Assembly: GCF_003334765.1 (NCBI RefSeq) | Contig: NZ_QOWT01000001.1 | Reading direction: 5' to 3' (one strand) | DNA length: 64,000 bases | DNA from: Escherichia coli | GTDB taxonomy: Bacteria; Pseudomonadota; Gammaproteobacteria; Enterobacterales; Enterobacteriaceae | Shown here: in pieces, positions 1 to 64,000 of the stretch | Layout of the letters: every line of letters begins with the position of its first letter | How positions within the stretch are numbered: the first letter of the stretch is position 1 | The notes under the pieces: model-generated | What the model saw: the letters and a program-made list of their open reading frames with translations, nothing else | What the model was told of the DNA's origin: nothing | Database searches by the model: none | Translations under genes and position numbers: made by a program

Positions 1-577
1 CGAGAATGGCTTTCATCGAAGGAATGCGTGGCACGTTAATATCGGAGGTGACGCAGAGCACGGCTGGAACAGAGAGTTCAATAACTTCAACATCATCTTC
101 AAGCGTGCGTTCAATCACCAGTGTATTGCCCTGACGCTGAATAGCACTCACTGCATTAATCACCGGAAGTTGCAGAATTTCTCCGACCAGCAAGCCAACC
201 TGCTGGGCATAAAGGTCGCCGGAACCTTCACCAAAGATCAGTAAATCGAAGCCGATCTTTTCAATTGCTGCCGCCAGCGCTTTTGCGGTATCGAGAGGCA
301 GTGCATGTTCAAGTTGCGCATCCTGCACCAAATACAGGCTGTGCGGCCCGCGGGATAGCACGTCTTTGCGCACTTTCGAGTTCTGCAACAATGAGCCGCC
401 AACGGTCAGCGCGGCTATCTCATCGTCATCTGTTGCGAGCTGGCTTGCAGCTTCAATGGCATTGAGATCGAACTGGCTGATTTTGGCGTCGGCATTGTCG
501 AAATTCAGGGTGTATTCTGGAGTGACAACAATGTCCTGTTCTTCAGGCACCAGCTTAAAGCAGGTTATTATTTTCAT
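1..577 (-). CDS. ydiQ: Electron-transfer flavoprotein beta-subunit-like protein, N-terminal part only (gene runs off the window start)
   Basis: Minus-strand ATG at 575-577 with an AGGAG RBS just upstream; my translation gives [22 protein letters not shown]..., an EtfB-like N-terminus. Not in the ORF track because it is truncated. Confidence 0.8.
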
Positions 578-892
578 GATTTCTCCTGTGAGTCGCATAC
601 GGAACCATCTCCGATGGAAGGTAAAAATGGCCTGAAAATAGTGTGCGATAGCGGTGCGGGGTTTTCGACGGAGCAAGCTGTTTTCCTTGCCAACAATCTT
701 GCAAAAAAAATGCGATCGCTAAAACAAAAGTGCAATTTGCGGCAATATAGTTATTCCATGACCGTACAATCTTGCATTCAGTGTAAATAATCTTGTTTAG
801 CTCTCGCTAAACGCGGTTGTATAACCGCAATACACGCCGTATTTTATCCGGCATATATTGTTTTTGCTTGCTCATGGAATAGGGAGGTTGTC

Positions 893-1804
893 ATGTATCA
901 ACGCTGTTTTGATAACGCCAGTGAAACGCTGTTTGTCGCCGGTAAAACGCCACGGCTTTCACGTTTTGCATTTAGCGATGATCCAAAATGGGAGTCCGGA
1001 CATCACGTTCATGACAATGAAACCGAGTTGATTTACGTCAAGAAAGGGGTTGCAAGGTTTACCATCGATTCTTCGTTATATGTCGCACATGCGGATGACA
1101 TTGTGGTGATAGAACGCGGCAGGCTGCATGCGGTGGCCTCTGACGTTAACGATCCGGCAACGACGTGTACCTGTGCGCTGTACGGCTTTCAGTTTCAGGG
1201 GGCTGAGGAAAATCAGCTACTGCAACCGCATTCTTGTCCGGTAATTGCCGCGGGGCAGGGAAAAGAAGTCATAAAAACCTTATTTAATGAGCTAAGTGTG
1301 ATTTTGCCGCAAAGTAAAAATAGCCAAACATCTTCGTTATGGGATGCATTTGCCTATACGTTAGCCATTCTTTACTACGAAAATTTTAAAAATGCTTATC
1401 GTTCGGAGCAGGGGTATATTAAAAAAGATGTTCTGATAAAAGATATTCTTTTCTATCTGAATAATAATTATCGCGAAAAAATCACTTTAGAACAGTTATC
1501 GAAAAAATTTCGTGCCAGCGTCAGTTATATTTGCCATGAATTTACCAAAGAGTATCGTATTTCCCCTATTAACTATGTTATTCAACGGCGTATGACGGAA
1601 GCAAAATGGTCACTCACTAATACTGAATTATCACAGGCAGAGATCTCCTGGCGTGTGGGTTATGAAAATGTCGATCACTTTGCCAAACTGTTTTTGCGCC
1701 ATGTCGGTTGTTCGCCCAGCGATTACCGTAGACAATTTAAAAACTGTTTTGCGGAACAAGAAATCCTATCTGAATTTCCTCAACCGGTAAGTCTTGTTGG
1801 ATAA
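893..1804 (+). CDS. ydiP: AraC/XylS-family transcriptional regulator
   Basis: 303-aa ORF with a C-terminal AraC-type HTH region (…ISWRVGYENVDHFAKLFLRHVGCSPSDYRRQ); GGGAGG RBS before the ATG. Confidence 0.85.
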   Translation: MYQRCFDNASETLFVAGKTPRLSRFAFSDDPKWESGHHVHDNETELIYVKKGVARFTIDSSLYVAHADDIVVIERGRLHAVASDVNDPATTCTCALYGFQFQGAEENQLLQPHSCPVIAAGQGKEVIKTLFNELSVILPQSKNSQTSSLWDAFAYTLAILYYENFKNAYRSEQGYIKKDVLIKDILFYLNNNYREKITLEQLSKKFRASVSYICHEFTKEYRISPINYVIQRRMTEAKWSLTNTELSQAEISWRVGYENVDHFAKLFLRHVGCSPSDYRRQFKNCFAEQEILSEFPQPVSLVG

Positions 1805-1846
1805 ATCTGGCGGCGCAGTTTGTTAAGAAGCTGCGCCGCCTGCAGA

Positions 1847-2998
1847 TTATTTGTTCTGATAGTCTTTCAGGATCTGCCGACCTGCTACGTAAATCATAAT
1901 TTCGTCTGTACCGCCGCCGATACGTTCACAACGGACATCACGCCAGAAGCGGGAGACGCGCGCCTCATCGGTATAGCCCAGACCGCCCATGATTTGAATC
2001 GCATCATCAATGACTTCCATTGCGGTACGTGCACAGTACAGTTTTGCCAGCGCCGCGCTGGTGCGCAGTGACTGATGCTGATCGGCTTGCCATGCCACTT
2101 TCAGCACCATGTTGCGCATGTTGTCGATCTTAATCGCCATCAGCGCCAGTTTTTCCTGGATCATCTGGTTATGACCAATGGGCTTACCAAAAGCGATACG
2201 TTGGTTGGCATAGCGGGCGGCATCTTCAAAGGCGCATTCGGCAAAGCCGGTGCTGCGCGCGGCGTTGATCAGGCGCTCCATCTCAAAGTTGTACATCACA
2301 TTGAGGAAACCCATTCCTTCTTCGCCCACCATGTCGCTCTCTTCAACCTCCACGTTGTCGAGATAGACTTCGCAGGTGCTGAGCATATGCCAGCCGATTT
2401 TATGCAGCGGGTTAATCTTAATGCCGGGCTTACTGGAGTCGACCCACCACAGGGTGAAGGCTTTTTTGGGATCTTTCGGTTGCGGATCGCGCGCCAGCAC
2501 CAGCATATACGGGTACTCTTTCGCACCGGTAATAAAGGTTTTTTGTCCGTTGATGTAGACCTTGCCGTTTTTACGCGTGTAAGTGGTAGTGGCACTGTTG
2601 TTATCTGAGCCAGCACCTGGTTCCGTCAACGCCAGGGCATAGGCGGGATCACCCGTTTCCAGGGTGCTCTCTGCCGTTTTACGTAGCTGCTCTGCAGAAC
2701 CGAAACGGCGCATACTGTGAATACATTGACCGTTGGTAATTAAAAATGCCGGAGCACCGCATTTTGACACTTCCATCAGCGCCAGCATTTGGGTGACGTA
2801 ATCCGCAGGGATACCACCAAATTCTTCCGGCACGCCAAGCATGGAAATACCGTTATCCGCCAGCGCCCGCATAAACTCACGCGGATATGTCCCGTTTTGA
2901 TCGCAGGTGCGGAAATACTCTTCCGGAAAGTTAGTCGTAATCAGTTCGCGAATACTGGCCAGCAGCAGTTCTTGTTCTTCAGTTAAAGAAAAATCCAT
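1847..2998 (-). CDS. ydiO: Acyl-CoA dehydrogenase family protein
   Basis: ORF track gives 401 aa; the likely true start is the internal MDFSLTEEQELL… Met (383 aa). Acyl-CoA dehydrogenase-like sequence throughout. Confidence 0.85.
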   Translation of the reverse strand: MDFSLTEEQELLLASIRELITTNFPEEYFRTCDQNGTYPREFMRALADNGISMLGVPEEFGGIPADYVTQMLALMEVSKCGAPAFLITNGQCIHSMRRFGSAEQLRKTAESTLETGDPAYALALTEPGAGSDNNSATTTYTRKNGKVYINGQKTFITGAKEYPYMLVLARDPQPKDPKKAFTLWWVDSSKPGIKINPLHKIGWHMLSTCEVYLDNVEVEESDMVGEEGMGFLNVMYNFEMERLINAARSTGFAECAFEDAARYANQRIAFGKPIGHNQMIQEKLALMAIKIDNMRNMVLKVAWQADQHQSLRTSAALAKLYCARTAMEVIDDAIQIMGGLGYTDEARVSRFWRDVRCERIGGGTDEIMIYVAGRQILKDYQNK

Positions 2999-3011
2999 CA
3001 TTATACTCCTG

Positions 3012-4607
3012 TTAATGAGCCGCTTCAGGCAGGACAAAACCCATCGCCGCATCGATAAATAATCTTTCGTCCATCAGTTTGAGTTCTGGCGAAATCACTG
3101 GGGTGAAATCCATTTTGTCGAGAATATCTTTTTGTAAATCGACGCCAGGGGCGATTTCGATTAAATGCAGGCCGTCTTCTTTCAGCGTGAATACTGCGCG
3201 CTCAGTGATATAACGAACATCCAGCCCTCGCTCGAGAGCGATTTTTCCGCTGAAAGTAATTTCCGGTAGTTCCCGAATAAATTTCTTCACCCGTCCTTCC
3301 TGGACGATATTTAATTTGCCGTCGGTAATTTCTGTTTTTAAACTGCCCGCAGTTAATGTGCCGCAGAAAATGATTTTCTTCGAAGTGGCACTGATATCAA
3401 TAAATCCACCGGTGCCCATGATTTTACCATTGAATTTATGCACGCCGACGTTACCGTGCTGGTCGACTTCAGCAAAACTCAAATAACAAACATCCAGACC
3501 GCCACCGTGATAAAAATCAAACTGGGACGTCATATCCAGAATGGCACGGGTATTCACGTTCGCGCCAAAGGCGATCCCCTGTGAAGTAATTCCGCCAATC
3601 GGACCTGTTTCTACCGTCAGAATAAAGTCATCAGCACAACCTTCTTCTCGGGCGACCAGGCCAATGCCGTCAGCAATACCGACGCCGACATTCCCCACCG
3701 CGCCTTTACGCATTTCGAATAATGCGCGCCGCGCAACTAATTTACGTTGGTTTAGGGGCAGGCTAAGTTTGGTACTGTCATCAAGGGTGAAGTCACCAGA
3801 AATAAAGCGGTTAACCGGTGCACCGCCATACAGTTGGGTTTGATCCGGATCGACCACCACAATATCCACCAGATAACCCGGAATACGGACAGATTTAGGA
3901 TGCAGCGTGGCTTTCTTAACCATTTTCTGCACCTGCATCATCACAATACCGCCGTTATTGTGCACCGCCTGGGCAATAACCAATGCGTCGAGATACATCA
4001 CCTCATCTTCAAAAGTGGCGTAGCCTTCACTGTCGCAGGTGGTAGCGCGAATGAAGGCAATATCTGGCGCAATCGCTTTGTAATAGAGATATTCTTTGTT
4101 ATCAAACTCGACCAGTTTAATCAGGTCTTCTTTAGTGACTTCATTCAGTTTGCCGCCTTGCTGGCGTGGATCGACAAATGTCCCGATGCCAATATCACTA
4201 ATAATACCAGGCTGGTGGGCTGCGGCGGCGCGTAAGGTTTGTGTAAGTACACCTTGTGGGTAGTTATAAGCAATAATTTTATTTTGTTCTGCGAGTTCAG
4301 AAATACGCGGCGATTGTCCCCAGTGACCACATAATGCCCATTTCACCAGACCTTCTTGCGCCAGAGGACTAATACCACGGTCGGCGCGATCGCCAAGCCC
4401 TGTTGGACTAATAATCGATAAATTACGTGGTGTTTGAGTCTGTTTATATTTATCAGCAAGAGCAGTAATTAACGTGGTGGCTTCCAGAATACCGCCTCCA
4501 GCGCCTAACACACAAAGTGTTGCTTCGTCGGGAATATAATTCACCGCTTCCTGTGCCGACAGGACCGGCACTCGTCCATTAATACGAGGTGGTTTTACAG
4601 GTTTCAT
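3012..4607 (-). CDS. ydiF: Family I CoA-transferase (acetate/short-chain acyl-CoA transferase, fused alpha/beta)
   Basis: 531-aa ORF that I recognise as E. coli YdiF; immediately upstream of ydiO on the same strand. Confidence 0.85.
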   Translation of the reverse strand: MKPVKPPRINGRVPVLSAQEAVNYIPDEATLCVLGAGGGILEATTLITALADKYKQTQTPRNLSIISPTGLGDRADRGISPLAQEGLVKWALCGHWGQSPRISELAEQNKIIAYNYPQGVLTQTLRAAAAHQPGIISDIGIGTFVDPRQQGGKLNEVTKEDLIKLVEFDNKEYLYYKAIAPDIAFIRATTCDSEGYATFEDEVMYLDALVIAQAVHNNGGIVMMQVQKMVKKATLHPKSVRIPGYLVDIVVVDPDQTQLYGGAPVNRFISGDFTLDDSTKLSLPLNQRKLVARRALFEMRKGAVGNVGVGIADGIGLVAREEGCADDFILTVETGPIGGITSQGIAFGANVNTRAILDMTSQFDFYHGGGLDVCYLSFAEVDQHGNVGVHKFNGKIMGTGGFIDISATSKKIIFCGTLTAGSLKTEITDGKLNIVQEGRVKKFIRELPEITFSGKIALERGLDVRYITERAVFTLKEDGLHLIEIAPGVDLQKDILDKMDFTPVISPELKLMDERLFIDAAMGFVLPEAAH

Positions 4608-4749
4608 TGTTAATTCCTGATTCAGATGTGATTTTCCCTACGCCAAATGGAGAATTAGCGCACAGAGACTCACGAAATATTTTTATTAAATACGATTGAA
4701 TATATTTTTTAGTTCGGCGGGGAGGGTGTTCCCGCCGAAATATTATTGC

Positions 4750-5508
4750 TTATGCCTGGTGTAAAATAGTTAATACCGTGCGCAAATCATTTACCGAGAT
4801 TTGCCCTGGCGCAGACGCTTTTTTTACCGCACCAAAAGTTGCCGCCGAGCCAAATACTTCACCAGCCAGACGAGAAATTACGCCAGTTTTTGCCATCGAC
4901 ATCGTGATAATTGGACGATCGGCATACTGCTCCTGCATCTCCAGGGTCGCGGCAAGCAACGTCAGCACATCGCTGGTACTTTGCGGCATCAGCGCAATCT
5001 TAGGAATATCGGCGTCGAAGGATTGCATTTTGCGCAGACGGGCAATGATTTCTTCGGCTTCCGGCGTTTTATGGAAGTCATGGTTGGACATGACTACTTT
5101 CACATCATGCGCGTGGGCGTAGGCGACGGTTTCTTTAACCTGATCATCACCGGTAAATAACTCCAGATCGATCATATCAACCAGGCCGCTGTCGATGGCT
5201 GCACGATTGAGTGCAATATAAGCCTCGGTGGAAATCGCCTGCTCGCCGCCTTCTTTGGCACTGCGGAAGGTAAACAGCAGCGGTTTTTCTGGCATGGTCT
5301 CACGGAGAATTTTTGCTGCCGCCATGACAGACTCCACATTGGAGAGGTCGGCATAGTGGTCCACACGCCATTCCAGAATATCAAAGTCCGCTTCACGATA
5401 GGCGAGAGCTTCGGATTTCACGCTGGCGATATCTTTCGCCATCAGCGAGACGATGATTTTAGGTGCGCCCGTACCAATGACGAGATCTTTTACAGTTACG
5501 GTTTTCAT
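4750..5508 (-). CDS. aroD: 3-dehydroquinate dehydratase, type I
   Basis: 252-aa ORF ([30 protein letters not shown]…) matching AroD. Confidence 0.92.
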
Positions 5509-5538
5509 TTTTTACCCTTTCTGCACGCGGTCAGCCTG

Positions 5539-6405
5539 TCAGGCACCGAACCCCATGACCTGTTTAACATATTCCAGAGGGAAATCTTTGCCAGTCCATA
5601 ATGTGAACTGTTCAGCCCCTTGCCACAACAACATGCCGTATCCATCAATCGTTTTGCAACCAGCTTGTTGCGCCTGCTGCAATAACTTCGTCATATGCGG
5701 GTTATACACGCATTCAGTGACCAGAAGTCCCGGATGTAACAGACTGATATCATTAACCAATGATTCATTCTCAAGGGGTTTCATACCCACTTTTGTGCCA
5801 TTGGTTAAAATGTCGGCGGAAGCCAGGGCTTCAGCAAAGGCTTGCTGATCGGCGAGATCGGTGACCGTGACGACACAATCGGTGTTTTCATTAACCCGCT
5901 GCGCGAAGGCGAGGGCTTTATCGAAGAACTCATCCCGACGGTTAAAGAGTTTAATTTCTTTTAAACCTTCAATTGCCCCCTGCGCGCCAATTGCCGTTGA
6001 GGCACCACCGGCCCCTAACAGCACCATCGTTTTGCCTTTGATATCAAAACCGCTCTCTTTAATGGCGCGAATATGGCCCGTGCCGTCGGTGTTATAGCCA
6101 CGCAGATAGCCATCATCATTAACGATGGTGTTGATGGCCCCCACCAGTTTGGCAGCTGGTGTTAATTCATCAACATATTCACACGCCAGTTGTTTGTTCG
6201 GCATCGATACACCAGTTCCGCGCATTTTGAGGGCTTTTAATCCTTCAATTGCTCCAGGAAAGCTATCGTTATCCACTTCGAAGGCCATATAGGTAAATGG
6301 CAATCCCGCTTTTTCTAAGGCTTTATTCTGCATTTCGGGCGATAAACTGTGGCGGATAGGATAGGCCATCAACCCAATCAATTCGTATTTTGCGGTAACA
6401 TCCAT
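5539..6405 (-). CDS. ydiB: Quinate/shikimate 5-dehydrogenase, NAD(P)-dependent
   Basis: 288-aa ORF ([31 protein letters not shown]…), an AroE paralogue, directly upstream of aroD. Confidence 0.9.
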
Positions 6406-6416
6406 AATTAACTCCT

Positions 6417-7682
6417 TTAACCTCTATGCTTAATTGTGTTTAACCGGGTGCAAAATTTACGCTCGCCAAACCGCACATCATTTTCAGGAATAATGAAAAC
6501 GCGGTAATAGCGGATAAAAACAATAATTGCGGTAATCAGGGCCAGCAGCGCGAAAGTAAAATCGAGAACAATGATATATTGCAGGCCGATGTTCGACAGA
6601 TAACCGGTAATCAGTGGAATAACAAAGTTAGCCAGTCCACCCATCATCATATAAATACTGGTGACTTTGGCTTTGCTTTTGGGAAAAAACTCTGACATGA
6701 CCGAAACGCCGAGCTGTAAAATGCCGCCAGCTGCTGAGAAACCGATAACAAAGGCTCCGGCATTGCACACCAGTGGAGAAGGGTACAGGTAGATAATGGC
6801 TGCTGTTATTGTTGCCAGTGCAGAGTTAAATACATTAGCCCAGATGGGCCGGACCATTTTTTTCAGTAGTGCGGCAAAAATAAAGACACAGACCAACGAG
6901 CCCATACTGTAATAAGAGATGGTTTTTAATGCCTCAGCTTCTGACATACCAGCAAAAGCCATCGCATATTTGGGCATCCACACCACAATCACATAAAAGG
7001 TCGAGAATGCGGCTACACCGAACAGTACCGATGAAACACCTTCCAGCCAGACTAACGGTTTGCTGTTCATTTGCGGTAATTCATTAGTTACGCTGGCGTC
7101 CACCAACTGGCTGGGGAATTTGCTTTTCAACAGCATCAGCGTGATCAGTACAAATAGAATACCCGGAATAATCAGCCCATAGCCGTACCAGATATTATTG
7201 AGCAACATATAGCTCACCAGCATTGGGTAGAACATTTGCCCAAATGACACCATCGCTTTAACCAGTATGACCGCCGAACCAGAGGCTTTCGGAAAGCATT
7301 CCATGAGCGCGGGGTAGCCACCCGTATCCAGCGCTGAGTTAGCGATACCTACGCACACTGCCAGACCGTAGGCGAGAGTTAAATTCGGGCAAGCGGGAAT
7401 ACCAAAGAAGAATAGCAGATACATTATTACTGCCATTAATATCACCGCCCGACGACCAAACTTATCGGAGATCACACCGAAGAATAAAATACTGATCAAT
7501 CGCCCCAAACCGATACCGGAAATTAAGTAGGCAATGCCCGCGTTGTCAGTGGAAAACTTTTCCGCCAGAGATGACATATTTTGGGCAAGCGTAATAACAC
7601 TAATGCCGTGCAGGAAGTAGCTGAAGTAAATACAAAGAACAGCCAGGATAAATGGCGTGCTGAAAGCCTTATTTTGAGACAT
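6417..7682 (-). CDS. ydiN: MFS transporter
   Basis: Polytopic membrane ORF. The track start at 7688 is a GTG; an ATG at 7680-7682 gives MSQNKAF… (421 aa), which I take as the start. Confidence 0.8.
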
Positions 7683-7908
7683 TTTCACAGCTCCTTGCTG
7701 AAAGATAATTTCGTTACCGTACGTATTGTTCTCCGACGGTTTACATAATTACTATACTGAAGATGATTTTCCCTGGGTACATGGCATAAAGTTTATGTTT
7801 CCAGGAATATTGCATGTCATAGTTTGTTTTTGATCGCGATTTTCCTTAGTTAGCGCAGAAAGAGTTATTTATCCGTAAGATCTTGCATGACCTGAAAAGA
7901 ATATTGCA

Positions 7909-9123
7909 TTACCCACCCGGAGCGACATTTTCCTTTAGCGAGTGATGCCGCGTTTTTTTGCGGCTGCGTAAGCCGATAAACAGTGCCAGTAAAAAACCGA
8001 TGGCAGCGATGGCGGTATCGAACCACATAATATCGGCAATACTTCTTTGGGACAGATGAGCCGTAATCAACGGAATAGTAAAGGTCGCAATACTGCCCGC
8101 ACTGTAATAGATCCCTGTAGCTTTACCTTTAGCGTAAGGGAAACGTTCAGCCATTAACGTCAGGCCAATTTGCACAACACCTCCAGCAGAGGTAAAACCA
8201 ATGACAAAAGCAAATATTATCACCACATAAAATGTGGGATGCAGGCAGACGGTAAACAGAGCAATAAATGAGATAAAGGTGTACAGCATCAGTAATGTTG
8301 TTGGGCGAACGGTATTACGAATGAGTGGAGCGGTAATAAATACACAAAGCAGCGAACCCACGGTGTAGATACTGAGTAGTTTGATCGACATAGTGTATGA
8401 CATGCCTGCAACAAATTGTCCGTACTGTGCCAGCCACTGGCTAACCAGATAAAACGTTGCCATTGAGATATAGCCATATAAGGTATAACTGGCTAAATCG
8501 ATAATTGAACAGCGATGTTCCGTAGAGCTGGTGGTTTTCTTTATGACAGGTAAGCGACGACCCGGATGGGGTGGGAACGTACAACGGTATAAAAACAGAG
8601 CGTTAATAAACATAATGCCTGCAGCAATCATAAAGGACCAACCGAACCACAGTTCAGCCCACACTAACAGGCTAATGATTAGCGGTAATAAAAATTGTCC
8701 GCTGGAAACAAATGCTTTAATTAAAATATTGGCTGTCCCAGGTGAGCGTGGAAAAGCTTCCATCAAACTGGGATAAGTGCCTGCATCGAGAAAACTGTTT
8801 GCCATTCCCGCCAGAAAGCCAAAAACATAAGCGATAATGATGTTATTGGTCTGCAGGATGCCAAAAAAGAAGGCCATATAGCAGCACATCCCGAGCATGA
8901 TAAAAGGGCGGCGACCAAAGCGATCGGATAATAATCCTGCAAAAAGCAAGACACTTAATCGACCAATGCCCAGCGATGAGATAACTATCGAGACACCCGC
9001 GGCATTAGTCTGCCAAAGTGTCTCCAGCGAGGCCATATTCAGGCTCATCAAAAGGACGCCCATACCATGCACCAGGTAATTAAAATACAACCCAAGTGCG
9101 GTAGGGAAATAGGGATTTTTCAT
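7909..9123 (-). CDS. ydiM: MFS transporter
   Basis: 404-aa hydrophobic ORF, paralogous to ydiN. Confidence 0.8.
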   Translation of the reverse strand: MKNPYFPTALGLYFNYLVHGMGVLLMSLNMASLETLWQTNAAGVSIVISSLGIGRLSVLLFAGLLSDRFGRRPFIMLGMCCYMAFFFGILQTNNIIIAYVFGFLAGMANSFLDAGTYPSLMEAFPRSPGTANILIKAFVSSGQFLLPLIISLLVWAELWFGWSFMIAAGIMFINALFLYRCTFPPHPGRRLPVIKKTTSSTEHRCSIIDLASYTLYGYISMATFYLVSQWLAQYGQFVAGMSYTMSIKLLSIYTVGSLLCVFITAPLIRNTVRPTTLLMLYTFISFIALFTVCLHPTFYVVIIFAFVIGFTSAGGVVQIGLTLMAERFPYAKGKATGIYYSAGSIATFTIPLITAHLSQRSIADIMWFDTAIAAIGFLLALFIGLRSRKKTRHHSLKENVAPGG

Positions 9124-9222
9124 AGGTTCTACTTAGCAAAGGTGCTTTAAAAAGTGAAGCGATGTTGTGTCAGCATCCGTTCATTATTGTTGTAACAACG
9201 ACAATTCCTTTCTGTGGAAAAA

Positions 9223-9579
9223 TTAACAAAGCCGCTCCAGATCGTGTGCATATAATTCAGCAGCTACCGATTGATAGATCTTCCAGTCAATAAAATTGCC
9301 ATCAGGGTAGACTCGTTGAAATGCGGTTAAGTCGGGGAAAAAACGCATGGTGTTGTTGCCGATGCGGTTATTTATTTTCTCTATGATGGCATGAAGATGT
9401 TTTTTTCTTTGCTGACGCATAGCCAACAGTTGCTCGACTACACGATCAGGAATGGCACACTTGCCATTTTCCCACTGACGCCAGCTTTCACTGTCACCGG
9501 TCTGGGCAATCCAGGTCGCGCATTCATCAATAGTCATGGCAAAAATATGGCGGAGTGCCTGGAGTTCATAAGCGTTCAT
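9223..9579 (-). CDS. ydiL: Small protein of unknown function
   Basis: 127-aa ORF in the track; the internal Met giving MNAYELQALRHIF… (118 aa) is the likely start. Confidence 0.7.
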   Translation of the reverse strand: MNAYELQALRHIFAMTIDECATWIAQTGDSESWRQWENGKCAIPDRVVEQLLAMRQQRKKHLHAIIEKINNRIGNNTMRFFPDLTAFQRVYPDGNFIDWKIYQSVAAELYAHDLERLC

Positions 9580-9717
9580 CGTGTAATGGCTGCATGAAAT
9601 AAACAATAAAATATAAATAACATTATCAGCCTGCTGACGGCTTGAAGAGAGTCACAGTATCTTGTGCAACATTATTGGAAAGAGTGAGGGGCGAGGTAGC
9701 GAAGCGGAAAAATGTTA

Positions 9718-9822
9718 AAAAAAAGCCCATCGTGGGAGATGGGCAAAGACTACACACAGCAATTCGTTGTTTCACTCAGGGGATTTCCATGCTTATAAAT
9801 CAATATGTTGATTTATAACCGT
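9718..9822 (-). ncRNA. rprA: RprA small regulatory RNA (Hfq-dependent activator of rpoS translation)
   Basis: Plus strand reads AAAAAAAAGCCCATCGTGGGAGATGGGCAAAGACTACACACAGCAATTCGTTGTTTCACTCAGGGGATTTCCATGCTTATAAATCAATATGTTGATTTATAACCGT, the reverse complement of the RprA sequence as I remember it, including the terminator hairpin and U-tail. Confidence 0.8.
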
Positions 9823-10007
9823 GAGCTAATAGTAGGCATACGGACTTTTTGCGTCGATCAGATTCGTCTCATTAGTTTAAAAACTGTAAAGAATTTGCGA
9901 CAGGTACTACCAGCTGAATGGCGGTAAGCAGGAAAATATGGGGAAGAGCAAGCAAATATCAATTAGCGGTGGTTAACAATCAGGCGGCAGAGCCGCCTGA
10001 TGAGAAA

Positions 10008-11120
10008 TTACTTATTCGGTTTCTCGATTTCGCCAAGTTCTTCGAGAATTTCTTCCGGTTGGTCCGTCGGCGGCGGGACTTCTTCCACCCACGCGGCAAA
10101 CAGACGCCAGGAAACGGCTAACAGAACCGGACCAATAAACAGACCGATCATCCCGAAAGCAATCAAACCACCAATAACGCCAGAGAGAATCAGGATCAGC
10201 GGTAAATCGGCACCCATGCGAATTAACATTGGGCGGATGACGTTATCCAGCGTGCCAACCACACCGCTCCACACTAACAATACCGTTCCCCAGGTGGTAT
10301 CGCCAGTCCAGTAGAGCCAGATAATCGCCGGAATCAGTACCGGCAACGGGCCAAGCTGGACAAGGCAGGAGAGGATCATTAACACCGTTAGCAACGTTGC
10401 ATAAGGTACGCCGGATACGGCGAGGCCGATACCGCCAAGCACTGCCTGTACTAACGCCGTCACCACCACACCCAGCGCCACCGCGCGGATAGCCTGTGCC
10501 GCCAGCAGCACGGCGGCATCTCCGCGAACGCCTGCCAGACGGGTTGCAAAATGGCGAATGCCTTGTGCCACCTGTTCACCGCGCCAGTACAGCAGGGCAC
10601 TGAAGAGAAGCATCAGCGCACAATGCACCATAAAGCGCCCGATATGCGCCGCCTGCCCAACGAACCAGGTGGTGGTGGTGCCAATATAAGGGCGGACTTT
10701 CGCCATGATCGCCGTCCCCCCCATATCCAGCAAGTTGTGCCAGCCTGCATACAGCTTCGCGCCAATCACCGGAATGGTATTAAGCCACGCCAGATCGGGT
10801 AACGTCATGTCACCGCTGGAAATGGCTTTAATTAGCGGGCCGCTGCCGTCGACGATACTGTTAACCAGCAAAGCAATAGGGATGATAAACACCATCACTA
10901 ATAACAGCGTCATCACCAGAACGGCGAGAGAGCGGCGGCCAAACATGATCTTTTGCAAACGTAACAATACCGGCCAGGTGGCGATAACCACCGTACCGGC
11001 CCATGCAAAGCCGAGAATAAAGGGTTGAACAATCCACAGACATGCCACAATCATGATGGCTAAAAACAGCACCGAAAGCAGAATTTGTGCGACATCCCTG
11101 GGCTGACGAACATTTACCAT
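10008..11120 (-). CDS. ydiK: AI-2E/UPF0118-family membrane transporter
   Basis: 370-aa polytopic membrane ORF. Confidence 0.8.
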   Translation of the reverse strand: MVNVRQPRDVAQILLSVLFLAIMIVACLWIVQPFILGFAWAGTVVIATWPVLLRLQKIMFGRRSLAVLVMTLLLVMVFIIPIALLVNSIVDGSGPLIKAISSGDMTLPDLAWLNTIPVIGAKLYAGWHNLLDMGGTAIMAKVRPYIGTTTTWFVGQAAHIGRFMVHCALMLLFSALLYWRGEQVAQGIRHFATRLAGVRGDAAVLLAAQAIRAVALGVVVTALVQAVLGGIGLAVSGVPYATLLTVLMILSCLVQLGPLPVLIPAIIWLYWTGDTTWGTVLLVWSGVVGTLDNVIRPMLIRMGADLPLILILSGVIGGLIAFGMIGLFIGPVLLAVSWRLFAAWVEEVPPPTDQPEEILEELGEIEKPNK

Positions 11121-11508
11121 AACTACTTTTCACCTTTTTTGTGCGTCAAATCGTCGACGCGACGTGAACACGCGAAACTCACCTGCATAATGATGAGCAA
11201 TTTCAGCGGTTTTTAACAGGCCGATTCTGCCCTTAATTCTGATGGGCGTGTTAGAAAAAAATGTGGTACAACAACTCAGGCAACACGCAAACGATTTACT
11301 CGTCGTATTTCAAGTTGCATGTGCTGCGGCTACGTTCGTTCACCCCAGTCACTTACTATTGTAAGCTCCTGGAGTTCACTCGCTTGCCGCCTTCCTGCAA
11401 CACGAAATCCATAGAGTAAACAAACATCACCTTTCAGTGCGCTATTGCAGCAGCCTGAAAGAATAGTGTATCGACCTACATCACAGACCGCAGGAAAGGG
11501 TCAATATA

Positions 11509-14500
11509 ATGATTCCACAGATTTCCCAGGCACCCGGCGTCGTTCAACTGGTGCTTAATTTTTTGCAAGAGCTGGAGCAACAAGGTTTTACCGGCGATAC
11601 GGCGACAAGTTATGCCGATCGTCTGACAATGTCGACCGACAACAGTATTTACCAACTTCTCCCCGATGCGGTGGTATTTCCGCGTTCAACCGCAGATGTG
11701 GCGCTGATCGCCCGTCTTGCCGCGCAGGAACGCTATTCATCGCTGATCTTTACCCCCCGCGGCGGCGGCACCGGCACTAACGGTCAGGCGCTCAACCAGG
11801 GGATTATTGTTGATATGTCCCGCCATATGAACCGCATCATCGAAATTAACCCTGAAGAGGGCTGGGTGCGCGTTGAGGCCGGGGTGATAAAAGATCAACT
11901 CAATCAGTACCTGAAACCGTTCGGCTACTTTTTTGCGCCGGAACTTTCGACCAGCAACCGGGCAACGCTCGGTGGGATGATCAATACCGATGCATCCGGT
12001 CAGGGATCGCTGGTCTATGGCAAAACGTCAGATCACGTACTTGGCGTACGCGCGGTGTTGTTGGGGGGCGATATTCTCGATACGCAACCTTTACCCGTCG
12101 AATTGGCGGAAACGCTGGGTAAATCCAATACCACAATCGGGCGAATTTATAACACGGTTTATCAACGTTGCCGTCAGCAACGCCAGTTAATTATCGACAA
12201 CTTCCCCAAACTTAACCGCTTTCTTACCGGTTACGATCTGCGTCATGTCTTTAACGATGAGATGACCGAGTTCGACCTGACGCGCATTCTGACGGGTTCA
12301 GAAGGGACGCTGGCCTTTATTACCGAAGCGCGGCTGGATATTACACGCTTGCCTAAAGTGCGCCGTCTGGTGAACGTCAAATATGACTCTTTTGACTCTG
12401 CGCTGCGTAACGCGCCGTTTATGGTTGAGGCGCGGGCGCTTTCGGTAGAGACGGTGGACTCAAAAGTGCTGAATCTGGCGCGGGAAGATATTGTCTGGCA
12501 TTCCGTCAGCGAGTTGATTACCGATGTGCCTGACCAAGAGATGCTCGGGCTGAACATTGTGGAATTTGCTGGTGATGATGAGGCGCTGATTGATGAGCGG
12601 GTAAATGCACTCTGTGCGCGGTTGGATGAGCTGATCGCCAGTCATCAAGCAGGTGTCATCGGCTGGCAGGTGTGCCGTGAGCTGGCGGGGGTTGAACGTA
12701 TCTATGCAATGCGCAAAAAAGCCGTTGGTCTGCTTGGCAATGCCAAAGGTGCCGCTAAGCCAATTCCGTTTGCTGAGGATACCTGCGTACCGCCGGAACA
12801 CCTGGCGGATTATATTGCTGAATTTCGCGCGCTGCTCGACAGCCACGGCTTAAGCTACGGTATGTTCGGTCACGTCGACGCAGGTGTCTTGCACGTCCGT
12901 CCAGCGCTGGATATGTGCGATCCTCAACAAGAGATTTTGATGAAGCAAATCTCTGATGACGTGGTGGCGCTGACTGCGAAATACGGTGGTTTGTTGTGGG
13001 GCGAGCACGGCAAAGGTTTTCGCGCTGAATACAGCCCGGCGTTTTTCGGTGAGGAACTTTTTGCAGAACTGCGCAAAGTGAAAGCGGCATTTGACCCGCA
13101 TAACCGACTCAACCCAGGGAAGATTTGCCCGCCAGAAGGTCTCGATGCGCCGATGATGAAAGTGGACGCGGTGAAGCGCGGTACATTCGATCGGCAGATC
13201 CCCATTGCGGTACGCCAGCAGTGGCGCGGTGCGATGGAGTGTAACGGCAACGGTTTATGCTTCAACTTTGATGCCCGTAGTCCGATGTGTCCGTCGATGA
13301 AGATCACCCAGAACCGGATTCATTCACCGAAAGGGCGCGCAACGCTGGTGCGTGAATGGCTGCGTTTGTTGGCGGATCGCGGCGTTGATCCACTCAAACT
13401 GGAACAAGAACTGCCTGAATCCGGCGTCAGTTTGCGGACGTTAATTGCCCGCACGCGCAATAGCTGGCATGCGAATAAAGGCGAATATGACTTCTCACAC
13501 GAAGTCAAAGAGGCGATGTCGGGCTGTCTGGCCTGTAAAGCGTGTTCGACCCAGTGCCCCATCAAAATTGATGTGCCGGAGTTTCGCTCTCGTTTTCTGC
13601 AGCTCTATCACACCCGTTATTTACGCCCGCTGCGCGACCACCTCGTCGCTACGGTCGAGAGCTACGCGCCGCTGATGGCACGCGCGCCGAAAACCTTTAA
13701 CTTCTTCATTAACCAGCCGCTGGTGCGCAAACTCTCGGAAAAACATATCGGCATGGTTGATTTGCCGCTGCTGTCGGTCCCCTCGCTACAACAACAAATG
13801 GTGGGGCATCGCTCGGCAAACATGACGCTGGAACAGCTTGAATCTCTCAATGCAGAGCAGAAAGCGCGCACAGTGTTGGTGGTGCAGGACCCCTTTACCA
13901 GCTATTACGATGCGCAAGTGGTGGCGGATTTTGTCCGTCTGGTCGAAAAATTAGGTTTCCAGCCTGTGTTACTGCCATTTTCGCCAAATGGCAAAGCCCA
14001 GCATATTAAAGGTTTTCTTAATCGTTTTGCGAAGACGGCGAAAAAGACGGCGGATTTCCTCAACCGTATGGCGAAGCTGGGTATGCCAATGGTGGGCGTC
14101 GATCCGGCGCTGGTACTTTGTTATCGCGATGAATATAAACTGGCGCTGGGCGAGGAGCGTGGCGAGTTTAACGTCTTACTGGCGAATGAATGGCTGGCAA
14201 GCGCACTTGAGTCACAGCCAGTGGCTACAGTCAGCGGTGAATCATGGTATTTCTTTGGTCACTGTACCGAAGTTACCGCCTTGCCGGGTGCGCCAGCACA
14301 ATGGGCCGCGATATTTGCCCATTTTGGCGCGAAACTGGAAAATGTCAGCGTGGGTTGCTGCGGCATGGCAGGGACTTACGGACATGAAGCGAAAAACCAT
14401 GAAAATTCGCTCGGGATCTATGAGTTATCCTGGCATCAGGCTATGCAGCGACTGCCGCGTAACCGCTGTCTGGCGACCGGATATTCCTGCCGTAGCCAGG

Positions 14501-14565
14501 TAAAACGGGTTGAAGGCACGGGGGTACGCCATCCTGTGCAGGCTTTACTGGAGATTATTAAATGA
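11509..14565 (+). CDS. ydiJ: Large FAD-linked oxidase fused to an Fe-S/CCG domain (reported D-2-hydroxyglutarate dehydrogenase)
   Basis: 1018-aa ORF with an FAD-binding N-terminal region and cysteine-rich motifs (CLACKACSTQCP; C-terminal CCG-like). Confidence 0.88.
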   Translation: MIPQISQAPGVVQLVLNFLQELEQQGFTGDTATSYADRLTMSTDNSIYQLLPDAVVFPRSTADVALIARLAAQERYSSLIFTPRGGGTGTNGQALNQGIIVDMSRHMNRIIEINPEEGWVRVEAGVIKDQLNQYLKPFGYFFAPELSTSNRATLGGMINTDASGQGSLVYGKTSDHVLGVRAVLLGGDILDTQPLPVELAETLGKSNTTIGRIYNTVYQRCRQQRQLIIDNFPKLNRFLTGYDLRHVFNDEMTEFDLTRILTGSEGTLAFITEARLDITRLPKVRRLVNVKYDSFDSALRNAPFMVEARALSVETVDSKVLNLAREDIVWHSVSELITDVPDQEMLGLNIVEFAGDDEALIDERVNALCARLDELIASHQAGVIGWQVCRELAGVERIYAMRKKAVGLLGNAKGAAKPIPFAEDTCVPPEHLADYIAEFRALLDSHGLSYGMFGHVDAGVLHVRPALDMCDPQQEILMKQISDDVVALTAKYGGLLWGEHGKGFRAEYSPAFFGEELFAELRKVKAAFDPHNRLNPGKICPPEGLDAPMMKVDAVKRGTFDRQIPIAVRQQWRGAMECNGNGLCFNFDARSPMCPSMKITQNRIHSPKGRATLVREWLRLLADRGVDPLKLEQELPESGVSLRTLIARTRNSWHANKGEYDFSHEVKEAMSGCLACKACSTQCPIKIDVPEFRSRFLQLYHTRYLRPLRDHLVATVESYAPLMARAPKTFNFFINQPLVRKLSEKHIGMVDLPLLSVPSLQQQMVGHRSANMTLEQLESLNAEQKARTVLVVQDPFTSYYDAQVVADFVRLVEKLGFQPVLLPFSPNGKAQHIKGFLNRFAKTAKKTADFLNRMAKLGMPMVGVDPALVLCYRDEYKLALGEERGEFNVLLANEWLASALESQPVATVSGESWYFFGHCTEVTALPGAPAQWAAIFAHFGAKLENVSVGCCGMAGTYGHEAKNHENSLGIYELSWHQAMQRLPRNRCLATGYSCRSQVKRVEGTGVRHPVQALLEIIK

Positions 14566-14972
14566 TATGGAAACGGAAAATCACCCTGGAAGCACTGAAT
14601 GCTATGGGTGAAGGAAACATGGTGGGGTTCCTGGATATTCGCTTTGAACATATTGGTGATGACACCCTTGAAGCGACAATGCCAGTAGACTCGCGGACAA
14701 AGCAGCCTTTCGGGTTGCTGCATGGAGGAGCATCCGTGGTACTGGCCGAAAGTATCGGTTCCGTTGCCGGTTATTTATGTACCGAAGGTGAGCAAAAAGT
14801 GGTTGGTCTGGAAATCAATGCTAACCACGTCCGCTCGGCACGAGAAGGGCGGGTGCGCGGCGTATGCAAACCGTTGCATCTCGGTTCGCGTCACCAGGTC
14901 TGGCAGATTGAAATCTTCGATGAGAAAGGGCGTTTGTGCTGTTCGTCACGATTGACGACCGCCATTTTGTGA
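14562..14972 (+). CDS. menI: 1,4-dihydroxy-2-naphthoyl-CoA thioesterase (hotdog fold)
   Basis: 136-aa ORF (…FGLLHGGASVVLAESIGS…), PaaI/hotdog family; its start overlaps the ydiJ stop by 4 nt. Confidence 0.85.
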   Translation: MIWKRKITLEALNAMGEGNMVGFLDIRFEHIGDDTLEATMPVDSRTKQPFGLLHGGASVVLAESIGSVAGYLCTEGEQKVVGLEINANHVRSAREGRVRGVCKPLHLGSRHQVWQIEIFDEKGRLCCSSRLTTAIL

Positions 14973-15071
14973 CGTTGTCACCAGAAAAGTGTGACGCATA
15001 TTGCTTTTGGTCATTATCTGCACAGTAAACGGTGGTATACTGTGCAGGTCTTGTCTAAAAGCGAGGATGCT

Positions 15072-15260
15072 ATGTCTACTCAACTTGATCCCACCCAGCT
15101 GGCCATTGAATTTTTACGCCGTGACCAGAGCAATCTTTCACCTGCCCAATATCTCAAACGTCTGAAACAACTAGAACTTGAATTTGCTGACCTGCTTACT
15201 CTCTCTTCTGCTGAATTAAAAGAAGAAATCTACTTTGCCTGGCGTCTGGGCGTGCATTGA
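15072..15260 (+). CDS. ydiH: Small protein of unknown function
   Basis: ATG at 15072 gives the 62-aa MSTQLDPTQLAIEFLRRDQSNLSPAQYLKRLKQLELEFADLL…; the track ORF is longer from an upstream start. Confidence 0.7.
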   Translation: MSTQLDPTQLAIEFLRRDQSNLSPAQYLKRLKQLELEFADLLTLSSAELKEEIYFAWRLGVH

Positions 15261-15461
15261 TCCTGACTTAATGCCGCAAGTTCGCCAAATCGACCTGGAT
15301 TAACCTCCGTCCAGGTTCGATGACCTTCTTAATACTGCTTATCTACCGCCTGATATTGTTCAAAAATAATACTAATCGCAGTTTGTGTTAAAACGGCGGG
15401 TTAGCTTTATGAGATTATTCTTATCGCCCCTTCAAGAGCTAAGCCACTGAGAGTGCCGGAG

Positions 15462-15529
15462 ATAAGCGCCGGATGGGGTAGAAACCCTTAAGCCTGTGTC
15501 GCACAGACTTAAGGGTTTTCTTATTTCTG
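15462..15529 (+). ncRNA. Candidate small RNA (possibly RydB) or intrinsic terminator; extent and strand uncertain
   Basis: Perfect 11-bp stem AAACCCTTAAG (15483-15493) / CTTAAGGGTTT (15509-15519) followed by a T-rich tract. RydB is reported in the ydiH-sufA intergenic region, but I could not confirm its sequence from memory. Confidence 0.3.
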
Positions 15530-15747
15530 AACGCTGCACTTTTTTACCTATCTCTTAAATAGTCATTTTCAATACAACTTTTTCTTTTTCATCACAGCCT
15601 TAATGCTCCTTAGATAATAACCATTATCTAACAATGAGATACCTAATTCTTAGCGTGCCTGTTAACCCACACATCAGGGTCTATGCTTATTAAAAGCAGG
15701 CAAAAAGCATGTTTTACGGTAAAGCCCCTGCGTTTGCTGGGTTGAAC

Positions 15748-15764
15748 TGATAATCATTATCACT
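15748..15764. promoter_or_regulatory. Fur box in the suf operon promoter
   Basis: TGATAATCATTATCACT about 45 bp upstream of the sufA ATG, matching the GATAATGATAATCATTATC Fur consensus; Fur repression of suf is established. Confidence 0.7.
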
Positions 15765-15807
15765 AACATGCTGTTATACGCTGAAAGCGATGAAGTGAGG
15801 TAAATCG

Positions 15808-16176
15808 ATGGACATGCATTCAGGAACCTTTAACCCACAAGATTTCGCCTGGCAAGGCTTAACGCTGACACCCGCAGCGGCGATACACATCCGTGAGCTG
15901 GTGGCAAAGCAGCCGGGTATGGTCGGCGTGCGCTTAGGCGTGAAGCAAACGGGCTGCGCGGGCTTTGGCTATGTGCTCGACAGTGTTAGCGAGCCGGACA
16001 AAGACGATCTGCTGTTTGAACACGACGGCGCGAAGCTGTTTGTCCCGCTGCAAGCGATGCCGTTTATTGATGGCACGGAAGTCGATTTCGTTCGTGAAGG
16101 ACTTAATCAGATATTCAAATTTCACAACCCTAAAGCCCAGAATGAATGTGGCTGTGGCGAAAGCTTTGGGGTATAG
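15808..16176 (+). CDS. sufA: Fe-S cluster carrier, A-type
   Basis: 122-aa ORF ending in the C-terminal CGCGESF motif. Confidence 0.92.
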
Positions 16177-16184
16177 GCGGTACT

Positions 16185-17672
16185 ATGTCTCGTAATACTG
16201 AAGCAACTGACGATGTCAAAACCTGGACCGGCGGCCCGCTGAATTATAAAGAAGGATTCTTCACCCAGTTAGCCACCGATGAGCTGGCAAAGGGGATAAA
16301 CGAAGAGGTGGTGCGCGCAATTTCGGCGAAGCGTAATGAGCCGGAGTGGATGCTGGAGTTTCGTCTAAACGCCTATCGCGCATGGCTGGAGATGGAAGAA
16401 CCGCACTGGTTGAAAGCGCACTACGACAAGCTGAATTATCAGGATTACAGCTACTACTCAGCACCATCGTGCGGTAATTGTGACGACACTTGCGCGTCTG
16501 AACCTGGCGCGGTGCAGCAAACTGGCGCGAACGCCTTTTTAAGTAAAGAGGTGGAGGCGGCGTTTGAGCAGTTGGGCGTTCCCGTGCGGGAAGGCAAAGA
16601 GGTGGCGGTGGATGCCATTTTCGACTCAGTTTCGGTTGCCACTACTTATCGCGAAAAACTGGCGGAGCAGGGAATTATTTTCTGTTCCTTTGGTGAGGCG
16701 ATCCACGATCACCCGGAACTGGTGCGTAAATATCTCGGCACCGTGGTGCCGGGGAATGACAACTTCTTTGCCGCGCTTAATGCGGCGGTAGCCTCTGACG
16801 GTACGTTTATTTATGTGCCTAAAGGCGTGCGCTGCCCGATGGAACTTTCCACCTATTTTCGCATTAACGCAGAAAAAACCGGGCAGTTTGAGCGCACCAT
16901 TCTGGTGGCCGACGAAGACAGCTACGTCAGCTACATTGAAGGCTGTTCCGCTCCGGTGCGTGACAGCTATCAGTTACACGCGGCAGTGGTGGAAGTCATC
17001 ATCCATAAAAACGCCGAGGTGAAATATTCCACGGTACAAAACTGGTTTCCTGGCGATAACAACACCGGCGGTATTCTCAACTTCGTCACCAAGCGTGCTT
17101 TGTGCGAAGGCGAAAACAGCAAAATGTCATGGACGCAATCAGAAACCGGGTCAGCGATTACGTGGAAATATCCCAGCTGCATTTTGCGCGGCGATAACTC
17201 CATTGGTGAGTTTTACTCAGTGGCGCTGACCAGCGGTCATCAGCAAGCGGATACCGGCACCAAGATGATCCACATCGGTAAAAACACCAAATCGACCATT
17301 ATCTCGAAAGGGATCTCTGCCGGACATAGTCAGAACAGTTATCGCGGCTTAGTGAAAATCATGCCGACGGCAACCAATGCGCGCAATTTCACTCAGTGCG
17401 ACTCAATGCTGATTGGCGCTAATTGTGGGGCGCATACCTTCCCGTATGTTGAGTGTCGTAACAATAGTGCGCAACTGGAACACGAGGCAACGACATCACG
17501 TATTGGTGAAGATCAACTGTTTTACTGCCTGCAACGCGGGATCAGCGAAGAAGACGCCATCTCGATGATTGTTAACGGTTTCTGCAAAGACGTGTTCTCG
17601 GAGCTGCCGTTGGAATTTGCCGTTGAAGCACAAAAACTCCTCGCCATCAGTCTTGAACACAGCGTCGGATAA
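16185..17672 (+). CDS. sufB: Fe-S cluster assembly scaffold SufB
   Basis: ATG at 16185 gives [29 protein letters not shown]… (495 aa); the track ORF starts 13 codons upstream. Confidence 0.92.
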
Positions 17673-17681
17673 GGAATAAAC

Positions 17682-18428
17682 ATGTTAAGTATTAAAGATT
17701 TACACGTCAGCGTGGAAGATAAAGCTATCCTGCGCGGATTAAGCCTCGACGTTCATCCCGGCGAAGTTCACGCCATTATGGGGCCAAACGGTTCGGGCAA
17801 AAGTACCTTATCGGCAACGCTTGCCGGGCGAGAAGATTATGAAGTGACGGGCGGCACGGTTGAGTTCAAAGGCAAAGATTTGCTTGCGCTGTCGCCGGAA
17901 GATCGCGCGGGCGAAGGCATCTTTATGGCCTTCCAGTATCCGGTGGAGATTCCAGGTGTCAGTAACCAGTTTTTCCTGCAAACGGCACTTAATGCGGTGC
18001 GCAGCTATCGCGGCCAGGAAACGCTCGACCGCTTTGATTTTCAGGATTTGATGGAAGAGAAAATCGCTCTCCTGAAGATGCCGGAAGATTTATTAACCCG
18101 TTCGGTAAACGTTGGTTTTTCCGGCGGCGAGAAAAAGCGCAACGATATTTTGCAAATGGCGGTGCTGGAACCGGAGTTATGCATTCTTGATGAGTCGGAC
18201 TCCGGGCTGGATATTGACGCATTAAAAGTGGTCGCCGATGGCGTGAACTCGCTGCGTGATGGCAAGCGCTCATTCATCATTGTTACGCACTACCAACGCA
18301 TTCTCGACTACATCAAGCCTGATTACGTTCATGTGCTATATCAGGGACGAATTGTGAAATCCGGCGATTTCACGTTGGTCAAACAACTGGAGGAGCAGGG
18401 TTATGGCTGGCTTACCGAACAGCAGTAA
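17682..18428 (+). CDS. sufC: Fe-S cluster assembly ATPase SufC
   Basis: 248-aa ORF with Walker A (GPNGSGKST) and ABC signature (FSGGEKKR). Confidence 0.93.
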   Translation: MLSIKDLHVSVEDKAILRGLSLDVHPGEVHAIMGPNGSGKSTLSATLAGREDYEVTGGTVEFKGKDLLALSPEDRAGEGIFMAFQYPVEIPGVSNQFFLQTALNAVRSYRGQETLDRFDFQDLMEEKIALLKMPEDLLTRSVNVGFSGGEKKRNDILQMAVLEPELCILDESDSGLDIDALKVVADGVNSLRDGKRSFIIVTHYQRILDYIKPDYVHVLYQGRIVKSGDFTLVKQLEEQGYGWLTEQQ

Positions 18429-19674
18429 CGCGCTGCAACAGTGGCATCACTTGTTTGAAGCTGAAGGGACAAAACGCTCCCCGCAAGCACAGCAGCATTT
18501 ACAACAATTGCTGCGTACCGGACTGCCGACACGTAAACATGAAAACTGGAAATATACGCCGCTGGAAGGGCTGATCAATAGCCAGTTTGTCAGCATTGCG
18601 GGAGAGATATCCCCACAGCAGCGTGATGCCTTAGCGTTAACGTTAGACTCCGTGCGGCTGGTGTTTGTCGATGGGCGTTACGTGCCCGCACTGAGCGATG
18701 CAACTGAAGGCAGCGGATATGAAGTGAGCATTAACGACGACCGTCAGGGTTTACCCGACGCTATTCAGGCGGAAGTGTTTCTGCATTTGACGGAAAGCCT
18801 GGCACAAAGCGTGACGCATATCGCCGTGAAGCGCGGTCAACGGCCGGCAAAGCCATTGCTGTTAATGCATATCACCCAGGGCGTGGCAGGTGAAGAGGTG
18901 AACACTGCCCATTACCGACATCATCTGGATCTGGCGGAAGGTGCCGAAGCAACGGTGATCGAACATTTTGTCAGCCTGAATGATGCTCGTCATTTTACCG
19001 GGGCACGGTTCACTATCAACGTCGCAGCGAATGCCCACTTGCAGCATATCAAGCTGGCGTTTGAAAACCCGCTCAGTCACCACTTTGCTCATAACGATTT
19101 GTTGCTGGCTGAGGATGCCACCGCATTTAGCCACAGTTTCCTGCTGGGTGGCGCAGTGTTACGACACAACACCAGTACGCAACTCAATGGCGAAAACAGC
19201 ACGCTGCGGATCAATAGCCTGGCGATGCCGGTGAAAAACGAGGTGTGTGATACCCGTACCTGGCTGGAACACAATAAAGGTTTTTGTAACAGCCGACAGT
19301 TGCACAAAACTATCGTCAGCGACAAAGGCCGCGCGGTATTTAACGGTTTGATCAACGTCGCGCAGCACGCCATCAAAACGGATGGTCAGATGACCAACAA
19401 CAATCTGCTGATGGGCAAACTGGCGGAAGTGGATACGAAACCGCAGCTGGAAATCTATGCAGATGATGTGAAATGCAGCCACGGCGCGACGGTGGGGCGT
19501 ATTGATGATGAACAGATATTCTATCTGCGCTCGCGCGGGATCAATCAGCAGGATGCCCAGCAGATGATCATTTACGCCTTCGCTGCCGAACTGACGGAAG
19601 CACTGCGTGATGAGGGGCTTAAACAGCAGGTGCTGGCCCGAATCGGTCAACGGCTGCCAGGAGGTGCAAGATGA
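18403..19674 (+). CDS. sufD: Fe-S cluster assembly protein SufD
   Basis: 423-aa ORF overlapping the sufC 3' end by 26 nt. Confidence 0.9.
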
Positions 19675-20891
19675 TTTTTTCCGTCGACAAAGTGCGGGCC
19701 GACTTTCCGGTGCTTTCGCGTGAGGTAAACGGTTTGCCGCTGGCTTATCTCGACAGCGCCGCCAGTGCGCAGAAACCGAGCCAGGTGATTGACGCCGAGG
19801 CCGAGTTTTATCGTCATGGCTACGCGGCGGTGCATCGTGGTATTCATACCTTAAGCGCCCAGGCGACCGAGAAAATGGAGAACGTGCGCAAGCGGGCATC
19901 GCTGTTTATTAATGCCCGTTCGGCGGAAGAGCTGGTGTTCGTCCGCGGCACGACGGAAGGGATCAATCTGGTCGCCAATAGCTGGGGCAACAGCAACGTG
20001 CGGGCGGGCGATAACATCATCATCAGTCAGATGGAGCACCACGCTAACATTGTTCCCTGGCAGATGCTTTGCGCACGCGTTGGCGCAGAGCTGCGTGTGA
20101 TCCCGCTCAATCCCGATGGTACGTTGCAACTGGAGACGCTGCCTACGCTGTTTGATGAGAAAACTCGCCTGCTGGCAATTACTCATGTCTCCAACGTGCT
20201 TGGCACAGAAAATCCACTGGCGGAAATGATCACGCTTGCGCACCAGCATGGCGCAAAAGTGCTGGTGGATGGCGCTCAGGCGGTGATGCATCATCCGGTG
20301 GATGTTCAGGCGCTGGATTGCGACTTTTACGTGTTCTCCGGGCATAAACTGTATGGCCCCACCGGAATTGGCATTCTTTATGTGAAAGAAGCCTTGTTGC
20401 AGGAGATGCCGCCGTGGGAAGGGGGCGGTTCTATGATCGCCACCGTCAGCCTGAGTGAAGGCACTACCTGGACCAAAGCACCATGGCGGTTTGAAGCCGG
20501 TACACCCAATACCGGGGGCATCATTGGTCTTGGCGCGGCGCTGGAGTATGTTTCGGCGCTGGGGCTTAATAACATAGCCGAGTATGAACAGAATCTGATG
20601 CATTATGCGCTATCACAGCTGGAATCTGTACCGGATCTCACTCTCTATGGCCCACAAAACAGGCTTGGCGTTATTGCTTTTAATCTCGGTAAACACCACG
20701 CCTATGATGTTGGCAGTTTTCTCGATAATTACGGCATTGCTGTGCGTACCGGACATCACTGCGCAATGCCATTGATGGCCTATTACAACGTCCCTGCGAT
20801 GTGTCGGGCGTCGCTGGCCATGTATAACACCCATGAAGAAGTGGATCGTCTGGTGACCGGCCTGCAACGTATTCACCGTTTGCTGGGATAA
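19671..20891 (+). CDS. sufS: Cysteine desulfurase SufS (PLP-dependent)
   Basis: 406-aa ORF with the PLP-lysine motif [12 protein letters not shown] and active-site Cys context (RTGHHCA); 4-nt overlap with the sufD stop. Confidence 0.93.
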
Positions 20892-20903
20892 CAGGGAGGC
20901 ACT

Positions 20904-21329
20904 ATGGCTTTATTGCCGGATAAAGAAAAGTTGCTGCGTAATTTTTTACGCTGCGCCAACTGGGAAGAGAAATATCTCTACATTATTGAGCTGGGCCAGC
21001 GTCTGCCAGAATTACGCGACGAAGACAGAAGTCCACAAAATAGCATTCAGGACTGTCAGAGTCAGGTGTGGATTGTCATGCGCCAGAATGCCCAGGGAAT
21101 TATTGAATTACAGGGCGACAGCGATGCGGCGATTGTGAAAGGGCTTATTGCGGTCGTCTTTATTCTCTACGATCAGATGACGCCGCAGGATATTGTCAAT
21201 TTCGATGTGCGTCCGTGGTTTGAAAAAATGGCGCTCACCCAACATCTCACCCCATCTCGTTCACAAGGTCTGGAAGCGATGATTCGCGCAATTCGCGCAA
21301 TTCGCGCCAAAGCCGCTGCACTTAGCTAA
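20904..21329 (+). CDS. sufE: Sulfur acceptor protein SufE
   Basis: 141-aa ORF ([32 protein letters not shown]…). The C-terminus carries three IRA units where I recall two (138 aa) in K-12. Confidence 0.9.
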
Positions 21330-21477
21330 ACTAAAAGGACAGCTTTCATCCGGTTGGCTCACATTGCCGGATGGTCAATGTTTACACTGACCTGCACAGG
21401 AGTGTTTTGGTTTCAGGTGAACATAAGCGCCATCCGACGTTTCAGCGTGAGTCTCCGGCAAATACAGGAGGTTTACA

Positions 21478-22482
21478 ATGAAACGCGCGTCTTTGCTTAC
21501 ACTCACGCTTATCGGCGCTTTTAGCGCCATCCAGGCTGCCTGGGCGGTTGATTATCCGCTACCACCAACCGGAAGCCGACTGGTTGGGCAAAATCAAACG
21601 TATACGGTGCAAGAAGGGGATAAAAACCTTCAGGCTATTGCCCGACGTTTTGATACTGCGGCAATGTTGATCCTTGAAGCCAATAACACTATCGCCCCGG
21701 TGCCAAAACCTGGTACGACGATAACTATTCCTTCACAACTGTTATTACCTGATGCACCGCGTCAGGGGATTATCGTTAACCTTGCAGAGCTGCGCCTTTA
21801 TTATTATCCGCCGGGAGAAAATATTGTGCAGGTTTATCCAATAGGTATTGGATTGCAGGGGCTGGAAACGCCGGTGATGGAAACGCGTGTTGGGCAGAAA
21901 ATCCCTAACCCAACCTGGACGCCTACGGCAGGCATTCGTCAGCGTTCGCTGGAGCGTGGCATTAAATTACCGCCAGTCGTTCCTGCCGGACCAAATAACC
22001 CGCTAGGACGTTACGCACTGCGCCTCGCGCATGGTAATGGCGAATACCTCATTCATGGTACCAGTGCGCCGGACAGCGTCGGTTTGCGCGTCAGTTCAGG
22101 GTGTATTCGCATGAATGCACCGGATATTAAAGCCTTGTTCTCCAGCGTGCGGACGGGAACGCCGGTGAAAGTGATCAACGAACCGGTGAAATATTCCGTG
22201 GAGCCTAACGGGATGCGTTATGTTGAAGTACATCGACCACTATCGGCAGAAGAACAGCAGAACGTTCAGACAATGCCATACACACTGCCAGCAGGCTTTA
22301 CGCAATTTAAAGACAATAAGGCTGTAGATCAGAAGTTAGTCGATAAAGCGTTGTATCGTCGGGCAGGGTATCCGGTTTCGGTGAGCAGTGGAGCAACTCC
22401 CGCAGCCAGCAATGCGCCTTCAGTAGAGTCAGCGCAGAATGGTGAACCAGAGCAAGGGAATATGTTACGCGTGACGCAGTAG
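21478..22482 (+). CDS. ldtE: L,D-transpeptidase (YkuD domain, signal peptide)
   Basis: 334-aa ORF with a signal peptide ([23 protein letters not shown]) and the catalytic motif [20 protein letters not shown]. Confidence 0.88.
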
Positions 22483-22496
22483 CGGTAAACGGCAGA

Positions 22497-22530
22497 CAAA
22501 AAAAATGGCGCACAATGTGCGCCATTTTTC
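22497..22530. terminator. Bidirectional intrinsic terminator between convergent ldtE and lpp
   Basis: A-run, then the perfect palindrome ATGGCGCACAATGTGCGCCAT, then T-run; reads as hairpin plus U-tail on both strands. Confidence 0.8.
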
Positions 22531-22545
22531 ACTTCACAGGTACTA

Positions 22546-22794
<249 letters not shown>

Positions 22795-23036
22795 CTAGAT
22801 TGAGTTAATCTCCATGTAGCGTTACAAGTATTACACAAAGTTTTTTATGTTGAGAATATTTTTTTGATGGGAAGGCACTTATTTTTGATCGTTCGCTCAA
22901 AGAAGCATCGAACGCTGGGTTTTAGATAAAAAAATTGAGAGAAAACAGGATGCTTCCATCGGATTCATCTTAGATAAAGTGAGATTATATAGTGAAATCC
23001 GATTTGATTTTTTATTGCTTCTGGTTATCGATTAAA

Positions 23037-23062
23037 TAAAAAAAGCGCCCATCAGGGCGCTT
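23037..23062 (-). terminator. Intrinsic terminator downstream of pykF
   Basis: Stem AAGCGCCC / GGGCGCTT with loop ATCA, followed on the minus strand by a U-tract (plus-strand A-run 23037-23044). Confidence 0.65.
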
Positions 23063-23092
23063 CGATATACAAATTAATTCACAAAAGCAATA

Positions 23093-36960: not shown

Positions 36961-37602
36961 ATGTTTACGGGGATTGTACAGGGCACCGCAAAACTGGTGT
37001 CGATTGACGAGAAACCAAATTTTCGTACGCATGTGGTGGAGTTACCCGACCACATGCTGGACGGCCTGGAAACCGGTGCTTCCGTGGCGCATAACGGTTG
37101 CTGCCTGACCGTGACGGAAATTAACGGCAACCATGTCAGTTTTGACCTGATGAAAGAAACGTTACGCATTACCAATCTTGGCGATTTAAAAGTGGGGGAT
37201 TGGGTAAACGTTGAGCGTGCGGCGAAATTCAGTGATGAAATTGGCGGACACTTAATGTCAGGTCATATTATGACCACTGCTGAAGTGGCGAAAATATTAA
37301 CCTCAGAAAATAATCGCCAGATCTGGTTTAAAGTCCAGGATAGTCAGTTGATGAAATATATTCTGTACAAAGGATTTATTGGCATCGACGGTATTAGCCT
37401 GACCGTCGGCGAAGTCACGCCAACGCGTTTTTGCGTCCATTTAATTCCGGAAACACTGGAACGCACGACTCTTGGGAAGAAAAAACTTGGCGCACGCGTC
37501 AACATTGAAATCGATCCACAAACTCAGGCAGTGGTAGATACGGTAGAACGTGTGCTGGCGGCACGAGAAAATGCCATGAATCAACCAGGCACAGAAGCCT
37601 GA
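36961..37602 (+). CDS. ribC: Riboflavin synthase (alpha chain)
   Basis: 213-aa [54 protein letters not shown]…. Confidence 0.93.
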
Positions 37603-37641
37603 TCTGAAATCGCCCCCGGAGAGGGGGCGATAGAATAGCCT

Positions 37642-38790
37642 TTAGCGAGCCACTCGAAGGCCGTTTTCAACACCGCGTGAGAACACGACCTGCCAGAGCT
37701 GAATATCACGGGCGCGGAAAGCACCTGCACAGGCATTCAGATAATAGGTAAACATTCGTTTAAAGCGTTCACTATAGTTATCCGCAATTTCTGGCCATGC
37801 GGCGAGGAATCGTTCATACCACGCCATCAACGTAGTATCGTAATCAGCACCGAAGTTATGCCAGTCTTCCATCACAAAGTGGGGTTCGCTGGACTGAGCA
37901 ATCTGGCGTACAGAGGGCAGGCAACCGTTCGGAAAAATATATTTATTAATCCAGGGATCAACATTCAGATCGGTTTTTTTCGAACCGATAGTATGGAGCA
38001 GGAATATGCCTTCCGGTTTCAAATTACGATCCACCACCGCAAAATAGGTATCGTAATTTTTCGGTCCGACGTGCTCGAACATCCCCACAGAAACAATACG
38101 ATCAAACTGGTCGTTCAGGTCACGATAATCTTGCAGCAAAATGGTGACATCCAGGCCTTCACAGCGTTCCTGAGCCATTTTTTGCTGTTCGGCAGAAATG
38201 GTGACGCCCACCACGCTTACGTCATAATTAGATGCCATGTAGTGTGCCAGTCCGCCCCAGCCGCAGCCAATATCCAGTACGCGCATCCCTGGTTTTAACT
38301 GCAATTTTTCACAAATCATTTTGAGCTTCGCCTGCTGGGCAGATTCCAGATTATCGGCATCTTTCCAGTAAGCGCAGGAATATTGCATGAAGGGATCAAG
38401 CATGCGGCTGAACAAGTCATTACCCAAATCGTAATGCTCTTTGCCGACTATCCAGGCACGTTTTTTACTCTGCAGATTGAAGAGACGAGCGCCGGCAATA
38501 CGCAGCGTGTCTTTGAAATGATGGGGGAGTTGGTTCTCGAGACCTGCGCGTAAGACTTTGCTAAAAAACATATCCAGTCGGTCACATTCCCACCAGCCAT
38601 CCATATAACTTTCGCCTAACCCCAAAGAGCCTTCTTGCAGAACGCGTTTAAAAAAATCGGGGTTTTTCACACGAATATCCGCCGGGGCAGAACCGTTAAT
38701 GGCTATACCGGCACGGCTAAGTAATTCGTTGGCGATACGGTACCAGTTGTCATCCGGTACACTGACTTCTTCTATACACGATGAACTCAT
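37642..38790 (-). CDS. cfa: Cyclopropane-fatty-acyl-phospholipid synthase
   Basis: 382-aa ORF with the SAM-binding motif VLDIGCGWGG. Confidence 0.93.
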   Translation of the reverse strand: MSSSCIEEVSVPDDNWYRIANELLSRAGIAINGSAPADIRVKNPDFFKRVLQEGSLGLGESYMDGWWECDRLDMFFSKVLRAGLENQLPHHFKDTLRIAGARLFNLQSKKRAWIVGKEHYDLGNDLFSRMLDPFMQYSCAYWKDADNLESAQQAKLKMICEKLQLKPGMRVLDIGCGWGGLAHYMASNYDVSVVGVTISAEQQKMAQERCEGLDVTILLQDYRDLNDQFDRIVSVGMFEHVGPKNYDTYFAVVDRNLKPEGIFLLHTIGSKKTDLNVDPWINKYIFPNGCLPSVRQIAQSSEPHFVMEDWHNFGADYDTTLMAWYERFLAAWPEIADNYSERFKRMFTYYLNACAGAFRARDIQLWQVVFSRGVENGLRVAR

Positions 38791-39080
38791 AGTTTCTCCA
38801 TCACTGGTCGGTGATCAGAACCTTAAAACAGCGTAGACGCTTTTTGGGCTTTGTGAGAAATCTCGCAGAAAAAACCGCGAGTCTATAATCCGACGTAGAA
38901 CAGAGGGAAAGGAGGAACCCTTGCCGAAATGACTATCCATAGTGAGTCGGGAACGATCCTGTCCCCGTAAAAACATAATATTTATCGTAGCTTTAACAAC
39001 TCGAAATTAGTATAGGCCGCTAATTTCAATCATACAACAAAATTTTGTTAGCAGCCTAAGTATAAGTATATCGATATAGA

Positions 39081-40292
39081 TCAGTGTGATTCGCTATGAG
39101 CGACTTCGGCATTGCCATGATTCTGGCAGCCAACTTCTTCACAACGTTGCATCATGTAACCCAGCGCGACCAGCACTACTGTTGATAACATCACGCTGGT
39201 GGTGGTGAGCAATGGCGTGCTGATACTGATCAGCCAGGAAACTACCAGACTTGCGAGGAAGCACAGACCCAGTTGAAGAGTGTTCTGCAACGCTGCGGCG
39301 CGACCAGTTGCGTGTGGGAAGGGACGCAGCGCCTGGGCGACAACAATAGGGTAGATCGCGCCATTGGCAATCGCCATCACACAGAATGGGATCAGGATTT
39401 CGACCAGCGACACATGGCTAATGAAGCCCGCAGCCCAGGTCGCAATGACGCTGACAGCAAACAGCACCAGCAACCACGGTAATAACTGCTTGCCTTGCCA
39501 TTTCTGCAGCGCGGCGCGACAGCCATAACCACCAATCAGAAACGCGATAGTTTGCGGGACATAACTTAAACCAATAACTGCCGGGCTGTAGCCCATTTCA
39601 CTAAGGATGAACGGTGAACCGGTCAGCCATGCAAAAAAACTGGCTGAACAGGCTGCGTATATCAGCACGTTGCCGCGATAGGTTTTAGAACGTAGCAGGT
39701 CGGTAAAGGTCAGACCATCCTGACTATTGTTACGGGCCTTCGTCGTGGGTTTGAGCCAGAAAATAGGCAGAATCAGCACCACGGTAATGGCAAACAGGGT
39801 GGCGAAAATCGCCTGCCAGGAAAAATGGACCAGCAGCCAGCTTCCTAACAGAGGAGCCAGTGCCGGAGATAGACCCACCAGCGGCATGATGGTCGCAAAA
39901 ATACGGTTAACTTTCTGTGAAGGATAATAATCTGTCACTAATGCTTGCCAGATAACCGCCGCGGCGCAGACACCCACAGCCTGTACAAAACGCAATACCA
40001 GCAGCGTAGCGGCGTTTTCTACCCACAGCATCCCCAGACTACCTAACGCAAAAATTGTCAGGCCGATTAATAATACCGGTTTACGACCATAACGGTCGGA
40101 GAGCGGCCCCCACAGAAGCTGGGCTGCGGCAAAACCGGCAAGGAACAGACTAAGGCTGGCACTGACAGCAGACGCAGGCGTTTGCAGGTCGGCCTGTATG
40201 GCGGCGAAAGCAGGCAGATACATATCGGTTGCCAGAAAACCGAGTACGCTCAAACCCGCCAGCCAGACTAAAAATCTTTTCCCAGGTTGCAT
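39081..40292 (-). CDS. ydhC: MFS transporter (reported purine nucleoside importer PunC)
   Basis: 403-aa, 12-TM ORF divergent from the LysR regulator ydhB. Confidence 0.85.
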
Positions 40293-40404
40293 GTATATTC
40301 TCTAAATCTCTCAATTAAACACCGCCGCAAAGTGTAGGGAGTGAAATTAGTGTTGTGAAACGGTAATATTTGATGACTGGTTTCAAAAATTTTGCAGGCA
40401 GACT

Positions 40405-41337
40405 ATGTGGTCAGAATATTCACTCGAAGTTGTTGATGCGGTAGCGCGTAATGGTAGTTTTAGCGCTGCGGCACAGGAGCTGCATCGCGTTCCTTCTGCG
40501 GTCAGCTATACCGTGCGTCAGCTGGAAGAGTGGCTGGCGGTGCCGCTCTTTGAACGACGGCACCGTGATGTGGAGCTGACCGCTGCTGGAGCGTGGTTTC
40601 TCAAAGAAGGGCGCTCTGTTGTCAAAAAAATGCAGATCACCCGCCAGCAATGTCAGCAGATAGCGAACGGCTGGCGCGGTCAGTTAGCTATCGCAGTGGA
40701 TAATATTGTCAGGCCAGAACGTACACGGCAGATGATCGTTGATTTTTATCGCCATTTTGATGATGTCGAACTTCTTGTCTTTCAGGAAGTGTTCAACGGT
40801 GTCTGGGATGCGCTTTCCGACGGGCGCGTGGAACTGGCGATTGGCGCAACACGCGCGATTCCGGTAGGCGGTCGTTATGCCTTCCGGGATATGGGGATGC
40901 TAAGCTGGAGTTGCGTTGTTGCCAGTCACCACCCGCTGGCGTTGATGGATGGCCCGTTCAGCGATGATACGTTGCGCAACTGGCCGTCGTTGGTGCGCGA
41001 AGACACCTCGCGAACGCTACCTAAACGTATTACCTGGTTGCTGGATAACCAAAAAAGAGTTGTCGTGCCTGACTGGGAATCATCGGCAACCTGTATCTCG
41101 GCAGGATTATGCATAGGGATGGTGCCAACACATTTCGCCAAACCGTGGCTTAATGAGGGGAAGTGGGTAGCATTAGAACTGGAAAACCCCTTTCCGGATT
41201 CGGCATGTTGTCTGACATGGCAGCAAAATGATATGTCGCCTGCGTTAACCTGGTTGCTTGAGTATCTCGGCGATAGTGAGACGCTGAATAAGGAGTGGCT
41301 GCGGGAGCCGGAAGAGACTCCCGCAACGGGTGATTAA
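40405..41337 (+). CDS. ydhB: LysR-family transcriptional regulator (PunR)
   Basis: 310-aa ORF with an N-terminal wHTH ([23 protein letters not shown]). Confidence 0.85.
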
Positions 41338-42359
41338 CGACGATAGTCGCGGAACGGGCCGTCAGCCACGGAGCGGCGTTCAATCAAGCGCGGATGCACT
41401 TCAATAGACTGCGGTTCTTCACGTTTGTTGACGATACGATCCAACAGCATGTTGAACGCTGTTTCACCCAGCGAATCTTTTGGCTGATGGATCGTGGTCA
41501 GCGCCGGCGTAAAATAGCGCGCGTTGCGCACGTTATCATAACCGATCAGCGAAACATCCTGCGGGACGCGCAGGCCCATTTCATCAGCAGCACAAAGTGC
41601 GCCCATTGCCATGATATCGCCACCACAGAAGACGGCAGTAGGGCGATGCGGCTGCGACAGGATTTGCTGCATGGCGCGATAACCGGATTCAGGTTCAAAG
41701 TCACCCTGCACAATCCAGCTTTCCGGCACCTTGATCATCGCTTCTTCCATCGCCTTCATAAAACCGGCAAGGCGGCCTGCGCCGGTGTTACGTTCCAGCG
41801 GGCCGGGGATGACGCCGATTTCGCGGTGACCGCGTTCAATCAGATAACGCCCGGCCATGTAGCCGCCTTCGAACGCGTTATCAATGACCGCATCGGTGAA
41901 GTCAGCTTTTGCTTCACCCCAGTCCATGACCACCATTGGGATATGGCGATACTCTTCCAGCATCGCCAGCAACGGCTCTGGGTACTCAGAACACATCACC
42001 AGCAGACCATCGACGCGTTTTTGCGCCATCATCGACAGATAAGCCCGCTGTTTCTCAAGATTGTTCCACGCATTGCCCAGAATCAGGGTGTAACCTTTCT
42101 GGAAGCAATTTTTTTCAACTGCTTCAATGATCTCGGCAAAATAGGCCGCTTCGCTGCTGGTCGCCAGCAAACCGATAGACTTGGTGTGGTTAACCTTCAG
42201 GCTACGCGCCACCGCGCTAGGGGAGTAGTGTAATTCTTTAATCGCTGCCCACACGGCGTTGCGCGTTTCTTCAGCGACGAAACGTGTTTTGTTGATCACG
42301 TGTGACACAGTTGTAGTGGAAACGTTTGCTCGTTTCGCTACATCTTTTATTGTTGCCAT
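41334..42359 (-). CDS. purR: Purine repressor, LacI family
   Basis: 341-aa [58 protein letters not shown]…. Confidence 0.95.
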
Positions 42360-42402
42360 TCCATTTCACTCCAGACCCTAACTTCAGCTCCTGCAAAATC
42401 GC

Positions 42403-42418
42403 AAGGTAAACGTTTGCC
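42403..42418. promoter_or_regulatory. PurR operator (PUR box) in the purR leader
   Basis: Minus-strand reading GGCAAACGTTTACCTT matches the PUR-box core (ACGCAAACGTTTTCNT); purR autoregulation is established. Confidence 0.55.
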
Positions 42419-42657
42419 TTTACACACCTTACGCACAACAAAAGTGTTGCGGTACGCCGGAAAAACGACACGGAGCGTCAGGAAGGGGTCAATGGCCAGT
42501 ACGCAAATAGTGTAAGCGTGGAATTTTGGCCGATCTTGACGAAAAGGGGAAGTGGTAAAAACACTTATCATTATAAATGACGGGAGATTTTTTCATCACA
42601 GTGTGTAAAAATGCGTAATATCACTTTTTGTGTGGTAATAAAAAAGGAGAAAACTTG

Positions 42658-42747
42658 ATGAGCACCGACCTTAAATTTTCACTGGTAACAACGATTATCG
42701 TCCTCGGTTTGATCGTAGCCGTGGGTTTGACTGCCGCGCTGCACTGA
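42658..42747 (+). CDS. ynhF: Small single-TM membrane protein (29 aa)
   Basis: ATG…TGA encodes MSTDLKFSLVTTIIVLGLIVAVGLTAALH, preceded by a GGAGA RBS; below the ORF-track size cut-off. Confidence 0.7.
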   Translation: MSTDLKFSLVTTIIVLGLIVAVGLTAALH

Positions 42748-42912
42748 TTTCCTCTCGAGGGAGCGCGTTCTCCCTCGCATCTCCTTCCTGTTTGTTAGCA
42801 AAATGGCAAAAGTGTTTTCTCTTTTTGTTATTTTCATTTTTTTGTGATTGCTGTCATGCTTTCGCCACTTTAATGAATATCGCGTAATGACGCGAAGAGG
42901 TGGAGATAAGGC

Positions 42913-44082
42913 ATGAAAATTAACTATCCGTTGCTGGCGCTGGCGATTGGCGCGTTTGGTATCGGGACAACGGAGTTCTCGCCAATGGGCTTGTTGCCCG
43001 TCATTGCGCGCGGTGTGGATGTCTCGATTCCCGCTGCCGGAATGTTAATCAGTGCCTATGCAGTTGGCGTAATGGTTGGCGCGCCGCTGATGACGCTTCT
43101 ACTTTCTCATCGTGCCCGCCGCAGTGCGTTGATTTTCCTGATGGCAATTTTCACGCTCGGCAACGTACTTTCCGCCATCGCGCCGGATTATATGACCCTG
43201 ATGCTTTCACGCATTTTGACCAGCCTGAATCACGGAGCATTTTTTGGTTTGGGTTCAGTCGTGGCCGCAAGCGTGGTGCCAAAACATAAACAGGCCAGCG
43301 CAGTTGCCACTATGTTTATGGGGTTAACCCTGGCAAATATCGGTGGCGTGCCGGCGGCGACCTGGTTGGGTGAAACCATCGGCTGGCGGATGTCATTTCT
43401 GGCAACGGCGGGGCTGGGAGTGATTTCAATGGTAAGTCTGTTCTTCTCATTACCTAAAGGTGGTGCAGGGGCACGACCTGAAGTGAAAAAAGAGCTGGCG
43501 GTATTAATGCGTCCGCAGGTGCTGTCTGCATTGCTGACGACGGTACTGGGAGCTGGTGCAATGTTTACTCTCTACACCTATATCTCTCCGGTACTGCAAA
43601 GTATTACCCACGCAACACCGGTGTTCGTCACGGCAATGCTGGTGCTGATTGGTGTCGGATTCTCTATCGGTAACTATCTCGGCGGCAAACTGGCAGATCG
43701 TTCAGTTAACGGCACGTTGAAAGGCTTTTTGTTGTTGTTGATGGTGATTATGCTGGCAATCCCGTTTCTGGCCCGCAATGAGTTCGGCGCAGCTATTAGC
43801 ATGGTGGTGTGGGGCGCAGCAACCTTTGCGGTCGTACCGCCGTTACAGATGCGCGTGATGCGTGTCGCCAGTGAAGCGCCAGGTCTGTCTTCATCAGTCA
43901 ATATTGGTGCCTTTAATCTTGGAAATGCGCTGGGAGCAGCTGCTGGTGGTGCGGTAATTTCCGCTGGGCTGGGATACAGCTTTGTGCCGGTGATGGGAGC
44001 GATTGTCGCGGGACTGGCATTATTGCTGGTGTTTATGTCAGCCAGAAAACAACCTGAAACAGTTTGCGTTGCTAACAGCTAA
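42913..44082 (+). CDS. ydhP: MFS transporter
   Basis: 389-aa, 12-TM ORF. Confidence 0.85.
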   Translation: MKINYPLLALAIGAFGIGTTEFSPMGLLPVIARGVDVSIPAAGMLISAYAVGVMVGAPLMTLLLSHRARRSALIFLMAIFTLGNVLSAIAPDYMTLMLSRILTSLNHGAFFGLGSVVAASVVPKHKQASAVATMFMGLTLANIGGVPAATWLGETIGWRMSFLATAGLGVISMVSLFFSLPKGGAGARPEVKKELAVLMRPQVLSALLTTVLGAGAMFTLYTYISPVLQSITHATPVFVTAMLVLIGVGFSIGNYLGGKLADRSVNGTLKGFLLLLMVIMLAIPFLARNEFGAAISMVVWGAATFAVVPPLQMRVMRVASEAPGLSSSVNIGAFNLGNALGAAAGGAVISAGLGYSFVPVMGAIVAGLALLLVFMSARKQPETVCVANS

Positions 44083-44143
44083 TTAAACAAAAACGCAGAA
44101 GGATAACCTTCTGCGTTACAGTTGCTGACAACGTGCGATTTAT

Positions 44144-44305
44144 CTTGCCGGATGCGGTGTTAACGACTCATCCGCGTTGACATGAAAAGACGCGTTAGGC
44201 GTCGTATCATGCAGCGCTTGTCGGATGCGGCGAGTGCCTTATCCGACCTACATCGATGATCCGCGTAGGCCTGATAAGCGTAGCGCTTCAGGCAATGCTG
44301 CATTT
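44144..44305. repeat. REP/BIME cluster (repetitive extragenic palindromes)
   Basis: Several REP units between convergent ydhP and sodB, e.g. GCCGGATGCGGTG…, GTCGGATGCGGCGAGTGCCTTATCCGACCTAC, GCCTGATAAGCGTAGCGCTTCAGGC. Confidence 0.8.
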
Positions 44306-44316
44306 GCCATCAGTTA

Positions 44317-44898
44317 TTATGCAGCGAGATTTTTCGCTACGAATTCCCAGTTCACCAGCGCCCAGAAGTGCTCCAGATAGCCAGGACGTGCATTGCGATA
44401 GTCGATGTAATAAGCGTGTTCCCAGACATCAACGGTCAGCAGCGGAGTCGCATCGGTGGTCAGCGGAGTACCCGCGTTAGAGGTTGAAACGATAGCCAGT
44501 TTGCCATCGCTGTTTTTCACCAGCCAGGTCCAGCCAGAACCAAAGTTTTTGATCGCTGCATCAGTAAACTGCGCTTTGAAATCGGCAAAGCTGCCAAAAG
44601 ATGCGGCGATAGCTTCAGCGACTTTTCCAGTCGGTTCGCCACCGGCGTTCGGTGCCAGGCAGTTCCAGTAGAAAGTATGGTTCCAGACCTGAGCTGCGTT
44701 GTTGAATACGCCACCTTCAGAGCTGCGAATAATCTCTTCCAGTGATTTACCTTCAAACGCGGTACCTTTAATCAGGTTGTTCAGGTTAGTGACATAAGTC
44801 TGATGGTGCTTGCCGTAGTGATACTCGATGGTTTCCGCAGAAATGTGCGGTGCCAGAGCATCTTTAGCATATGGTAGTGCAGGTAATTCGAATGACAT
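44317..44898 (-). CDS. sodB: Iron superoxide dismutase
   Basis: 193-aa [49 protein letters not shown]…. Confidence 0.96.
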
Positions 44899-45025
44899 TG
44901 CTACTCTCCTTTATTATTAATTTGCATACGTACAATAGCCTTATTGTGCGTATGGATAGGGTAGCAAATTAAAAGGTGAGACAAAAGATGAACTTACCCT
45001 GTTGCCGTAACAACAGGGTAAAGTT

Positions 45026-45841
45026 TTAGCGAAGTGTTTTTGGGGTCATTACCCGACGAGCGCCAACATAGTGGCGCTGCCAGTAGTCTTCACTGAGAGA
45101 AGTGATTTGAATTTCCTGACCTGTGCGCGGTGACTGAATAAATTTGCCGTTGCCGACATACACGCCGACATGATCGGCTGTGCCGCGTCCCTGAGTACGG
45201 AAAAAGACCAGGTCGCCGTTTTTCAGTTCACTACGTTCGATTGGCGCTGCATCACGCAGGTGATACATTTCATTCGCCGTACGCGGAATACGAATTTTCA
45301 CCAAATCTTTATAAGCGTAATAAACCAGGCCGCTGCAATCAAAACCGGTACGCGGTGAGCTGCCACCCCAACGATATGGCTTACCAATTTGCTGCATCAG
45401 TTTATTCATTGCCACTTTCGTAGCTTTTTGCACCTTCGCTTTGTGCGCGTCGGCAAGAGTTCCTGACGCGGCATTTTTGACTTTCACACAATGCGATTTA
45501 TAGCCCTTACGTTTGGTACACTTTTCGGTAAAGCTGGCTGAGGCCGTTTTATTGACGGCGTGTTTGCTGCGAGTTTTGGCGTTTTTAGAAGCGGTAATGG
45601 AAGATTTTTTAACGGAAGAAGCGGTTTTGCTTTTGGTCGTACTTTTACTGGCGGCTTTTTTCGCTGTTTTCTGGGTCTTTTTGGTGGTTGCCGTGCTTTT
45701 CTTTTTATCTGCTTTTTTGGTGATATGAGTGGTAGCAGAACTCTCCCTGGCTTGCTTTGAAGCATGGGCCATAGGCGTTAAAGGCAGGGTGGTAAAAAGT
45801 AAAGCACAGAGCGTGATCGAAATACGGTTTATCCGCGCCAC
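45026..45841 (-). CDS. mepH: NlpC/P60-family peptidoglycan DD-endopeptidase
   Basis: 271-aa ORF with a signal peptide, a K/T/S-rich low-complexity linker and a C-terminal NlpC/P60 domain (…RWGGSSPRTGFDCSGLVYYAY…H…). Confidence 0.88.
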   Translation of the reverse strand: MARINRISITLCALLFTTLPLTPMAHASKQARESSATTHITKKADKKKSTATTKKTQKTAKKAASKSTTKSKTASSVKKSSITASKNAKTRSKHAVNKTASASFTEKCTKRKGYKSHCVKVKNAASGTLADAHKAKVQKATKVAMNKLMQQIGKPYRWGGSSPRTGFDCSGLVYYAYKDLVKIRIPRTANEMYHLRDAAPIERSELKNGDLVFFRTQGRGTADHVGVYVGNGKFIQSPRTGQEIQITSLSEDYWQRHYVGARRVMTPKTLR

Positions 45842-46174
45842 TGAGCGTCCCTCTGTTAAGGCAGGTCTATCATGCCTGCGTCTGATTTACAAAACTTGAT
45901 GATTCTAATGCATAGAAGAAGAGAAAGTTAATAGCTTTTATTGTTAAAAAATACGTTTCGTTGGCGAGCGCAAAAAAATGCAGCAGTGAAAGCTAAAAAT
46001 GGTTATAAATACGCCAGTTTGCCGGCATCAGAGAAGAAACGAATATTTGAAATGCAACAAATAGAGCAAAGGGATAAAATAGCAAAAGCGTGATGAAAAT
46101 GTTATTTTCCGATGCCGCACTGACCCGCTACAATGTCAGATTACTGCCGTAAAGAAGTTTGAGGAAGCAAGACA

Positions 46175-46522
46175 ATGAGCACCACTATCGAAAAAATCCA
46201 ACGCCAGATTGCTGAAAACCCGATCCTGCTGTACATGAAAGGTTCACCGAAACTGCCGAGCTGCGGTTTCTCTGCCCAGGCAGTCCAGGCGCTTGCCGCA
46301 TGTGGCGAACGTTTTGCCTATGTTGATATTCTGCAGAATCCGGACATTCGTGCGGAACTGCCGAAATATGCTAACTGGCCGACCTTCCCGCAACTGTGGG
46401 TTGACGGCGAGCTGGTCGGCGGTTGTGATATCGTGATCGAAATGTATCAGCGTGGCGAACTGCAGCAGCTGATCAAAGAAACTGCCGCTAAATACAAGTC
46501 TGAAGAGCCGGACGCGGAATAA
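46175..46522 (+). CDS. grxD: Monothiol glutaredoxin 4
   Basis: 115-aa ORF with the CGFS active site (…KGSPKLPSCGFSAQAV…). Confidence 0.95.
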   Translation: MSTTIEKIQRQIAENPILLYMKGSPKLPSCGFSAQAVQALAACGERFAYVDILQNPDIRAELPKYANWPTFPQLWVDGELVGGCDIVIEMYQRGELQQLIKETAAKYKSEEPDAE

Positions 46523-46536
46523 TCCGTCCTGCAATA

Positions 46537-46564
46537 CTGACGGATGCGAACGGGCATCCGTCAG
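46537..46564. terminator. Hairpin between convergent grxD and lhr (likely bidirectional terminator)
   Basis: CTGACGGATGC…GCATCCGTCAG, an 11-bp inverted repeat in the 50-bp convergent intergenic gap. Confidence 0.55.
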
Positions 46565-46572
46565 TCCTTTCT

Positions 46573-49500
46573 CTATCCCCAATCCAGCCCTTGTGGCGAA
46601 CTTGAAAATCCCGCCTCACGCAGCAGCGTAAACATCGGCGTTTGCCGGACCGGTAGATCATTCACTTCTGTTAGCGTAAAGCGCAGCCGTGGTTCGCGAC
46701 GCAGTGCGGTAGTCAGCGCGTGGAAAACCTCTGGGGCGAGTAATTCCTCTTTTTCCTGCCAGACCAGCATTTTTTTGCCACCTTGCGCCAGATAGAGTAA
46801 CAATTTGCCGCCAGAAACGACCACCAGCGCACCCGCCCGACGCGTTGGAACCAGCGTTGCCGGATGTGCAGGCCAGGGCAGAAGATTTCCCCACACATTA
46901 GCCGGATCGTTGGCAGAGAGCGCCACTGGTGTATAGTGGCGCGTTTGCGTGGCTTGTGTCGCCAGATCGCGCAATCGGTCAATAGTCAGACGTTCAGCGA
47001 ATTGCGCGCCACCCAGACCTTCTACAAAACGACCTCGCATAATTCGCCCGGAGTCTTCCATACTTCGACAAAGCGTTTGCATCGATGGAAACCCGCCAGG
47101 GATATTTTCGGCTATCACCGCCTGACGACTGATGATGCCGTAGCGGTCGAGCATATTTTCCGCCAGCGCCAGCATCCTTTCGGTATCGTTTAGTGGCTCC
47201 ACCTGCAATAACGACCAGCGTCCAGCCAGATTTGGTGTGTTGTAAGATACCCGCGGCGAGACGGGTTGCGCATAGACAGGACGTCCACGACGAGCCCGGT
47301 GACTGCGGCGAGTTGAGGTGCGTGCGTTGGAACTGCTGCGGGTGAGGGCGCGTAACGGTGCCCAAATGTCGCTGGTGATGACGCCTTGCCAGACCAGCGC
47401 CCATAACGCCTCTTGCAGGGCAGAGAGATCAACCGATTCGCCGATTTTGTCGCGTATCCGTTGGCTGATTTGTTGTGCAAACCAGGCTCCTCCGTCAGCC
47501 AGAACAGCGACTATCGCTTGTTGCAGCGCCGAACGATTCGCCTGATCCGCTTCGGCGGGAGTGAACGATTCTGCAGCATATTCCTGTAGATGCAGTGCCA
47601 CCAGGCCGTCATCTTCACCCAGTTTTTTTTGCCCCGACCAGATAACCGCACCGGTTGCCAGTAATTCATCGAGCATTTCTGACGAATAGTCGCGTACGCG
47701 GGCAGGCAGGATCTGGCTTTCCCAGAGTGAGGCGGGTAAACCGACTCCGGCAAGCTGTTCGATCACCCGCATCACGCCATCTACGCCCTCATAAACGCCT
47801 GGCGATGTTGAGGCAAAGAGCGCCGGGCTACCATCGGTGGCGGGTAATACGCCCTGACGTTCCAGCAGCAATCGCGCATAGGTCGTGGCTGCAACGGGAC
47901 GCGTCGCTTCTCTGGCGGCTTGCAGCGAGCGCAAACGCAGACGACGAAATACTTCATCGCTCACCCAGATGTCTTGTTGCAGATTCATCACCAGACCCTG
48001 TTCACGCAGTTGCTGAAGCTGCTCTTCGACAATGGCAATACCGAGACTAAACTCATGAGCCAGTTGTTCAGCCGTGACCAGAGCATGAGCCCGGAGATAG
48101 CGCAGAAAGAGGTCGCGAAGCGGGTAACTGACTCTATGTAAATAAATCTCTGGCAATGACTCTGGTAGTCGTACGCCGAGGGCATCACGCAGCCTGGCGG
48201 CATCATCCATACAGGCAAGACGCTCCTGTCCGCTAATCATCGCTGGGAAGATTCGTTTTACTGCAAGAAGATTTTCCAGATACGACGCAACCTCTTCACT
48301 GCTGCCTGTATGCCGTTGCGCCAGGTCTTCAACGGTCATTGGCCCCAGTTCGCGCAGCAGGTCGAACAATCCTTCTTCACCTTTCGCTCTTCTGCCAGGA
48401 GCCAGTCGTTGCAACTCTTCTTCCACCTGGCGAATGACCTGCGGGTCGAGTAATTCCCCCGGATCGACCTGTCCGAGTAGATTGCGCAGTAACTCGCTGT
48501 CCAGCGACAGTACGGATGCCCGGCGCTCTGCCAGCGGGGCGTCGCTCTGGTACATAAATTCCGCGACATAGCCGAACAATAAACTTGTGGCGAAAGGCGA
48601 GGGCGTAGTGGTCGTTACATCGGATATTTGAATTTCGCCACCGTTCAGGCGACGCATCAAACGTTCCAGTGCGGGAAGATCATAAACATCTTGCAGACAT
48701 TCGCGTAGGGTTTCGAGAATGACCGGAAAATCCGGATATCCCTGAGCGATTTCCAGCAACTGACTGGCGCGCAGCCGTTGTTGCCAAAGCGGGGTGCGAT
48801 GGCCCGGAGTGCGCCCCGGCATTAATAATGCCCGCGCGGCGCATTCGCGAAAACGGGCGGCGAAAAGTGCCGAGCTGCCTACCGCCTCGCGGACAATTTG
48901 CAGCAACTTTTCTGGTTCAAACAAAAAAATCGCGGCATCGGGCAATTTACCATCGGTGTCAGGAATACGTGCAACAATGCCGTCATCACTGGCGACCACC
49001 GACGCGTCAGCGCCCCATAGCGCATGTATTCGCCCGGCAATCGCCACCGCCCAGGGTTCATGCACCCGTCTTCCATAGGGAGAGTGCAAAATAATACGCC
49101 AGTCACCAATTTCATCACGGCACCGTTCGAGGACCAGATGGCGACTCCCCGGAACGATGCCCGTCGCGTTGCGCTGCTCCTCAATCAACCCCTGAATATT
49201 GGCGATCGTATTTTCTTCTGCCAGCCACGGGGGAATAGTCCCGGAAAAGAACGCGCCATCCGCCAGCAAATGAAGAAAATCGCCGATCATCTCGCCTAAT
49301 TCAGCCGGACGTCCGTTACCTTCACCACGCCAGAAGGGGAGCCGGGCAGAACGACCCGGAGCAGGAGTCACAATCACCTGATCGCGGGTGATTTGCTGGA
49401 TCCGCCATGAGGTAGCGCCGAGAGTGATAATATCGTTCACCCGCGACTCATATACCATCTCCTCATCCAGTTCACCCACCCGCCGCGAACCGGCCTTTTC

Positions 49501-51189
49501 TTCACCTTCGGGTAATAACACGCTATACATGCCACGATCCGGAATGGTGCCGCCGCTGGTAACCGCCAACAATTGAGCGCCAGGTCGGGCGGTCAATATC
49601 CCGGTCTCCCTGTTCCAGACCAGTTTGGGGCGAAAAGCAGAAAAATCGCCAGAGGGATAGCGCCCGGAAAGCATATCCAGCGTGGCGTCAAAAACACGTC
49701 TTGGCAGATCTTTCCACGGTGCGGCACGGCGTACGCGGGAGTACCATTCGTCTACCTGTAATGCATCCATCGCCGCGGCGGCAACGGTTTGCTGCGCAAG
49801 GACGTCGAGAGGATTATGCGGTGGTGTCAGGTTTTCCAGCCTGCCTGCGAACATACACTCTACAATGACTGCGGAATCGACTAAATCACGCCGGGTACGG
49901 GGGAAAAACAGCCCTTTAGATACACCGCCAACCTGATGTCCGGCGCGACCAATGCGTTGTAACCCACTGGCAACAGAAAGCGGCGTTGCCACCTGAATCA
50001 CCAGATCCACCGCGCCCATATCAATCCCCAGTTCAAGACTGGAGGTTGCGACCACGCAGCGTAATTCACCCGATTTCAGCGCCTGTTCGGTGATTGCTCG
50101 TTGTTCTTTAGAGACGGAGCCGTGGTGTGAGCGGGCAATAAAAACGTCGCTACTTTGTACACGGTTAGAGGTTGCGCCGGAGGTCGACTCGAAATGGGCC
50201 GCATCAACGGCGATAGACGGGGAACGCTGTAAGCGTGCGGCGTAAAGCTCATTTAATCGTGCCGTCAGTTTTTCCGCCAGCCCCCGCGAATTAGTAAAGA
50301 CAATGGTCGAGCGATGGCGCAACACTTCATCAAGGATACCCGTTTCAATATATGGCCAGATGGAGCCTTCCCGGCCGGCATGGCTGTCTTCGCCGGTGCC
50401 GCTGGCGACCGATGAGACATCATCCATATTGGCGACCGGTACGACAATTCGTATCTGCGGATGGCGCATTGCGGGCGGGTTGACTACCGTAACCGGGCGA
50501 TCGCCACCAAGAAATGCTGCCACATCGCTGGCTGAGCGCACAGTGGCAGAAAGGCCAATTCGCTGTGCTGAGGTGTGGAGCAGCGCATCGAGCCGCTCCA
50601 GACTTAACGCCAGATGCGCACCACGTTTACTGCCCGCTACCGCGTGGACTTCATCAATAATTACCGTTTCGACGCCGCGTAGCGTTTCGCGCGCGCGGGA
50701 GGTCAGCATCAGATAGAGTGATTCGGGTGTGGTGATCAGAATATCCGGCGGATTACGGGTGAGTTTGCTGCGTTCCTGTGCAGGCGTATCGCCAGTACGG
50801 ATCCCTACGCGAAGATTGACTTCCGTTTCGCCGCGCCGCCGCCGTTCATCGGCAATACCCTTCAACGGGATCTGCAAGTTGCGCTGAACGTCGGTGCCCA
50901 GGGCTTTTATCGGTGAAATATAGAGGATGCGTGAGGTTTTACGCTTATGCGCCTCGCGGGTATCTTCGCCGCCTTCGCGGAAGAGCCGATCGAGGGCGTA
51001 GAGAAATGCTGCCAGCGTTTTCCCGGAGCCGGTCGGTGCAATCACCAGCGCATGTTCGCTTCGCGCCGCCACATGCCAGGTTTGCGGCTGGACAGCGGTC
51101 GGCTGTTTAAAGGCGCGAAGAAACCAGTCGCGGGTCGCCGGTGAAAACACGTCCGGCAGGAGCGATGAAGGGTCTGGATTATCTGCCAT
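46573..51189 (-). CDS. lhr: Lhr, large ATP-dependent superfamily-2 helicase
   Basis: 1538-aa ORF with helicase motifs (Walker A APTGSGKT, DEVH box, helicase C) and a long C-terminal extension. Confidence 0.93.
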   Translation of the reverse strand: MADNPDPSSLLPDVFSPATRDWFLRAFKQPTAVQPQTWHVAARSEHALVIAPTGSGKTLAAFLYALDRLFREGGEDTREAHKRKTSRILYISPIKALGTDVQRNLQIPLKGIADERRRRGETEVNLRVGIRTGDTPAQERSKLTRNPPDILITTPESLYLMLTSRARETLRGVETVIIDEVHAVAGSKRGAHLALSLERLDALLHTSAQRIGLSATVRSASDVAAFLGGDRPVTVVNPPAMRHPQIRIVVPVANMDDVSSVASGTGEDSHAGREGSIWPYIETGILDEVLRHRSTIVFTNSRGLAEKLTARLNELYAARLQRSPSIAVDAAHFESTSGATSNRVQSSDVFIARSHHGSVSKEQRAITEQALKSGELRCVVATSSLELGIDMGAVDLVIQVATPLSVASGLQRIGRAGHQVGGVSKGLFFPRTRRDLVDSAVIVECMFAGRLENLTPPHNPLDVLAQQTVAAAAMDALQVDEWYSRVRRAAPWKDLPRRVFDATLDMLSGRYPSGDFSAFRPKLVWNRETGILTARPGAQLLAVTSGGTIPDRGMYSVLLPEGEEKAGSRRVGELDEEMVYESRVNDIITLGATSWRIQQITRDQVIVTPAPGRSARLPFWRGEGNGRPAELGEMIGDFLHLLADGAFFSGTIPPWLAEENTIANIQGLIEEQRNATGIVPGSRHLVLERCRDEIGDWRIILHSPYGRRVHEPWAVAIAGRIHALWGADASVVASDDGIVARIPDTDGKLPDAAIFLFEPEKLLQIVREAVGSSALFAARFRECAARALLMPGRTPGHRTPLWQQRLRASQLLEIAQGYPDFPVILETLRECLQDVYDLPALERLMRRLNGGEIQISDVTTTTPSPFATSLLFGYVAEFMYQSDAPLAERRASVLSLDSELLRNLLGQVDPGELLDPQVIRQVEEELQRLAPGRRAKGEEGLFDLLRELGPMTVEDLAQRHTGSSEEVASYLENLLAVKRIFPAMISGQERLACMDDAARLRDALGVRLPESLPEIYLHRVSYPLRDLFLRYLRAHALVTAEQLAHEFSLGIAIVEEQLQQLREQGLVMNLQQDIWVSDEVFRRLRLRSLQAAREATRPVAATTYARLLLERQGVLPATDGSPALFASTSPGVYEGVDGVMRVIEQLAGVGLPASLWESQILPARVRDYSSEMLDELLATGAVIWSGQKKLGEDDGLVALHLQEYAAESFTPAEADQANRSALQQAIVAVLADGGAWFAQQISQRIRDKIGESVDLSALQEALWALVWQGVITSDIWAPLRALTRSSSNARTSTRRSHRARRGRPVYAQPVSPRVSYNTPNLAGRWSLLQVEPLNDTERMLALAENMLDRYGIISRQAVIAENIPGGFPSMQTLCRSMEDSGRIMRGRFVEGLGGAQFAERLTIDRLRDLATQATQTRHYTPVALSANDPANVWGNLLPWPAHPATLVPTRRAGALVVVSGGKLLLYLAQGGKKMLVWQEKEELLAPEVFHALTTALRREPRLRFTLTEVNDLPVRQTPMFTLLREAGFSSSPQGLDWG

Positions 51190-51281
51190 TAACGCTATTC
51201 CCCGTGAATATCATGCAGGATGCGTGGAATAGCCTCACTATAGATGCCTGAATCATTGCATGTCATCAGGCATCGACTCGA

Positions 51282-51929
51282 TTACACCTCTTCGGCGGCA
51301 GATAGCGGCCAGCCTCCCAGACGTTTCCAGCGGTTGACGATTTCACAAAACAGCACAGCAGTGCGTTCGGTGTCGTACAGCGCGGAGTGCGCCTGGGTGC
51401 TGTCGAAGTCCATGCCAGCGGTCTGGCAAGCCTTTGACAATACGGTTTGTCCGAGTGCCAGCCCGGCCAGTGCAGCAGTGTCAAAAGTGGCGAAAGGGTG
51501 GAACGGGTTACGTTTCAGTGAGGCGCGTTCTGCGGCGGCCATCATAAAGCTGTGATCAAAATTGGCATTGTGCGCCACCATAATGGCGCGGTTACAGCCG
51601 CTCGCTTTAATACCTTTACGTACAACTTTAAAAATTTCGTGCAGCGCCTCGTATTCGCTGACCGCGCCGCGATCGGGATCGTTCGGGTCAATGCCGTTGA
51701 AGGCGAGGGCTTCTGGTTGCAAATTTGCGCCGACAAATGGTTCGACGTGGAAATGTAATGTGGTGTCCGGCATCAGCCAGCCTTGTTCATCCATTTTCAG
51801 GGTGATGGCGGCAATCTCAAGCAGCGCATCGGTTTTGGCGTTAAATCCGGCTGTTTCAACATCGATCACAACAGGATAAAAACCACGAAAACGGTCGCAC
51901 AGACCGGTAAGTTGAGCGTTATCGGACAT
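51282..51929 (-). CDS. rnt: Ribonuclease T (DEDDh 3'-5' exoribonuclease)
   Basis: 215-aa [44 protein letters not shown]… with the DEDD motif. Confidence 0.95.
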
Positions 51930-52031
51930 CTGATTCTCTTAATACGGATAAATTGCAGCGCGCATTATGACAAATATTACTTGTCGATGCAGTAAAGATG
52001 CGGGCGCGATGAGTTCACGCCCGGCAGGAGA

Positions 52032-52439
52032 TTAGTTGCCCAGACCGCGACCGGCGTCTTTCTCTTCGATTAACTCAATTTTGTAACCGTCCGGATCTTC
52101 CACAAACGCGATAACCGTAGTACCGCCTTTTACCGGACCCGCTTCACGGGTCACGTTACCCCCGTTTTGACGGATTTTTTCGCACGCTTCAGCGGCGTTA
52201 TCTACGCTAAGCGCGATGTGACCATAAGCAGTGCCGAGTTCGTATTTATCCACGCCCCAGTTGTAGGTCAGTTCAATCACCGCTTCTTCGGTTTCCGGGC
52301 CGTAGCCAACAAACGCCAGTGAGTATTTGTATTCCGGGTTTTCGCTGGTACGCAGCAGTTTCATGCCCAGCACTTTGGTATAAAAATCGATGGAGCGTTG
52401 CAAATCGCCAACGCGCAGCATGGTATGAAGAAGACGCAT
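52032..52439 (-). CDS. gloA: Glyoxalase I (lactoylglutathione lyase)
   Basis: 135-aa [50 protein letters not shown]…. Confidence 0.95.
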
Positions 52440-52519
52440 CTTTTTATCCTCAAAATGGCTAACAGATTCAAAATGTTGTTTTAGTATAGCGGCGGCTTTA
52501 CGCCGCTCGCAATGTTGGA

Positions 52520-53617
52520 TTACAACGTCGGGTAATCGGTATAGCCTTCCGCGCCGCCACCGTAGAAACTTTCGGCACGCTGTGGGTTAAGCTCAGCTTT
52601 GCGCTGCAAGCGGGCGACCAGATCCGGGTTCGCAATCCAGTCACGACCAAATGCCACCGCATCAATTAACCCTTTGCCGATCAGCGTTTCAGCTTTTTCT
52701 ACTGTGTATGCACCTGCGCCGATAATCGGACCGTGGAAACGGGCGCGTACTTTTTCGCGGAACGCATCAGTATACGGTTCACCCCCCGCCCAATCTGGTT
52801 CTGACATATGCAGATAAGCAATGCCGCGTTTACCCAGTTGTTCAATCAGATACAGTGCATCGGCTTCTTCATTCGGGCCGTTATCTGTGTTCTGGAAAGT
52901 ACCGATTGGTGAAACGCGAATGCCAATGCGATCGGCACCCCATTCTTCAATCCCGGCATCGACCACTTCCAGTACCAAACGTGCGCGATTTTCCACGCTG
53001 CCGCCGTACTGATCGGTACGATGGTTTGAAGAAGGAGAAAGGAACTGATGCAGCAAATAACCGTGAGCAGAGTGGAGCTCTACCAGATCAAAACCGGCTT
53101 CACGCGCGTTAGCAATGGCCTGACGGAAATCATTGACGATACCTGGAATCTCTTCCAGTTCAAGCGCACGCGGCATGGATGTTTCAACACGGATCGCCTG
53201 ACCATTTTCATCGCGCAGAGAAGTACGTGTTCCCGCGCTAAGTGCTGAAGGCGCTACCGGTGCCTGACCGCCAGGTTGCAGGCTGGCGTGAGAAATGCGT
53301 CCGGTGTGCCACAGCTGCACGGCCATATGACCATTTTCAGCATGAACGCCAGCGGTGATTTTTTTCCATGCGGCAATTTGCTCCGGACTATGGATGCCAG
53401 GCGCACCTGCATATCCTTTTGCCTGGGCAGAAATTTGCGTGGCTTCACTAATAATCAAACCGGCACTGGCACGTTGGCGATAGTATTCCGCCATCAACGG
53501 GGTAGGAATGTCACCCGGTTCAATACTGCGCAGACGCGTCAGCGGTGCCATAAAAATACGGTTTGCCGCCGTGATCGCGCCCACTTTCAGTGGGGAATAC
53601 AGTTTTTCAGATGACAT
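52520..53617 (-). CDS. nemA: N-ethylmaleimide reductase (Old Yellow Enzyme family, FMN)
   Basis: 365-aa [31 protein letters not shown]…, OYE-like. Confidence 0.93.
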
Positions 53618-53653
53618 AAAGGCTCCCGGTCGTCTGGTGATAAAAAATGCCTG

Positions 53654-54253
53654 CTAAACGGCAGGCGTCGCAATAATGTTTTTTACATGGGCCAGCGCGT
53701 TTTCCAGTGGCTCGAAACTGCGCGAAATTTTGGCCTGCAGATTCGCGCCAAGCCACAGTGCGTAAAGCACTTGTGCCTGTTGCAGCGGTTCGCCACAAAA
53801 GGTTAAACAATGGTTCTCACGGCCATTTTCCAGCGCCTGAGAGAGCAGGGCGATCACGCCGCGAGCACCTTTATCCATCGCGCTGCGCATATCTTCTGAC
53901 AGATCGCACACTTCGGCAGAGAGTTTTACTGTCAGGCAACCACTGATGGTTCCATGTTGGCAAAACTGGTTCAGTGTTTGCTGGTAATAAGCCAGTATGC
54001 GGTCGCGGTAGTTACCTTCGCCGGATTGCAGCAACTCAGTCAGTCGCTGGTGATATGCGGCGTAATGACGCTCAAGCATGGCAACGCCAAACGCTTCTTT
54101 AGAGCGAAAGTAGTGATAGAAGGACCCTTTCGGCACTTCAGCGGTTTTTAGTAATTCGCTTAGCCCCATCCCGGTGAATCCACGTTGCAGGCAAAGTTGC
54201 TCGCCCGTCGCCAGGAGATGTTCGCGAGTATCATGTTCGGTGTGTTTGTTCAT
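53654..54253 (-). CDS. nemR: TetR-family electrophile-sensing repressor
   Basis: 199-aa ORF with an N-terminal TetR HTH, directly upstream of nemA. Confidence 0.9.
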   Translation of the reverse strand: MNKHTEHDTREHLLATGEQLCLQRGFTGMGLSELLKTAEVPKGSFYHYFRSKEAFGVAMLERHYAAYHQRLTELLQSGEGNYRDRILAYYQQTLNQFCQHGTISGCLTVKLSAEVCDLSEDMRSAMDKGARGVIALLSQALENGRENHCLTFCGEPLQQAQVLYALWLGANLQAKISRSFEPLENALAHVKNIIATPAV

Positions 54254-54257
54254 GCGT

Positions 54258-54273
54258 TGGAGTGTAGTAGACC
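54258..54273. promoter_or_regulatory. Putative NemR operator
   Basis: TAGACCAGTCGGTCTA (inverted TAGACC half-sites) 5 bp upstream of the nemR start codon, as expected for an autoregulated TetR-type repressor. Confidence 0.5.
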
Positions 54274-54355
54274 AGTCGGTCTAGTGCAAGCAAAGTTGCT
54301 ACTTTGGACATTAACAGCTTCAATAATGGTAATAATCTTATCTGAGGAGGGCGAA

Positions 54356-54595
54356 GTGGCGGAGCAATTAGAGTTCTTTCCCGTCCAGAGCCCGTGCCGG
54401 GGAATTTGCCAGTCTGACGAACGCGGGTTTTGTCGCGGCTGTTTTCGTAGTCGTGATGAGCGTTTTAACTGGAATAAAATGAGCGATGGCGAAAAACAAG
54501 AGGTGCTGCGCCTTTGTCGGCAGCGATTAATGCGCAAATTACGCGCAAATAAGCCAGCGTCATCAGACGAACCGGAGCAACCATCACTCTTTTGA
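54356..54595 (+). CDS. ydhL: DUF1289-type small Cys-rich protein
   Basis: GTG start at 54356 gives (M)AEQLEFFPVQSPCRGICQSDERGFCRGCFRSRDERFNWNKMSDGEKQ… (79 aa); the track ORF begins at a distant upstream Met. Confidence 0.7.
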   Translation: MAEQLEFFPVQSPCRGICQSDERGFCRGCFRSRDERFNWNKMSDGEKQEVLRLCRQRLMRKLRANKPASSDEPEQPSLF

Positions 54596-54643
54596 ACCTA
54601 ATCTTGCGTATACTCCTCTCATATCTGATAAGAGGAAGCGATT

Positions 54644-55540
54644 ATGGTTCAGCGTATTACTATTGCGCCGCAAGGCCCGGAGTTTTCCCGTTTTGTGATG
54701 GGCTACTGGCGATTGATGGACTGGAATATGTCCGCCCGCCAGCTGGTCAGTTTTATTGAAGAGCATCTGGATCTCGGCGTGACCACCGTGGACCATGCTG
54801 ATATTTATGGTGGCTATCAGTGCGAAGCGGCGTTTGGCGAGGCACTGAAACTGGCACCTCACCTGCGTGAACGGATGGAAATCGTCAGTAAATGCGGTAT
54901 CGCGACGACCGCGCGTGAAGAAAACGTCATTGGTCATTACATCACTGACCGCGATCACATCATTAAGAGCGCCGAACAGTCGCTAATTAATCTCGCGACC
55001 GATCATCTGGATTTGCTGTTAATCCACCGACCAGACCCGTTAATGGATGCCGATGAAGTGGCGGACGCGTTCAAACATCTGCATCAGAGCGGCAAAGTGC
55101 GTCATTTTGGCGTATCGAACTTTACGCCTGCGCAATTTGCCCTGTTGCAATCACGTCTGCCGTTTACCCTTGCCACTAATCAGGTGGAAATATCCCCGGT
55201 GCATCAGCCGTTACTGCTGGATGGCACGCTCGACCAACTACAACAACTGCGTGTTCGTCCGATGGCGTGGTCCTGCCTTGGTGGTGGTCGTCTGTTTAAT
55301 GATGATTATTTCCAGCCGCTGCGTGATGAACTGGCTGTGGTGGCAGAGGAGTTAAACGCGGGCTCGATTGAACAGGTGGTTTACGCCTGGGTATTACGTT
55401 TACCATCGCAGCCGCTGCCAATTATCGGTTCAGGTAAAATTGAGCGCGTACGGGCAGCTGTCGAAGCAGAAACACTGAAAATGACCCGTCAACAATGGTT
55501 TCGTATCCGTAAAGCGGCACTGGGGTACGACGTACCGTAA
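54644..55540 (+). CDS. ydhF: Aldo-keto reductase family oxidoreductase
   Basis: 298-aa ORF MVQRITIAPQGPEFSRFVMGYWRLMDW…. Confidence 0.88.
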   Translation: MVQRITIAPQGPEFSRFVMGYWRLMDWNMSARQLVSFIEEHLDLGVTTVDHADIYGGYQCEAAFGEALKLAPHLRERMEIVSKCGIATTAREENVIGHYITDRDHIIKSAEQSLINLATDHLDLLLIHRPDPLMDADEVADAFKHLHQSGKVRHFGVSNFTPAQFALLQSRLPFTLATNQVEISPVHQPLLLDGTLDQLQQLRVRPMAWSCLGGGRLFNDDYFQPLRDELAVVAEELNAGSIEQVVYAWVLRLPSQPLPIIGSGKIERVRAAVEAETLKMTRQQWFRIRKAALGYDVP

Positions 55541-55620
55541 GCACTTTTAGGAATAGCCGCCGTTCAAAAATGTGTCACTGGTTTACACTTATTCAGGAAT
55601 GCACAATGAACGGAGGTCCT

Positions 55621-56142
55621 ATGAAACGTTTTAGTCTGGCTATTCTGGCGCTGGTTGTTGCAACCGGCGCACAAGCTGCCAGTGAAAAAGTCGAGATGAA
55701 CCTCGTCACGTCGCAAGGGGTAGGGCAGTCAATTGGTAGCGTCACCATTACTGAAACCGATAAAGGTCTGGAGTTTTCGCCCGATCTGAAAGCATTACCC
55801 CCCGGTGAACATGGCTTCCATATTCATGCCAAAGGAAGCTGCCAGCCAGCCACCAAAGATGGCAAAGCCAGCGCCGCGGAATCCGCAGGCGGGCATCTTG
55901 ATCCACAAAATACCGGTAAACATGAAGGGCCAGAAGGTGCCGGGCATTTAGGCGATCTGCCTGCACTGGTCGTCAATAATGACGGCAAAGCTACCGATGC
56001 CGTCATCGCGCCTCGTCTGAAATCACTGGATGAAATCAAAGACAAAGCGCTGATGGTCCACGTTGGCGGCGATAATATGTCCGATCAACCTAAACCGCTG
56101 GGCGGTGGCGGTGAACGCTATGCCTGTGGTGTAATTAAGTAA
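55621..56142 (+). CDS. sodC: Periplasmic Cu,Zn superoxide dismutase
   Basis: ATG at 55621 gives MKRFSLAILALVVATGAQA… (signal peptide) with His-rich Cu/Zn ligand motifs (HGFHIHAKG…); 173 aa. Confidence 0.93.
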   Translation: MKRFSLAILALVVATGAQAASEKVEMNLVTSQGVGQSIGSVTITETDKGLEFSPDLKALPPGEHGFHIHAKGSCQPATKDGKASAAESAGGHLDPQNTGKHEGPEGAGHLGDLPALVVNNDGKATDAVIAPRLKSLDEIKDKALMVHVGGDNMSDQPKPLGGGGERYACGVIK

Positions 56143-58155
56143 TTAAGAGGCCAGCGTACCTTGCGGTGGTGCTTGCTCAAGTTGCGAAAGCGAGCAGTAC
56201 AGCCGCCAGACAATTGCCGCCAGCTCACGGGCGGCAGGTTGATGATGACGGGCAAGGCTGTCGCAAATCCGCTGTAATTCTTCAAGTGTGGCCGCCAGTG
56301 ATTTTTGCTGAACGCCACGCTCACTCATCACTCCCCGCAACAGTGAAATACAGTTATCCCGTACTCGCGATAACGGATCGGAACGCGATTCCCAGTCGCG
56401 CAATTGCCAGACAACATGAGAACAGTTCAGCAGCACTACACCCCAGCGTAATAACCAACGGCGAGCCAGCGCATCCTGGCTGTTACTCAACTGACTGACG
56501 TGATGATAAGTGAGCGATTCAAATTCGCTTTCACTCAGTGTTGGATGGCGGCTTAGCTGATCGACAAAATCCCGGCGCAGCGCGCGAATATGGCGGCGGC
56601 TTTTACGAGCATCCGATCCTGGACGCAGAATGGCGAACGCTAACCACGCCAACGCGACGCCAACGATTTTTGCCAGATTATCGTTAAGAAAATCAGCAAA
56701 ATCATACACCGGGGGATTAGTGACAGCGATAAAAGAACCCATAAAAACAATCAGTTGCCCCCACAATGCGGCAAATTTTGGCATCTGCAATTTAAGAAGC
56801 TGCATTGTCGCCAGCAGTGGAAAGAGAAACAGTAAAAATTGCCACAGATCGCTAATCTGGACCATCAGACCAAATTTGACCACAAAGCTGAATAGCGAAA
56901 GTAACACCAGCGTGCGCATCAGAAGTGACAACGACTTAAACGGTGCTGCGACGGCGGAGTAGAGTACGCAGCTAATTGCTGCCAGCGTTAATGCATTGGC
57001 ACCGGCATCCCATTGCGAAGCAATACTCCATGCGCCAATCATCATCAACGTACAAAATGTACGCAGCCCGCTCCACATAGCTTCGGCGTTATCGGTATGA
57101 CGAGCCAGGCCGGATGTCCGTGGGAGTCTGGTATGATCATCTACACCGCTTTGCAGACGATGTAATTCCTGACTACTTTGCAGATAAAGGCGGCAAAAAT
57201 AACGTAGTCGCTGCCAGAAGGCGACGTGCCGATAGTCGGCGACGTTGGTCGGGCGTAGCGGGGCGATAATACGTGCGACGGTGTAAACATCTGTTTGCGA
57301 ACTGGCGAGCGCCGTCAGCAACTGTTCGAGAATTTCTCGTGTGGCACCTGGCGGTGAGGGCCAGTTGAGCAACATACGTCGCAGGCTGGAGATGACACTG
57401 GTCATACGTAATTGCTGGTGGAGCAGCGCATTAAGGCGCGCGTTTTGCTGGCGAAAACGATAGTGGCTCCAGAAAGCCTGGATACGCAGCAAATTCATGG
57501 TCAGTATCTGCCCAATCACCCCTTCATGTGCTGCACGAATGGCATCGGTTGTTTCAGGCTGCCAGAGTAAACTGGCATGTTCCAGTAATCGGGCGTGCAT
57601 GTTTTTCAATGCGGTTAAAAGGGCAGTAGCATCGGAACTGCTCGGCAGGATCATCATCATCATGCCGCCGCACAAAATACCGACTATTACCTCGCAAACG
57701 CGCGCCTGAGCGATATCCCACAGCTGGCTGGCCTCAGTAATATTAACCATCGGAAAGGCGATGATGGCAGCCGTGTAGCCCGCCAGTTGAAATGCATACG
57801 CGACGTTATTCGTGAAGTGCGCACAGGCCCAGGTACAAAAGCCAAGCCACGCCGACATGCTCAATAGAAAAAACCACGGCTCATTGAGCGTATGCCCGGC
57901 AAGAAGCAGTGCCGCAATGGCTCCGAGCAAACTGCCAGCGATGCGTCCGAGGCTTTTGCTGATAACACCGCCAACGGTGGGAAAGCTAACCACTGCAGCC
58001 GAGGTCATCGCCCAATAGGGTTCATCCAGATTTAAATAATAGGCAACCGTCAGCGCCAGACACATGGCAATGGTATTGCGTAACGCATAACGCCATTGCG
58101 CCAGCGTGGCCCTGAACCAGGGCAAATTGCGCAAGGACCATGACGATGCGTTCAT
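56143..58155 (-). CDS. ydhK: FUSC/AaeB-family membrane efflux protein
   Basis: 670-aa polytopic ORF; its start overlaps the ydhJ stop by 1 nt. Confidence 0.85.
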
Positions 58156-59012
58156 TATTGACCTACGGCAATGCTACAGGTGGTGCCCGACACCAACGTG
58201 ACATCGCCTGGGACTTTATCCAGCGCAAAGCGGACGGGAACGCGTTGGGCGAGTCGAACCCAGGGGACGTTAGGTTTAACATCCGGAATAAGGCTTGAGT
58301 CACTTTCAACGCTCTGATCATAAATCGCCCGACCGATACTGGAAACGTGACCCTGTAACGTTTTGTTATCACTATAGAGGGTAATTTGTGCTGGTGCACC
58401 TTCGCGGATATGGCGCAACTTGGTTTCTTCAAAATAACCAATGACGTAAAACGAGTGGCTGTCGACAAGGGCAAACAGCGGTTTCCCGGTATCAGCGTAA
58501 TCGCCGATGCGGGTAGTAAGGTTAGTCACCCATCCACTCACCGGGGCGCGAATTTCCGTTTGCGCCAGTTGCCATTGTGCCTGTTTCAGCGTCGCCTGTG
58601 CGGCATCAACACTGGCCTGCATCGCTTTAACATTGAGGTTAGCGGTATCGAGTTCTTCGGCAGAAATAAAATTTTGTGAGAGATGACGACGACGATTCGC
58701 TTCGTTATTGGCTTTTGCGAGGTCAGATTGCGCTTTCGCCAGCTGAGCCTGTGCGTTCAGCTCGGCGATCTGAAAGGGCGTTTTATCGATCGTGAGCAGA
58801 AGATCCCCCGCGTTAACCAGCTGGTTGTCTTTTATATTCAGCTCAACAATACGTCCCGACACCTGTGGGGTGATAGAAACCTGTTCTGCGCGTATTTTCC
58901 CGTCGCGTGTCCACGGAGATTGCATGTAATAATTCCACAGCCACCATCCGGCAAGAACCGCAACTACCGCTACAATGATTGTTGAGAAATACTTAATTGT
59001 TTTAATTGACAT
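58155..59012 (-). CDS. ydhJ: HlyD/AaeA-family membrane fusion protein
   Basis: Start at the [17 protein letters not shown]… Met (59012), 285 aa; single N-terminal TM plus coiled-coil. Confidence 0.85.
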
Positions 59013-59014
59013 AG

Positions 59015-59251
59015 TTACCACGCAATCAGTATTGCCAGAGCAAGGCAAACGCAAATCGCAAACAGCGATAAATCCATTAACAAGGGATGCCAGATGTCAC
59101 CGGCGTAGATCCAGCCACGAAGCAGGCGGTGTACGACAAGCCAGATGACGAATCCAAACGCGAATGCTTTGAAAAACGGAGGAAAGTAGACGGACGCACC
59201 GAACACCAGATCTTGTAAGGGCAATCCTGTTGCATTGAGCATAAACTTCAC
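59015..59251 (-). CDS. ydhI: DUF1656 small membrane protein
   Basis: 78-aa hydrophobic ORF immediately upstream of ydhJ. Confidence 0.75.
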
Positions 59252-59451
59252 AAAGTAGATTCCTTTACGACCGAATATATTGCGTTAGATTAATAAATAT
59301 TCTTTAAGTGCGAAAAATTTACGCGCAATTTCTGAAAAATATGTCTGACGGTAACCAAATGCAGCAATACATTTGTTTTAGCAATACAATTGCTGCACAC
59401 TATTCTAAAAGCCGCATAATATCTTAGCAAGCTAATTATAAGGAGATGAAA

Positions 59452-59886
59452 TTGGAATCGCCACTAGGTTCTGATCTGGCACGGTTGGTGCGCATATGGC
59501 GTGCTCTGATAGACCATCGCCTGAAACCGCTGGAGTTAACACAAACCCATTGGGTTACGTTACACAATATCCATCAGTTACCTCCAGACCAGTCGCAAAT
59601 TCAACTGGCAAAAGCGATTGGCATCGAGCAGCCATCACTGGTCCGTACTCTGGACCAACTGGAAGAAAAAGGGTTAATTTCGCGTCAAACTTGTGCCAGC
59701 GATCGTCGGGCTAAACGTATTAAACTGACGGAAAAGGCAGAGCCGCTGATCAGCGAAATGGAAGCTGTTATTAACAAAACCCGCGCGGAAATATTACATG
59801 GCATCTCCGCAGAGGAACTGGAGCAACTGATTACGCTCATCGCAAAACTTGAGCATAATATCATTGAGTTACAGGCCAAAGGGTGA
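59452..59886 (+). CDS. slyA: MarR-family transcriptional regulator SlyA
   Basis: (M)[41 protein letters not shown]…; I chose the TTG at 59452 (6 nt after the AGGAG RBS) over the track's ATG at 59446. Confidence 0.88.
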
Positions 59887-59932
59887 AATGAAGGGGGCGT
59901 GTGGTCAGTAACCTGACCACACGCAAACTTAT

Positions 59933-60400
59933 TTAGCGCGGAGAAACGGTCACCTGACTGCCATTGCTGGCCAGTACGACACGTTGGCCCGGAGAGAAAC
60001 GAGTGTTGCCTTGTTTCTGTACCACCATGATGGTATTACCATCGTCTTTACGAATTTCCAGCTCGACACCCTGCGTTTTGTTCATTGCACTCTGTACGCC
60101 CTGACCAGCTACGCCACCTGCAACAGCGCCTGCTGCAGTAGCCAGAGAACGCCCGGTTCCGCCACCAACAGTATTCCCCAGGAAACCACCAAGAACAGCA
60201 CCGCCAATTGCACCGATAACGTTGGAATCATCACCGCCCTGAATCTGTACCGGACGTACGTTAACGATGGTGCCATAGCTGACATTCTGTACTTGTTTCG
60301 CTTCAGAAGCGGTATAAACATCCCCTGACAGGGTGTCGTTATTAACACAACCGACAAGAGACAGACCTACCATTGAAACAACCAATACGCGTTTAATCAT
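59933..60400 (-). CDS. slyB: Outer-membrane lipoprotein SlyB (glycine-zipper)
   Basis: 155-aa ORF with a lipobox (LVGC) and a Gly-rich segment (GAIGGAVLGGFLGNTVGGGTG). Confidence 0.9.
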   Translation of the reverse strand: MIKRVLVVSMVGLSLVGCVNNDTLSGDVYTASEAKQVQNVSYGTIVNVRPVQIQGGDDSNVIGAIGGAVLGGFLGNTVGGGTGRSLATAAGAVAGGVAGQGVQSAMNKTQGVELEIRKDDGNTIMVVQKQGNTRFSPGQRVVLASNGSQVTVSPR

Positions 60401-60673
60401 TGAAAAATCTCCTGTTCACCATGAAACGCCACGCAAGCATCCCTCATGGTCAAAGTATATGGCATATGTGAATCCATGGTTACATGTTCTACCAAATATG
60501 AGCAAATCATAATGAAAGTAGGATCAACCAATTATAAACAAAACATTCATGATGATTATTGATTTGAAGATAATGTTTTACTACCAACGGTAAAAATCGG
60601 TCATTCCGCATGGTATTCACGAAAAGTTTATGTTTGAGTGGTGCGCAAACGTCAGATTGAAAAAGGATGAACT

Positions 60674-61783
60674 ATGAAATCGGGCCGCTTTATTGGCGTT
60701 ATGTCAGGCACCAGCCTTGATGGTGTTGATGTTGTGTTGGCGACAATTGATGAACACCGGGTCGCACAGCTGGCAAGTTTGAGTTGGCCGATCCCGGTAT
60801 CTCTGAAACAGGCTGTACTGGATATTTGCCAGGGCCAGCAGCTTACACTTTCGCAGTTTGGACAGCTTGATACTCAACTCGGGCGACTTTTTGCTGATGC
60901 GGTCAATGCCTTGCTTAAGGAACAAAATCTGCAGGCAAGAGATATAGTTGCGATCGGTTGTCACGGTCAAACCGTCTGGCATGAACCGACGGGCGTGGCA
61001 CCACACACTTTACAGATTGGCGATAACAATCAAATTGTGGCACGCACCGGAATTACGGTTGTCGGTGATTTTCGCCGTCGCGATATTGCCTTGGGAGGAC
61101 AAGGCGCACCGCTGGTACCTGCGTTCCATCATGCGCTGCTGGCTCACCCAACCGAGCGACGAATGGTGCTCAATATTGGCGGCATCGCCAATCTGTCACT
61201 GCTCATTCCTGGGCAGCCGGTTGGGGGCTACGATACCGGTCCTGGTAACATGCTGATGGATGCCTGGATCTGGCGTCAGGCCGGTAAACCTTACGATAAA
61301 GATGCCGAGTGGGCACGGGCGGGTAAAGTTATTCTCCCACTGCTGCAAAATATGCTCAGCGACCCGTATTTCTCGCAACCTGCACCGAAAAGCACCGGAC
61401 GCGAATACTTTAACTATGGTTGGCTGGAGCGCCATTTGCGCCATTTTCCGGGTGTTGATCCCCGAGATGTGCAGGCGACACTGGCAGAACTCACCGCCGT
61501 GACCATTTCTGAACAAGTTTTGTTGAGCGGTGGCTGCGAACGATTGATGGTATGTGGTGGAGGTAGTCGTAATCCGCTACTCATGGCGCGTCTGGCGGCA
61601 TTACTGCCAGGCACAGAAGTCACCACCACCGATGCCGTTGGCATTAGTGGCGATGACATGGAAGCATTGGCTTTCGCCTGGCTTGCCTGGCGGACGCTGG
61701 CGGGATTACCAGGAAATCTGCCTTCCGTCACTGGCGCAAGCCAGGAGACGGTACTGGGGGCTATTTTCCCCGCTAACCCGTGA
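60674..61783 (+). CDS. anmK: Anhydro-N-acetylmuramic acid kinase
   Basis: 369-aa [30 protein letters not shown]…. Confidence 0.92.
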
Positions 61784-61880
61784 TATCAGAGTTAACTGAA
61801 TTTTTCTTACCGCGTCTGCCGTTACACTTGGAACGTTAGGGAGGGCGTATTGCCCTCCAGACCAGGAAAGTCTTCGGGAT

Positions 61881-62210
61881 ATGACTATGAAAAAACTGTT
61901 AATTATCATTTTGCCGGTCCTTCTCTCCGGCTGTAGCGCCTTTAATCAGCTGGTTGAGCGCATGCAAACCGATACGCTGGAATACCAGTGTGATGAAAAA
62001 CCGTTGACGGTCAAACTGAATAATCCGCGCCAGGAGGTCAGTTTTGTTTACGATAATCAACTACTGCATCTCAAACAGGGCATTTCAGCCTCTGGCGCGC
62101 GTTACACTGACGGAATCTATGTTTTCTGGTCGAAAGGCGATGAAGCGACTGTCTATAAACGCGACCGCATCGTCTTGAATAACTGTCAGTTACAAAATCC
62201 ACAGCGTTGA
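61881..62210 (+). CDS. mliC: Membrane-bound lysozyme inhibitor of C-type lysozyme
   Basis: 109-aa lipoprotein ORF ([20 protein letters not shown]…). Confidence 0.88.
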
Positions 62211-62268
62211 GATTTTTCCAGGGGCGGCGCACAATAGCGTCACCCACTGACAATCCGTAAAGAAAACC

Positions 62269-62925
62269 ATGTCTGATAACGACGAATTGCAGCAAATCGC
62301 GCATCTGCGCCGTGAATACACCAAAGGCGGGTTACGCCGCCGCGATCTTCCCGCCGATCCATTAACCCTTTTTGAACGTTGGCTCTCTCAGGCTTGTGAA
62401 GCCAAACTGGCGGACCCTACCGCGATGGTGGTCGCTACCGTGGATGAACATGGTCAGCCTTATCAGCGCATCGTTTTACTCAAACATTACGACGAAAAAG
62501 GCATGGTGTTTTACACCAACCTCGGCAGCCGTAAAGCACATCAAATCGAAAATAATCCGCGCGTTAGCCTGCTGTTCCCGTGGCATACCCTTGAGCGCCA
62601 GGTGATGGTGATCGGTAAAGCAGAACGACTTTCGACTCTCGAAGTGATGAAATATTTTCATAGCCGCCCGCGTGATAGCCAGATTGGTGCATGGGTTTCG
62701 AAGCAGTCCAGTCGCATTTCTGCCCGCGGTATCCTTGAAAGTAAATTCCTGGAGCTGAAGCAGAAGTTTCAACAGGGCGAAGTGCCATTGCCGAGCTTTT
62801 GGGGCGGTTTTCGCGTCAGCCTTGAACAGATTGAGTTCTGGCAGGGTGGTGAGCATCGCCTGCATGACCGCTTTTTGTACCAGCGTGAAAATGATGCGTG
62901 GAAGATTGATCGTCTTGCACCCTGA
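62269..62925 (+). CDS. pdxH: Pyridoxine/pyridoxamine 5'-phosphate oxidase
   Basis: 218-aa [42 protein letters not shown]…. Confidence 0.95.
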
Positions 62926-63053
62926 AAAGATGCAAAAATCTTGCTTTAATCGCTGGTACTCCTGATTCTGGCACTTTATTCTATGTCTCTTTCGCATCTG
63001 GCGAAAAGTCGTGTACCGGCAAAGGTGCAGTCGTTATATACATGGAGATTTTG

Positions 63054-64000
63054 ATGGCAAGCAGTAACTTGATTAAACAATTGCAAGAGCGGGGGCTGGT
63101 AGCCCAGGTGACGGACGAGGAAGCGTTAGCAGAGCGACTGGCGCAAGGCCCGATCGCGCTCTATTGCGGCTTCGATCCTACCGCTGACAGCTTGCATTTG
63201 GGGCATCTTGTTCCATTGTTATGCCTGAAACGCTTCCAGCAGGCGGGCCACAAGCCGGTTGCGCTGGTAGGCGGCGCGACGGGTCTGATTGGCGACCCGA
63301 GCTTCAAAGCTGCCGAGCGTAAGCTGAACACCGAAGAAACTGTTCAGGAGTGGGTGGACAAAATCCGTAAGCAGGTTGCCCCGTTCCTCGATTTCGACTG
63401 TGGAGAAAACTCTGCTATCGCGGCGAACAACTATGACTGGTTCGGCAATATGAATGTGCTGACCTTCCTGCGCGATATTGGCAAACACTTCTCCGTTAAC
63501 CAGATGATCAACAAAGAAGCGGTTAAGCAGCGTCTCAACCGTGAAGATCAGGGGATTTCGTTCACTGAGTTTTCCTACAACCTGTTGCAGGGTTATGACT
63601 TCGCCTGTCTGAACAAACAGTACGGTGTGGTGCTGCAAATTGGTGGTTCTGACCAGTGGGGTAACATCACTTCTGGTATCGACCTGACCCGTCGTCTGCA
63701 TCAGAATCAGGTGTTTGGCCTGACCGTTCCGCTGATCACTAAAGCAGATGGCACCAAATTTGGTAAAACTGAAGGCGGCGCAGTCTGGTTGGATCCGAAG
63801 AAAACCAGCCCGTACAAATTCTACCAGTTCTGGATCAACACTGCGGATGCCGACGTTTACCGCTTCCTGAAGTTCTTCACCTTTATGAGCATTGAAGAGA
63901 TCAACGCCCTGGAAGAAGAAGATAAAAACAGCGGTAAAGCACCGCGCGCCCAGTATGTACTGGCGGAGCAGGTGACTCGTCTGGTTCACGGTGAAGAAGG
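63054..64000 (+). CDS. tyrS: Tyrosyl-tRNA synthetase, N-terminal part only (gene runs off the window end)
   Basis: ATG at 63054; my translation gives [54 protein letters not shown]… with HIGH-type and KFGKT (KMSKS) motifs. Not in the ORF track because it is truncated. Confidence 0.9.

Follow-up and report, generated by a model that had tools for sequence, protein, structure and literature searches.

The window, i.e. the whole stretch of 64,000 nucleotides of Escherichia coli DNA analysed here, starts with an ordinary, annotated E. coli K-12 segment, ydiQ'-ydiP-ydiO-ydiF-aroD-ydiB-ydiN (positions 1-7682), the gene order of which is already known. Positions 1-12000 are 100% identical to E. coli K-12 MG1655 (NZ_CP032667, 2102404-2114403). 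All 5426 complete E. coli genomes contain the segment, and in 5285 of them the 7.9-kb stretch is covered to 80% or more. Gene identities are based on the MG1655 annotation and on NCBIfam models, two independent and concordant sources, which agree with the gene set and adjacency given in a preliminary description of this DNA. The gene ydiQ (1..577, minus strand) is cut by the window start and encodes residues 1-192 of the 254 residues of an Etf beta-like subunit (NF008998, 388 bits; the next best model, the FixA subfamily, is passed with 265 bits at a cut-off of 219). It is the first gene of ydiQRST-fadK, the rest of which extends to the left of the window. In the MG1655 annotation, ydiR, ydiS (encoding an Etf-quinone-oxidoreductase-type protein), and ydiT immediately precede the window; fadK comes after ydiT there, as well as in the Enterobacterales and Sutterella loci where the contig reaches that far. 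The AraC-family regulator YdiP (893..1804, plus strand; NCBIfam) harbors both an N-terminal cupin ligand domain and a C-terminal double helix-turn-helix, in agreement with a superfamily assignment in a published supplement. The remaining genes are all located on the minus strand: ydiO, coding for a CaiA-like acyl-CoA dehydrogenase (ACAD; 1847..2998; NF008997, 787 bits), ydiF, coding for a family-I CoA-transferase with fused alpha and beta parts (3012..4607; NCBIfam, PF01144), aroD, coding for the biosynthetic type I 3-dehydroquinate dehydratase (4750..5508; TIGR01093, 292 bits), ydiB, coding for an NAD(P)-dependent quinate/shikimate dehydrogenase (5539..6405; NF009390, 670 bits), and ydiN, coding for an MFS transporter proposed as hydroaromatic acid importer (6417..7682; NCBIfam). 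The acyl-CoA genes had been described as flanking the shikimate genes, with ydiP separating the two blocks; they actually all lie on one side, and ydiP is part of the acyl-CoA block, with ydiQ and ydiO as its neighbours. As a side observation, aroD, a biosynthetic gene, is embedded in a putative hydroaromatic operon.

The closest characterized relative of YdiO is CaiA, the second-best model (452 bits). Since this score is below the CaiA cut-off of 540 bits, YdiO is regarded as a paralogue and not as CaiA itself; its identity to the next cluster representative, presumably CaiA, is 53%. Its closest relatives (CaiA, P0249, and P0250) are found in modules consisting of an ACAD, a CoA-transferase, an AMP-ligase, and Etf, with or without FixC; the P0249 and P0250 modules have CoA_transf_3. 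An assignment of YdiO as cyclohexanecarboxyl-CoA dehydrogenase was discarded, the NCBIfam scores (141-186 bits) being weaker than the acryloyl-CoA reductase match and not discriminating. The E. coli cluster harbors no hydratase, thiolase, or ring-cleaving hydrolase. A 3-dehydroshikimate dehydratase is also absent, as all cluster ORFs fall into other families and no extra gene lies between ydiM and fadK.

The regions upstream of ydiQ and ydiN align box for box, with three boxes in equal order, orientation, and spacing. Upstream of ydiQ, box 3 (TGCAAGATTGTTGGCAAGGAAAAC; 680..703, minus strand) ends 103 nt before the ydiQ ATG and is conserved in 12 Enterobacterales-type loci, while boxes 1-2 (CAAGATTATTTACACTGAATGCAAGAT; 769..795, minus strand) consist of two CAAGAT cores 21 nt apart and adjoin the divergent ydiP. 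Upstream of ydiN, box 3 (TGCAATATTCCTGGAAACATAAAC; 7791..7814, minus strand) ends 109 nt before the ydiN ATG, and boxes 1-2 (CAATATTCTTTTCAGGTCATGCAAGAT; 7880..7906, minus strand) were located by alignment with the ydiQ upstream region and by matrix scans. This common operator is conserved over 12 loci, which represent at least six genera. When a matrix was built solely from the ydiQ upstream sites of other genomes, its best non-self match fell in front of ydiN, equally oriented, in 12 of 12 loci for box 3 and in 10 of 12 for boxes 1-2. No third recurrent site of the E. coli type was found among the 120 metagenome stretches listed. Independent regulation of the two blocks had been named as a finding that would speak against a link; a common, conserved operator was found instead. 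Box 3 was also considered as a sigma-54 promoter, rejected by eye (GG-to-GC spacing of 17, not 12), and as a TyrR box, rejected as its TTTACA is not conserved in other genera.

At the junction of the two blocks, a gap of 142 nt between aroD and ydiF contains a GC-rich hairpin (4713..4739, minus strand; -17.4 kcal/mol, z -3.1) directly after the aroD stop codon. Escherichia, Citrobacter, and Kosakonia all retain the stem despite differences in its sequence. The hairpin is followed by CTAAAAAATAT in sense direction and thus lacks a U-tract. Because this stable hairpin follows aroD and no operator box precedes ydiF, co-transcription of ydiFO with ydiN-aroD is only putative.

The order ydiN-ydiB-aroD-ydiF-ydiO-<ydiP-ydiQRST-fadK is kept in about 40 Enterobacterales loci (sampled from Escherichia, Citrobacter, Kosakonia, Serratia, Brenneria, Yersinia, and Symbiopectobacterium), wherever the contig is long enough. 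Outside the Enterobacterales, the cluster is found in the Betaproteobacteria Sutterella seckii and S. wadsworthensis, where ydiN-ydiB-aroD-ydiF-ydiO and ydiQRST-fadK are divergently oriented. Their proteins show 59-84% identity to those of E. coli (YdiF 82-83%), except for YdiR with 43-52%. Sequence comparison thus indicates that Sutterella gained both blocks jointly by horizontal transfer and that these were rearranged around one divergent control region. An apparent 'fusion' of Shikimate_dh_N and CoA_trans (P0055) was rejected, being due to a 1.59-kb deletion in a Sutterella contig and not to a designed fusion. S. wadsworthensis is described to respire shikimate, growing better with it and reducing its enoate to hydroshikimate, the enzyme not being assigned in that species. 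The cluster is present in its strain DSM 14016; the species also has many flavin reductases, the family to which the shikimate reductase of Eggerthella lenta belongs.

In three phyla, genes for YdiF relatives occur together with dehydroquinase genes. Of 40 loci from Firmicutes and Actinomycetes whose YdiF shares 57-65% identity with the E. coli protein, 22 encode a dehydroquinase, as do 17 of the 24 loci having at least 4 kb on both sides. It is usually the type II enzyme AroQ, encoded in a YdiF-MaoC-KPR-VOC-AroQ operon. As type II dehydroquinases are not homologous to AroD, the linkage is via a non-homologous enzyme; AroD is found in some of the loci, a YdiB-like gene in six, and a YdiP-like AraC gene in ten. 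The presence of a dehydroquinase and the absence of cinnamate-related genes in these operons connect the transferase as such with the hydroaromatic ring. In the Firmicutes operons, a MaoC hydratase and a KPR-like reductase take the place of ACAD and Etf, so the downstream chemistry there would differ. The predicted phylogenetic co-occurrence of acyl-CoA and hydroaromatic genes is hence borne out in Enterobacterales, Sutterella, and Firmicutes/Actinomycetes.

Several observations point to YdiP as the regulator. It is 38% identical over 279 amino acids, ligand domain included, to an AraC protein encoded beside the YdiF operon of Anaerostipes. The intergenic regions between AraC and YdiF genes in Firmicutes contain 20 CA[AG]GAT[AT]NTT repeats in 2.2 kb, versus eight in 160 kb elsewhere, and in two phyla CAAGAT boxes are found together with ydiP orthologues. 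The Firmicutes-derived dyad CAAGAT-N15-CAAGAT, allowing at most one mismatch, occurs exactly twice in the 64-kb window, once before ydiQ and once before ydiN. The Firmicutes single-box matrix is unspecific in the window, with E. coli box 1 only in sixth place; since only the 21-nt dyad and the core are common to both phyla, the claim of a cross-phylum operator is kept modest. We infer that YdiP, a candidate box binder responding to a putative effector, probably regulates the regulon through the CAAGAT-type boxes before ydiN and ydiQ. In ChIP-exo experiments in aerobic glucose medium without effector, YdiP showed weak sites only at sdhC, uxaB, secG, and cspA and none at the ydi locus, and another study assigned YdiP to cold-shock genes. 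In vivo binding of FNR at ydiP/ydiQ was described by ChIP-chip, and an FNR-like site within ydiP (TTGATTTACGTCAA; 1028..1041) matches the site proposed for that peak. FNR consensus matches are barely enriched in the window (46 versus 36 expected), and the FNR argument uses solely the one ChIP-supported site. In shikimate-accumulating strains, ydiN, ydiB, and aroD, and also ydiQRST (20-32 fold), are among the most strongly regulated genes; the transcriptome with the ydiQRST values has no wild-type control and is ambiguous as to the direction of change.

Taken together, a functional link of the hydroaromatic and acyl-CoA genes appears likely, and from sequence comparison their adjacency is not due to chance. 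It is conceivable, with somewhat less than even chances, that ydiN-ydiB-aroD-ydiF-ydiO, ydiP, and ydiQRST-fadK, eleven genes in total, make up a single regulon for the anaerobic use of plant hydroaromatic acids in a reductive CoA loop. YdiN would import quinate or shikimate, and YdiB and AroD would convert quinate via 3-dehydroquinate and 3-dehydroshikimate to shikimate. FadK would provide the first acyl-CoA, and YdiF, acting as a hydroaromatic acid CoA-transferase, would then move CoA from the product to fresh substrate. The presumed alpha,beta-unsaturated thioester substrate would be shikimoyl-CoA or 3-dehydroshikimoyl-CoA, in which YdiO may reduce the C1=C2 double bond of the ring with electrons from the FixABCX-like YdiQR/YdiST. 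The predicted product is 3,4,5-trihydroxycyclohexane-1-carboxylate (hydroshikimate), and the acid would thereby be an electron sink, like crotonobetaine in the Cai/Fix system. The exact chemistry, i.e. formation of the CoA ester and reduction of the ring double bond, is put forward tentatively. A single CoA-dependent route had been suggested before; co-occurrence and the common operator favor its functional link, whereas the label 'catabolic' is not supported for E. coli, given the enzymes missing from the cluster. Their absence, together with the likeness to the Cai/Fix and Car loops, makes an electron sink more likely than a carbon source.

According to the published assignment, ydiFO, ydiQRST, and fadK are genes of anaerobic fatty-acid beta-oxidation, with the hydratase/dehydrogenase and thiolase functions placed at fadIJ, elsewhere on the chromosome. 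The two blocks would then be unrelated neighbours, ydiN-ydiB-aroD serving shikimate balance and ydiFO-ydiQRST-fadK the anaerobic use of short- and medium-chain fatty acids. The aroD gene is indeed essential, biosynthetic, and has its own expression, the hairpin and the 142-nt gap separate it from ydiF, and YdiF is promiscuous and named in abstracts on lysine lactylation. This conventional view leaves unexplained why the same three-box operator precedes ydiN and ydiQ, why both blocks were transferred jointly to Sutterella and ended up on either side of one divergent control region, and why genes for YdiF relatives from other phyla recur beside those for a non-homologous dehydroquinase and a YdiP orthologue; we consider it improbable. 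In vitro, YdiF and FadK accept acyl groups of short and medium chain length, and YdiF presumably makes lactyl-CoA.

Two further explanations accept that the blocks belong together. YdiO may work oxidatively, or the route may be truly catabolic: a hydroshikimate-like acid from other gut bacteria, or the hydroaromatic acid itself, would be activated with CoA and oxidized by YdiO, electrons passing via Etf and YdiS to quinone, and the product would enter shikimate-pathway salvage or be ring-opened by enzymes encoded elsewhere. All linkage evidence fits this equally. An Etf-QO-type protein such as YdiS is the usual partner of oxidatively working dehydrogenases, aroD and ydiB lead into a biosynthetic pathway, and the hydratase and the dehydrogenase-like reductase of the Firmicutes operons are reminiscent of beta-oxidative ring opening. 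The E. coli cluster, however, lacks hydratase, thiolase, and ring hydrolase, CaiA acts as a reductase in vivo, YdiO relatives reside in CoA-loop modules with a priming ligase, and a cluster-bearing Sutterella reduces shikimate, all of which render oxidation unlikely. Alternatively, the cluster might serve the two halves of chlorogenic acid, with CoA-transferase, ligase, ACAD, and Etf reducing hydroxycinnamates (caffeate, cinnamate) in a Car-like manner and YdiN, YdiB, and AroD taking the quinate; both halves would be co-regulated because they arrive together. The common operator fits here, too. The parts presumably match CarA, CarB, CarC, and CarDE one for one, and reduction of trans-cinnamate to 3-phenylpropionate has been described for an E. 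coli isolate, with the enzyme not identified in that work. Yet the cluster encodes no esterase, MG1655 is described not to hydrolyze chlorogenate, and the YdiF relatives of Firmicutes and Actinomycetes occur with a dehydroquinase and no cinnamate-related genes, which leaves this idea with a rather small chance.

With the preferred, reductive reading, about ten poorly understood E. coli genes would obtain a function; ydiF, ydiO, ydiP, ydiQRST, and ydiN are still without a convincing physiological role. The 'anaerobic beta-oxidation' of ydiFO and ydiQRST would then be a side activity. YdiO and YdiQRST have been used in engineered reverse beta-oxidation with mixed success, for which knowledge of the natural substrate and electron path would be helpful. 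Quinate and shikimate are abundant in plant food, e.g. via chlorogenic acid, and gut microbes have been known for decades to reduce them to cyclohexane carboxylates, the precursors of host-made hippurate, with no gene assignment in Proteobacteria. Possibly, E. coli and its relatives, and Sutterella by horizontal transfer, respire dietary quinate/shikimate via a CoA-dependent, Etf-coupled ring enoyl-CoA reductase under control of YdiP, with a related YdiF-MaoC-KPR-VOC-AroQ pathway, likewise CoA-dependent and for hydroaromatic acids, widespread in gut and soil Firmicutes and Actinomycetes. The operator is a simple handle on this proposal, with two promoters and one candidate regulator. Among the papers searched, none names three of ydiF, ydiO, ydiB, and ydiN together, and a broad search for a published link found only plant or dehydroshikimate work.

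Known systems resemble the ydi cluster in different parts. The aerobic qui/qsu/qa clusters share a quinate/shikimate dehydrogenase, a dehydroquinase, and a transporter (here YdiB, AroD, and YdiN), but lead through a dehydroshikimate dehydratase to protocatechuate and the beta-ketoadipate pathway, where the ydi cluster has CoA and Etf genes instead. The anaerobic beta-oxidation set differs in that its hydratase/dehydrogenase and thiolase functions are not encoded with the ydi ACAD. In Streptomyces collinus and Alicyclobacillus, shikimate is converted to cyclohexanecarboxyl-CoA by CoA-bound reductive ring processing. By description, an ACAD-like enzyme and a CoA-activating enzyme are common to both; this route is biosynthetic, with several dehydrations and reductions and other enzyme families. 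CarABCDE of Acetobacterium woodii (caffeate respiration) is similar by part list, i.e. a CoA loop of transferase, ligase, ACAD reductase, and EtfAB, and reduces a plant-derived alpha,beta-unsaturated acid, as proposed for ydi; organism and proposed substrate class differ, and E. coli adds YdiS and YdiT. The Cai/Fix system (caiTABCDE and fixABCX) shares a CaiA-type acyl-CoA dehydrogenase, used there as an enoyl-CoA reductase, a CoA-recycling CoA-transferase with a priming AMP-forming ligase (here fadK, in the same operon set), and a dedicated FixABCX-type Etf set, the best paralogues of YdiO and YdiQ being CaiA and FixA. Two adjacent operons and the use as an anaerobic electron sink, for ydi a proposal, are further common traits. 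In contrast, the ydi transferase belongs to family I (PF01144) and not to the CaiB-type family III, a crotonase (CaiD) is missing, the transporter is of the MFS type instead of a betaine carrier, an AraC-type regulator replaces CaiF, the substrate is putative, and YdiB and AroD form an additional front end, proposed to prepare the enoate. The shikimate reductase of E. lenta (Little et al.) differs as a fumarate-reductase-like flavin enzyme acting on the free acid without CoA, whereas the ydi system would act on a CoA ester; used for anaerobic respiration in the gut, it catalyzes the net reaction predicted for ydi, shikimate + 2[H] -> 3,4,5-trihydroxycyclohexanecarboxylate.

A functional link between the quinate/shikimate genes (ydiN, ydiB, aroD) and the acyl-CoA genes (ydiF, ydiO, ydiQRST, fadK) of the ydi locus is probable. 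The preliminary description had offered it as speculation, and comparative and regulatory sequence evidence now substantially supports it. Over its first 12 kb, the window matches E. coli K-12 MG1655 with 100% identity. The minus strand carries ydiQ (up to 577, truncated by the window start; its own NCBIfam equivalog, with FixA as the next best), ydiO (1847-2998; own equivalog, best paralogue CaiA), ydiF (3012-4607; fused family-I CoA-transferase), aroD (4750-5508; type I dehydroquinase), ydiB (5539-6405; quinate/shikimate dehydrogenase equivalog), and ydiN (6417-7682; MFS transporter), while ydiP (893-1804; AraC-type) is encoded on the plus strand, divergently from ydiQ. Just past the window edge, ydiQ is succeeded by ydiR, ydiS, ydiT, and fadK. 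At least 80% of the stretch is covered in 5285 of 5426 complete E. coli genomes; the arrangement belongs to the E. coli core genome, and the gene order is ordinary and already known. K-12 identity and NCBIfam assignments confirm the gene content and adjacency described earlier, except for two placement details: the acyl-CoA genes do not flank the shikimate genes but lie on one side only, and ydiP is positioned within the acyl-CoA block, not between the blocks. Two strains deviate. E. coli 50EVAW (H50, a complete-genome match; NZ_CP138407.1, 1201588-1202863) has lost both flanks and retains only aroD and a portion of ydiB (query 4592-5867), the pattern predicted if no gene but aroD is indispensable. 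In E. coli E69 (locus L032; CP089930.1, 4272504-4283920), ydiF begins at codon 60, at the locus edge, and ydiO, ydiP, and ydiQ are absent from the following 10 kb of the fetched stretch, which suggests a rearranged ydi region.

Co-occurrence was assessed in 80 genomic loci around YdiF relatives, one genome per species, onto which all E. coli ydi proteins were mapped. The order ydiN-ydiB-aroD-ydiF-ydiO-<ydiP-ydiQRST-fadK is kept in every Enterobacterales locus reaching far enough. YdiF of two Sutterella species (Betaproteobacteria) is 82-83% identical to E. coli YdiF, which points to horizontal transfer. Here, both blocks are present but rearranged into one divergent pair: fadK-ydiTSRQ runs leftward and ydiN-ydiB-aroD-ydiF-ydiO runs rightward from a single intergenic region of ~1.4 kb, with ydiF and ydiO closing the ydiN operon. 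No ydiP was found near the cluster in the loci of the two species. A gut-metagenome contig with 99.5% identity to S. wadsworthensis DSM 14016 (protein P0055, L002:1721-3676) carries a 1.59-kb deletion by which aroD is lost and ydiF, from its codon 120 onward, is fused to the 5' portion of ydiB; it is a natural knock-out of the Sutterella cluster. Among Enterobacterales, Yersinia (L026:5209-6111), Serratia, Brenneria, and Symbiopectobacterium have an inserted LysR-type regulator gene (300 aa) that separates ydiM from ydiN and is oriented divergently to the latter; Escherichia, Citrobacter, and Kosakonia lack it. Klebsiella reportedly has no ydiN, and none of the named entries among the 120 best YdiF hits, many of which are unnamed, is from Klebsiella. 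A complete Enterobacterales-type locus (YdiF 87% identity) on a 21.8-kb contig labelled Martelella alba, an alphaproteobacterium (L030), reflects either contamination/mis-binning or recent transfer.

The more telling co-occurrence result comes from 40 Firmicutes and Actinomycete loci whose YdiF is 57-65% identical to the E. coli protein. Most of them harbor an operon for YdiF, a MaoC-type hydratase, an oxidoreductase of the ketopantoate-reductase family (KPR), a small VOC-fold protein, and a type II 3-dehydroquinate dehydratase that clears the curated AroQ cut-offs. Of the 40 loci, 22 encode a dehydroquinase; of the 24 that extend at least 4 kb to each side, 17 do. If a genome has one to three dehydroquinase genes, one of them should fall within 10 kb of any chosen gene in an estimated ~1% of cases. 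Because type I and type II dehydroquinases lack homology to each other, it is the reaction, and not a single inherited neighbor, to which the YdiF clade is tied. A YdiB-like dehydrogenase occurs in six of the 40 loci; YdiB, MFS transporter, type I AroD, and AraC share one neighborhood in three (an Anaerostipes MAG, Megasphaera paucivorans, and an uncultured bacterium), and an acyl-CoA dehydrogenase (ACAD) adjoins YdiF in nine Actinomycete loci. Together with the order kept in Enterobacterales and the joint presence of both blocks in Sutterella, this dehydroquinase linkage bears out the proposed association.

The conserved Firmicutes/Actinomycete operon (L063:8749-13954; also in L041, L045, L049-L053, L056-L060, L062, L065, L067, L068, L072, L077, L080, and L081), which may include an MFS or TRAP transporter gene, appears to encode a separate, hitherto undescribed CoA-dependent hydroaromatic pathway. 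A divergent gene for a YdiP-like AraC protein often lies beside it. In M. paucivorans (L067), shikimate-biosynthesis genes (DAHP synthase, aroA) form an operon immediately ahead of the YdiF operon, and a BaiCD/OYE-type Fe-S flavoenzyme of the enoate or dienoyl-CoA reductase family (18050-20110) is encoded beside the YdiB-MFS-AroD-AraC block. The Anaerostipes-like YdiB-MFS-AroD-TRAP block shows its own conserved upstream palindrome, GATAGC-N5-GCTATC (L063:1381-1590, L056:2262-2465), next to a divergent ORF of ~300 aa, so a second control seems to act on it.

Regulatory evidence was obtained from the intergenic regions. Cross-genus alignment revealed conserved blocks, and the region upstream of ydiN aligns box for box with that upstream of ydiQ. 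Boxes 1-2 read CAAGATTATTT-N8-TGCAAGAT 5' of ydiQ and CAATATTCTTT-N8-TGCAAGAT 5' of ydiN, in both cases ~195 nt before the ATG; box 3 reads TGCAAGATTGTTGGCAAGGAAAAC, 103 nt before the ATG of ydiQ, and TGCAATATTCCTGGAAACATAAAC, 109 nt before that of ydiN. Because the box patterns were derived from these two sequences, the cross-genome test is the informative one: weight matrices were built from sites upstream of ydiQ in other genomes only, and the best non-self match was taken per 21-kb locus. This match lies 5' of ydiN in the correct orientation in 12/12 loci for box 3 and in 10/12 for boxes 1-2, with a chance expectation of ~1.6% per locus. Instead of signs of independent regulation, the two blocks show a common operator, conserved in front of ydiN and ydiQ across the 12-locus set. 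In public metagenomes, the box-3 pattern matched at least 120 stretches, including the E. coli ydiN site at least 49 times and the ydiQ site at least 15 times; the remaining matches listed are non-recurrent and stem from unrelated contigs. Since no third E. coli-type site is among the matches listed, the box-3 system looks like a local rather than a global regulon.

The candidate regulator is YdiP, whose gene adjoins the ydiQ boxes. It shares 38% identity over 279 residues, N-terminal cupin domain included, with an Anaerostipes AraC protein encoded divergently from the YdiF operon. The direct repeat CA[AG]GAT[AT]NTT was sought in the AraC-YdiF intergenic region of nine Firmicutes loci and is present in eight, always directed towards the operon, with identical offsets in three loci (+21, +63, and +43 with a fourth box). 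Its density amounts to 20 sites in 2.2 kb of these regions vs 8 in 160 kb elsewhere. The Firmicutes-derived dyad CAAGAT-N15-CAAGAT has exactly two matches with at most one mismatch in the 64-kb window (0.36 expected by chance), one 5' of ydiQ and one 5' of ydiN. A single-box Firmicutes matrix has no specificity in E. coli; hence, the phyla have in common the core and the 21-nt dyad, as well as their location beside the regulator gene. From these patterns, we infer that YdiP-type regulators probably bind the boxes. In aerobic glucose medium, published YdiP ChIP-exo data show weak sites only, all elsewhere; another study ties YdiP to cold-shock genes, and FNR binds at ydiP/ydiQ in vivo.

The 142 nt between aroD and ydiF contain no operator box. 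The aroD stop codon is immediately followed by a stable hairpin (-17.4 kcal/mol, z -3.1), whose stem is maintained despite sequence differences among Escherichia, Citrobacter, and Kosakonia. Because the sense sequence continues with an A-run instead of a U-run, the hairpin does not resemble a classical terminator. Transcription from the ydiN and aroD promoters could plausibly continue into ydiFO. In E. whittamii, Citrobacter amalonaticus, and Kosakonia, an AT-rich palindrome, GAATATTT-N5/6-AAATATTC, is located 5' of ydiF (window 4640-4700; L004, L010, L015, L018); its E. coli K-12 counterpart is degenerate. Another factor acting on ydiFO may use this palindrome as its operator.

The literature handles the two blocks separately. 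ydiN, ydiB, and aroD are jointly upregulated in a shikimate-producing strain, with YdiN proposed to move hydroaromatic by-products, and phylogenomics links YdiM/YdiN-type transporters to ydiB and aroD; for ydiFO, ydiQRST, and fadK, the role given is anaerobic beta-oxidation. In the literature searched, no paper was found to contain three of ydiF, ydiO, ydiB, and ydiN, and further searches found none joining both blocks; nor was the comparative and regulatory evidence for the link found in the literature available. According to current annotation, the blocks may be unrelated neighbors, which leaves the shared operator, the joint transfer, and the dehydroquinase linkage in other phyla without explanation.

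Shikimate and 3-dehydroshikimate are 1-ene-1-carboxylates, and their CoA esters are enoyl-CoAs. A hydroaromatic acid would be taken up, YdiB and AroD would convert quinate to 3-dehydroshikimate/shikimate, shikimate would be activated with CoA, and the ring double bond would be reduced to yield hydroshikimate. This sequence is the simplest reading of the locus, put forward tentatively and with somewhat less than even confidence. S. wadsworthensis is reported to carry out exactly this net reaction, turning shikimate into hydroshikimate, and to benefit in growth (Little et al.); the reducing enzyme was left unassigned, and the strain used, DFI.4.78, has many flavin reductases as a confounder, the ydi cluster being present in strain DSM 14016. 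In a shikimate-accumulating aroK aroL strain, the ~50 genes with the strongest differential expression include ydiQ, ydiR, ydiS, and ydiT (20-32 fold), and the same ranked lists contain ydiF (7 fold) and ydiB (3-5 fold), below significance, all with ambiguous direction. Lacking a wild-type control and a clear direction of change, these data are only suggestive.

The link may also be real but oxidative or salvage-directed. Alternatively, the CoA block may act on hydroxycinnamates and the other block on quinate, the two halves of chlorogenic acid; cinnamate reduction by an E. coli isolate speaks for this assignment. The term "catabolic" in the preliminary description is probably wrong for E. coli. 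Reduction of CoA-activated shikimate, the simplest reading, can be set beside the surroundings of YdiO homologs. YdiO belongs to a narrow clade. Its nearest relatives, CaiA at 53% identity and then proteins at 46%, all have genes for a CoA-transferase, an AMP-forming ligase, and EtfAB as neighbors, and some have one for a FixC-like protein as well. This gene layout is that of the reductive CoA loops for carnitine/crotonobetaine (Cai/Fix) and caffeate (Car).

Follow-up and report, generated by a model that had tools for sequence, protein, structure and literature searches.

The question raised by positions 9718-9822 of this Escherichia coli DNA is whether the minus strand carries there a complete copy of the small RNA gene rprA, or whether what looks like one is a decayed remnant or a mere part of its neighbours. 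We addressed it in the whole stretch of 64,000 nucleotides (hereafter, the window), the first 25 kb of which are E. coli chromosome, with a 100% match to several isolates.

Identity, place and integrity of rprA

The covariance-model search that the initial annotation had suggested as a check, run on the window against all Rfam families at curated thresholds, returned a full-length match to the RprA model RF00034 at 9822..9715 on the minus strand (model positions 1-108 of 108, 118.5 bits compared with a gathering threshold of 70 bits, E = 1.6e-16), with zero base pairs flagged as non-canonical. The 105 nt at 9718-9822 read ACGGTTATAAATCAAC...GATGGGCTTTTTTT on the minus strand, with GATGGGC and eight T at the 3' end; since this end lies inside the run of 8 T (9717-9724), annotated ends fall at 9718, 9717 or 9715 and annotated lengths at 105, 106 or 108 nt. 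The same gene is annotated in K-12 MG1655 as the ncRNA rprA b4431 (1770372-1770477, corresponding to window 9822-9717): sequence, promoter, terminator and neighbours are identical, and only the annotated 3' end varies (105-108 nt). In a three-way alignment, the 451 bp between the ydiK stop and the ydiL start were 100% identical in the window, K-12 MG1655 and one O157:H7 genome. The claim of a full 105-nt RprA on the minus strand was thus borne out. Disruption of the rpoS-pairing region or of the terminator by substitutions had been named beforehand as a sign against an intact gene, but relative to K-12 neither has any, the window RprA being identical to the K-12 RNA. Its placement between ydiK and ydiL agrees with the open reading frame list and with the K-12 and O157 annotations: the gene order in K-12 MG1655 is ydiJ, ydiK, rprA, ydiL, ydiM, the order in the O157:H7 genome is identical, and in the window rprA follows ydiK with no change of strand, ydiK lying upstream in Klebsiella too (Table 1).

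Table 1. Coordinates of rprA, of its neighbours and elements, and of other features discussed in the text (window positions unless a locus is named)
Feature	Coordinates	Strand	Basis or remark
rprA (RprA sRNA, 105 nt)	9718..9822	-	RF00034 full model and 100% identity to K-12 b4431
ydiK, upstream neighbour, AI-2E family transporter, 370 aa	10008..11120	-	ORF list and K-12/O157 annotation
ydiL, downstream neighbour, DUF1870 protein, 118 aa	9223..9579	-	ORF list; coordinates transferred from K-12 annotation
RcsB box TGAGACGAATCTGA	9858..9871	-	-49 to -36 relative to +1; fits TN(G/A)GAN4TC(T/C)NA
Weak -35-like element TCGACG (4/6), abuts RcsB box	9852..9857	-	-35 to -30; read from sequence
-10 hexamer TACTAT	9829..9834	-	-12 to -7; read from sequence; near-invariant across species
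5' stem-loop, RprA nt 3-32	9791..9820	-	MFE and centroid folds; first helix of Rfam consensus
Central mostly single-stranded region, nt 34-72, rpoS-complementary	9751..9789	-	best duplex with rpoS leader
RprAproc region, last 47 nt	9718..9764	-	coordinates derived from 105-nt transcript
Invariant 18-mer ATTGCTGTGTGTAGTCTT, RprA nt 60-77	9746..9763	-	single exact match in window
Rho-independent terminator, 7-bp stem GCCCATC/GATGGGC (9725-9744) and 8 T (9717-9724)	9717..9744	-	scan, fold, last Rfam helix
Overlapping small ORF, 49 aa	9626-9775	-	ORF list
Overlapping small ORF, 58 aa	9642-9818	+	ORF list
HPnc0260 match / tandem tRNA-Val(GAC) regions	33487-33649 and 33611-33768	+ and -	Rfam
Multi-hairpin domain, L008	3867-4001		
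Multi-hairpin domain, L003	3878-4008		
Multi-hairpin domain, L132 (phage SopranoGao)	~2505-2632		
Multi-hairpin domain, L133 (phage D6)	~3004-3117		

At the level of the species, a megablast search of complete E. coli genomes with a 401 bp query found the rprA region in 5424 of 5426, nearly always in one copy and with at least 99% identity in 5347 records; the gene was uninterrupted in 5409 of the 5426 genomes, and among the full-length matches listed the feature annotated beneath was rprA every time. No evidence against an intact rprA was found in the sequence. As judged from sequence, the feature is almost certainly the chromosomal E. coli rprA, intact and in its normal place; its 5' hairpin, rpoS-pairing middle and terminator with U-tail show no change, so there is no hint that function has been lost. 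It is an already known gene, in an ordinary copy that had been correctly recognised.

The initial annotation had further counted rprA as the second regulatory RNA locus in the window. An RNA locus it is, but the "second" does not stand, since Rfam also gives rydB, STnc550 and two tRNA genes. The match to rydB lies at 15426-15486 (+) with 81.6 bits (threshold 50). A perfect match to the RcsB-box pattern discussed below, TGAGATTATTCTTA at 15410-15423 (+), stops 2 nt short of the rydB start given by Rfam, too near for an activator site of the -42 type serving that start, and it may be a chance match (about 2 are expected per window) or belong to another promoter. STnc550, at 42360-42750 (+), is the strongest Rfam match in the window (396.5 bits); its 3' part holds a 29-codon open reading frame at 42658-42747 (MSTDLKFSLVTTIIVLGLIVAVGLTAALH), which we take to be ynhF, so that this "sRNA" family largely covers the leader and the coding region of a small membrane protein. 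Finally, HPnc0260, a Helicobacter antisense RNA family, gave a match of 112 bits that overlaps, on the opposite strand, tRNA-Val(GAC), the first of two in tandem; the well-aligned part is the reverse complement of the tRNA, and the match looks like an artefact of the family model and not like a real antisense RNA.

Promoter, RNA anatomy and pairing with rpoS

The +1 of rprA is an A at 9822 on the minus strand, and its -35 and -10 hexamers, separated by a 17-bp spacer, hold 8 of 12 consensus positions, below the promoter scan cut-off of 9, which fits an activator-dependent promoter. The candidate activator site is the 14-mer centred near -42 (Table 1): inspection of the RcsB box, also suggested beforehand, showed that it matches the published, structurally defined consensus of the RcsB homodimer box, TN(G/A)GAN4TC(T/C)NA (PMC7913699). 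RcsB has been crystallised on a Salmonella rprA promoter fragment spanning -53 to -33, CCTATTGAGACGAATCTGATCGG (PMC7913699), and the 21 nt around the window box differ from the natural core of this Salmonella PrprA oligonucleotide by one base, which does not belong to the box. Across the window the pattern shows no enrichment (3 matches compared with 2.2 expected), and its count was dropped as a statistical signal; since a motif count alone proves nothing, the case for the box is built on where it lies and on how well it is conserved among species. The RcsB-dependent promoter had been expected in an AT-rich stretch at about 9823-9900. The promoter itself is supported, as a prediction from the box at -49 to -36 and the elements that follow it, but these elements occupy only 9829-9871, and the stretch is only moderately AT-rich (37% G+C compared with 50% window-wide).

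The 105 nt fold into a 5' hairpin (nt 3-32), an open middle and a terminator, at -25.8 kcal/mol and in agreement with the Rfam consensus structure, with a modest z of -2.26 relative to dinucleotide shuffles. The terminator scan gave one site in the rprA region, and the terminator with its U-tail forms a putative Hfq-binding 3' module. RNase E cuts RprA, recognising an RprA stem-loop, and the 5' hairpin has been proposed as the duplex-recognition element (PMC6202311); RprAproc, the last 47 nt, coexists with full-length RprA and is still able to regulate narP (PMC9262595); ricI in Salmonella and a narP +1..+50 fusion (PMC9262595) are reporters to which RprAproc has a known effect. On the 105-nt transcript RprAproc starts at nt 59, which puts the 18-mer at its 5' end, the typical place of a seed. 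Both the invariant 3' half (GAAUUGCUGUGUGUAGUCUUUGCCC) and the Rho-independent terminator with a long U-tail are present in the window rprA.

To follow the locus across species independently of the RNA, one genome per species was scanned with the 19-mer TGAGASGAATCTGATCGAC, which consists of the RcsB box and the five following bases. The scan gave 68 loci, 63 of them in enterobacterial species with the RNA at the same spacing; the other five were discarded as chance matches, in unrelated bacteria and with no RprA downstream. The 63 species include Escherichia, Salmonella, Citrobacter, Klebsiella, Enterobacter, Kosakonia, Leclercia and Lelliottia, and also Kluyvera, Trabulsiella, Yokenella, Franconibacter, Siccibacter, Phytobacter and relatives. 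Aligned together with the window copy (64 sequences, all mutually different), they have a near-invariant -10 hexamer and +1, a variable 5' hairpin loop and promoter spacer, and a 100% invariant GAATTGCTGTGTGTAGTCTTTGCCC; the 18-mer is likewise invariant in these 64 unique enterobacterial sequences.

Because rpoS lies outside the window, its pairing with RprA was assessed with the K-12 rpoS leader (~570 nt). A whole-length RNAduplex run of RprA with a 573-nt leader gave -57.3 compared with a shuffle mean of -55.1, with 84 of 300 shuffles at least as good; this 180-nt duplex is unphysical, and the run was replaced by a windowed search in which RprA nt 31-78 were compared with 40-nt windows slid along the leader. 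The best duplex over all leader windows joins RprA nt 34-72 to rpoS -134..-95 at -30.5 kcal/mol, and its blocks AACGAAUU/AAUUCGUU and CCCCU/AGGGG are visible by eye. As the whole-molecule duplex is no better than shuffles, the case for pairing rests on this restricted search together with published genetics. The rpoS region -134..-95 is the upstream arm of the self-inhibitory leader hairpin, which RprA, DsrA and ArcZ open, as reportedly described by Majdalani et al. in 2002 and summarised in PMC6202311. Of the three RNAs, DsrA is controlled by low temperature, ArcZ by ArcAB/aerobiosis and RprA by Rcs. DsrA and ArcZ resemble RprA as Hfq-dependent activators of rpoS translation that open the ribosome-binding site by pairing with the 5'-proximal, upstream arm of this hairpin (PMC3783183). 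Unlike RprA, they are absent from the window, and their sequences are unrelated to it.

The identity, intactness, synteny and conservation of rprA, and the presence of all of its sequence elements, are established here at the level of sequence, and the mechanism is that of the literature on the identical sequence. Transcription would start at 9822 (-), from a weak sigma-70 promoter turned on at -49..-36 by RcsB once the Rcs envelope-stress phosphorelay has phosphorylated it. The product would be a ~105-nt Hfq-dependent RNA in which a single-stranded middle lies between a 5' hairpin and a terminator with U-tail, and this middle would pair with the upstream arm of the rpoS inhibitory hairpin, thereby freeing the ribosome-binding site and leading to more sigma-S. 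RprA would also repress csgD, dgcM (ydaM), hdeD and narP and activate ricI in Salmonella, and RNase E would generate a stable 47-nt 3' form that keeps the invariant 18 nt at its 5' end and some regulatory activity. Strong Rcs control of RprA, activation of rpoS and ricI, and repression of csgD, dgcM/ydaM, hdeD and narP have been described (PMC9262595), and Hfq-bound, Rcs-induced RNAs of ~105 and ~47 nt are known for the identical K-12 sequence (PMC9262595, PMC6202311).

Could the locus nevertheless be a decayed remnant, a pseudo-sRNA that has lost its transcription or its ability to pair? A covariance-model match is in principle no proof of expression, but nothing else that would support decay was found, and with zero substitutions relative to the studied K-12 gene over promoter, RNA and terminator, all functional elements in place and strong conservation in 63 species, we regard it as extraordinarily improbable. 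Hardly better placed, and still very improbable, is the idea that there is no independent gene here and that the 105 nt belong to the 3' UTR of ydiK, to the 5' UTR of ydiL or to a small overlapping open reading frame. It can draw on the fact that ydiK, rprA and ydiL all lie on the same strand, on the overlapping frames in the mechanical list, and on a hairpin just past the ydiK stop that is followed by no T-run, which makes read-through from ydiK possible. Yet rprA has its own promoter elements, among them an RcsB box conserved at a constant distance, and, ahead of ydiL, a strong terminator of its own; Klebsiella keeps the RNA although there rprA is followed by ppsA and not by ydiL; conservation tracks the RNA structure and the seed, without codon periodicity; and the overlapping frames are of a kind that any 100-nt stretch gives. 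An intact rprA that is a gene in its own right is the reading that we carry forward.

The RprA 18-mer in phages and plasmids

Plasmid records searched with the rprA region gave matches of two kinds. The first are short, cover just the RprA 3' half and lie on replicons that resemble phages: Enterobacter and E. coli phage-plasmids of the P1 type, a Klebsiella quasipneumoniae lambdoid circle of 44 kb and Citrobacter plasmids of ~97 kb, with copies that score 47-63 bits with RF00034, below 70; the P1-like plasmids NZ_CP085744.1 and NZ_CP074151.1 carry the 18-mer. The second are five Klebsiella pneumoniae "plasmids" (NZ_CP079158.1 and four similar ones), which carry the chromosomal ydiJ-ydiK-rprA-ppsA-ppsR-aroH and are probably chromosome that was wrongly assembled or labelled; their full rprA was rejected as a mobile copy, these being ydiJ-ydiK-rprA-ppsA chromosome pieces filed as plasmids. 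In a scan of IMG/VR, the 18-mer was exact in at least 120 viral contigs, and among the matches listed none is the chromosomal rprA. The 45 nt upstream of it and the hairpin downstream differ widely among the contigs listed, and a stable hairpin with a T-run follows it directly in 115 of 142 unique contexts. The loci related to the 18-mer are numbered L003, L006-L010, L011-L130, L134-L213, L282 and L283.

Circularity was avoided by gathering 80 prophage loci via a neighbouring DUF2303-like protein (82-100% identical), 76 of them with enough upstream sequence. At position -620 to -686 of these 76, the 18-mer was exact in 22 and had one mismatch in 21, two or three in 8 and four or five in 13, with no match in 12; its flanks were unrelated, and the conserved core was GCTGTGTG(T/A)AGT(C/T)TT. 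In the Klebsiella element a promoter, TTGACC-17-TAGATT, lies ~330 nt upstream of the 18-mer and overlaps operator-like repeats that recur between the cro-like and cI-like genes; promoter and repeats together place the 18-mer in a long untranslated leader of the early-left operon. The 18-mer also occurs in the deposited genomes of highly dissimilar phages: in virulent N4-like phages of Erwinia (in Ea9-2 just after the thymidylate synthase gene), in virulent jumbo phages of Erwinia and Dickeya, in Cronobacter phiES15, Citrobacter rodentium phiNP and an Stx1c phage, and in Rac-SA53 between a DicA-like repressor gene and kilR. More broadly, its place in lambdoid prophages is that of dicF, in the early-left leader and downstream of a cI/dicA-like repressor gene.

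The early-operon position of DicF (RF00039), downstream of a CI/DicA-like repressor gene, is thus the place of many phage copies of the 18-mer. RNase E generates the 5' end of DicF by cutting the dicBF operon transcript, and a terminator sets the 3' end (PMC5069750), so that DicF and RprAproc are alike as short RNAs with an RNase E 5' end and a terminator 3' end (PMC5069750, PMC9262595). They differ in their seeds (UUCUGGUGACAUUU in DicF, UUGCUGUGUGUAGUCUU in RprA), and DicF lacks both the RcsB promoter and the 58-nt 5' extension of the chromosomal rprA; the Rfam scan of the window at gathering thresholds assigned rprA to RprA and listed no DicF match. Among 131 unique phage contexts, the terminator stem was of the DicF type GGCGG (GGCGG...CCGCC) in 61 and of the RprA type GCCC in 44. 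In one locus, L044, the DicF model is matched through the hairpin at 54.7 bits (threshold 48), with the RprA 18-mer in the place of the DicF seed (UUCUGGUGAC), and directly downstream lie an STnc100-like domain (41.8 bits compared with 47), isrK and C4 RNA.

In about half of the phage copies a multi-hairpin domain of 113-140 nt precedes the 18-mer (Table 1). It has the framework GUGGUGAAU...CACCGGGAGGCACCCGGCACCA in common with STnc100 / PasD (RF02076), which are structured sRNAs encoded by prophages, and it shows a closing helix UUGUGGU/RCCACAA with one compensatory change and a covarying last hairpin GGUGG/CCGGG/GGGGG-AGGCA-complement, whose loop is AGGCA. The STnc100 model itself stays below threshold, at 41.8 of the 47 bits in L044 and with no match in L008, and a MAFFT/RNAalifold consensus built for the phage domain yielded no more than the closing helix and a single hairpin, since its variable arms do not align properly. 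Unrelated phages, among them Klebsiella Lastavirus phages and the P1-like D6, have the domain but not the 18-mer next to it; the window has no such domain, and chromosomal rprA has nothing like the STnc100 domain. Reading the domain upstream of the 18-mer as tRNA-like held only in part, for two Citrobacter plasmids in which the Rfam tRNA model matches at 32.5 bits; elsewhere it is STnc100-like. As a separate observation, tRNA-like genes of ~128 nt, with canonical D- and T-arms and a large insertion in the middle, occur at L009 3872-3999, in L010, at L003 4362-4488 and at L006 4354-4480; they score 27-32 bits with the Rfam tRNA model, PGAP calls one of them "tRNA-Met" (129 nt) and ARAGORN calls none. 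On the Citrobacter plasmids, one such gene lies directly upstream of the RprA-like module.

We also considered that the 3' halves of RprA on phages and plasmids could be attP sites of elements whose integration target is rprA. For most copies this was rejected, the 18-mer being followed by highly diverse terminators; P1-like plasmids do not integrate, and the chromosomal gene is uninterrupted in nearly all E. coli genomes (5409/5426). A search for targets of the 18-mer inside phages found 70 complementary 9-mers or longer in its flanks compared with 69.9 in shuffled controls, and RNAduplex paired the 18-mer with the 24 nt behind the T-run no better than with a control window. An ACACA(A/G)C-like motif, missing from chromosomal rprA, follows the T-run within ~12 nt in 42% of phage copies compared with 0.4% in the background (for example, at L008 4051-4060 and in L026). 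It is complementary to UGYUGUGU inside the 18-mer, and the pair would bracket the terminator if transcription reads through. A search of literature full text for "RprA-like" phage RNAs or for the motif, whose scope left out most subscription-journal papers and figure-only sequences, gave nothing relevant, and a preprint on Pas/STnc100 does not mention the link to the 18-mer.

Significance for the Rcs/RprA regulon

For the locus itself, the result amounts to the correct annotation of a textbook sRNA and to no new biology; it confirms that in this genome an RNA still connects the Rcs envelope-stress pathway to the general stress sigma factor RpoS and to the control of biofilms. We consider it possible, although on balance rather doubtful, that the invariant 3' module of RprA (18-nt seed and terminator) is one of many short RNA modules that phages carry, with terminator hairpins that are interchangeable. 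The most economical reading of the comparisons would be that processed sRNAs of the DicF type, in which seeds can be swapped, lie in lambdoid early-operon leaders, and that the RprA seed is one common seed among these. We infer that such modules could be produced and could act on the targets of RprA. If they are expressed and processed like DicF, they would be mimics of processed RprA, tapping or competing with the host Rcs/RprA regulon. Conversely, rprA may have originated by fusion of a phage module to an RcsB-controlled 5' domain. If true, the seed of a core-genome sRNA would be tied to a widespread mobile RNA module, with phages that imitate a processed host regulator, and rprA would offer a concrete case of core sRNAs assembled from mobile parts.

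Follow-up and report, generated by a model that had tools for sequence, protein, structure and literature searches.

M1 RNA, 6S RNA, tmRNA and the leuX tRNA carry in their precursors a terminator hairpin which is absent from the mature RNA. The 3′ maturation of small stable RNAs and of some tRNAs reportedly proceeds by such terminator removal, as Li, Pandit and Deutscher are said to have described in 1998 and Mohanty and Kushner in 2010. The sRNAs of enterobacteria that resemble SgrS end in a G-C-closed stem-loop, flanked upstream by an A tract and downstream by a U tract, which lies directly behind a short structured RNA gene and is conserved with covariation, and the Term-seq 3′ end of SgrS is the last U of the U tract. 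Steady-state 3′ ends normally lie just after stable stems, and these hairpins protect them. For RNase III acting on intramolecular stems, a preference in vivo for G-C pairs between the staggered cuts is reported by Altuvia et al. 2018 (PMC6212723).

In the literature RydB is an sRNA for which neither direct targets nor regulators are known, and it is reported to lower rpoS expression. It is classed as Hfq-independent in one paper, and a published palindrome survey gives rydB with a predicted Rho-independent terminator. Here we analyzed a hairpin behind RydB in a stretch of 64,000 nt of Escherichia coli DNA (contig NZ_QOWT01000001.1), which is called the window in this text and to which all positions refer. 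The hairpin has the SgrS-like layout in common, with the G-C-closed stem-loop, both tracts, the position directly behind a short structured RNA gene and the covariation. It differs in its much longer stem of 17–18 bp, and whereas SgrS ends at its U tract, the dominant RydB end lies upstream, inside the 5′ arm. The hairpin is of a kind already known, a catalogued E. coli sRNA locus being re-identified here together with the terminator behind it; that it acts as the intrinsic (Rho-independent) terminator of the rydB transcription unit is, in our judgment, probable. The features of the locus are as follows.

15072–15260, + strand: ydiH coding sequence, 62 aa, upstream neighbour (K-12 annotation b1685 mapped; listed open reading frame)
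15289–15322, + strand: stem-loop near the ydiH stop, AUCGACCUGGA...UCCAGGUUCGAU, which may end or protect the ydiH transcript (from the fold, which is weak, z = −2.05)
15410–15418, + strand: predicted extended −10 promoter of rydB, TG-n-GATTAT (invariant columns in 26 orthologs)
15426–15486, + strand: RydB, mature form, 61 nt (Rfam RF00118 and dominant Term-seq 3′ end)
15481–15519, + strand: hairpin with a 12-bp outer stem, a C/A mismatch, a 5-bp inner stem and a UCG loop; G-C-closed core at 15485–15515 (folds; 26 orthologs)
15516–15528, + strand: U-rich tract UUUUCUUAUUUCU, its first four U paired with the upstream GAAA (tail score −5.05; 26 orthologs)
15546–15575, + strand: conserved block CCTATCTCTTAAATAGTCATTTTCAATACA, about 20 nt past the U tract (conservation from Escherichia to Citrobacter)
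15749–15761, + strand: Fur-box core GATAATCATTATC of the suf promoter (exact match, unique in the window, 0 expected by chance)
15808–16176, + strand: sufA coding sequence, downstream neighbour (open reading frame list and K-12 annotation)

RydB in the spacer between ydiH and sufA

The gene order in the window is ydiJ, menI, ydiH, a spacer of 547 nt and sufABCD, with the + strand used throughout. The spacer is 100% identical to that of K-12 MG1655 (a K-12 position equals 1780194 minus the window position), is present in 5,422 of 5,426 complete E. coli genomes and occurs at a median of one place per genome. The ydiH stop at 15260 precedes 15462 by 202 nt and the stem by 221 nt, and the sufA ATG at 15808 lies 279 nt after 15529, which agrees with the distances of 200 and 280 bp given for the segment 15462–15529 in a sequence-only reading of this DNA.

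The Rfam model of RydB (RF00118) matched 15426–15486 on the + strand with 81.6 bits (E = 9e-18; model positions 1–61; gathering score 50), and no other Rfam family gave a match in the spacer even at E ≤ 1. The gene is b4430 of K-12, also named tpe7 or IS082, on the same strand and at the same locus, and its sequence is identical here. The closing helix of RydB joins CCCC at 15427–15430 with GGGG at 15475–15478, the invariant hairpin CCGG-AGAUAAGCG-CCGG stands at 15456–15472, and the 3′ tail is UAGAAACC. The match of the model reaches 15486 and thereby takes in no more than 6 nt of the downstream hairpin, at the start of its 5′ arm. The sequence-only reading had proposed that this hairpin could be RydB itself and had named a covariance-model search as the check. 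RydB does lie in this spacer, and on this strand. The match overlaps the segment 15462–15529 by 25 nt and the stem by 6 nt, so that the outcome which that reading had named as refuting, a match without overlap, did not occur. The identification of the hairpin with the body of the sRNA was not borne out, as both the model (15426–15486) and the mapped 3′ end at 15486 leave most of the hairpin outside.

Further Rfam matches in the window were RprA (9715–9822, − strand, 118.5 bits), STnc550 (42360–42750, + strand, 396.5 bits), two tRNA genes and HPnc0260. The 3′ part of the HPnc0260 match is antisense to one of the two tRNAs, and the match is probably driven by tRNA sequence; the spans listed for these further matches also include 33614–33768 (−) and 33487–33649 (+). 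A 35-aa open reading frame on the minus strand, at 15432–15539, is antisense to the conserved structured RNA.

Just upstream of RydB the columns TG 15410–15411, A15414 and T15418 are invariant in the 26 orthologs described below. A15414 is position 2 and T15418 position 6 of the −10 hexamer, and the pattern is diagnostic for an extended −10 promoter; a good −35 hexamer is not present upstream of it. The spacing from this −10 would place the rydB start at about 15426, where the Rfam model begins. The K-12 annotation of rydB, 1764713–1764780 (−), corresponds to 15414–15481 in the window. Its 5′ end falls within the conserved −10 hexamer and its 3′ end is 5 nt short of the Term-seq end, and the K-12/RefSeq coordinates look imprecise at both ends. 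Since promoter conservation and Term-seq agree, rydB is taken here as 15426–15486 rather than 15414–15481.

A block AATCGCAGTTTGTGTTAAAACGGCG at 15374–15398, which is 15–40 nt upstream of the rydB −10, is kept from Escherichia to Salmonella, Silvania and Leclercia (CGCAaTTTGTGTTAAAA); it may be the site of a regulator or resemble an UP element. A 13-codon open reading frame from the ATG at 15408 was also considered and was set aside; it begins upstream of the predicted start, and in some Citrobacter and Salmonella sequences an indel of 1 nt destroys its frame.

The curated Term-seq table of Adams et al. 2021 (PMC7815308) gives the rydB 3′ end at K-12 1764708 (−), with 2.17 million and 4.14 million reads in two growth-condition tabs as compared with 0.08–0.18 million for lpp. 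The table was calibrated on its aspV, aspU and sgrS rows, in which the end corresponds to position 51 of each printed 61-mer, and the rydB end then corresponds to C15486 in the window. This dominant end lies 8 nt 3′ of the closing helix GGGG and 6 nt into the 5′ arm of the hairpin, and it is also the end of the Rfam model. It follows from this end that the abundant RydB is about 61 nt long and is without most of the hairpin; the 3′-end mapping which the sequence-only reading had named as a second check excludes most of the hairpin from RydB in the same manner. The position 15486 is the sole entry at the locus in the curated table (PMC7815308), which keeps the strongest peak per 100 bp, so that a weaker peak at about 15522–15527 would go unlisted. 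The missing U-tract peak does not count against termination, because peaks within 100 bp collapse to one. TERMITe has no rydB entry. In Salmonella the rydB annotation is 105 nt long, which corresponds to the distance from the promoter to the U tract, 100 nt in S. diarizonae.

The hairpin in orthologs and in the RydB family

The segment 15481–15519 (+) reads GAAACCCUUAAG-C-CUGUG-UCG-CACAG-A-CUUAAGGGUUUU. In its outer stem, AAACCCUUAAG (15482–15492) forms 11 Watson-Crick pairs with CUUAAGGGUUU (15508–15518), and G15481–U15519 is the twelfth pair, by which the outer stem spans 15481–15492 with 15508–15519. The inner stem CUGUG/CACAG joins 15494–15498 with 15502–15506 around the loop UCG, and the C15493/A15507 mismatch stands between the two stems. 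The 3′ flank counted from G15515 is UUUUCUUAUUUCU, in which the U tract is interrupted (UUUUCUUAU). These pairings confirm the perfect 11-bp stem, the nested inner hairpin of 5 bp and the T-rich 3′ flank noticed by the sequence-only reading.

RNAfold gave −26.4 kcal/mol for 15462–15529 (z = −3.87), and 1 of 200 shuffles folded equally well. Over the whole window and both strands, equally stable folds were found in 0.16% of the 45-nt windows, at about 20 distinct sites. The G-C-closed core folds with −16.5 kcal/mol, a value that falls to −21.3 kcal/mol once the A/U extension is included. The TransTermHP-type T-tail score behind the last G-C pair is −5.05, a value reached at 0.12% of window positions, as against −3.9 on the minus strand. 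Taken together, the fold and the U tract are well beyond chance. The DNA palindrome folds as well on the minus strand (−26.2 vs −24.4 kcal/mol), and it is therefore the U tract and the orientation of RydB that assign the hairpin to a strand. G-U pairs were considered as a proof of the strand and were dropped, for the C/A mismatch turns into a G-U pair on the minus strand. A simple promoter and terminator scan called neither the hairpin nor a rydB promoter on the + strand. The hairpin was probably missed due to the internal mismatch and the interrupted T run, and we judged such a scan to be too rigid for a mismatched stem and for an extended −10 promoter. The arm sequence was found in the window at the hairpin only and nowhere else.

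The search for related loci was done with an exact 18-mer of the invariant RydB hairpin in one genome per species and gave 120 loci, about 30 of which are syntenic with menI, ydiH or sufA. An alignment was made of 26 syntenic orthologs from Escherichia, Citrobacter, Salmonella, Silvania and Leclercia. The hairpin begins 2–3 nt 3′ of the RydB closing helix in all 26, and in all of them an invariant TTTT is followed by a T-rich run. In this alignment 93.6% of the cells are paired, as compared with 28–61% in slid-register controls, and 6 of 18 pairs, most of them in the inner stem, show changes in both partners. Inner stem, loop length and flanks vary, with the pairing of the inner stem kept; the outer stem AACCCUUAAG/CUUAAGGGUU (15482–15492, 15508–15518) is almost invariant over the five genera. 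In this alignment the conservation of the outer stem exceeds the need of pairing alone and also the usual constraint on a terminator stem. A different hairpin of 17–20 bp occupies the same position in C. koseri, two other Citrobacter and Pseudenterobacter; the U tract of this second type is weaker.

The neighbouring genes change in several of these genomes. In many Citrobacter ydiH and rydB are about 1.85 kb apart (with a LysR regulator gene and an MBL-fold gene in C. werkmanii, one genome examined), and the hairpin still follows RydB by 2–3 nt. Salmonella and C. braakii have 1.5–2 kb between rydB and sufA, and there also the hairpin stays with RydB. In S. enterica subsp. diarizonae (locus L117, 6374–7720, − strand) the gene of a 448-aa transporter is convergent on rydB and ends 14 nt past the U tract; the hairpin may serve this gene as well, the U tract being poor on that strand.

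The insertion sequence IS1397 targets REP palindromes, or palindromic units. A copy of this element (IS3 family) is present in the hairpin 5′ arm in the E. coli soil isolate SC434 (NZ_LR778142.1; locus L122, 1560–3002). Its target corresponds to 15483–15485 in the window, with a 3-bp duplication AAC, and it splits the RydB core from the hairpin.

About 100 of the 120 loci are RydB-like and come from many genera of Enterobacterales, with two or more copies in several genomes. When 20 family copies were re-scanned with Rfam, 19 were above the gathering score and belong to the known RydB family, and one Acerihabitans copy had 48.4 against the required 50. The family is multi-copy across Enterobacterales, with members in Pantoea, Erwinia, Rouxiella, Serratia, Sodalis-like genomes, Atlantibacter, Kosakonia, Mangrovibacter and others (drawn from loci L002–L121; examples are L020/L021, L028/L029, L033/L034, L055/L056, L061/L062 and L083). 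In the family the closing helix covaries and the middle hairpin is variable; the CCGG-AGAUAAGCG-CCGG hairpin and the AGAGCUAA junction are invariant. Most copies have their own unrelated G+C-rich hairpin and a U tract 10–75 nt after the core. The stems have 16–20 bp in the syntenic orthologs, for both hairpin types, and 6–13 bp in the other family members. The genes downstream of the copies are heterogeneous (suf, phosphatase, LysR regulator, osmC and others), and recurrent contexts are positions upstream of a PP2-type phosphatase gene, of a LysR regulator gene and of osmC. One RydB copy of Atlantibacter adjoins the SraC/RyeA-SdsR locus.

Another conserved structured element, AGCGCAUCGGC...CCUCCUCG-nnn-GAGGGAGUACAGCAAAGGUUGUCGGUGCGCU, follows a RydB copy and its terminator in Sodalis-like genomes (L006, L040, L041, L083, L088 and L115), about 50–115 nt past the core. 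The one locus scanned for it, L006, gave no Rfam match for this element at E ≤ 1. A convergent open reading frame of about 25 codons with a strong ribosome-binding site (e.g. MQTNDITFLAALAVIIIGFVSFMYA) is present in five of these six loci and is missing in L115, and the element may be the terminator or the 3′ UTR of this small reading frame.

Function of the hairpin and competing explanations

Several properties of an intrinsic terminator are found at the locus, namely a stable G+C-closed stem-loop, a U-rich tract of about 7–9 nt directly 3′ of it on the transcribed strand, and a conserved structure closing a transcription unit of the same orientation. That the hairpin moves together with RydB, that the family shares the layout and that ydiH has end elements of its own fits a free-standing sRNA gene with its own terminator. 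Synteny breaks and the family copies disfavour a ydiH terminator, a suf leader and a DNA-level repeat. If the hairpin is the terminator of rydB, transcription would start from the conserved extended −10 promoter at about 15426 and pass the structured RydB core of 53 nt, after which the polymerase would meet the long stem-loop closed by three G-C pairs and then the U tract. Release would occur at about 15522–15527 and would leave a precursor of about 100 nt. The classification of RydB as Hfq-independent would mean that the terminator is not needed as an Hfq-binding module.

The CCTATCTCTTAAATAGTCATTTTCAATACA block behind the U tract is presumably the upstream OxyR site of Psuf, reported near −236 to −197. 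From the Fur-box core at 15749–15761, together with the known organization of Psuf, the suf promoter is placed in that region, and the hairpin therefore lies upstream of the suf promoter region and outside the suf 5′ UTR. The description of the surroundings of the hairpin as a long suf leader in the sequence-only reading was for this reason imprecise. Because rydB is very highly expressed and the suf activator site follows on the same strand after about 20 nt, the terminator may insulate the suf operon from rydB read-through and from residual ydiH transcripts.

The most serious competitor of rydB termination is that the hairpin serves as an element of processing or stability, such as an RNase III entry site, in a longer or Rho-stopped transcript and does not terminate at all. 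The mature RydB end inside the stem would fit this well, as would the stems of 16–20 bp in both syntenic hairpin types against 6–13 bp in other family members, the weak U tract of the second type and an outer-stem sequence more invariant than pairing needs. We consider it unlikely nonetheless, because the T run after the stem is invariant in the 26 orthologs of the first type and scores very high, the suf upstream block begins 20 nt on and leaves little room for another end-forming signal, and most family members have textbook terminators at the same relative position. Only slightly less credit, though still little, is given to the proposal that the hairpin primarily ends the menI–ydiH transcript and that RydB merely lies in its 3′ UTR; a ydiH terminator was among the possibilities named in the sequence-only reading. 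The hairpin is on the same strand, 221 nt past the ydiH stop, and some read-through to it is plausible in E. coli because the ydiH-proximal hairpin at 15289–15322 is weak (z = −2.05) and poor in its U tract. Against it, a hairpin, classical terminator or REP directly 3′ of ydiH is found in Escherichia, C. amalonaticus, Pseudenterobacter and Salmonella; in many Citrobacter ydiH is set apart from rydB by an insertion, with two unrelated genes in C. werkmanii, and the hairpin stays by RydB; RydB has its own conserved extended −10; and family copies with no ydiH nearby also have their own terminators. Ending ydiH transcripts can be a secondary role at best.

It is very improbable that RydB and the hairpin together form a cis-acting leader or attenuator, like a riboswitch, which controls read-through into sufA. 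Such a device would indeed consist of a conserved structured core and then a terminator on the strand of sufA, and some family copies stand upstream of stress genes such as osmC. The Fur-box core, and hence the suf promoter, is nevertheless 230 nt downstream of the hairpin, and the linkage is broken in Salmonella and C. braakii, where rydB and sufA are 1.5–2 kb apart, a distance which in S. diarizonae includes the convergent transporter gene. The heterogeneous genes downstream of the family copies speak against it also, and no conserved alternative pairing between the core and a terminator arm was seen across the two hairpin types. An antiterminator pairing of GGGG at 15475–15478 with CCC at 15485–15487 was tried and rejected, being impossible in the second type. 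Even less can be said for the palindrome acting as DNA, as a protein-binding site or REP-like element. The palindrome CTTAAG is part of its almost invariant outer arms, the fold of the minus strand is as stable, and IS1397 has entered the 5′ arm in one soil isolate; but the sequence is single-copy per genome and is not repeated in the window, while REP and BIME elements are multi-copy. The inner stem varies and still pairs and the loop length varies, as an RNA stem predicts, and in some species a different palindrome takes the same position relative to RydB.

Probable removal of the terminator and its meaning for RydB

The reading of the hairpin as the rydB terminator has to account for a dominant 3′ end inside a stem of −21 kcal/mol. 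Since stable hairpins protect 3′ ends, a dedicated removal step would be needed, by which the terminator is taken away after transcription and the dominant RydB ending at C15486 is left. Candidates for this step are RNase III, which would cut the stem of 17–18 bp, and another endonuclease followed by 3′ exonucleolytic trimming that halts at the RydB core, in the manner of M1 RNA, 6S RNA and tmRNA. By the stem geometry, cuts after C15486 and after G15515 would leave the canonical 3′ overhang of 2 nt. The pairs between these putative cuts, 15485–15515 and 15486–15514, are both C-G and are invariant in the 26 orthologs. The geometry of an RNase III substrate, a long intramolecular duplex with G-C pairs between staggered cuts, is present, and the RNase III route is compatible with the modelled stem, the route by endonuclease and trimming being equally possible. 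With the RNase III stem substrates of PMC6212723, RydB has in common the stem of 17–18 bp and the C-G pairs between the cuts; it differs from them in having one mapped end only. In the literature searched, neither a link between RydB and RNase III nor a discussion of RydB 3′ processing was found.

Compared with M1 RNA, 6S RNA, tmRNA and the leuX tRNA, RydB is likewise abundant and structured, and its mature end comes a few nt past the closing helix. It differs from them in that no single-stranded spacer is present and the end lies within the stem. We put forward only tentatively that RydB is an abundant terminator-less RNA made by obligatory excision of an unusually long hairpin, for which a double cut by RNase III at C15486 and G15515 would be the likeliest means, and that the outer stem AACCCUUAAG/CUUAAGGGUU is conserved as a determinant of processing and not only as a termination signal. 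Such excision, if true, would explain the non-Hfq-like behaviour of RydB along with the conserved sequence of the stem.

The 3′ end signal of RydB is among the strongest in the cell; no target of this RNA is known, and its end falls inside a strong stem. A strong terminator 20 nt before the suf upstream activator site would be a tidy insulation of an active gene from a tightly repressed operon. If the proposed excision is true, RydB would join the maturation pathways of the stable RNAs rather than the classical Hfq-type sRNAs, and this may give a handle on an orphan RNA family which is multi-copy in many Enterobacterales.

Follow-up and report, generated by a model that had tools for sequence, protein, structure and literature searches.

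A rare third Ile-Arg-Ala unit in the C-terminal helix of Escherichia coli SufE, very probably gained by slipped-strand misalignment

Slipped-strand mispairing at direct repeats is a classical mutation mechanism, and misalignment mutagenesis at short tandem direct repeats is reportedly independent of RecA. The sufE gene described here resembles such sites, as units are gained and lost in register and in whole unit lengths, within a pre-existing repeat, in both directions and on independent backgrounds. It differs from typical slippage sites in that its starting array is minimal, with two units and 17 nt of identity, so that events are rare and become visible only through very many genomes. There is also a likeness to the phase-variable (contingency) simple-sequence-repeat loci of pathogens, in which the copy number of a tandem repeat in a coding sequence varies between strains. 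In contrast to those loci, however, sufE is a housekeeping stress-response gene and not a surface or restriction-modification gene, its repeat unit of 9 nt is a multiple of three and causes no ON/OFF frameshift, only one to three copies occur, and all 5,424 complete genomes that carry the gene have two units. With its frame-preserving unit, its narrow copy range and this invariance, the site does not behave as a contingency locus.

The closest described protein is SufE of E. coli K-12 (P76194; PDB 1MZG and 8VBS), the sulfur-acceptor partner of SufS, a cysteine desulfurase. The gene in our window, which is the whole stretch of 64,000 nucleotides that was analysed, is found in the same gene context, and its DNA is identical to that of K-12 except for one SNP and a 9-bp unit. 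Its product differs from K-12 SufE in having 141 instead of 138 aa, with an extra Ile-Arg-Ala in the C-terminal helix, and in possessing an aspartate in place of the near-invariant Gly50. Two further public proteins, P0149 (Gly50, 141 aa; e.g. EGO4751719.1) and P0150 (135 aa; e.g. HBH9722632.1), are plainly annotated as SufE and have the same repeat with three units or one. They occur on haplotypes other than that of the window, up to 410 SNPs per 20 kb away, and contain Gly50 instead of Asp50.

The repeat array, its gene and its operon

The array is located in sufE, which is the last gene of an intact sufABCDSE operon. The features of this region are:

15808..20891, + strand: sufA-sufB-sufC-sufD-sufS, upstream of sufE, intact and protein-identical to K-12
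20904..21329, + strand: the coding region of sufE, with 141 codons and a stop against 138 codons in K-12, from the ORF list, the RefSeq annotation of the matching K-12 and H3 gene, PF02657, and the PDB matches 1MZG, 8VBS and 11MP
21051..21053, + strand: codon 50, GAC (Asp) for GGC (Gly), with the SNP at 21052, a marker of the lineage that gave rise to the window's three-unit allele
21054..21056, + strand: codon 51, TGT, the persulfide-accepting Cys51, intact in the translation
21282..21308, + strand: three tandem 9-bp units ATTCGCGCA / ATTCGCGCA / ATTCGCGCC, encoding Ile-Arg-Ala three times (residues 127-135)
21282..21290, + strand: the extra unit relative to K-12, visible as a gap of 9 nt when K-12 or strain H3 is aligned; it could be placed anywhere within 21282-21299, because every 9-nt frame of the 17-nt repeat yields an identical product

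Positions 21279-21311 read, in frame, ATG (21279-21281), ATTCGCGCA (21282-21290), ATTCGCGCA (21291-21299), ATTCGCGCC (21300-21308) and AAA, and the sequence downstream of the array is AAA GCC GCT GCA CTT AGC TAA. The units are perfect, with the consensus ATTCGCGC(A/C). Tandem Repeats Finder reports the array at 21282-21307 with period 9, 2.9 copies and 100% matches, and it is the sole perfect short-period array in the 64-kb window. An earlier note on this DNA had claimed three units at the 3' end of sufE and a product of 141 aa, which the sequence, the open reading frame and the repeat finding confirm. Its statement that K-12 SufE has 138 aa and two units agrees with a direct alignment, in which the window and the MG1655 gene (417 nt, 138 aa, units ATTCGCGCA ATTCGCGCC) are separated by a clean 9-nt gap and one SNP.

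In the array, 17 consecutive bases equal the bases 9 positions upstream. By our own arithmetic, the chance for this is ~4^-17 per position, and the three-unit array is therefore not a product of chance. The ancestral two-unit repeat is an 8-mer recurring at a spacing of 9, and chance yields about one such case per 64 kb. In ordinary E. coli, this two-unit repeat constitutes a 17-nt perfect direct repeat, ATTCGCGC-A-ATTCGCGC. The indel comprises exactly one unit, in register, inside the ATTCGCGCA/ATTCGCGCC array that K-12 already possesses, and the third unit is a duplication within this pre-existing two-unit repeat.

The assignment of the gene is supported by several lines of evidence. The PF02657 SufE domain is precomputed for the exact protein of the window, and phmmer matches it over the full length to 1MZG and 11MP (E about 1e-86), with 8VBS also being matched. 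Cys51, the persulfide-accepting residue, and Arg119, which is universally conserved in SufE (PMC11408855), are both present in the translation. Judged from its sequence, the gene encodes a member of the SufE family, for which persulfide acceptance and stimulation of SufS are predicted. A glycine precedes the catalytic cysteine (G-C-x-S motif) in 123 of 125 diverse SufE-family representatives, and an aspartate is found there in none. The window SufE departs from this motif with Asp50 next to Cys51; this glycine is a case of near-invariant conservation and not a formal definition of the family, and Asp50 flags an atypical allele without excluding SufE membership.

The gene order in the window, sufA-sufB-sufC-sufD-sufS-sufE-ldtE-lpp, is that of K-12. 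A decay of the whole operon was ruled out, as SufA to SufS are protein-identical to K-12. Compared with MG1655, the whole 64-kb window shows 13 SNPs, the 9-bp sufE insertion and one 73-bp intergenic element. With this K-12-like character, an origin from Shigella was ruled out. The 9 bp in sufE are the only indel relative to K-12 within the two aligned blocks, and the alignment also breaks at about 44,157-44,217. The 73-bp element (44158-44230, ydhP-sodB intergenic) is REP-like and palindromic, is absent from MG1655 and is bounded by CTTGCCGGATGCGG / CTTGTCGGATGCGG; it is apparently an ordinary case of REP/BIME copy-number variation. A tandem duplicate of 81 nt at 33611-33769 (92% identity) corresponds to two adjacent tRNA-Val genes that are annotated in K-12, and is a normal feature. 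Besides SufE, five amino-acid differences to K-12 were found among 19 genes checked, namely YdiJ R938H, YdhW V75A, YdhQ S324G, PunC A134T and AnmK Q71R, with SNP positions 14321, 28711, 35045, 39893 and 60885, and none of these 19 window genes is disrupted relative to K-12.

Rarity and reality of the three-unit allele

Copy number in public genomes was determined with probes designed such that no 28-mer seeds on the wrong allele. A 39-nt three-unit probe found none of the 5,426 complete E. coli genomes, and a 42-nt one-unit probe likewise found no complete genome, whereas a two-unit control probe of equal length matched 5,406 of the 5,426. In a sensitive blastn search with a 72-nt query, all 5,424 sufE-bearing complete genomes fell into the 80-90% band, which stands for 63 of 72 bases and thus for the gap of 9 nt. 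No genome reached 90% or fell below 80%, so that every sufE-bearing complete genome has exactly two units. Alleles with three units and with one unit are found in the much larger body of draft genomes and SRA data. In an index of public sequences, 80,930 blocks contain the K-12 allele, 21 the Gly50 three-unit allele and 14 the Gly50 one-unit allele; blocks are a rough proxy of abundance, and the look-ups were done by exact protein, so that these counts are lower bounds. On the Asp50 background, there are 1,750 blocks with two units and 13 with three. Exact look-ups of engineered sequences found no four-unit allele on Gly50, Asp50 or LT2 backgrounds, and exact look-ups on the Shigella sonnei background found neither a one- nor a three-unit allele. 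The alleles with other than two units are distributed over the two E. coli backgrounds as follows:

Gly50 (K-12 type) background: one unit present (P0150, 135 aa); three units present (P0149, 141 aa); four units absent
Asp50 background: one unit absent; three units present (the allele of the window); four units absent

The earlier note had spoken of a polymorphism; the three- and one-unit alleles at this site are very rare and do not amount to a common polymorphism. A literature search, judged by title, found no prior description of a repeat polymorphism in sufE.

Since all of these complete genomes, mostly finished with long reads, lack a third unit, and every carrier found is a draft or a Logan assembly, it could be argued that the strain truly has two units and that the third was made by the assembler or by polishing. 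We give hardly any credence to this explanation. The exact 141-aa protein of the window is found under four NCBI accessions (OWD41924.1, CAM3440849.1, HAH2836168.1 and HAI0793391.1), annotated as E. coli SufE, and on 13 contigs. Four loci were fetched (assembly GCA_002190275.1; Logan assemblies for the runs SRR10357268, SRR3951470 and SRR25039413), and they match the window over 7-20 kb with a single mismatch among them, 8 nt from a contig end. Independent runs thus share the allele, which argues against an assembly artefact, with the read-level support resting on independent assemblies. The allele is present in at least four independent samples and was obtained by two assembly routes, submitter assemblies and Logan. 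Logan assemblies use k=31, and the 27-nt array is shorter than typical assembly k-mers, so that no ambiguity arises in the graph. Also the mirror-image allele with one unit exists, and 0 of 5,424 is what is expected at a frequency near 1e-4. From these sequences, a one-off assembly artefact appears very unlikely. The window's allele is genuine but rare, public databases already contain it, and the type of event is well known.

Recurrence on other haplotypes and the origin of the third unit

Ten loci carrying P0149 and seven carrying P0150 were fetched and mapped to window coordinates, and all of them show clean unit-length changes at the DNA level. The three-unit alleles are found on the following haplotypes:

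The Asp50 type of the window: 0 SNPs vs the window
A K-12-like type (L013, L014): 3-7 SNPs vs the window
L007/L010/L015: 139-205 SNPs vs the window
L008/L009/L011/L012: 210-220 SNPs vs the window
L016: 50 SNPs vs the window

One-unit alleles occur on four or five further haplotypes and in two forms, ATTCGCGCC (...GCC) and ATTCGCGCA (...GCA). The latter was observed in L021 and L023, two ENA metagenome assemblies. The retention of ...GCA indicates either that the second unit was deleted there, or that the misaligned intermediate had an A/C mismatch whose resolution went in the opposite direction.

For L007 and L008 (three units) and for L017 (one unit), the nearest complete genomes have two units and agree with them over 5.5 kb except for the 9-bp indel, with mismatch counts of 1, 0 and 0, respectively, as inferred from bit scores. 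Since two-unit genomes agree, save for the 9 bp, with each of the three variant haplotypes tested, the events are recurrent and independent. The sequences point to probably about 10, and at least 8, independent gains and losses. Between the members of the group L008, L009, L011 and L012 there are 7-28 SNPs per 20 kb, suggesting that an allele with three units is able to last for a while.

As alternative to recurrent events, a single ancestral three-unit allele might have been spread by homologous recombination. E. coli does recombine, and the array sequence (GCA, GCA, GCC) is identical in all 14 three-unit loci fetched (L003-L016). However, slippage on one template must give identical arrays as well. 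SNPs that tell the haplotypes apart lie close to the repeat, on its downstream side from 28 nt onwards and on its upstream side from 124-172 nt, so that several separately imported tracts of less than ~200 bp would be required, and three-unit strains do not possess a common short haplotype flanking the repeat that is distinct from their own backgrounds. Each tested three-unit haplotype has its own two-unit relatives as described above, all four combinations of Gly/Asp50 with two or three units exist, and the contractions to one unit on further haplotypes need their own events in any case. We therefore consider a single origin most improbable.

Expansions as well as contractions on several unrelated haplotypes are the signature of slippage in both directions, which supports the replication slippage proposed in the earlier note. 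We infer that slipped-strand misalignment produced the third unit, and think it very probable that this unit is a genuine 9-bp in-frame tandem duplication generated in this way, recurrent at this site and tolerated but rare. The two adjacent Ile-Arg-Ala codon triplets would offer, with their 17-nt perfect direct repeat, a target on which the nascent strand can re-pair one unit out of register, and this pairing would lead to the gain or loss of one unit while the reading frame is kept. In the strain of the window, a single slippage event would have occurred in a rare lineage that already carried Gly50Asp, followed by clonal inheritance. Other E. coli lineages underwent independent expansion to three units or contraction to one, each variant being rare and none fixed. 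A hairpin-assisted variant of slippage was ruled out by DNA folding of the two- and three-unit segments on both strands, which gave z-scores of 0.04, 0.40 and -0.76 against shuffled sequences.

Another source of a 9-bp duplication could be a transposon. IS1, IS10/Tn10 and IS50/Tn5 make 9-bp target duplications, and the length of the extra unit would fit a target-site duplication that was left after insertion and loss of such an element. IS insertions are also known in the suf region of some strains (IS421, two genomes). Yet the duplication coincides with the period-9 repeat, which holds for only ~10 of the 417 possible positions in the gene. Moreover, when an element is excised precisely in E. 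coli, one of the duplicated copies normally goes with it, and both would not normally be left. One-unit alleles and recurrence at the same site are unexplained by such a footprint, there is no IS remnant, and no IS element flanked by the 9-mer at 21282-21299 was seen in close relatives among the 5,426 genomes. A transposon footprint is thus scarcely conceivable as the origin of the third unit.

The two insertions just mentioned were observed as annotated IS4-like IS421 transposase genes within the matched sufD-to-pykF stretch of NZ_CP074576.1 (CS18F) and NZ_CM143910.1 (E06). The transposase is absent from the window, and its occurrence shows that the region of the suf operon is occasionally struck by insertion sequences.

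Salmonella provides a contrast to E. coli. The same perfect 17-nt repeat, ATTCGCGCA ATTCGCGCT, is present in sufE in all seven Salmonella enterica loci examined (L026, L029-L034, about positions 679-696) and in LT2-type sufE, and in Citrobacter and Huaxiibacter the repeat is broken by a synonymous change. The LT2 SufE protein background is represented by 29,634 index blocks, on which exact look-ups found no variant with one, three or four units. The prediction that Salmonella shows the variants of E. coli was hence not borne out, neither on the P0106 nor on the LT2 protein background. Compared with the roughly 10 events in E. coli, about 3-4 would be expected on LT2 by rough scaling, and the probability of zero is ~0.03 if phylogenetic structure is ignored. 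It is possible that the hotspot is either weaker in Salmonella or more strongly selected against, with more clonal sampling or chance as alternatives.

The C-terminal helix, the Gly50Asp lineage and functional meaning

The description of the repeat site as a C-terminal tail has turned out to be misleading, as the repeat is part of a conserved α-helix that borders the SufS contact region. In 20 SufE sequences from ~8 enterobacterial genera, the motif IRAIR is invariant, and nearly all matches have 138 aa. Relative to K-12 residues 120-138, 103 of 124 diverse SufE homologs have no indel and only two have an insertion. Among 125 representatives, the spacing of Gly122, Leu123, Met126, Ile/Val127, Ile130 and Ala134 is conserved, and length varies only beyond these positions. 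The site of the repeat is therefore a conserved C-terminal helix, the internal length of which is almost invariant across the family.

In the SufS-SufE crystal structure, SufE makes its contacts with the Cys51 loop (residues 47-53) and with the Arg119 loop and its flanks (residues 112-128) (PMC11408855), and the region of the C-terminal helix borders this contact region (PMC11408855; PMC13228346). The insertion at residues 127-135 thus borders the partner-binding surface. AlphaFold predicts a helix at residues 117-140 for the 141-aa SufE of the window (mean pLDDT 75.8) and at 117-137 for K-12 SufE (mean pLDDT 67.2), the latter being a control run with the same shallow alignment, and both models being of moderate confidence. 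As a test for destabilisation, these models do not discriminate between the alleles, and they only show that the insertion is modelled as an extension of the helix. Helical-wheel calculations give a hydrophobic moment of 1.07 for two units, 1.04 for three, 0.85 for one and 0.80 for four, which suggests that amphipathicity would be retained with three units. In the same kind of calculation, three units lead to a rise of +4.5 Å and a rotation of the terminal Leu by 60 degrees. The product of the window would accordingly be predicted as a SufE with a C-terminal helix longer by one IRA unit, with ~4.5 Å of extra rise and the terminal KAAALS turned by ~60 degrees.

The second change in this SufE, Gly50Asp, defines a rare lineage. 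An Asp50-specific probe found 12 of the 5,426 complete genomes, all with two units. Over 24.9 kb, three Asp50 genomes with two units (BS74R-D, HSP425 and OZ547038) show no difference from the window other than the 9 bp, and by sequence, the window's three-unit allele goes back to one clonal event within this lineage. Position 50 belongs to the loop of Cys51, which is in contact with SufS and has to change into an extended conformation (PMC11408855, PMC13228346). Gly50Asp replaces a roughly 98%-conserved glycine in this loop, which has to open for persulfide transfer, and may be more consequential biochemically than the repeat.

The Cys51 loop is also affected in P0036, a public E. coli SufE of 133 aa on a 4.8-Mb NCBI contig. 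Five residues of the loop including Cys51 are missing from it (NSIQ-GCQSQ-VW to NSIQVW). P0036 is presumably null, and it appears to be a further case of a small deletion between short repeats of CAG.

The coexistence of both changes in one protein raises the question of an adaptive or compensatory role, in which a slippage product would have been kept because the longer helix adjusts the binding between SufE and SufS, and perhaps makes up for Gly50Asp in the loop of Cys51. Of the Suf proteins in the strain of the window, SufE alone is altered, and it carries two changes; the insertion is next to residues 112-128, which contact SufS, and Asp50 is part of the contacting loop 47-53 (PMC11408855). 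The share of three-unit alleles is also higher in the Asp50 lineage (13/1,750 blocks) than on Gly50 (21/80,930). However, the Asp50 three-unit carriers are one clone, so that this enrichment represents a single event, and most of the three-unit events occurred on Gly50 backgrounds. On the Asp50 background, the two-unit form greatly outnumbers the three-unit form, and the persistence of Asp50 hence needs no compensation. Furthermore, no variant is widespread, and the length of the helix is conserved across genera. We thus regard an adaptive or compensatory role as very unlikely. A more far-reaching proposal, that the number of IRA units serves as a tuning knob for SufS-SufE and that the extra unit was kept as it compensates or synergises with Gly50Asp, appears highly unlikely to us. 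If it were true, the strain would possess a functionally re-tuned sulfur-transfer step and not a neutral length variant.

Recurrence without spread, together with the strict conservation of length, fits a mutational hotspot whose products would be tolerated but mildly disfavoured in the long term, which is what we infer from these sequences. The case of sufE is one of routine slippage in a tandem repeat of minimal size. The site is an ordinary mutational hotspot, and the allele had been deposited unremarked. Even a two-unit, 17-nt repeat inside a conserved gene gives rise to recurrent homoplasic indels, visible only when at least 100,000 genomes are considered, and these indels could mislead allele typing or pass for assembly errors. 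Recurrence without spread and the strict length of 138 aa across genera also suggest purifying selection on the length of the helix. The C-terminal helix and the Cys51 loop have been implicated in partner binding and loop opening by recent SufS-SufE and SufBC2D-SufE structures, and the natural SufE variants of 135, 138 and 141 aa, together with the natural Gly50Asp, are probes of these two elements.

Follow-up and report, generated by a model that had tools for sequence, protein, structure and literature searches.

A conserved RNA hairpin in the last codons of punR at the convergent purR/punR junction of Escherichia coli

The genes purR and punR (formerly ydhB) of Escherichia coli converge so closely that their stop codons overlap. 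With no spacer between them, transcription of either gene has to enter its partner, and an earlier note on this DNA saw in this arrangement scope for interference or antisense effects between a purine repressor and a regulator of purine-nucleoside transport. The locus thus raises the question of how far each transcript intrudes on the other gene, what bounds the intrusion, and whether the overlap itself has a role.

The overlap and the two genes

The stretch of DNA analyzed here (the window, 64 kb in length) is from E. coli K-12, and its 2.3-kb purR-punR region is 100% identical to K-12. Direct reading of the sequence shows that the tetramer TTAA (t41334 t41335 a41336 a41337) contains both stop codons, which have 2 nt in common (41335-41336), whereas the coding sequences have 4 nt in common (Table 1). 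RefSeq agrees with the stop-codon overlap described in the earlier note and presents the same 4-nt overlap in K-12 W3110, with punR at 3106-4038 (+) and purR at 4035-5060 (-) of the extracted locus (L001). The 2.3-kb region is found in 5,425 of 5,426 complete E. coli genomes and is annotated as purR and punR (= ydhB) in 5,424 of them, and the 91-nt junction is found in 5,424 of the 5,426. In E. coli HB101 (NZ_CP178859.1), an IS30 insertion splits an otherwise identical 2.3-kb region into two pieces.

The gene names given in the earlier note, purR and ydhB, were right, as shown by the K-12 identity, the RefSeq annotation, and the Pfam domains of PunR (HTH_1 at residues 7-62 and LysR_substrate at residues 88-290). 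The RefSeq product name is "DNA-binding transcriptional activator PunR," and PunR is the activator of punC, a divergent purine-nucleoside transporter gene (PMC8376909). Open reading frames, RefSeq, Pfam, and homologues in 78 species together identify purR and punR as two genuine coding genes on opposite strands, with overlapping 3' ends.

Table 1. Positions of features at the purR/punR junction (window coordinates)
Feature	Position	Strand	Description	Basis
punR (ydhB) CDS	40405..41337	+	310 aa, LysR-type activator of punC, TAA 41335-41337	ORF list, RefSeq
purR CDS	41334..42359	-	341 aa, purine repressor, TAA = + strand TTA 41334-41336	ORF list, RefSeq
TTAA	41334..41337	.	4-nt coding overlap	Sequence; equal YTAA overlap in 30/78 related species
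Inverted repeat	41298..41327	.	12-bp stem + 6-nt loop	Folding, conservation, TRS Supplementary Data 3
Extra PunR codons E304-D310	41314..41334	+	Seven codons (E T P A T G D)	PunR C-termini/lengths, 78 loci
Primary purR mRNA 3' ends	41293..41296	-		Term-seq (PMC7815308) + TRS (PMC10687069)

Other sites in and around the two genes were recorded. Codons 71 to 79 of punR (40615-40641, +) form a block, TCTGTTGTCAAAAAAATGCAGATCACC, in which synonymous sites are essentially invariant: TCT, ATC, AAA, AAA, CAG, and ATC are 98 to 100% identical in 74 Enterobacteriaceae loci, in which third positions elsewhere are only ~50 to 60% conserved. Residual synonymous entropy of punR gives z values of -2.3 to -3.3 in 15-codon windows starting at codons 61 to 72. 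The block holds an A7 run, an in-frame ATG (M76), and a GATC, and a weak terminator-like motif lies on it at 40644..40632 (-); Term-seq lists no 3' end at 40615-40641 (PMC7815308). In purR, synonymous variation is strongly depleted over codons 1 to 28 (42276-42359, -; z down to -4.2), and a PurR-box-like palindrome (42404-42419; AGGCAAACGTTTACCT on the - strand) is situated 45 to 60 nt upstream of the purR ATG. These two features agree with the known autoregulation of purR via operators downstream of its promoter. Term-seq 3' ends are found 11 nt upstream of the purR ATG and 108 nt into the open reading frame (PMC7815308). A 396-bit match to Rfam STnc550 ("enterobacterial sRNA") starts next to the purR start codon (42360-42750, +) and spans the whole purR-cydH intergenic region together with the 29-codon cydH (ynhF; 42658-42747), so that this "sRNA" family represents the mRNA of cydH with its leader. 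Past cydH, at MG1655 1737422, lies a 3' end of very high abundance (PMC7815308). Farther away, a 112-bit match to the Rfam "antisense RNA HPnc0260" (33487-33649, +) overlaps a tRNA-Val gene on the opposite strand, one of a tandem pair (33614-33687 and 33695-33768, -), and most likely reflects complementarity to the tRNA rather than a separate gene.

The purR 3' end and the hairpin inside punR

Two independent published 3'-end maps were placed on the window by the conversion 41334 - (x - 1738869), where x is the MG1655 position; the 61-nt strings given in the Term-seq data set span -50 to +10 around each 3' end (PMC7815308). Term-seq reports an end at MG1655 1738907/8 that is primary for purR, antisense to ydhB, and present in two of three growth conditions (PMC7815308, supplementary file 1). 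The TRS map, in which purR occupies 1737844-1738869, gives the primary purR 3' end at 1738909/10 (PMC10687069). These ends lie 38 to 41 nt past the last base of the purR stop codon and 2 to 5 nt past the stem of the inverted repeat. Published 3'-end mapping, the kind of check that the earlier note had proposed for read-through, places the main purR end inside punR, in codons E297 and W298 (PMC7815308, PMC10687069). The claim that transcription reads into the partner gene holds for purR in both maps, but the intrusion is only ~40 nt. Since the purR read-through is short and bounded by a conserved hairpin, the purR mRNA is complementary to only ~42 to 45 nt of the punR coding sequence. Neither map lists a ydhB/punR 3' end, possibly because of low expression (PMC7815308, PMC10687069), and the bicyclomycin-based list of Rho termination has no entry between MG1655 1738600 and 1739999, which may merely reflect low expression (PMC7815308).

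The functional element at the junction is a conserved RNA hairpin in the last punR codons, which the earlier note missed. In the purR sense, this GC-rich RNA reads GUUGCGGGAGUC-ucuucc-GGCUCCCGCAGC and starts 6 nt beyond the purR stop codon. It lies wholly within punR, beginning at the third base of codon W298 and ending in codon T308, and the TRS study prints the same hairpin (Supplementary Data 3; PMC10687069). Folding in the purR sense gives -23.2 kcal/mol (z = -6 against dinucleotide shuffles, with 0 of 200 shuffles as good), and folding in the punR sense gives -15.9 kcal/mol, as two G-U pairs turn into C-A mismatches. The hairpin is thus a stable stem-loop able to form in both K-12 transcripts, and it has no U tract. 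It is single copy, with a median of one place per E. coli genome, and is not a REP element.

The conservation of the hairpin was analyzed in one genome per species, which gave 80 Enterobacteriaceae loci with a PurR 92 to 100% identical to the query, 78 of them usable. In all 78, punR is convergent with and immediately adjacent to purR, and a GC-rich hairpin of 8 to 14 pairs is found 0 to 19 nt beyond the purR stop codon. The 10 nt past the stem contain only 1 to 5 U across the 78 species, and none has a U tract. Folding of the hairpin species by species gave a median z of -4.75, with 97% of the loci below -2. The stems vary while complementarity is kept, as in GGAGC/GCUCC, GACGC/GCGUC, GGUGC/GCACC, GGCGC/GCGCC, and GGGGC/GCCCC.

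Alignment of 79 junction sequences with MAFFT followed by RNAalifold returned no structure; the stem register and the loop length drift between genera, so that the 5' arms are misaligned by MAFFT. This full alignment was replaced by a covariance model derived from a subset without gaps. In the 19 sequences that MAFFT aligned without gaps, 85.5% of the cells are paired, versus 34 to 49% when the partner column is slid. In the covariance-model alignment of 79 sequences, 85.8% of the cells are paired, versus 35 to 51% in slid controls, and 8 of the 12 pairs changed on both sides (63 cells), which 0 of 500 shuffles reach; this alignment is fitted to the structure and leans towards it, and the sequences are related, so that the figures overstate independence. 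Despite the fitted alignment and the related sequences, the direction of the conservation is clear. Averaged over species, the stability of the hairpin is the same on the two strands (-20.9 versus -20.5 kcal/mol), and it could thus act in both transcripts. Strand-specific selection in favor of the purR-sense RNA, suggested by 35 G-U versus 3 A-C cells in the inner stem, was rejected: the alignment was fitted in the purR sense, and the alignment-free folding that gave these averages is symmetric (37 versus 40 species, Wilcoxon P = 0.43).

The position of the mapped end at the base of a strong stem could suggest a canonical Rho-independent terminator of purR encoded in punR, purely intrinsic in its action and with the mapped end as the true release site. 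The stem is strong, GC-rich, and conserved, the 3' end is sharp and follows directly after it in two data sets (PMC7815308, PMC10687069), for about 21 of the 58 convergent overlaps of E. coli a terminator of this kind is predicted inside the partner gene (PMC2174442), and the list of Rho-termination regions has no entry there (PMC7815308). However, the tail that follows the stem, CACUCCUUAUUC, has no U run, in line with the 1 to 5 U per 10 nt of the 78 species. The site was not flagged by a consensus terminator scan, and the mapped end, at 2 to 5 nt past the stem, falls outside any U tract. Canonical intrinsic termination is rather unlikely for these reasons. Another possibility is that the palindrome works at the level of DNA, as the binding site of a dimeric protein or as a REP-like repeat, and not as an RNA hairpin. 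This would agree with a near-perfect inverted repeat that is on average equally stable on both strands, but the arm sequences differ between genera with complementarity kept, and the element, at whose base an RNA 3' end has been mapped, occupies a median of one place per genome. Arms that diverge while pairing is kept, with a drifting register and loop length, form the pattern of a structure rather than that of a sequence-specific site, and the probability of a DNA-level element is close to negligible.

The punR stop codon across species and readings of the overlap

To locate the punR stop codon, each frame was walked from its start to the first stop in the 78 loci. These loci are related, so that the resulting split of 47 loci with a gap, 30 with a 4-nt YTAA overlap, and 1 with a long overlap is not a count of independent events. 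The gap between punR and purR is 0 to 33 nt, mostly 14 to 19 nt, and in 46 of the 47 gapped loci PunR is 303 aa long, with the punR stop codon in contact with the hairpin loop; the exception is Yokenella, with 309 aa. The gapped group includes Enterobacter, Lelliottia, Kluyvera, Raoultella, Kosakonia, Phytobacter, and Citrobacter gillenii. In the YTAA group PunR has 310 aa (309 and 312 aa in one locus each), and this group includes Escherichia, Salmonella, most Citrobacter, Leclercia, and Silvania, as well as Trabulsiella, Pseudocitrobacter, Pluralibacter gergoviae, Intestinirhabdus, and Entomohabitans. The sole long overlap is that of Klebsiella pneumoniae, in which punR appears to stop 74 nt inside purR, giving a PunR of 334 aa. 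In this locus (L069, strain ATCC 13883, ~3953-4026) there is no loop stop, and the punR frame is out of register with the TAA of purR. Overlaps of 50 to 122 nt in Kosakonia, Franconibacter, Phytobacter, and others were discarded as an artifact of tblastn aligning through in-frame stop codons.

The 310-aa form of PunR equals the 303-aa form plus the seven codons E304 to D310, which the 46 related species with a 303-aa PunR lack. These codons span the last two bases of the loop, the downstream arm (41316-41327), and a 6-nt spacer. The residue that follows W-L-R in PunR varies (E, T, V, A, or G) alongside compensating changes in the opposite arm. Since this residue covaries with the stem and the last Pfam domain ends at residue 290, the constrained feature appears to be the RNA structure, with the PunR tail free to vary. 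On the other strand, 77 of the 78 relatives have CGT-TAA or CGC-TAA at the end of purR, and one has CGT-TGA. Reverse-complemented, YTA gives TAA or TAG, and any opposite-strand frame in that register must therefore stop there. This comparison of sequences suggests that the 4-nt overlap is the state without an in-frame loop stop, not a selected feature, and that it would most likely be an incidental read-through of one hairpin arm.

The junction is likely to be one of ordinary, tightly packed convergent genes that share one hairpin, with the stop-codon overlap most likely a by-product. The hairpin would define and protect the purR 3' end, probably as a site where RNA polymerase pauses or stops; alternatively, the polymerase may go slightly further before Rho or a converging polymerase releases it, and exonucleases would then trim the RNA back to the stem. 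The RNA past the hairpin in the purR sense is moderately C-rich and G-poor, with a C/G ratio of 1.5 to 2.0 in 78-nt windows, one of which exceeds the 95th percentile of the 64-kb window. In the type represented by Escherichia, Salmonella, and Citrobacter, the loop has no in-frame stop, so that PunR would run seven codons further, through the hairpin arm, to the next in-frame stop, which is supplied by the purR end. In the opposite direction, no conserved terminator was found beyond the shared hairpin in 80 related loci, and the RNA past the punR stop codon is not C-rich for ~200 nt. Transcription of punR probably continues into purR as antisense RNA, without a dedicated conserved terminator, and such read-through is plausible. 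A candidate punR-side terminator, a hairpin with a T run ~120 nt beyond the punR stop codon (41457-41473, +), was rejected as a chance match: it is terminator-like at homologous codons in only 3 of 80 related loci, and its stem is broken in another E. coli strain.

A regulatory role of the overlap would instead have the converging polymerases collide, or the paired 3' ends cut by RNase III, so that purR and punR are reciprocally coupled in the manner of an excludon. The purR mRNA does cover 42 to 45 nt of the punR coding sequence, and with no conserved punR terminator inside purR and no mapped punR end, read-through is plausible. The genes are adjacent in all 78 species and functionally related (PMC8376909). 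As the columns of a published per-gene table of total RNA are understood here, purR antisense seemingly amounts to ~7 to 33% of its sense, and ydhB antisense to ~6 to 25% of its own sense but only ~3 to 7% of purR sense (PMC7373196, Table S1). Against this, both regulators are weakly expressed and collisions would be rare. Double-stranded RNA reads captured with p19 appear modest, at 13 to 85 for purR and 6 to 22 for ydhB (PMC7373196), whereas the top 13.5% of genes reach 100 reads per million or more. Synonymous variation over the last 45 purR codons is normal, with no extra constraint, and no hidden conserved elements were found in them. Nor is the length of the overlap conserved: its range is -74 to +33 nt, and 47 of the 78 loci lack an overlap. 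Overlap is in any case found in about 75% of the convergent operons of E. coli (PMC4161252), and the PunR study reports no such effect or link (PMC8376909). Reciprocal coupling through the overlap is improbable on this balance, the interference or antisense effect raised in the earlier note finds no specific support, and the 4-nt overlap itself carries no demonstrated function. A translation-gated two-way boundary is a further conceivable arrangement, in which ribosomes on punR would melt the hairpin as the polymerase passes and allow an antisense run-on over purR, and in which untranslated punR transcripts would stop at the hairpin. The placement of the punR stop codon in or just beyond the hairpin is conserved. 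If true, such a boundary would tie the synthesis of the purine repressor to that of the activator of purine-nucleoside uptake, but this reading is highly improbable.

The junction has little significance beyond annotation. The overlap is already known, as it is present in every E. coli K-12 annotation, and because the purR 3' end is also recorded in two public atlases, the finding as such is not new. The locus is nevertheless a clean, well-conserved case in which the same DNA provides the C-terminal codons of one gene and the 3'-end hairpin of its convergent neighbor. It also shows how a 4-nt stop/stop overlap arises and disappears, with the stop codon toggling between the hairpin loop and the YTAA of the partner; this toggling around a conserved hairpin embedded in coding sequence is a small descriptive addition to the known classes. 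A practical warning follows for strain construction: deletion of punR (ydhB) or a C-terminal tag on it takes away or breaks up the hairpin at the purR 3' end, and PunR is truncated when a deletion of purR reaches past the stop codon. Such alleles of either gene may thus give mixed phenotypes.

Comparison with known convergent arrangements

The purR/punR overlap is not unusual and needs no special explanation. Four-base YTAR overlaps are the commonest convergent overlap among prokaryotes, and CTAA, TTAA, CTAG, and TTAG form the characteristic peak of convergent overlaps in published surveys (PMC2174442). E. coli has 58 convergent overlaps, 21 of them with a predicted terminator within the partner gene (PMC2174442), and RNA-seq revealed complementary 3' ends in 276 of 370 convergent operons (~75%), with a mean overlap of 286 nt (PMC4161252). 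The 10 convergent pairs of coding sequences in the window are separated by -4, 0, 11, 39, 40, 42, 46, 50, 63, and 161 nt, so that 3 of the 10 are at 11 nt or less: purR/punR (-4), sodC/ydhK (0; 56069/56070), and ydhT/ydhS (11; 31457-31467). With spacers of 0 and 11 nt, the terminators of the latter two convergent pairs must sit inside the coding sequence of the partner.

The 4-nt stop/stop overlaps are thought to arise via stop-codon loss and 3' extension (PMC2174442). The junction has the same geometry, with TTAA in E. coli and CTAA where purR ends in CGC-TAA, and the relatives fit an origin by 3' extension, with a 303-aa PunR that stops in the loop and a 310-aa PunR. Nothing essential is different, except that the extension crosses one arm of a conserved hairpin and that both states alternate among genera. 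The junction also resembles the partner-embedded terminators described by Lillo and Krakauer in 2007 (PMC2174442), since the purR 3'-end element lies in the punR coding sequence and the same bases code and regulate. Those terminators are predicted canonical Rho-independent ones, whereas the purR hairpin has no U tract. With excludons and other overlapping-untranslated-region antisense systems (PMC7154746, PMC12288877), purR/punR shares the convergent arrangement and complementary 3' ends. Excludons, however, have long overlaps and demonstrated mutually exclusive expression, and the mapped overlap here is ~40 nt.

Bidirectional hairpin terminators between convergent E. coli genes were reportedly found by SEnd-seq in the work of Ju et al. 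from 2019. Terminators of this hairpin type have been described as neither intrinsic-like nor Rho-dependent, with pausing and polymerase collisions proposed as the cause (Wang et al., bioRxiv 2022.10.23.513370). The purR/punR hairpin is likewise GC-rich, situated between convergent genes, not intrinsic-like, and without listed Rho dependence. It differs in that only the end in the purR direction is mapped and in that the hairpin lies in coding sequence and not in a spacer; moreover, with purR and punR weakly expressed, the collisions of that model should be infrequent. A useful local comparator is found in the convergent neighbors ribE (ribC) and cfa, whose 39-nt spacer (37603-37641) holds one GC hairpin, TCGCCCCC-ggaga-GGGGGCGA, a textbook bidirectional hairpin without U tracts. 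Ends are mapped there both ways, at 1742565-8 (-) for ribC and 1742597-600 (+) for cfa (PMC7815308, PMC10687069), and each reaches within a few nucleotides of the stop codon of the partner.

In a further class, Rho terminates transcription and the transcript is then trimmed at its 3' end as far as a protective stem-loop (Dar and Sorek 2018, PMC6061677). At purR, too, the 3' end is found at the foot of a stable stem-loop that lacks a U tract, and the RNA downstream is moderately C-rich and G-poor, although no bicyclomycin-sensitive region is reported at the purR site (PMC7815308). Two of these classes fit the purR end: Rho-dependent termination followed by trimming to the stem, or a bidirectional terminator of the hairpin type.

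Follow-up and report, generated by a model that had tools for sequence, protein, structure and literature searches.

The spacer between purR and ydhP in Escherichia coli raises the question of whether a 29-codon open reading frame (ORF) within it encodes a protein and, if so, which one, or whether the locus acts mainly as a non-coding RNA. The stretch analysed here, referred to as the window, is 64,000 nucleotides of E. coli chromosome. An earlier note on this DNA had pointed to a GGAGA ribosome binding site followed by an ATG and a 29-amino-acid, single-transmembrane, “ynhF-like” peptide, said to have been missed by the ORF track. A short ORF by itself does not rise above chance, because a mechanical ORF listing gives 76 ORFs of at least 20 amino acids in the 4.5 kb from 40500 to 45000. 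This one does so because its frame, length, start and ribosome binding site are conserved across genera, its substitutions show a synonymous bias, and its product is identical to a protein that has been observed. The 29-codon ORF is the known gene cydH, formerly ynhF. That the ORF is cydH, that it is translated into a subunit of cytochrome bd-I residing at the cleft of CydA, and that it is expressed from an orphan locus as a short transcript is an overall explanation in which we have very high confidence. The gene is by no means novel, as it is already annotated and structurally characterized.

Identity of the small reading frame

The ORF lies on the plus strand, with an ATG at 42658-42660 and a TGA at 42745-42747 enclosing 29 codons plus the stop, and its product is MSTDLKFSLVTTIIVLGLIVAVGLTAALH. 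The coordinates and the sequence put forward in the earlier note proved exact, including the ribosome binding site and the position in the purR-ydhP spacer. The features of the locus are collected in Table 1.

Table 1. Features of the purR-cydH-ydhP region, in window coordinates
Feature	Position	Strand	Remarks
purR	41334-42359	-	Upstream neighbour of cydH
LacI-family operator-like box	42316-42330		Inside the purR CDS
Rfam RF02081 “STnc550” match	42360..42750	+	Extent of the database family; spans the purR leader (antisense to purR), promoter region and complete cydH CDS
LacI-family operator-like box GGTAAACGTTTGCCT	42405-42419		In the purR leader; its conservation allows use as an anchor across genera
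Motif AGATTTT	42585..42591	+	Lies upstream of the candidate -10; invariant throughout the 28-sequence alignment
Conserved block TGTGTAAAAATG	42602-42613	+	Across genera TGTG[T/C]AAAAATG; 28-sequence alignment
Candidate extended -10, TGtAAAAAT	42604..42612	+	Inside the conserved block 42602-42613
Shine-Dalgarno AAGGAGA	42644..42650	+	7-nt spacer AAACTTG before the ATG
cydH (ynhF, b4602) CDS	42658..42747	+	Single-TM accessory subunit of cytochrome bd-I; sequence, PDB, NCBIfam, RefSeq, conservation
Antisense ORF, 52 aa	42679..42837	-	Overlaps cydH; frame shares the cydH wobble position
Conserved stem-loop CGAGGGAG-CGCGTT-CTCCCTCG	42756..42777	+	Starts 9 nt past the cydH stop codon
RNA 3' end mapped for the cydH transcript	42781	+	Term-seq; 4 nt past the hairpin, 34 nt past the stop
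ydhP	42913-44082	+	Downstream neighbour of cydH; sodB lies beyond ydhP

What had been called ynhF-like is ynhF itself, as is evident from three resources. Chain H of the cryo-EM structure with PDB entry 6rko ([quoted passage not shown]) is identical to the ORF peptide in 29/29 residues, and a PDB sequence search returns eight entries with this sequence, 6RKO and seven more. The NCBIfam profile NF033411 (small_mem_YnhF, equivalog, “cytochrome bd-I oxidase subunit CydH”) matches from end to end: residues 1-29 align with profile positions 1-29 of 29, and the score of 50.2 bits (E = 1.7e-13) exceeds the curated cut-off of 30. The RefSeq tables list a CDS cydH, WP_000102278.1, between purR and ydhP, which corresponds to b4602 in K-12 at 1737456-1737545 on the minus strand. 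The purR-ydhP spacer of the window shows no differences from that of K-12, and the gene is in all tested respects identical to that encoding E. coli K-12 CydH, also known as CydY or YnhF (b4602; UniProt A5A618; 6RKO chain H); it is the same gene. None of the evidence speaks against this identity. The assertion that it had been missed was right in so far as the ORF falls under the length cut-off of the ORF track, but the public RefSeq annotation does carry cydH.

With a query spanning 42360-42920, megablast finds the cydH locus in 5426/5426 complete E. coli genomes, and the listed records label the gene “cydH: cytochrome bd-I accessory subunit CydH”, adjoining ydhP. Four of these 5426 genomes have no match with a query coverage of 80% or more, and a plasmid carries one extra copy. 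In E. coli PCN061 (NZ_CP006636.1) the match comes in two pieces, split by an IS1A that is annotated beside cydH and ydhP.

The predicted peptide is strongly hydrophobic. Over residues 7-28 the Kyte-Doolittle hydropathy averages 2.45, which fits one transmembrane helix, as had been proposed, and all 14 distinct orthologous peptides described below have means of 2.0-2.65 over the same residues.

Conservation and selection on the peptide

Orthologous loci were fetched with the exact DNA motif GGNAAACGTTTNCCTNNACACACC (window 42405-42428). This anchor sits about 250 nt upstream, so that the sample was chosen independently of the ORF and of its ribosome binding site. Thirty loci were obtained, from Citrobacter, Escherichia, Kluyvera, Salmonella, Enterobacter, Superficieibacter and metagenome-assembled genomes, 27 of which were usable; the remaining three (L014 from Salmonella arizonae, L016 and L031) were cut too near the anchor. 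The alignment thus comprises 28 sequences, the window and 27 loci, and with an exact-match anchor it represents fairly close Enterobacteriaceae only.

Conservation of the ORF and its ribosome binding site across Enterobacteriaceae had been set beforehand as a test. The ORF is intact and exactly 29 codons long in 28/28 sequences, and the ATG and GGAG are kept in all 27 loci from other Enterobacteriaceae. In the start region the columns AAGGAG and TTGATGAG are invariant (AAGGAG…TTGATG), while folding of the alignment reveals, in the 150 nt upstream of the ATG, no conserved RNA structure able to occlude the Shine-Dalgarno sequence.

The pattern of substitutions is that of a coding sequence. The 26 distinct nucleotide versions of the ORF yield just 14 distinct peptides, among which the pattern MS..LK.SL.TT...L.LIVA....A.L. 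is invariant and the substitutions are conservative hydrophobic swaps. Variable sites number 17, 9 and 26 at codon positions 1, 2 and 3, with summed column entropies of 10.3, 7.0 and 32.6, respectively, and comparisons with Citrobacter species count 18-22 synonymous against 1-2.5 non-synonymous differences. The earlier note had named a lack of ribosome occupancy and of synonymous-biased conservation as the outcome that would speak against the ORF; this bias turns out to be strong, the pN/pS of the cydH frame being 0.186, the lowest of the six frames, as compared to 0.363 for the antisense frame that shares its wobble position and at least 1.0 for the other four. This comparative evidence indicates that cydH is under purifying selection as a protein.

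Codon periodicity alone would be ambiguous, because the antisense frame with the common wobble position is also free of stops, over the cydH body in 27/28 loci. The mechanical ORF listing indeed reports two competing frames: one that begins the cydH frame at a TTG at 42628 (42628..42747, 39 amino acids), and the 52-amino-acid ORF on the minus strand at 42679..42837. We consider the chance that either of these, a longer or an antisense product, is the true one to be negligible. The TTG start was rejected on account of an in-frame stop between the TTG and the ATG in most other genera, and the protein detected by mass spectrometry is a 29-amino-acid formyl-Met species with 100% coverage, the same length as the PDB chain. 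The antisense ORF was rejected as a shadow ORF, with twice the pN/pS of cydH and neither a conserved start nor a conserved length (the open stretch ranges from 39 to 193 amino acids). The 29-codon frame of cydH is therefore retained.

CydH as a subunit of cytochrome bd-I

The gene was discovered in 2008, as cited in PMC6853902, and assigned to cytochrome bd-I in 2019. In that year, purified E. coli bd-I was found by Thesseling et al. to contain an unexpected fourth subunit, a single helix, for which cryo-EM density was seen and which nanoLC-ESI-MS/MS identified as YnhF (PMC6853902). They named it CydY and pointed out that the cyd operon does not include its gene, which is located between ydhP and purR; later reviews, citing Safarian et al. 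and Thesseling et al. 2019, call the subunit CydH or CydY (PMC8951039, PMC12648545). According to the same report, YnhF is made at low oxygen (citing Hemm 2008/2010) and keeps its formyl-Met (citing Hemm 2008/2010 and Guan 2011). The subunit co-purifies with bd-I although the expression plasmid does not encode it (PMC8324918), cryo-EM structures from 2025 depict a CydA/B/X/H heterotetramer, and top-down mass spectrometry has detected the intact 29-amino-acid CydH, with formyl-Met and 100% coverage (PMC12529367). An intact protein seen by top-down mass spectrometry and cryo-EM is stronger evidence of translation than ribosome occupancy, which the earlier note had put forward as a test. Among the main texts searched, none combines cydH with E. 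coli ribosome profiling or with the mapping of transcription start sites. The text of PMC12529367 labels CydH as a subunit of bd-II, in conflict with the bd-II structure paper, and this looks like a slip; bd-II is devoid of CydH (PMC8585947).

Within the complex, CydH sits in the cleft of CydA between TM1 and TM9, where it blocks access to heme b595 (PMC8951039, PMC6853902, PMC12648545), and it is bound mainly by hydrophobic contacts, aided by a phospholipid (PMC8951039). Others have shown that bd-I contains CydH as a stoichiometric component, bound to a defined site on CydA. A review citing Safarian et al. 2019 states that CydH co-occurs with long-Q-loop bd-I oxidases (PMC8951039). The K-12 genome has both cydH and cydABX. 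The cydH locus is an orphan, located at 1,737 kb, about 963 kb away from cydABX at 771-774 kb, and it lies outside both the cyd and app operons.

CydH shares several traits with other small subunits of bd-type oxidases, namely E. coli CydX (37 amino acids), AppX of bd-II and CydS of Geobacillus. All are single-helix proteins that make hydrophobic contacts with CydA and have long been overlooked by annotation. However, CydX is encoded in the cydABX operon, in contrast to the distant cydH, and it binds the opposite side of CydA (TM1, 5 and 6, near heme b558), whereas CydH binds TM1/TM9 near heme b595. CydX is needed for assembly and stability, while CydH is specific for bd-I and has a proposed gating role rather than one in assembly. 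Sequence similarity of these small subunits to CydH was not found, and the PDB search with CydH returned CydH chains only.

On the basis of these elements, a mechanism can be proposed. cydH has a strong Shine-Dalgarno sequence of its own, from which it is translated into a formyl-Met peptide of 29 residues; this forms a single transmembrane helix and covers the membrane-facing access to heme b595 on CydA. According to the authors of the structures, it would thereby close the wide O2 entry that is used by the Geobacillus enzyme, in which hemes d and b595 are interchanged, and O2 would reach heme d via a narrower channel starting in CydB, which may act as a selectivity filter. The transcript is short and abundant and ends at a conserved hairpin just past the stop codon. 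Accumulation of the protein has been reported for low oxygen, the condition in which bd-I is used. The gating function is one deduced from the structures, and a mechanism of oxygen regulation of cydH is one that we infer.

It could also be imagined that CydH, although a genuine subunit of bd-I, is mainly structural: a lipid-like filler that would stabilize the pocket of heme b595 or sit in a secondary quinone site, and not an O2 gate. We regard this as less likely than gating, yet as a serious alternative. In mycobacterial bd the same cleft binds menaquinone, and in E. coli the site is fully occupied by CydH (PMC8951039). CydH may be dispensable for catalysis, because bd-II and mycobacterial bd are active without a subunit of this type and use an Ile residue as a barrier (PMC8951039, PMC8585947, PMC8324918); no cydH deletion phenotype was found in the literature accessible to our search. 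The mainly hydrophobic, phospholipid-aided binding and the conservative nature of the substitutions among orthologues would suit a filler as well. Against this, the location of CydH is taken to block the wide O2 entry in the two structure papers of 2019 and in later reviews, and the low pN/pS together with 14 invariant positions suggests more than a generic hydrophobic filling. A gating role, as read by the structure authors, is preferred.

Two further observations concern the behaviour of CydH in the membrane. In a bacterial two-hybrid assay it scores positive with RNase E, a signal that the authors ascribe to generic contacts between transmembrane helices, and a dual membrane orientation is cited in the same paper (PMC13232886). 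CydH may accordingly have partners beyond bd-I; taken jointly with the idea, discussed below, that its transcript is a dual-function RNA, we give this a slim chance.

Transcript of cydH and the STnc550 family

A stem-loop follows the cydH stop codon. Its core, GAGGGAG...CTCCCTC, is present in 28/28 loci, with loops that vary from 4 to 6 nt and with flanking and top pairs that change in a compensating manner. For this hairpin, alifold gives a consensus folding energy of -12.6 kcal/mol, as compared to about 0 for column shuffles. There is no U-tract after the hairpin and a scan for canonical intrinsic terminators does not list it; it is probably the 3' terminal hairpin of the transcript, acting either as a terminator or in protection of the 3' end. 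Supplementary file 1 of Adams et al. 2021 (PMC7815308) has a Term-seq “primary” ynhF 3' end at K-12 1737422 (minus strand), with about 655,000-662,000 reads in two conditions, and among about 75 rows of this table only three have read counts above it. An exact match of the flanking 61-mer places this end in the window (Table 1). Because so abundant a 3' end lies just past the hairpin, cydH is expressed as a short and abundant transcript ending for the most part before ydhP. The leader of the ynhF mRNA is reportedly trimmed by RNase G.

The 5' end is less well defined. A consensus promoter scan found no promoter for cydH on the plus strand, and a mapped transcription start site was not found in the supplements of PMC10268841, PMC4191395 and the Cappable-seq paper. 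The spacer does contain a block (42602-42613) that is nearly invariant across genera, and its sole variable base coincides with the unconstrained “n” of a TGn motif. If the extended -10 candidate within this block is functional, the transcription start site would be expected near 42619. Further upstream, the invariant AGATTTT is unlike a -35 hexamer and is a candidate for a regulator site or a promoter element. Matches to FNR, ArcA and CRP sites in the spacer, judged by eye, were unconvincing and were rejected. The candidate -10 region is also bracketed by a 4-bp inverted repeat, AGTG...CACT (42600-42603 / 42622-42625, plus strand), which becomes ACTG...CAGT in the Kluyvera clade (one pair being GC in 20 sequences and CG in six). 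With so short a repeat, an RNA stem and a symmetric protein-binding site are indistinguishable, and the change may represent a single evolutionary event.

A different view of the locus emerges from Rfam, where RF02081 (“STnc550”) is filed as an enterobacterial sRNA. With cmscan the window matches this family at 396.5 bits against a gathering score of 48, over model positions 1-388 of 388. This full-length match, the short transcript with its very abundant 3' end at the hairpin, and the high conservation of the spacer upstream of cydH might all be taken to mean that the locus is mainly a non-coding sRNA, with the ORF incidental or secondary, or, in a softer version, that it encodes a dual-function RNA. 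We judge this highly improbable. The CydH protein has been seen directly, by which the exclusive sRNA version is already refuted, and both the codon periodicity and the low pN/pS argue against it. The model starts one base past the purR start codon and ends three bases past the cydH stop; its ends are gene boundaries and do not match the mapped RNA end at 42781. Within the cydH CDS the consensus of the family displays wobble-position variability. In the consensus fold of the 28-sequence alignment the covariation term accounts for only -1.58 of -38 kcal/mol, most pairs being invariant; both strands fold about equally, with no strand preference, and the region 42498-42651 is essentially unstructured on either strand. 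A reading of the cydH leader as a structured sRNA was rejected on these grounds.

Much of the upstream conservation is explained by the purR leader and operator, and the upstream half of the match coincides with this leader and its LacI-family operator-like boxes. STnc550 is not mentioned in the literature searched. Thus, although the window belongs to RF02081 by score and matches its full 388-nt model, the model contains a complete, translated and selected CDS, in place of a non-coding RNA with conserved structure. The most fitting interpretation of the family is the mRNA region of cydH together with purR-leader DNA, not a non-coding RNA, and the high score arises because a conserved mRNA and shared regulatory DNA are combined in it. 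That the abundant, hairpin-terminated cydH transcript has a second function as an RNA is conceivable, yet no result of the analysis supports it; jointly with the notion of further CydH partners, it has the same slim chance given above.

Regulatory elements shared with purR

The two LacI-family boxes at ynhF/purR correspond to the autoregulatory operators of purR. Both appear among the GalR ChIP-chip targets that PMC5110547 lists for ynhF/purR. The 5' leader of purR also contains two Term-seq “orphan” 3' ends, at window positions 42427 and 42370 on the minus strand (K-12 1737776 and 1737833, plus strand). The first is found 5 nt past a hairpin at about 42433-42452 that covaries between genera (CGCAAC/GTTGCG versus CACAAT/ATTGTG), and just upstream, in the purR sense, of the box GGTAAACGTTTGCCT. 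This arrangement is compatible with a roadblock or with attenuation in the autoregulation of purR.

In Salmonella Typhimurium a MarA/RamA ChIP peak has been described for the purR<>ynhF spacer, and MarA has a neighbouring peak listed at sodB (PMC10268841). The Salmonella spacer corresponds to about 42360-42657 of the window, and the peak hints at an input of a stress regulon to the purR-ynhF spacer.

Implications

If the cydH transcript starts as far upstream as RF02081 implies, the whole of its leader would run antisense to the 5' leader and operator region of purR. Were this true, such an antisense leader could couple the control of the purine regulon to the oxygen-dependent expression of a respiratory subunit.

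More generally, cydH is useful as a positive control, being a true 29-codon gene that was picked from a ribosome binding site, a start codon and hydrophobicity alone, and the conservation tests behave on it as expected for a real small protein. An Rfam “sRNA” match can represent the mRNA of a small protein, and length cut-offs in ORF tracks lose functional subunits of the respiratory chain.

Follow-up and report, generated by a model that had tools for sequence, protein, structure and literature searches.

The closest described counterpart of the locus considered here is the rnt-lhr unit of Escherichia coli K-12 (b1652-b1653), whose two genes are co-transcribed according to PMC8301817, where Reuven et al. 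1995 is cited on this point. E. coli Lhr has been characterised as a uracil-DNA glycosylase (UDG) dependent on Asp1536, and an E. coli lhr deletion mutant is sensitive to peroxide and AZT, not to mitomycin (PMC10953399). ATP-dependent 3'-5' translocation, UDG activity and tetramers were reported for both E. coli and M. smegmatis Lhr. The long bLhr-HTH class was described as having no conserved neighbourhood (Hajj et al. 2021, PMC8301817).

The window, i.e., the whole 64,000-nucleotide stretch of E. coli DNA that we analysed, shows 1 mismatch to MG1655 in 8.3 kb. Such near-identity to K-12 means that the locus is the annotated rnt-lhr pair b1652-b1653, a long-known two-gene E. coli operon for RNase T and the DNA-repair helicase/uracil glycosylase Lhr. 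Published work already covers the operon and the helicase, including the glycosylase activity and the C-terminal structure, and the locus carries little weight as a discovery; the use of the analysis is corrective.

The rnt-lhr transcription unit

The features of the unit and of its boundaries are as follows (window coordinates):

52001-52023, minus strand: intrinsic terminator of gloA (CGGGCGTGAACTCATCGCGCCCG, then CATCTTTACT; terminator scan), the upstream boundary of the rnt-lhr unit
51957-51972, minus strand: rnt promoter core, with the putative extended -10 TGTCATAAT at 51972-51964 and the transcription start site (TSS) at 51957 (Kim et al. 2012)
51282-51929, minus strand: rnt, encoding RNase T, a DEDDh 3'-5' exonuclease of 215 aa (ORF listing, TIGR01298, RefSeq)
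51190-51281, minus strand: rnt-lhr intercistronic spacer, 92 bp (ORF listing)
46573-51189, minus strand: lhr, 1538 aa (ORF listing)
48583-51189, minus strand: Lhr core, residues 1-869, with the SF2 motifs GSGKT54, DEVH179, SAT214 and QRIGR411
46573-48582, minus strand: Lhr C-terminal domain, residues 870-1538, ending in LD1536WG
46536-46565, plus strand: grxD terminator, a hairpin of 12 bp at the point where lhr and grxD converge (terminator scan, fold, Term-seq)

The arrangement given in the initial annotation (rnt, a 92-bp spacer and a 1538-aa lhr) is borne out by the ORF listing, and both gene identities are firm. RNase T scores 382.9 bits against the NCBIfam equivalog TIGR01298 (cut-off 246.2), Lhr scores 3412.8 bits against NF007284 (cut-off 1496) with residues 1-1538 covered, and RefSeq annotates both genes in all of the 5426 complete E. 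coli genomes matching this sequence.

The genome-wide TSS table of Kim et al. 2012 places a start 28 nt upstream of the rnt ATG (1726343 in v2, 1728319 in v3 coordinates, which we mapped to window 51957), and its next entry is that of grxD; no TSS for lhr is present in this thresholded data set. Just upstream of the start, we read TGTCATAAT as the probable extended -10 of the rnt promoter. In the Term-seq data of Adams et al. 2021, the 3' end of the gloA terminator lies at MG1655 1728279 (+), corresponding to window 51997, and that of the grxD terminator at 1733706/7 (-), corresponding to window 46569-46570 on the plus strand, where the hairpin folds with -22.7 kcal/mol (z -5.85). In two of the coordinate-sorted 3'-end lists of that study, the first of these entries is directly followed by the second, and no coordinate starting with 17289, 17290 or 17291 occurs in its four supplementary files. 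It is important to note that both the Term-seq and the TSS data are thresholded and that rnt is weakly expressed (the 3' end of the neighbouring gloA scores ~1,000-2,600, as against several hundred thousand for grxD), so that a partial 3' end or a faint internal TSS may have gone unrecorded.

The two genes thus lie on the same strand, across a short gap in which neither the terminator scan nor the Term-seq lists place a terminator, and the only promoter listed for the pair is that of rnt (Kim et al. 2012, thresholded). The operon mapping envisaged in the initial annotation is therefore available in the literature, as co-transcription is reported (PMC8301817, available portions) and a TSS is known for rnt and not listed for lhr.

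Overall, we consider that a single promoter just upstream of rnt serves both genes as an operon; to the whole account, including the insertion of lhr and the roles of the two hairpins discussed below, we assign a probability of about 70%. The rnt promoter (TSS at window 51957) sits directly after the gloA terminator and would drive both genes, and transcription would pass through the 92-bp spacer into lhr because no terminator stands there.

The Lhr protein and the origin and loss of its gene

Motifs I, II (DExH), III and VI of the SF2 helicase core are all present in Lhr (Pfam DEAD 1.8e-30, Helicase_C 6.3e-13), as are the Lhr-specific winged helix (WH_Lhr, 2.1e-47) and Domain 4 (DEAD_assoc, 6e-62). 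The initial annotation had held that the C-terminal two-thirds of the protein had no known function, a statement that is outdated: a domain search of this region returned WH2_Lhr (2.8e-19), WH3_Lhr (1.4e-26), WH4_Lhr (6.6e-28) and a weak AlkZ-like match (HTH_42, 9.2e-4), a homologue has been solved (7LHL), and the UDG activity has been described (PMC10953399). Lhr aligns with 7LHL over residues 15-1479, and C-terminal residues 870-1479 alone align to 7LHL residues 850-1443 with E 5e-120. The catalytic aspartate of the UDG is also present, residue 1536 being D in ...GLD1536WG. Judged by its core, winged helix with Domain 4, C-terminal families and equivalog score, the Lhr of the window is a member of the long bLhr-HTH class. 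In terms of mechanism, RNase T acts as a housekeeping 3'-5' exonuclease, and Lhr as a 3'-5' ssDNA translocase/helicase fused to a uracil-removing winged-helix/AlkZ-like C-terminal domain.

Among the taxa compared, only E. coli, E. albertii and C. amalonaticus have rnt and lhr side by side. In Entomohabitans, and likewise in Stenotrophomonas and Actinobacteria, which have the closest Lhr proteins outside the enterics, lhr does not lie beside rnt, and Salmonella, Klebsiella and four other enteric contigs have the locus without it. Herein, Salmonella (L082) and the contigs L083, L085, L091 and L092 retain the order nemR-nemA-gloA-rnt followed by convergent grxD-mepH; RNase T of the latter four is 83-89% identical to that of E. 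coli. In K. pneumoniae, rnt (KPN_01991) and grxD (KPN_01992) are consecutive, and a canonical bidirectional rnt/grxD terminator occurs in those three of the Salmonella and contig loci whose spacer was read. Such a distribution suggests that lhr was inserted between rnt and grxD in a narrow lineage, probably on the rnt side of an ancestral terminator that served rnt and grxD in both directions. Insertion at this place would have cost lhr its own promoter and made it dependent on the rnt promoter.

The Entomohabitans and Citrobacter homologues share 73-74% identity with Lhr, and the next-best matches come from Actinobacteria (53-61% identity across the N-terminal 350 aa); the sequences nearest to the C-terminal domain are those of Stenotrophomonas (53%), followed by Actinobacteria (39-46%). 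Between E. coli and C. amalonaticus, the flanking genes are 90-97% identical, as compared with 74% for Lhr. The GC content of lhr is 0.569 vs 0.50 for the window, and its GC3 (0.558) equals the window median; GC3 being typical of the window, composition gives no evidence of recent transfer.

The rnt-lhr pairing thus looks like a lineage-specific insertion and not like a conserved partnership, and functional inference from it is weak. The initial annotation had read the pairing with an exoribonuclease as a hint at a repair or processing role, and a similar gene-context argument for RNase T and Lhr was made in PMC7437997. The repair role of Lhr itself stands (PMC10953399); its derivation from the neighbourhood is weak, as the adjacency is not conserved, and the adjacency should not be taken to indicate, by guilt of association, that RNase T and Lhr are partners.

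A part of the species has lost the gene:

46701-51088, no strand assigned: lhr deletion interval, 4,388 bp, missing in ~19% of complete E. coli genomes

It is a single shared deletion, found in about one fifth of the complete E. coli genomes, and its ends can be placed no more exactly than to an imperfect 10-bp microhomology. Natural lhr-null lineages therefore exist and can be compared for peroxide and AZT sensitivity; taken together, the insertion origin and the shared deletion are modestly informative on the purpose of Lhr in E. coli.

The intercistronic hairpins

The 92-bp spacer contains two inverted repeats, hereafter HP1 and HP2, and one promoter-like match:

51243-51251 / 51266-51274, minus strand: HP1, arms GATGCCTGA / TCAGGCATC, a perfect 9-bp stem with a 14-nt loop
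51226-51233 / 51194-51201, minus strand: HP2, arms GCTATTCC / GGAATAGC, an 8-bp stem with a 24-nt loop
51237-51266, minus strand: sigma-70 promoter-like match, ATGACA, 18-nt spacer, TATAGT, 10/12 (consensus scan)

HP1 is the inverted repeat that the initial annotation had placed at about 51245-51276; the repeat is exact, with its true position (51243-51274) 2 nt off. It begins 7 nt past the rnt stop codon, and 5 of its 9 pairs are G-C, which gives the stable G+C-containing stem typical of an intrinsic terminator. Folded alone, as RNA of the transcribed minus strand, it reaches -14.6 kcal/mol (z = -2.73; 3 of 200 shuffles as good). By our own arithmetic, a perfect 9-bp repeat with a 3-20 nt loop is expected 0.006 times per 92 bp (~92 x 18 / 4^9), and the 64-kb window holds ~25 distinct repeats of this kind vs ~4.4 expected, several of them being terminators. 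The 116-nt spacer context as a whole folds unremarkably (z = -0.58).

HP1 was found in 5426 of 5426 E. coli genomes, at one place in each (blastn, word size 11, E <= 10, by which matches under ~20 nt are poorly detected), and Rfam gave no match at E <= 1 in 45800-52600, spacer included. Among 10 Escherichia sequences, the spacer has 12 variable sites, none of which falls in the HP1 arms and one in an HP2 arm, where it is G.U-compatible; the loops are variable. Hairpin arms thus take 1 of the 12 sites where 37% would be expected (~p = 0.03, from few and phylogenetically non-independent changes). The window spacer carries the K-12 minority variant ATCCTGCATGAT; the majority of strains have ATCATGCATGAT. 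The conservation of the HP1 arms suggests some function, which our best account leaves vague. In the message, HP1 would fold just past the rnt stop (7 nt) and be at most a modest RNA-level element, e.g., an obstacle to 3' exonucleases or a fold that terminating ribosomes run into, and not a transcriptional switch.

HP2, which was absent from the initial annotation, ends 5 nt before the lhr ATG. Its fold alone (-13.6 kcal/mol, z = -1.68) is not significant; however, its 3' arm spans the purine run GGGGAA, the sole Shine-Dalgarno-like sequence before the lhr ATG. HP2 may therefore occlude the lhr ribosome-binding site, and low Lhr output would stem mainly from a weak ribosome-binding site partly sequestered in HP2.

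It is possible, though on the whole doubtful, that both hairpins are functionless, being the remnant of an insertion junction or a decayed REP or terminator, and appear conserved only through the general similarity of Escherichia sequences. Indeed, the spacer cannot be aligned outside Escherichia (C. amalonaticus has a different one of 146 bp), it is kept unchanged in strains without lhr, the whole-spacer fold is unremarkable, and the constraint argument draws on 12 variable sites only, several of them shared by descent. Against this speak the avoidance of substitutions in the arms, a lone lineage-specific change beside HP1 that extends its stem to 10 bp (-16.8 kcal/mol), and the non-homologous hairpin that C. 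amalonaticus carries at the same position.

An unlikely alternative is that HP1 acts in a REP-like manner near the stop codon, hindering terminating ribosomes and/or blocking 3' exonucleases. Its effect would then be to adjust RNase T synthesis or to make the rnt portion of the mRNA more stable, and not to control lhr. The 7 nt that separate HP1 from the stop are below 16 nt, the reported limit for translational down-regulation by REPs (Liang et al. 2015, summarised in PMC12306157); GCCTGATG ... TCAGGC is found both in HP1 and in Z-type REPs, e.g., the one at window 44253-44290; the C. amalonaticus hairpin, 6 nt past the rnt stop, is itself REP-like; and arms are conserved where loops vary. 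However, HP1 is single-copy in each of the 5426 genomes, its similarity to the REP consensus is matched by 5% of shuffles and by 9% of random genomic 46-mers, and no stable 3' end is listed at HP1 by Adams et al. 2021. The best local score of HP1 against the consensus is 16 (an 8-mer), reached by 100 of 2000 shuffles, as compared with 33-38 for the true REPs of the window. As a true REP, HP1 is rejected, being single-copy with a consensus score at background. The RepRanger supplements have no entry for the locus.

The proposal of the initial annotation, an HP1 that attenuates transcription or terminates it weakly and thereby reduces read-through from rnt into lhr, is in our view very improbable. 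In its favour, the hairpin is stable and non-random, it separates a housekeeping gene from one for which low expression is expected, Escherichia sequences conserve its arms, and C. amalonaticus has a non-homologous hairpin at the same position. HP1 nonetheless gives no indication of terminating transcription: the loop is 14 nt long as against the short loop (~3-8 nt) of terminators, the stem is followed by UAUAGUGAGG / UAUAGUGAGGCU without a U tract, the terminator scan is silent across the spacer, the Term-seq tables of Adams et al. 2021 list no 3' end there (weak sub-threshold ends being possible), and co-transcription of the two genes is reported. HP1 should, therefore, not carry an attenuator annotation.

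Promoter-like hexamers overlapping HP1, together with the palindromes, also fit a DNA-level site.

It is just as hard to credit that the palindromes work as DNA-level sites, with HP1 flanking the -35 of an internal lhr promoter and serving as the operator of a putative dimeric regulator, so that lhr would gain stress-inducible expression independent of rnt. The ATGACA-18-TATAGT match is 10/12, its -35 falls in the HP1 loop, i.e., at the centre of a perfect palindrome, the HP2 loop in most strains holds the perfect 12-nt palindrome ATCATGCATGAT, an SOS-box-like site lies upstream of C. amalonaticus lhr, and mycobacterial lhr is damage-induced (PMC9841417). However, the table of Kim et al. 2012 lists no lhr TSS, and promoter-like matches are common (7 in 6.3 kb vs 3.9 expected by the consensus scan); the match is not supported as a working lhr promoter. 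Nor is ATCATGCATGAT over-represented in the window. The core of the SOS (LexA) box is CTG-N10-CAG. It does not occur in the 92-bp E. coli spacer, nor does any site of at least 15/20 occur in the 64-kb window, and no known regulator motif was recognised in the spacer, where OxyR, NsrR, Fur, NemR and PurR gave no convincing match (compared by eye). That HP1 and HP2 together constitute a lineage-specific cis-regulatory module (either an internal promoter with its operator, or a structure acting in the RNA) for stress-responsive, rnt-independent expression of a horizontally acquired lhr is a far-fetched reading.

Comparison with known systems

Like intrinsic (Rho-independent) terminators and attenuators, HP1 is a stable intergenic stem of mixed composition downstream of a stop codon; unlike them, it has a 14-nt loop, lacks a U tract and has no in vivo 3' end listed. 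By position, the counterpart of HP1 in the lhr-less relatives is a textbook bidirectional terminator. HP1 resembles REP/BIME elements in being palindromic and extragenic, in lying no more than 15 nt from a stop codon and in having the GCCTGATG head and TCAGGC tail of the Z-type; it differs in being single-copy, without the G+C-rich inner stem or the CTAC tail, and in its background-level alignment score. For the spacer module considered above, the SOS-box-like site upstream of C. amalonaticus lhr would be the parallel.

In the Lhr-Core-MPE clusters (Pseudomonas putida type), an Lhr-type helicase is likewise encoded beside a nuclease. However, that pairing is kept in 276 of 319 genomes and concerns the short bLhr class, whereas the long bLhr-HTH class, which includes the Lhr of the window, has no conserved neighbourhood (PMC8301817).

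The K-12 unit b1652-b1653 is the same locus, with the order nemR-nemA-gloA-rnt-lhr and then convergent grxD, and shows no substantial difference from the locus in the window. M. smegmatis Lhr (PDB 5V9X for the core, 7LHL for the full length) shares the SF2 core, the winged helix, Domain 4 and a C-terminal domain of ~670 aa. In mycobacteria, the partner is nei2, downstream of lhr in an lhr-nei2 operon (PMC9841417), as opposed to rnt upstream of lhr in E. coli; mycobacterial lhr is damage-induced and protects against crosslinkers, whereas the loss of E. coli lhr leads to sensitivity to peroxide and AZT, not to mitomycin. M. smegmatis and E. coli Lhr have a DNA-repair role in common.

Transcription of the rnt-lhr pair

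The overall picture that we favour, with a probability of roughly 0.7, is that of an inserted lhr gene, which would be expressed by read-through and limited in its output by translation initiation, with the spacer inverted repeat (HP1) being non-terminating. In the annotation of E. coli K-12 MG1655, the two genes are b1652 (rnt, RNase T) and b1653 (lhr, an SF2 helicase of the long bLhr-HTH class). Their neighbourhood is as follows (window coordinates; the MG1655 position equals 1780276 minus the window coordinate).

Features of the rnt-lhr locus
54253-53654, minus strand: nemR
53617-52520, minus strand: nemA
52439-52032, minus strand: gloA
51929-51282, minus strand: rnt, 215 aa
51281-51190, minus strand: rnt-lhr spacer, 92 bp
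51189-46573, minus strand: lhr, 1538 aa
46175-46522, plus strand: grxD, convergent with lhr

The region differs from MG1655 by one base in 8.3 kb, and the rnt/lhr junction is matched in every one of the 5426 complete E. coli genomes of RefSeq. Both proteins score above the cut-offs of NCBI curated equivalog models: RNase T with 382.9 bits vs 246 (TIGR01298), and Lhr with 3412.8 bits vs 1496 (NF007284).

Co-transcription of rnt and lhr is stated in the passage of Hajj et al. 2021 (PMC8301817) that cites Reuven et al. 1995. In the TSS table of Kim et al. 2012, the gloA start is followed by an rnt start at 1726343 (version-2 coordinates), i.e., window 51957, 28 nt upstream of the ATG; the entry after rnt is grxD, and no lhr start is listed. 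An extended -10 element, TGTCATAAT, precedes the rnt start, without a good -35. Within 51964-52023, the gloA terminator (52023-52001) adjoins the rnt promoter. In two Term-seq lists of Adams et al. 2021 that are sorted by coordinate, position 1728279 (+), corresponding to the gloA terminator (window 51997), and position 1733706/7 (-), the grxD terminator, are consecutive, and coordinates beginning with 17289, 17290 or 17291 are absent from the four supplementary files of that work. Both the Kim and the Adams tables apply thresholds, and with rnt expressed weakly, faint ends may have escaped them. Overall, the two maps agree with a single rnt-lhr unit, having one promoter upstream of rnt and a spacer devoid of terminator features or a mapped 3' end, and lhr would be expressed by read-through from the rnt promoter.

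Adams et al. 2021 also list, in their second supplementary table, a putative RNA 3' end at MG1655 1733486 (-), window ~46790 (+). It lies downstream of grxD and antisense to the 3' part of lhr, which would mean that some transcripts pass the grxD terminator and continue antisense into lhr.

Inverted repeats of the rnt-lhr spacer

According to the initial annotation, an inverted repeat in the spacer could attenuate read-through from rnt into lhr. Its position had been given two bases off, but the repeat itself, HP1, is exact and is confirmed by a chance expectation of about 0.006 (arithmetic) for such perfect repeats in 92 bp and by the folding of its RNA alone (-14.6 kcal/mol, z = -2.73). A second repeat, HP2, lies closer to lhr.

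Arms of the inverted repeats
51243-51251 and 51266-51274: HP1, GATGCCTGA and TCAGGCATC, exact 9-bp stem, 14-nt loop
51233-51226 and 51201-51194: HP2, GCTATTCC and GGAATAGC, ending 5 nt before the lhr ATG

Read in the direction of transcription, the HP1 stem starts 7 nt past the rnt stop codon. Folding of HP2 alone was not significant (z = -1.68), and the whole spacer showed no unusual structure (z = -0.58). A 54-nt query across HP1 found a match in 5426 of 5426 E. coli genomes, being identical in 4704. We aligned ten Escherichia spacers (K-12, a divergent 'E. coli', E. albertii and seven diverse E. coli) and counted twelve variable sites: none fell on the 18 positions of the HP1 arms and one on the HP2 arms (C to T, G.U-compatible), the others being in loops and linkers. 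Such avoidance of the arms has p ~0.03 assuming independent sites, which these are not. In one lineage, T-to-A beside the HP1 3' arm adds a tenth base pair to the stem (-16.8 kcal/mol), and one strain carries a 10-nt duplication 3' of the HP1 stem. Within the HP2 loop, a 12-nt perfect palindrome, ATCATGCATGAT, is present in most E. coli and E. albertii (ATCCTGCATGAT in K-12), and the window shows no enrichment of this motif elsewhere. The string CATGCA(A)TGAT is present in both the HP2 loop (51202-51225) and the HP1 loop (51252-51265). Taken together, the variation hints at some constraint on the stems.

Under our preferred account, HP1 would fold in the RNA without terminating transcription and would have a modest effect at most, either on the stability of the rnt mRNA 3' end or on terminating ribosomes. 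As for lhr, its only Shine-Dalgarno substitute is a GGGGAA purine run, 10 nt from the ATG and inside the HP2 3' arm; lhr output would be held down mainly by poor translation initiation.

The best surviving alternative, if still an unlikely one, is that the hairpins are a functionless relic; set beside it are the ordinary folding of the whole spacer on one side, and the invariant HP1 arms on the other. We find it rather improbable that HP1 acts on rnt as a REP-like element, through translation or stability. It does resemble Z-type REPs in GCCTGATG…TCAGGC. As a REP proper it was rejected: it is present in one copy per genome, and the top score that it reaches against the published REP consensus is also reached by 5% of shuffles and 9% of random 46-mers; the genuine REPs used as our positive control (44138-44290) score twice as high. 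The latter form a BIME-like array of Y-type and Z1-type elements between sodB and ydhP. HP1 is not an Rfam family either. The relic and the REP-like readings both overlap with the vague part of our preferred account.

The attenuator proposed initially is very doubtful: a stem is there, but its 14-nt loop and the following UAUAGUGAGG do not make a canonical intrinsic terminator, a consensus scan that does detect the gloA and grxD terminators found none in the spacer, and the Adams et al. 2021 lists have no 3' end in it. Equally hard to credit is a spacer serving as an operator plus internal promoter, given that the sigma-70-like match overlapping HP1 (ATGACA-18-TATAGT), one of 7 such matches vs 3.9 expected, has no TSS support in the Kim et al. 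2012 table. HP1 is not an SOS box.

The Lhr protein and its loss within E. coli

The function of the Lhr C-terminal part, initially taken to be unknown, turned out to be described, with Pfam families, a structure and a published glycosylase activity. Residues 1-869 comprise DEAD, Helicase_C, WH_Lhr and DEAD_assoc, and residues 870-1538 comprise WH2_Lhr, WH3_Lhr, WH4_Lhr and, as a weak match, AlkZ-like (Pfam). M. smegmatis Lhr (7LHL, a full-length cryo-EM/crystal entry) aligns to residues 15-1479, and PDB 5V9X to the core. AlkZ-like and SelB-like folds had already been noted by Buckley et al. 2020 (PMC7437997), and E. coli Lhr was shown to be a uracil-DNA glycosylase that depends on Asp1536, its helicase and glycosylase activities being separable (Buckley et al. 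2023, PMC10953399). The latter work also reports that an E. coli lhr deletion is sensitive to H2O2, mildly to AZT and not to mitomycin C. The window's Lhr retains Asp1536 (…GLDWG-end) and SF2 motifs I, II, III and VI, and its C-terminal domain is common to ~6,600 cluster representatives (E <= 0.001). Knowledge of the operon goes back to the 1990s; the structure of the C-terminal domain followed in 2021 and the glycosylase activity in 2023.

Of the 5426 complete E. coli genomes, 1042 lack the sequence of a 1.5-kb probe taken from within lhr. One identical junction, at imperfect 10-bp repeats (microhomology; GCCGCAAACC / GTCGCGAACC), accounts for 1040 of these: a 4,388-bp deletion, window ~46701-51088 (e.g., in loci L086-L090 and L096). 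It leaves a 229-nt lhr remnant, annotated in RefSeq as pseudogene fragments 'endonuclease' and 'ATP-dependent helicase', and keeps the spacer, HP1 and HP2. The gene is dispensable within E. coli.

Origin of the rnt-lhr adjacency

The pairing of lhr with an exoribonuclease gene had been read as a hint of a nucleic-acid repair or processing role. As a pointer to function it is weak: the adjacency is narrow, and other enterics have no lhr at this locus. Among the matches listed in a scan with the Lhr N-terminus (one genome per species), rnt and lhr are adjacent only in E. coli, E. albertii and Citrobacter amalonaticus. The nemR-nemA-gloA-rnt / grxD-mepH synteny is intact without lhr in Salmonella enterica (L082) and in four contigs (L083, L085, L091 and L092) encoding RNase T 83-89% identical to that of E. 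coli; in K. pneumoniae, the rnt and grxD orthologues are consecutive (KPN_01991, KPN_01992; ortholog table of Kim 2012), again without lhr. In the three spacers read, rnt and grxD converge, 28-68 bp apart, on a canonical bidirectional terminator, AAAAAGCGACC…GGTCGCTTTTT.

Spacers with the rnt/grxD bidirectional terminator
L082, 6658-6725
L083, 6652-6679
L085, 6649-6695

The pairing thus looks like an insertion and not a conserved partnership; lhr may have been acquired horizontally, landing between rnt and the ancestral terminator. The G+C content of lhr (46573-51189) is 0.569 vs 0.501 for the window, but its GC3 of 0.558 equals the window median, so the excess resides in codon positions 1 and 2, i.e., in amino-acid composition, and any transfer would be old. 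Such composition fits an old, ameliorated acquisition. For the Lhr N-terminus, enteric sequences share 73-94% identity, and the next best are at least 76 Actinobacteria at 51-61%. For the C-terminal domain, the best non-enteric match is Stenotrophomonas (53%), followed by Pseudoclavibacter, Actinomycetaceae, Cellulomonas, Rothia and Bowdeniella (39-46%). By these identities, the nearest relatives after the enteric sequences are outside the enterics; the direction and number of transfers are a matter of inference.

Flanking proteins of the E. coli and C. amalonaticus loci share 90-97% identity, the Lhr N-termini share 74%, and the spacers are unrelated. Upstream of C. amalonaticus lhr (L004 3879-3898), CACTGTATATTTGACCAGTA matches 15/20 positions of the SOS-box consensus, with CTG-N10-CAG intact, which suggests possible LexA control of lhr in this species; neither the E. 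coli spacer nor the 64-kb window as a whole has anything comparable. In the literature consulted, we did not meet this site, the insertion context of lhr (close relatives have no lhr at the locus) or the fact that 19% of complete E. coli genomes share one deletion. These are minor points, and few specialists would be surprised.

The long bLhr-HTH class has no conserved neighbourhood (Hajj et al. 2021, PMC8301817). In the enteric species Entomohabitans teleogrylli (L003 809-3155), lhr is 73% identical and is not beside rnt, lying downstream of genes for an MFS metabolite/H+ symporter and a class A beta-lactamase. In Stenotrophomonas sp. 169 (L098 10998-13408), lhr adjoins genes for a Pur_DNA_glyco glycosylase, a DUF72 protein and a Fapy/H2TH (Nei/Fpg-like) glycosylase, a neighbourhood recalling the mycobacterial lhr-nei2 operon (PMC9841417).
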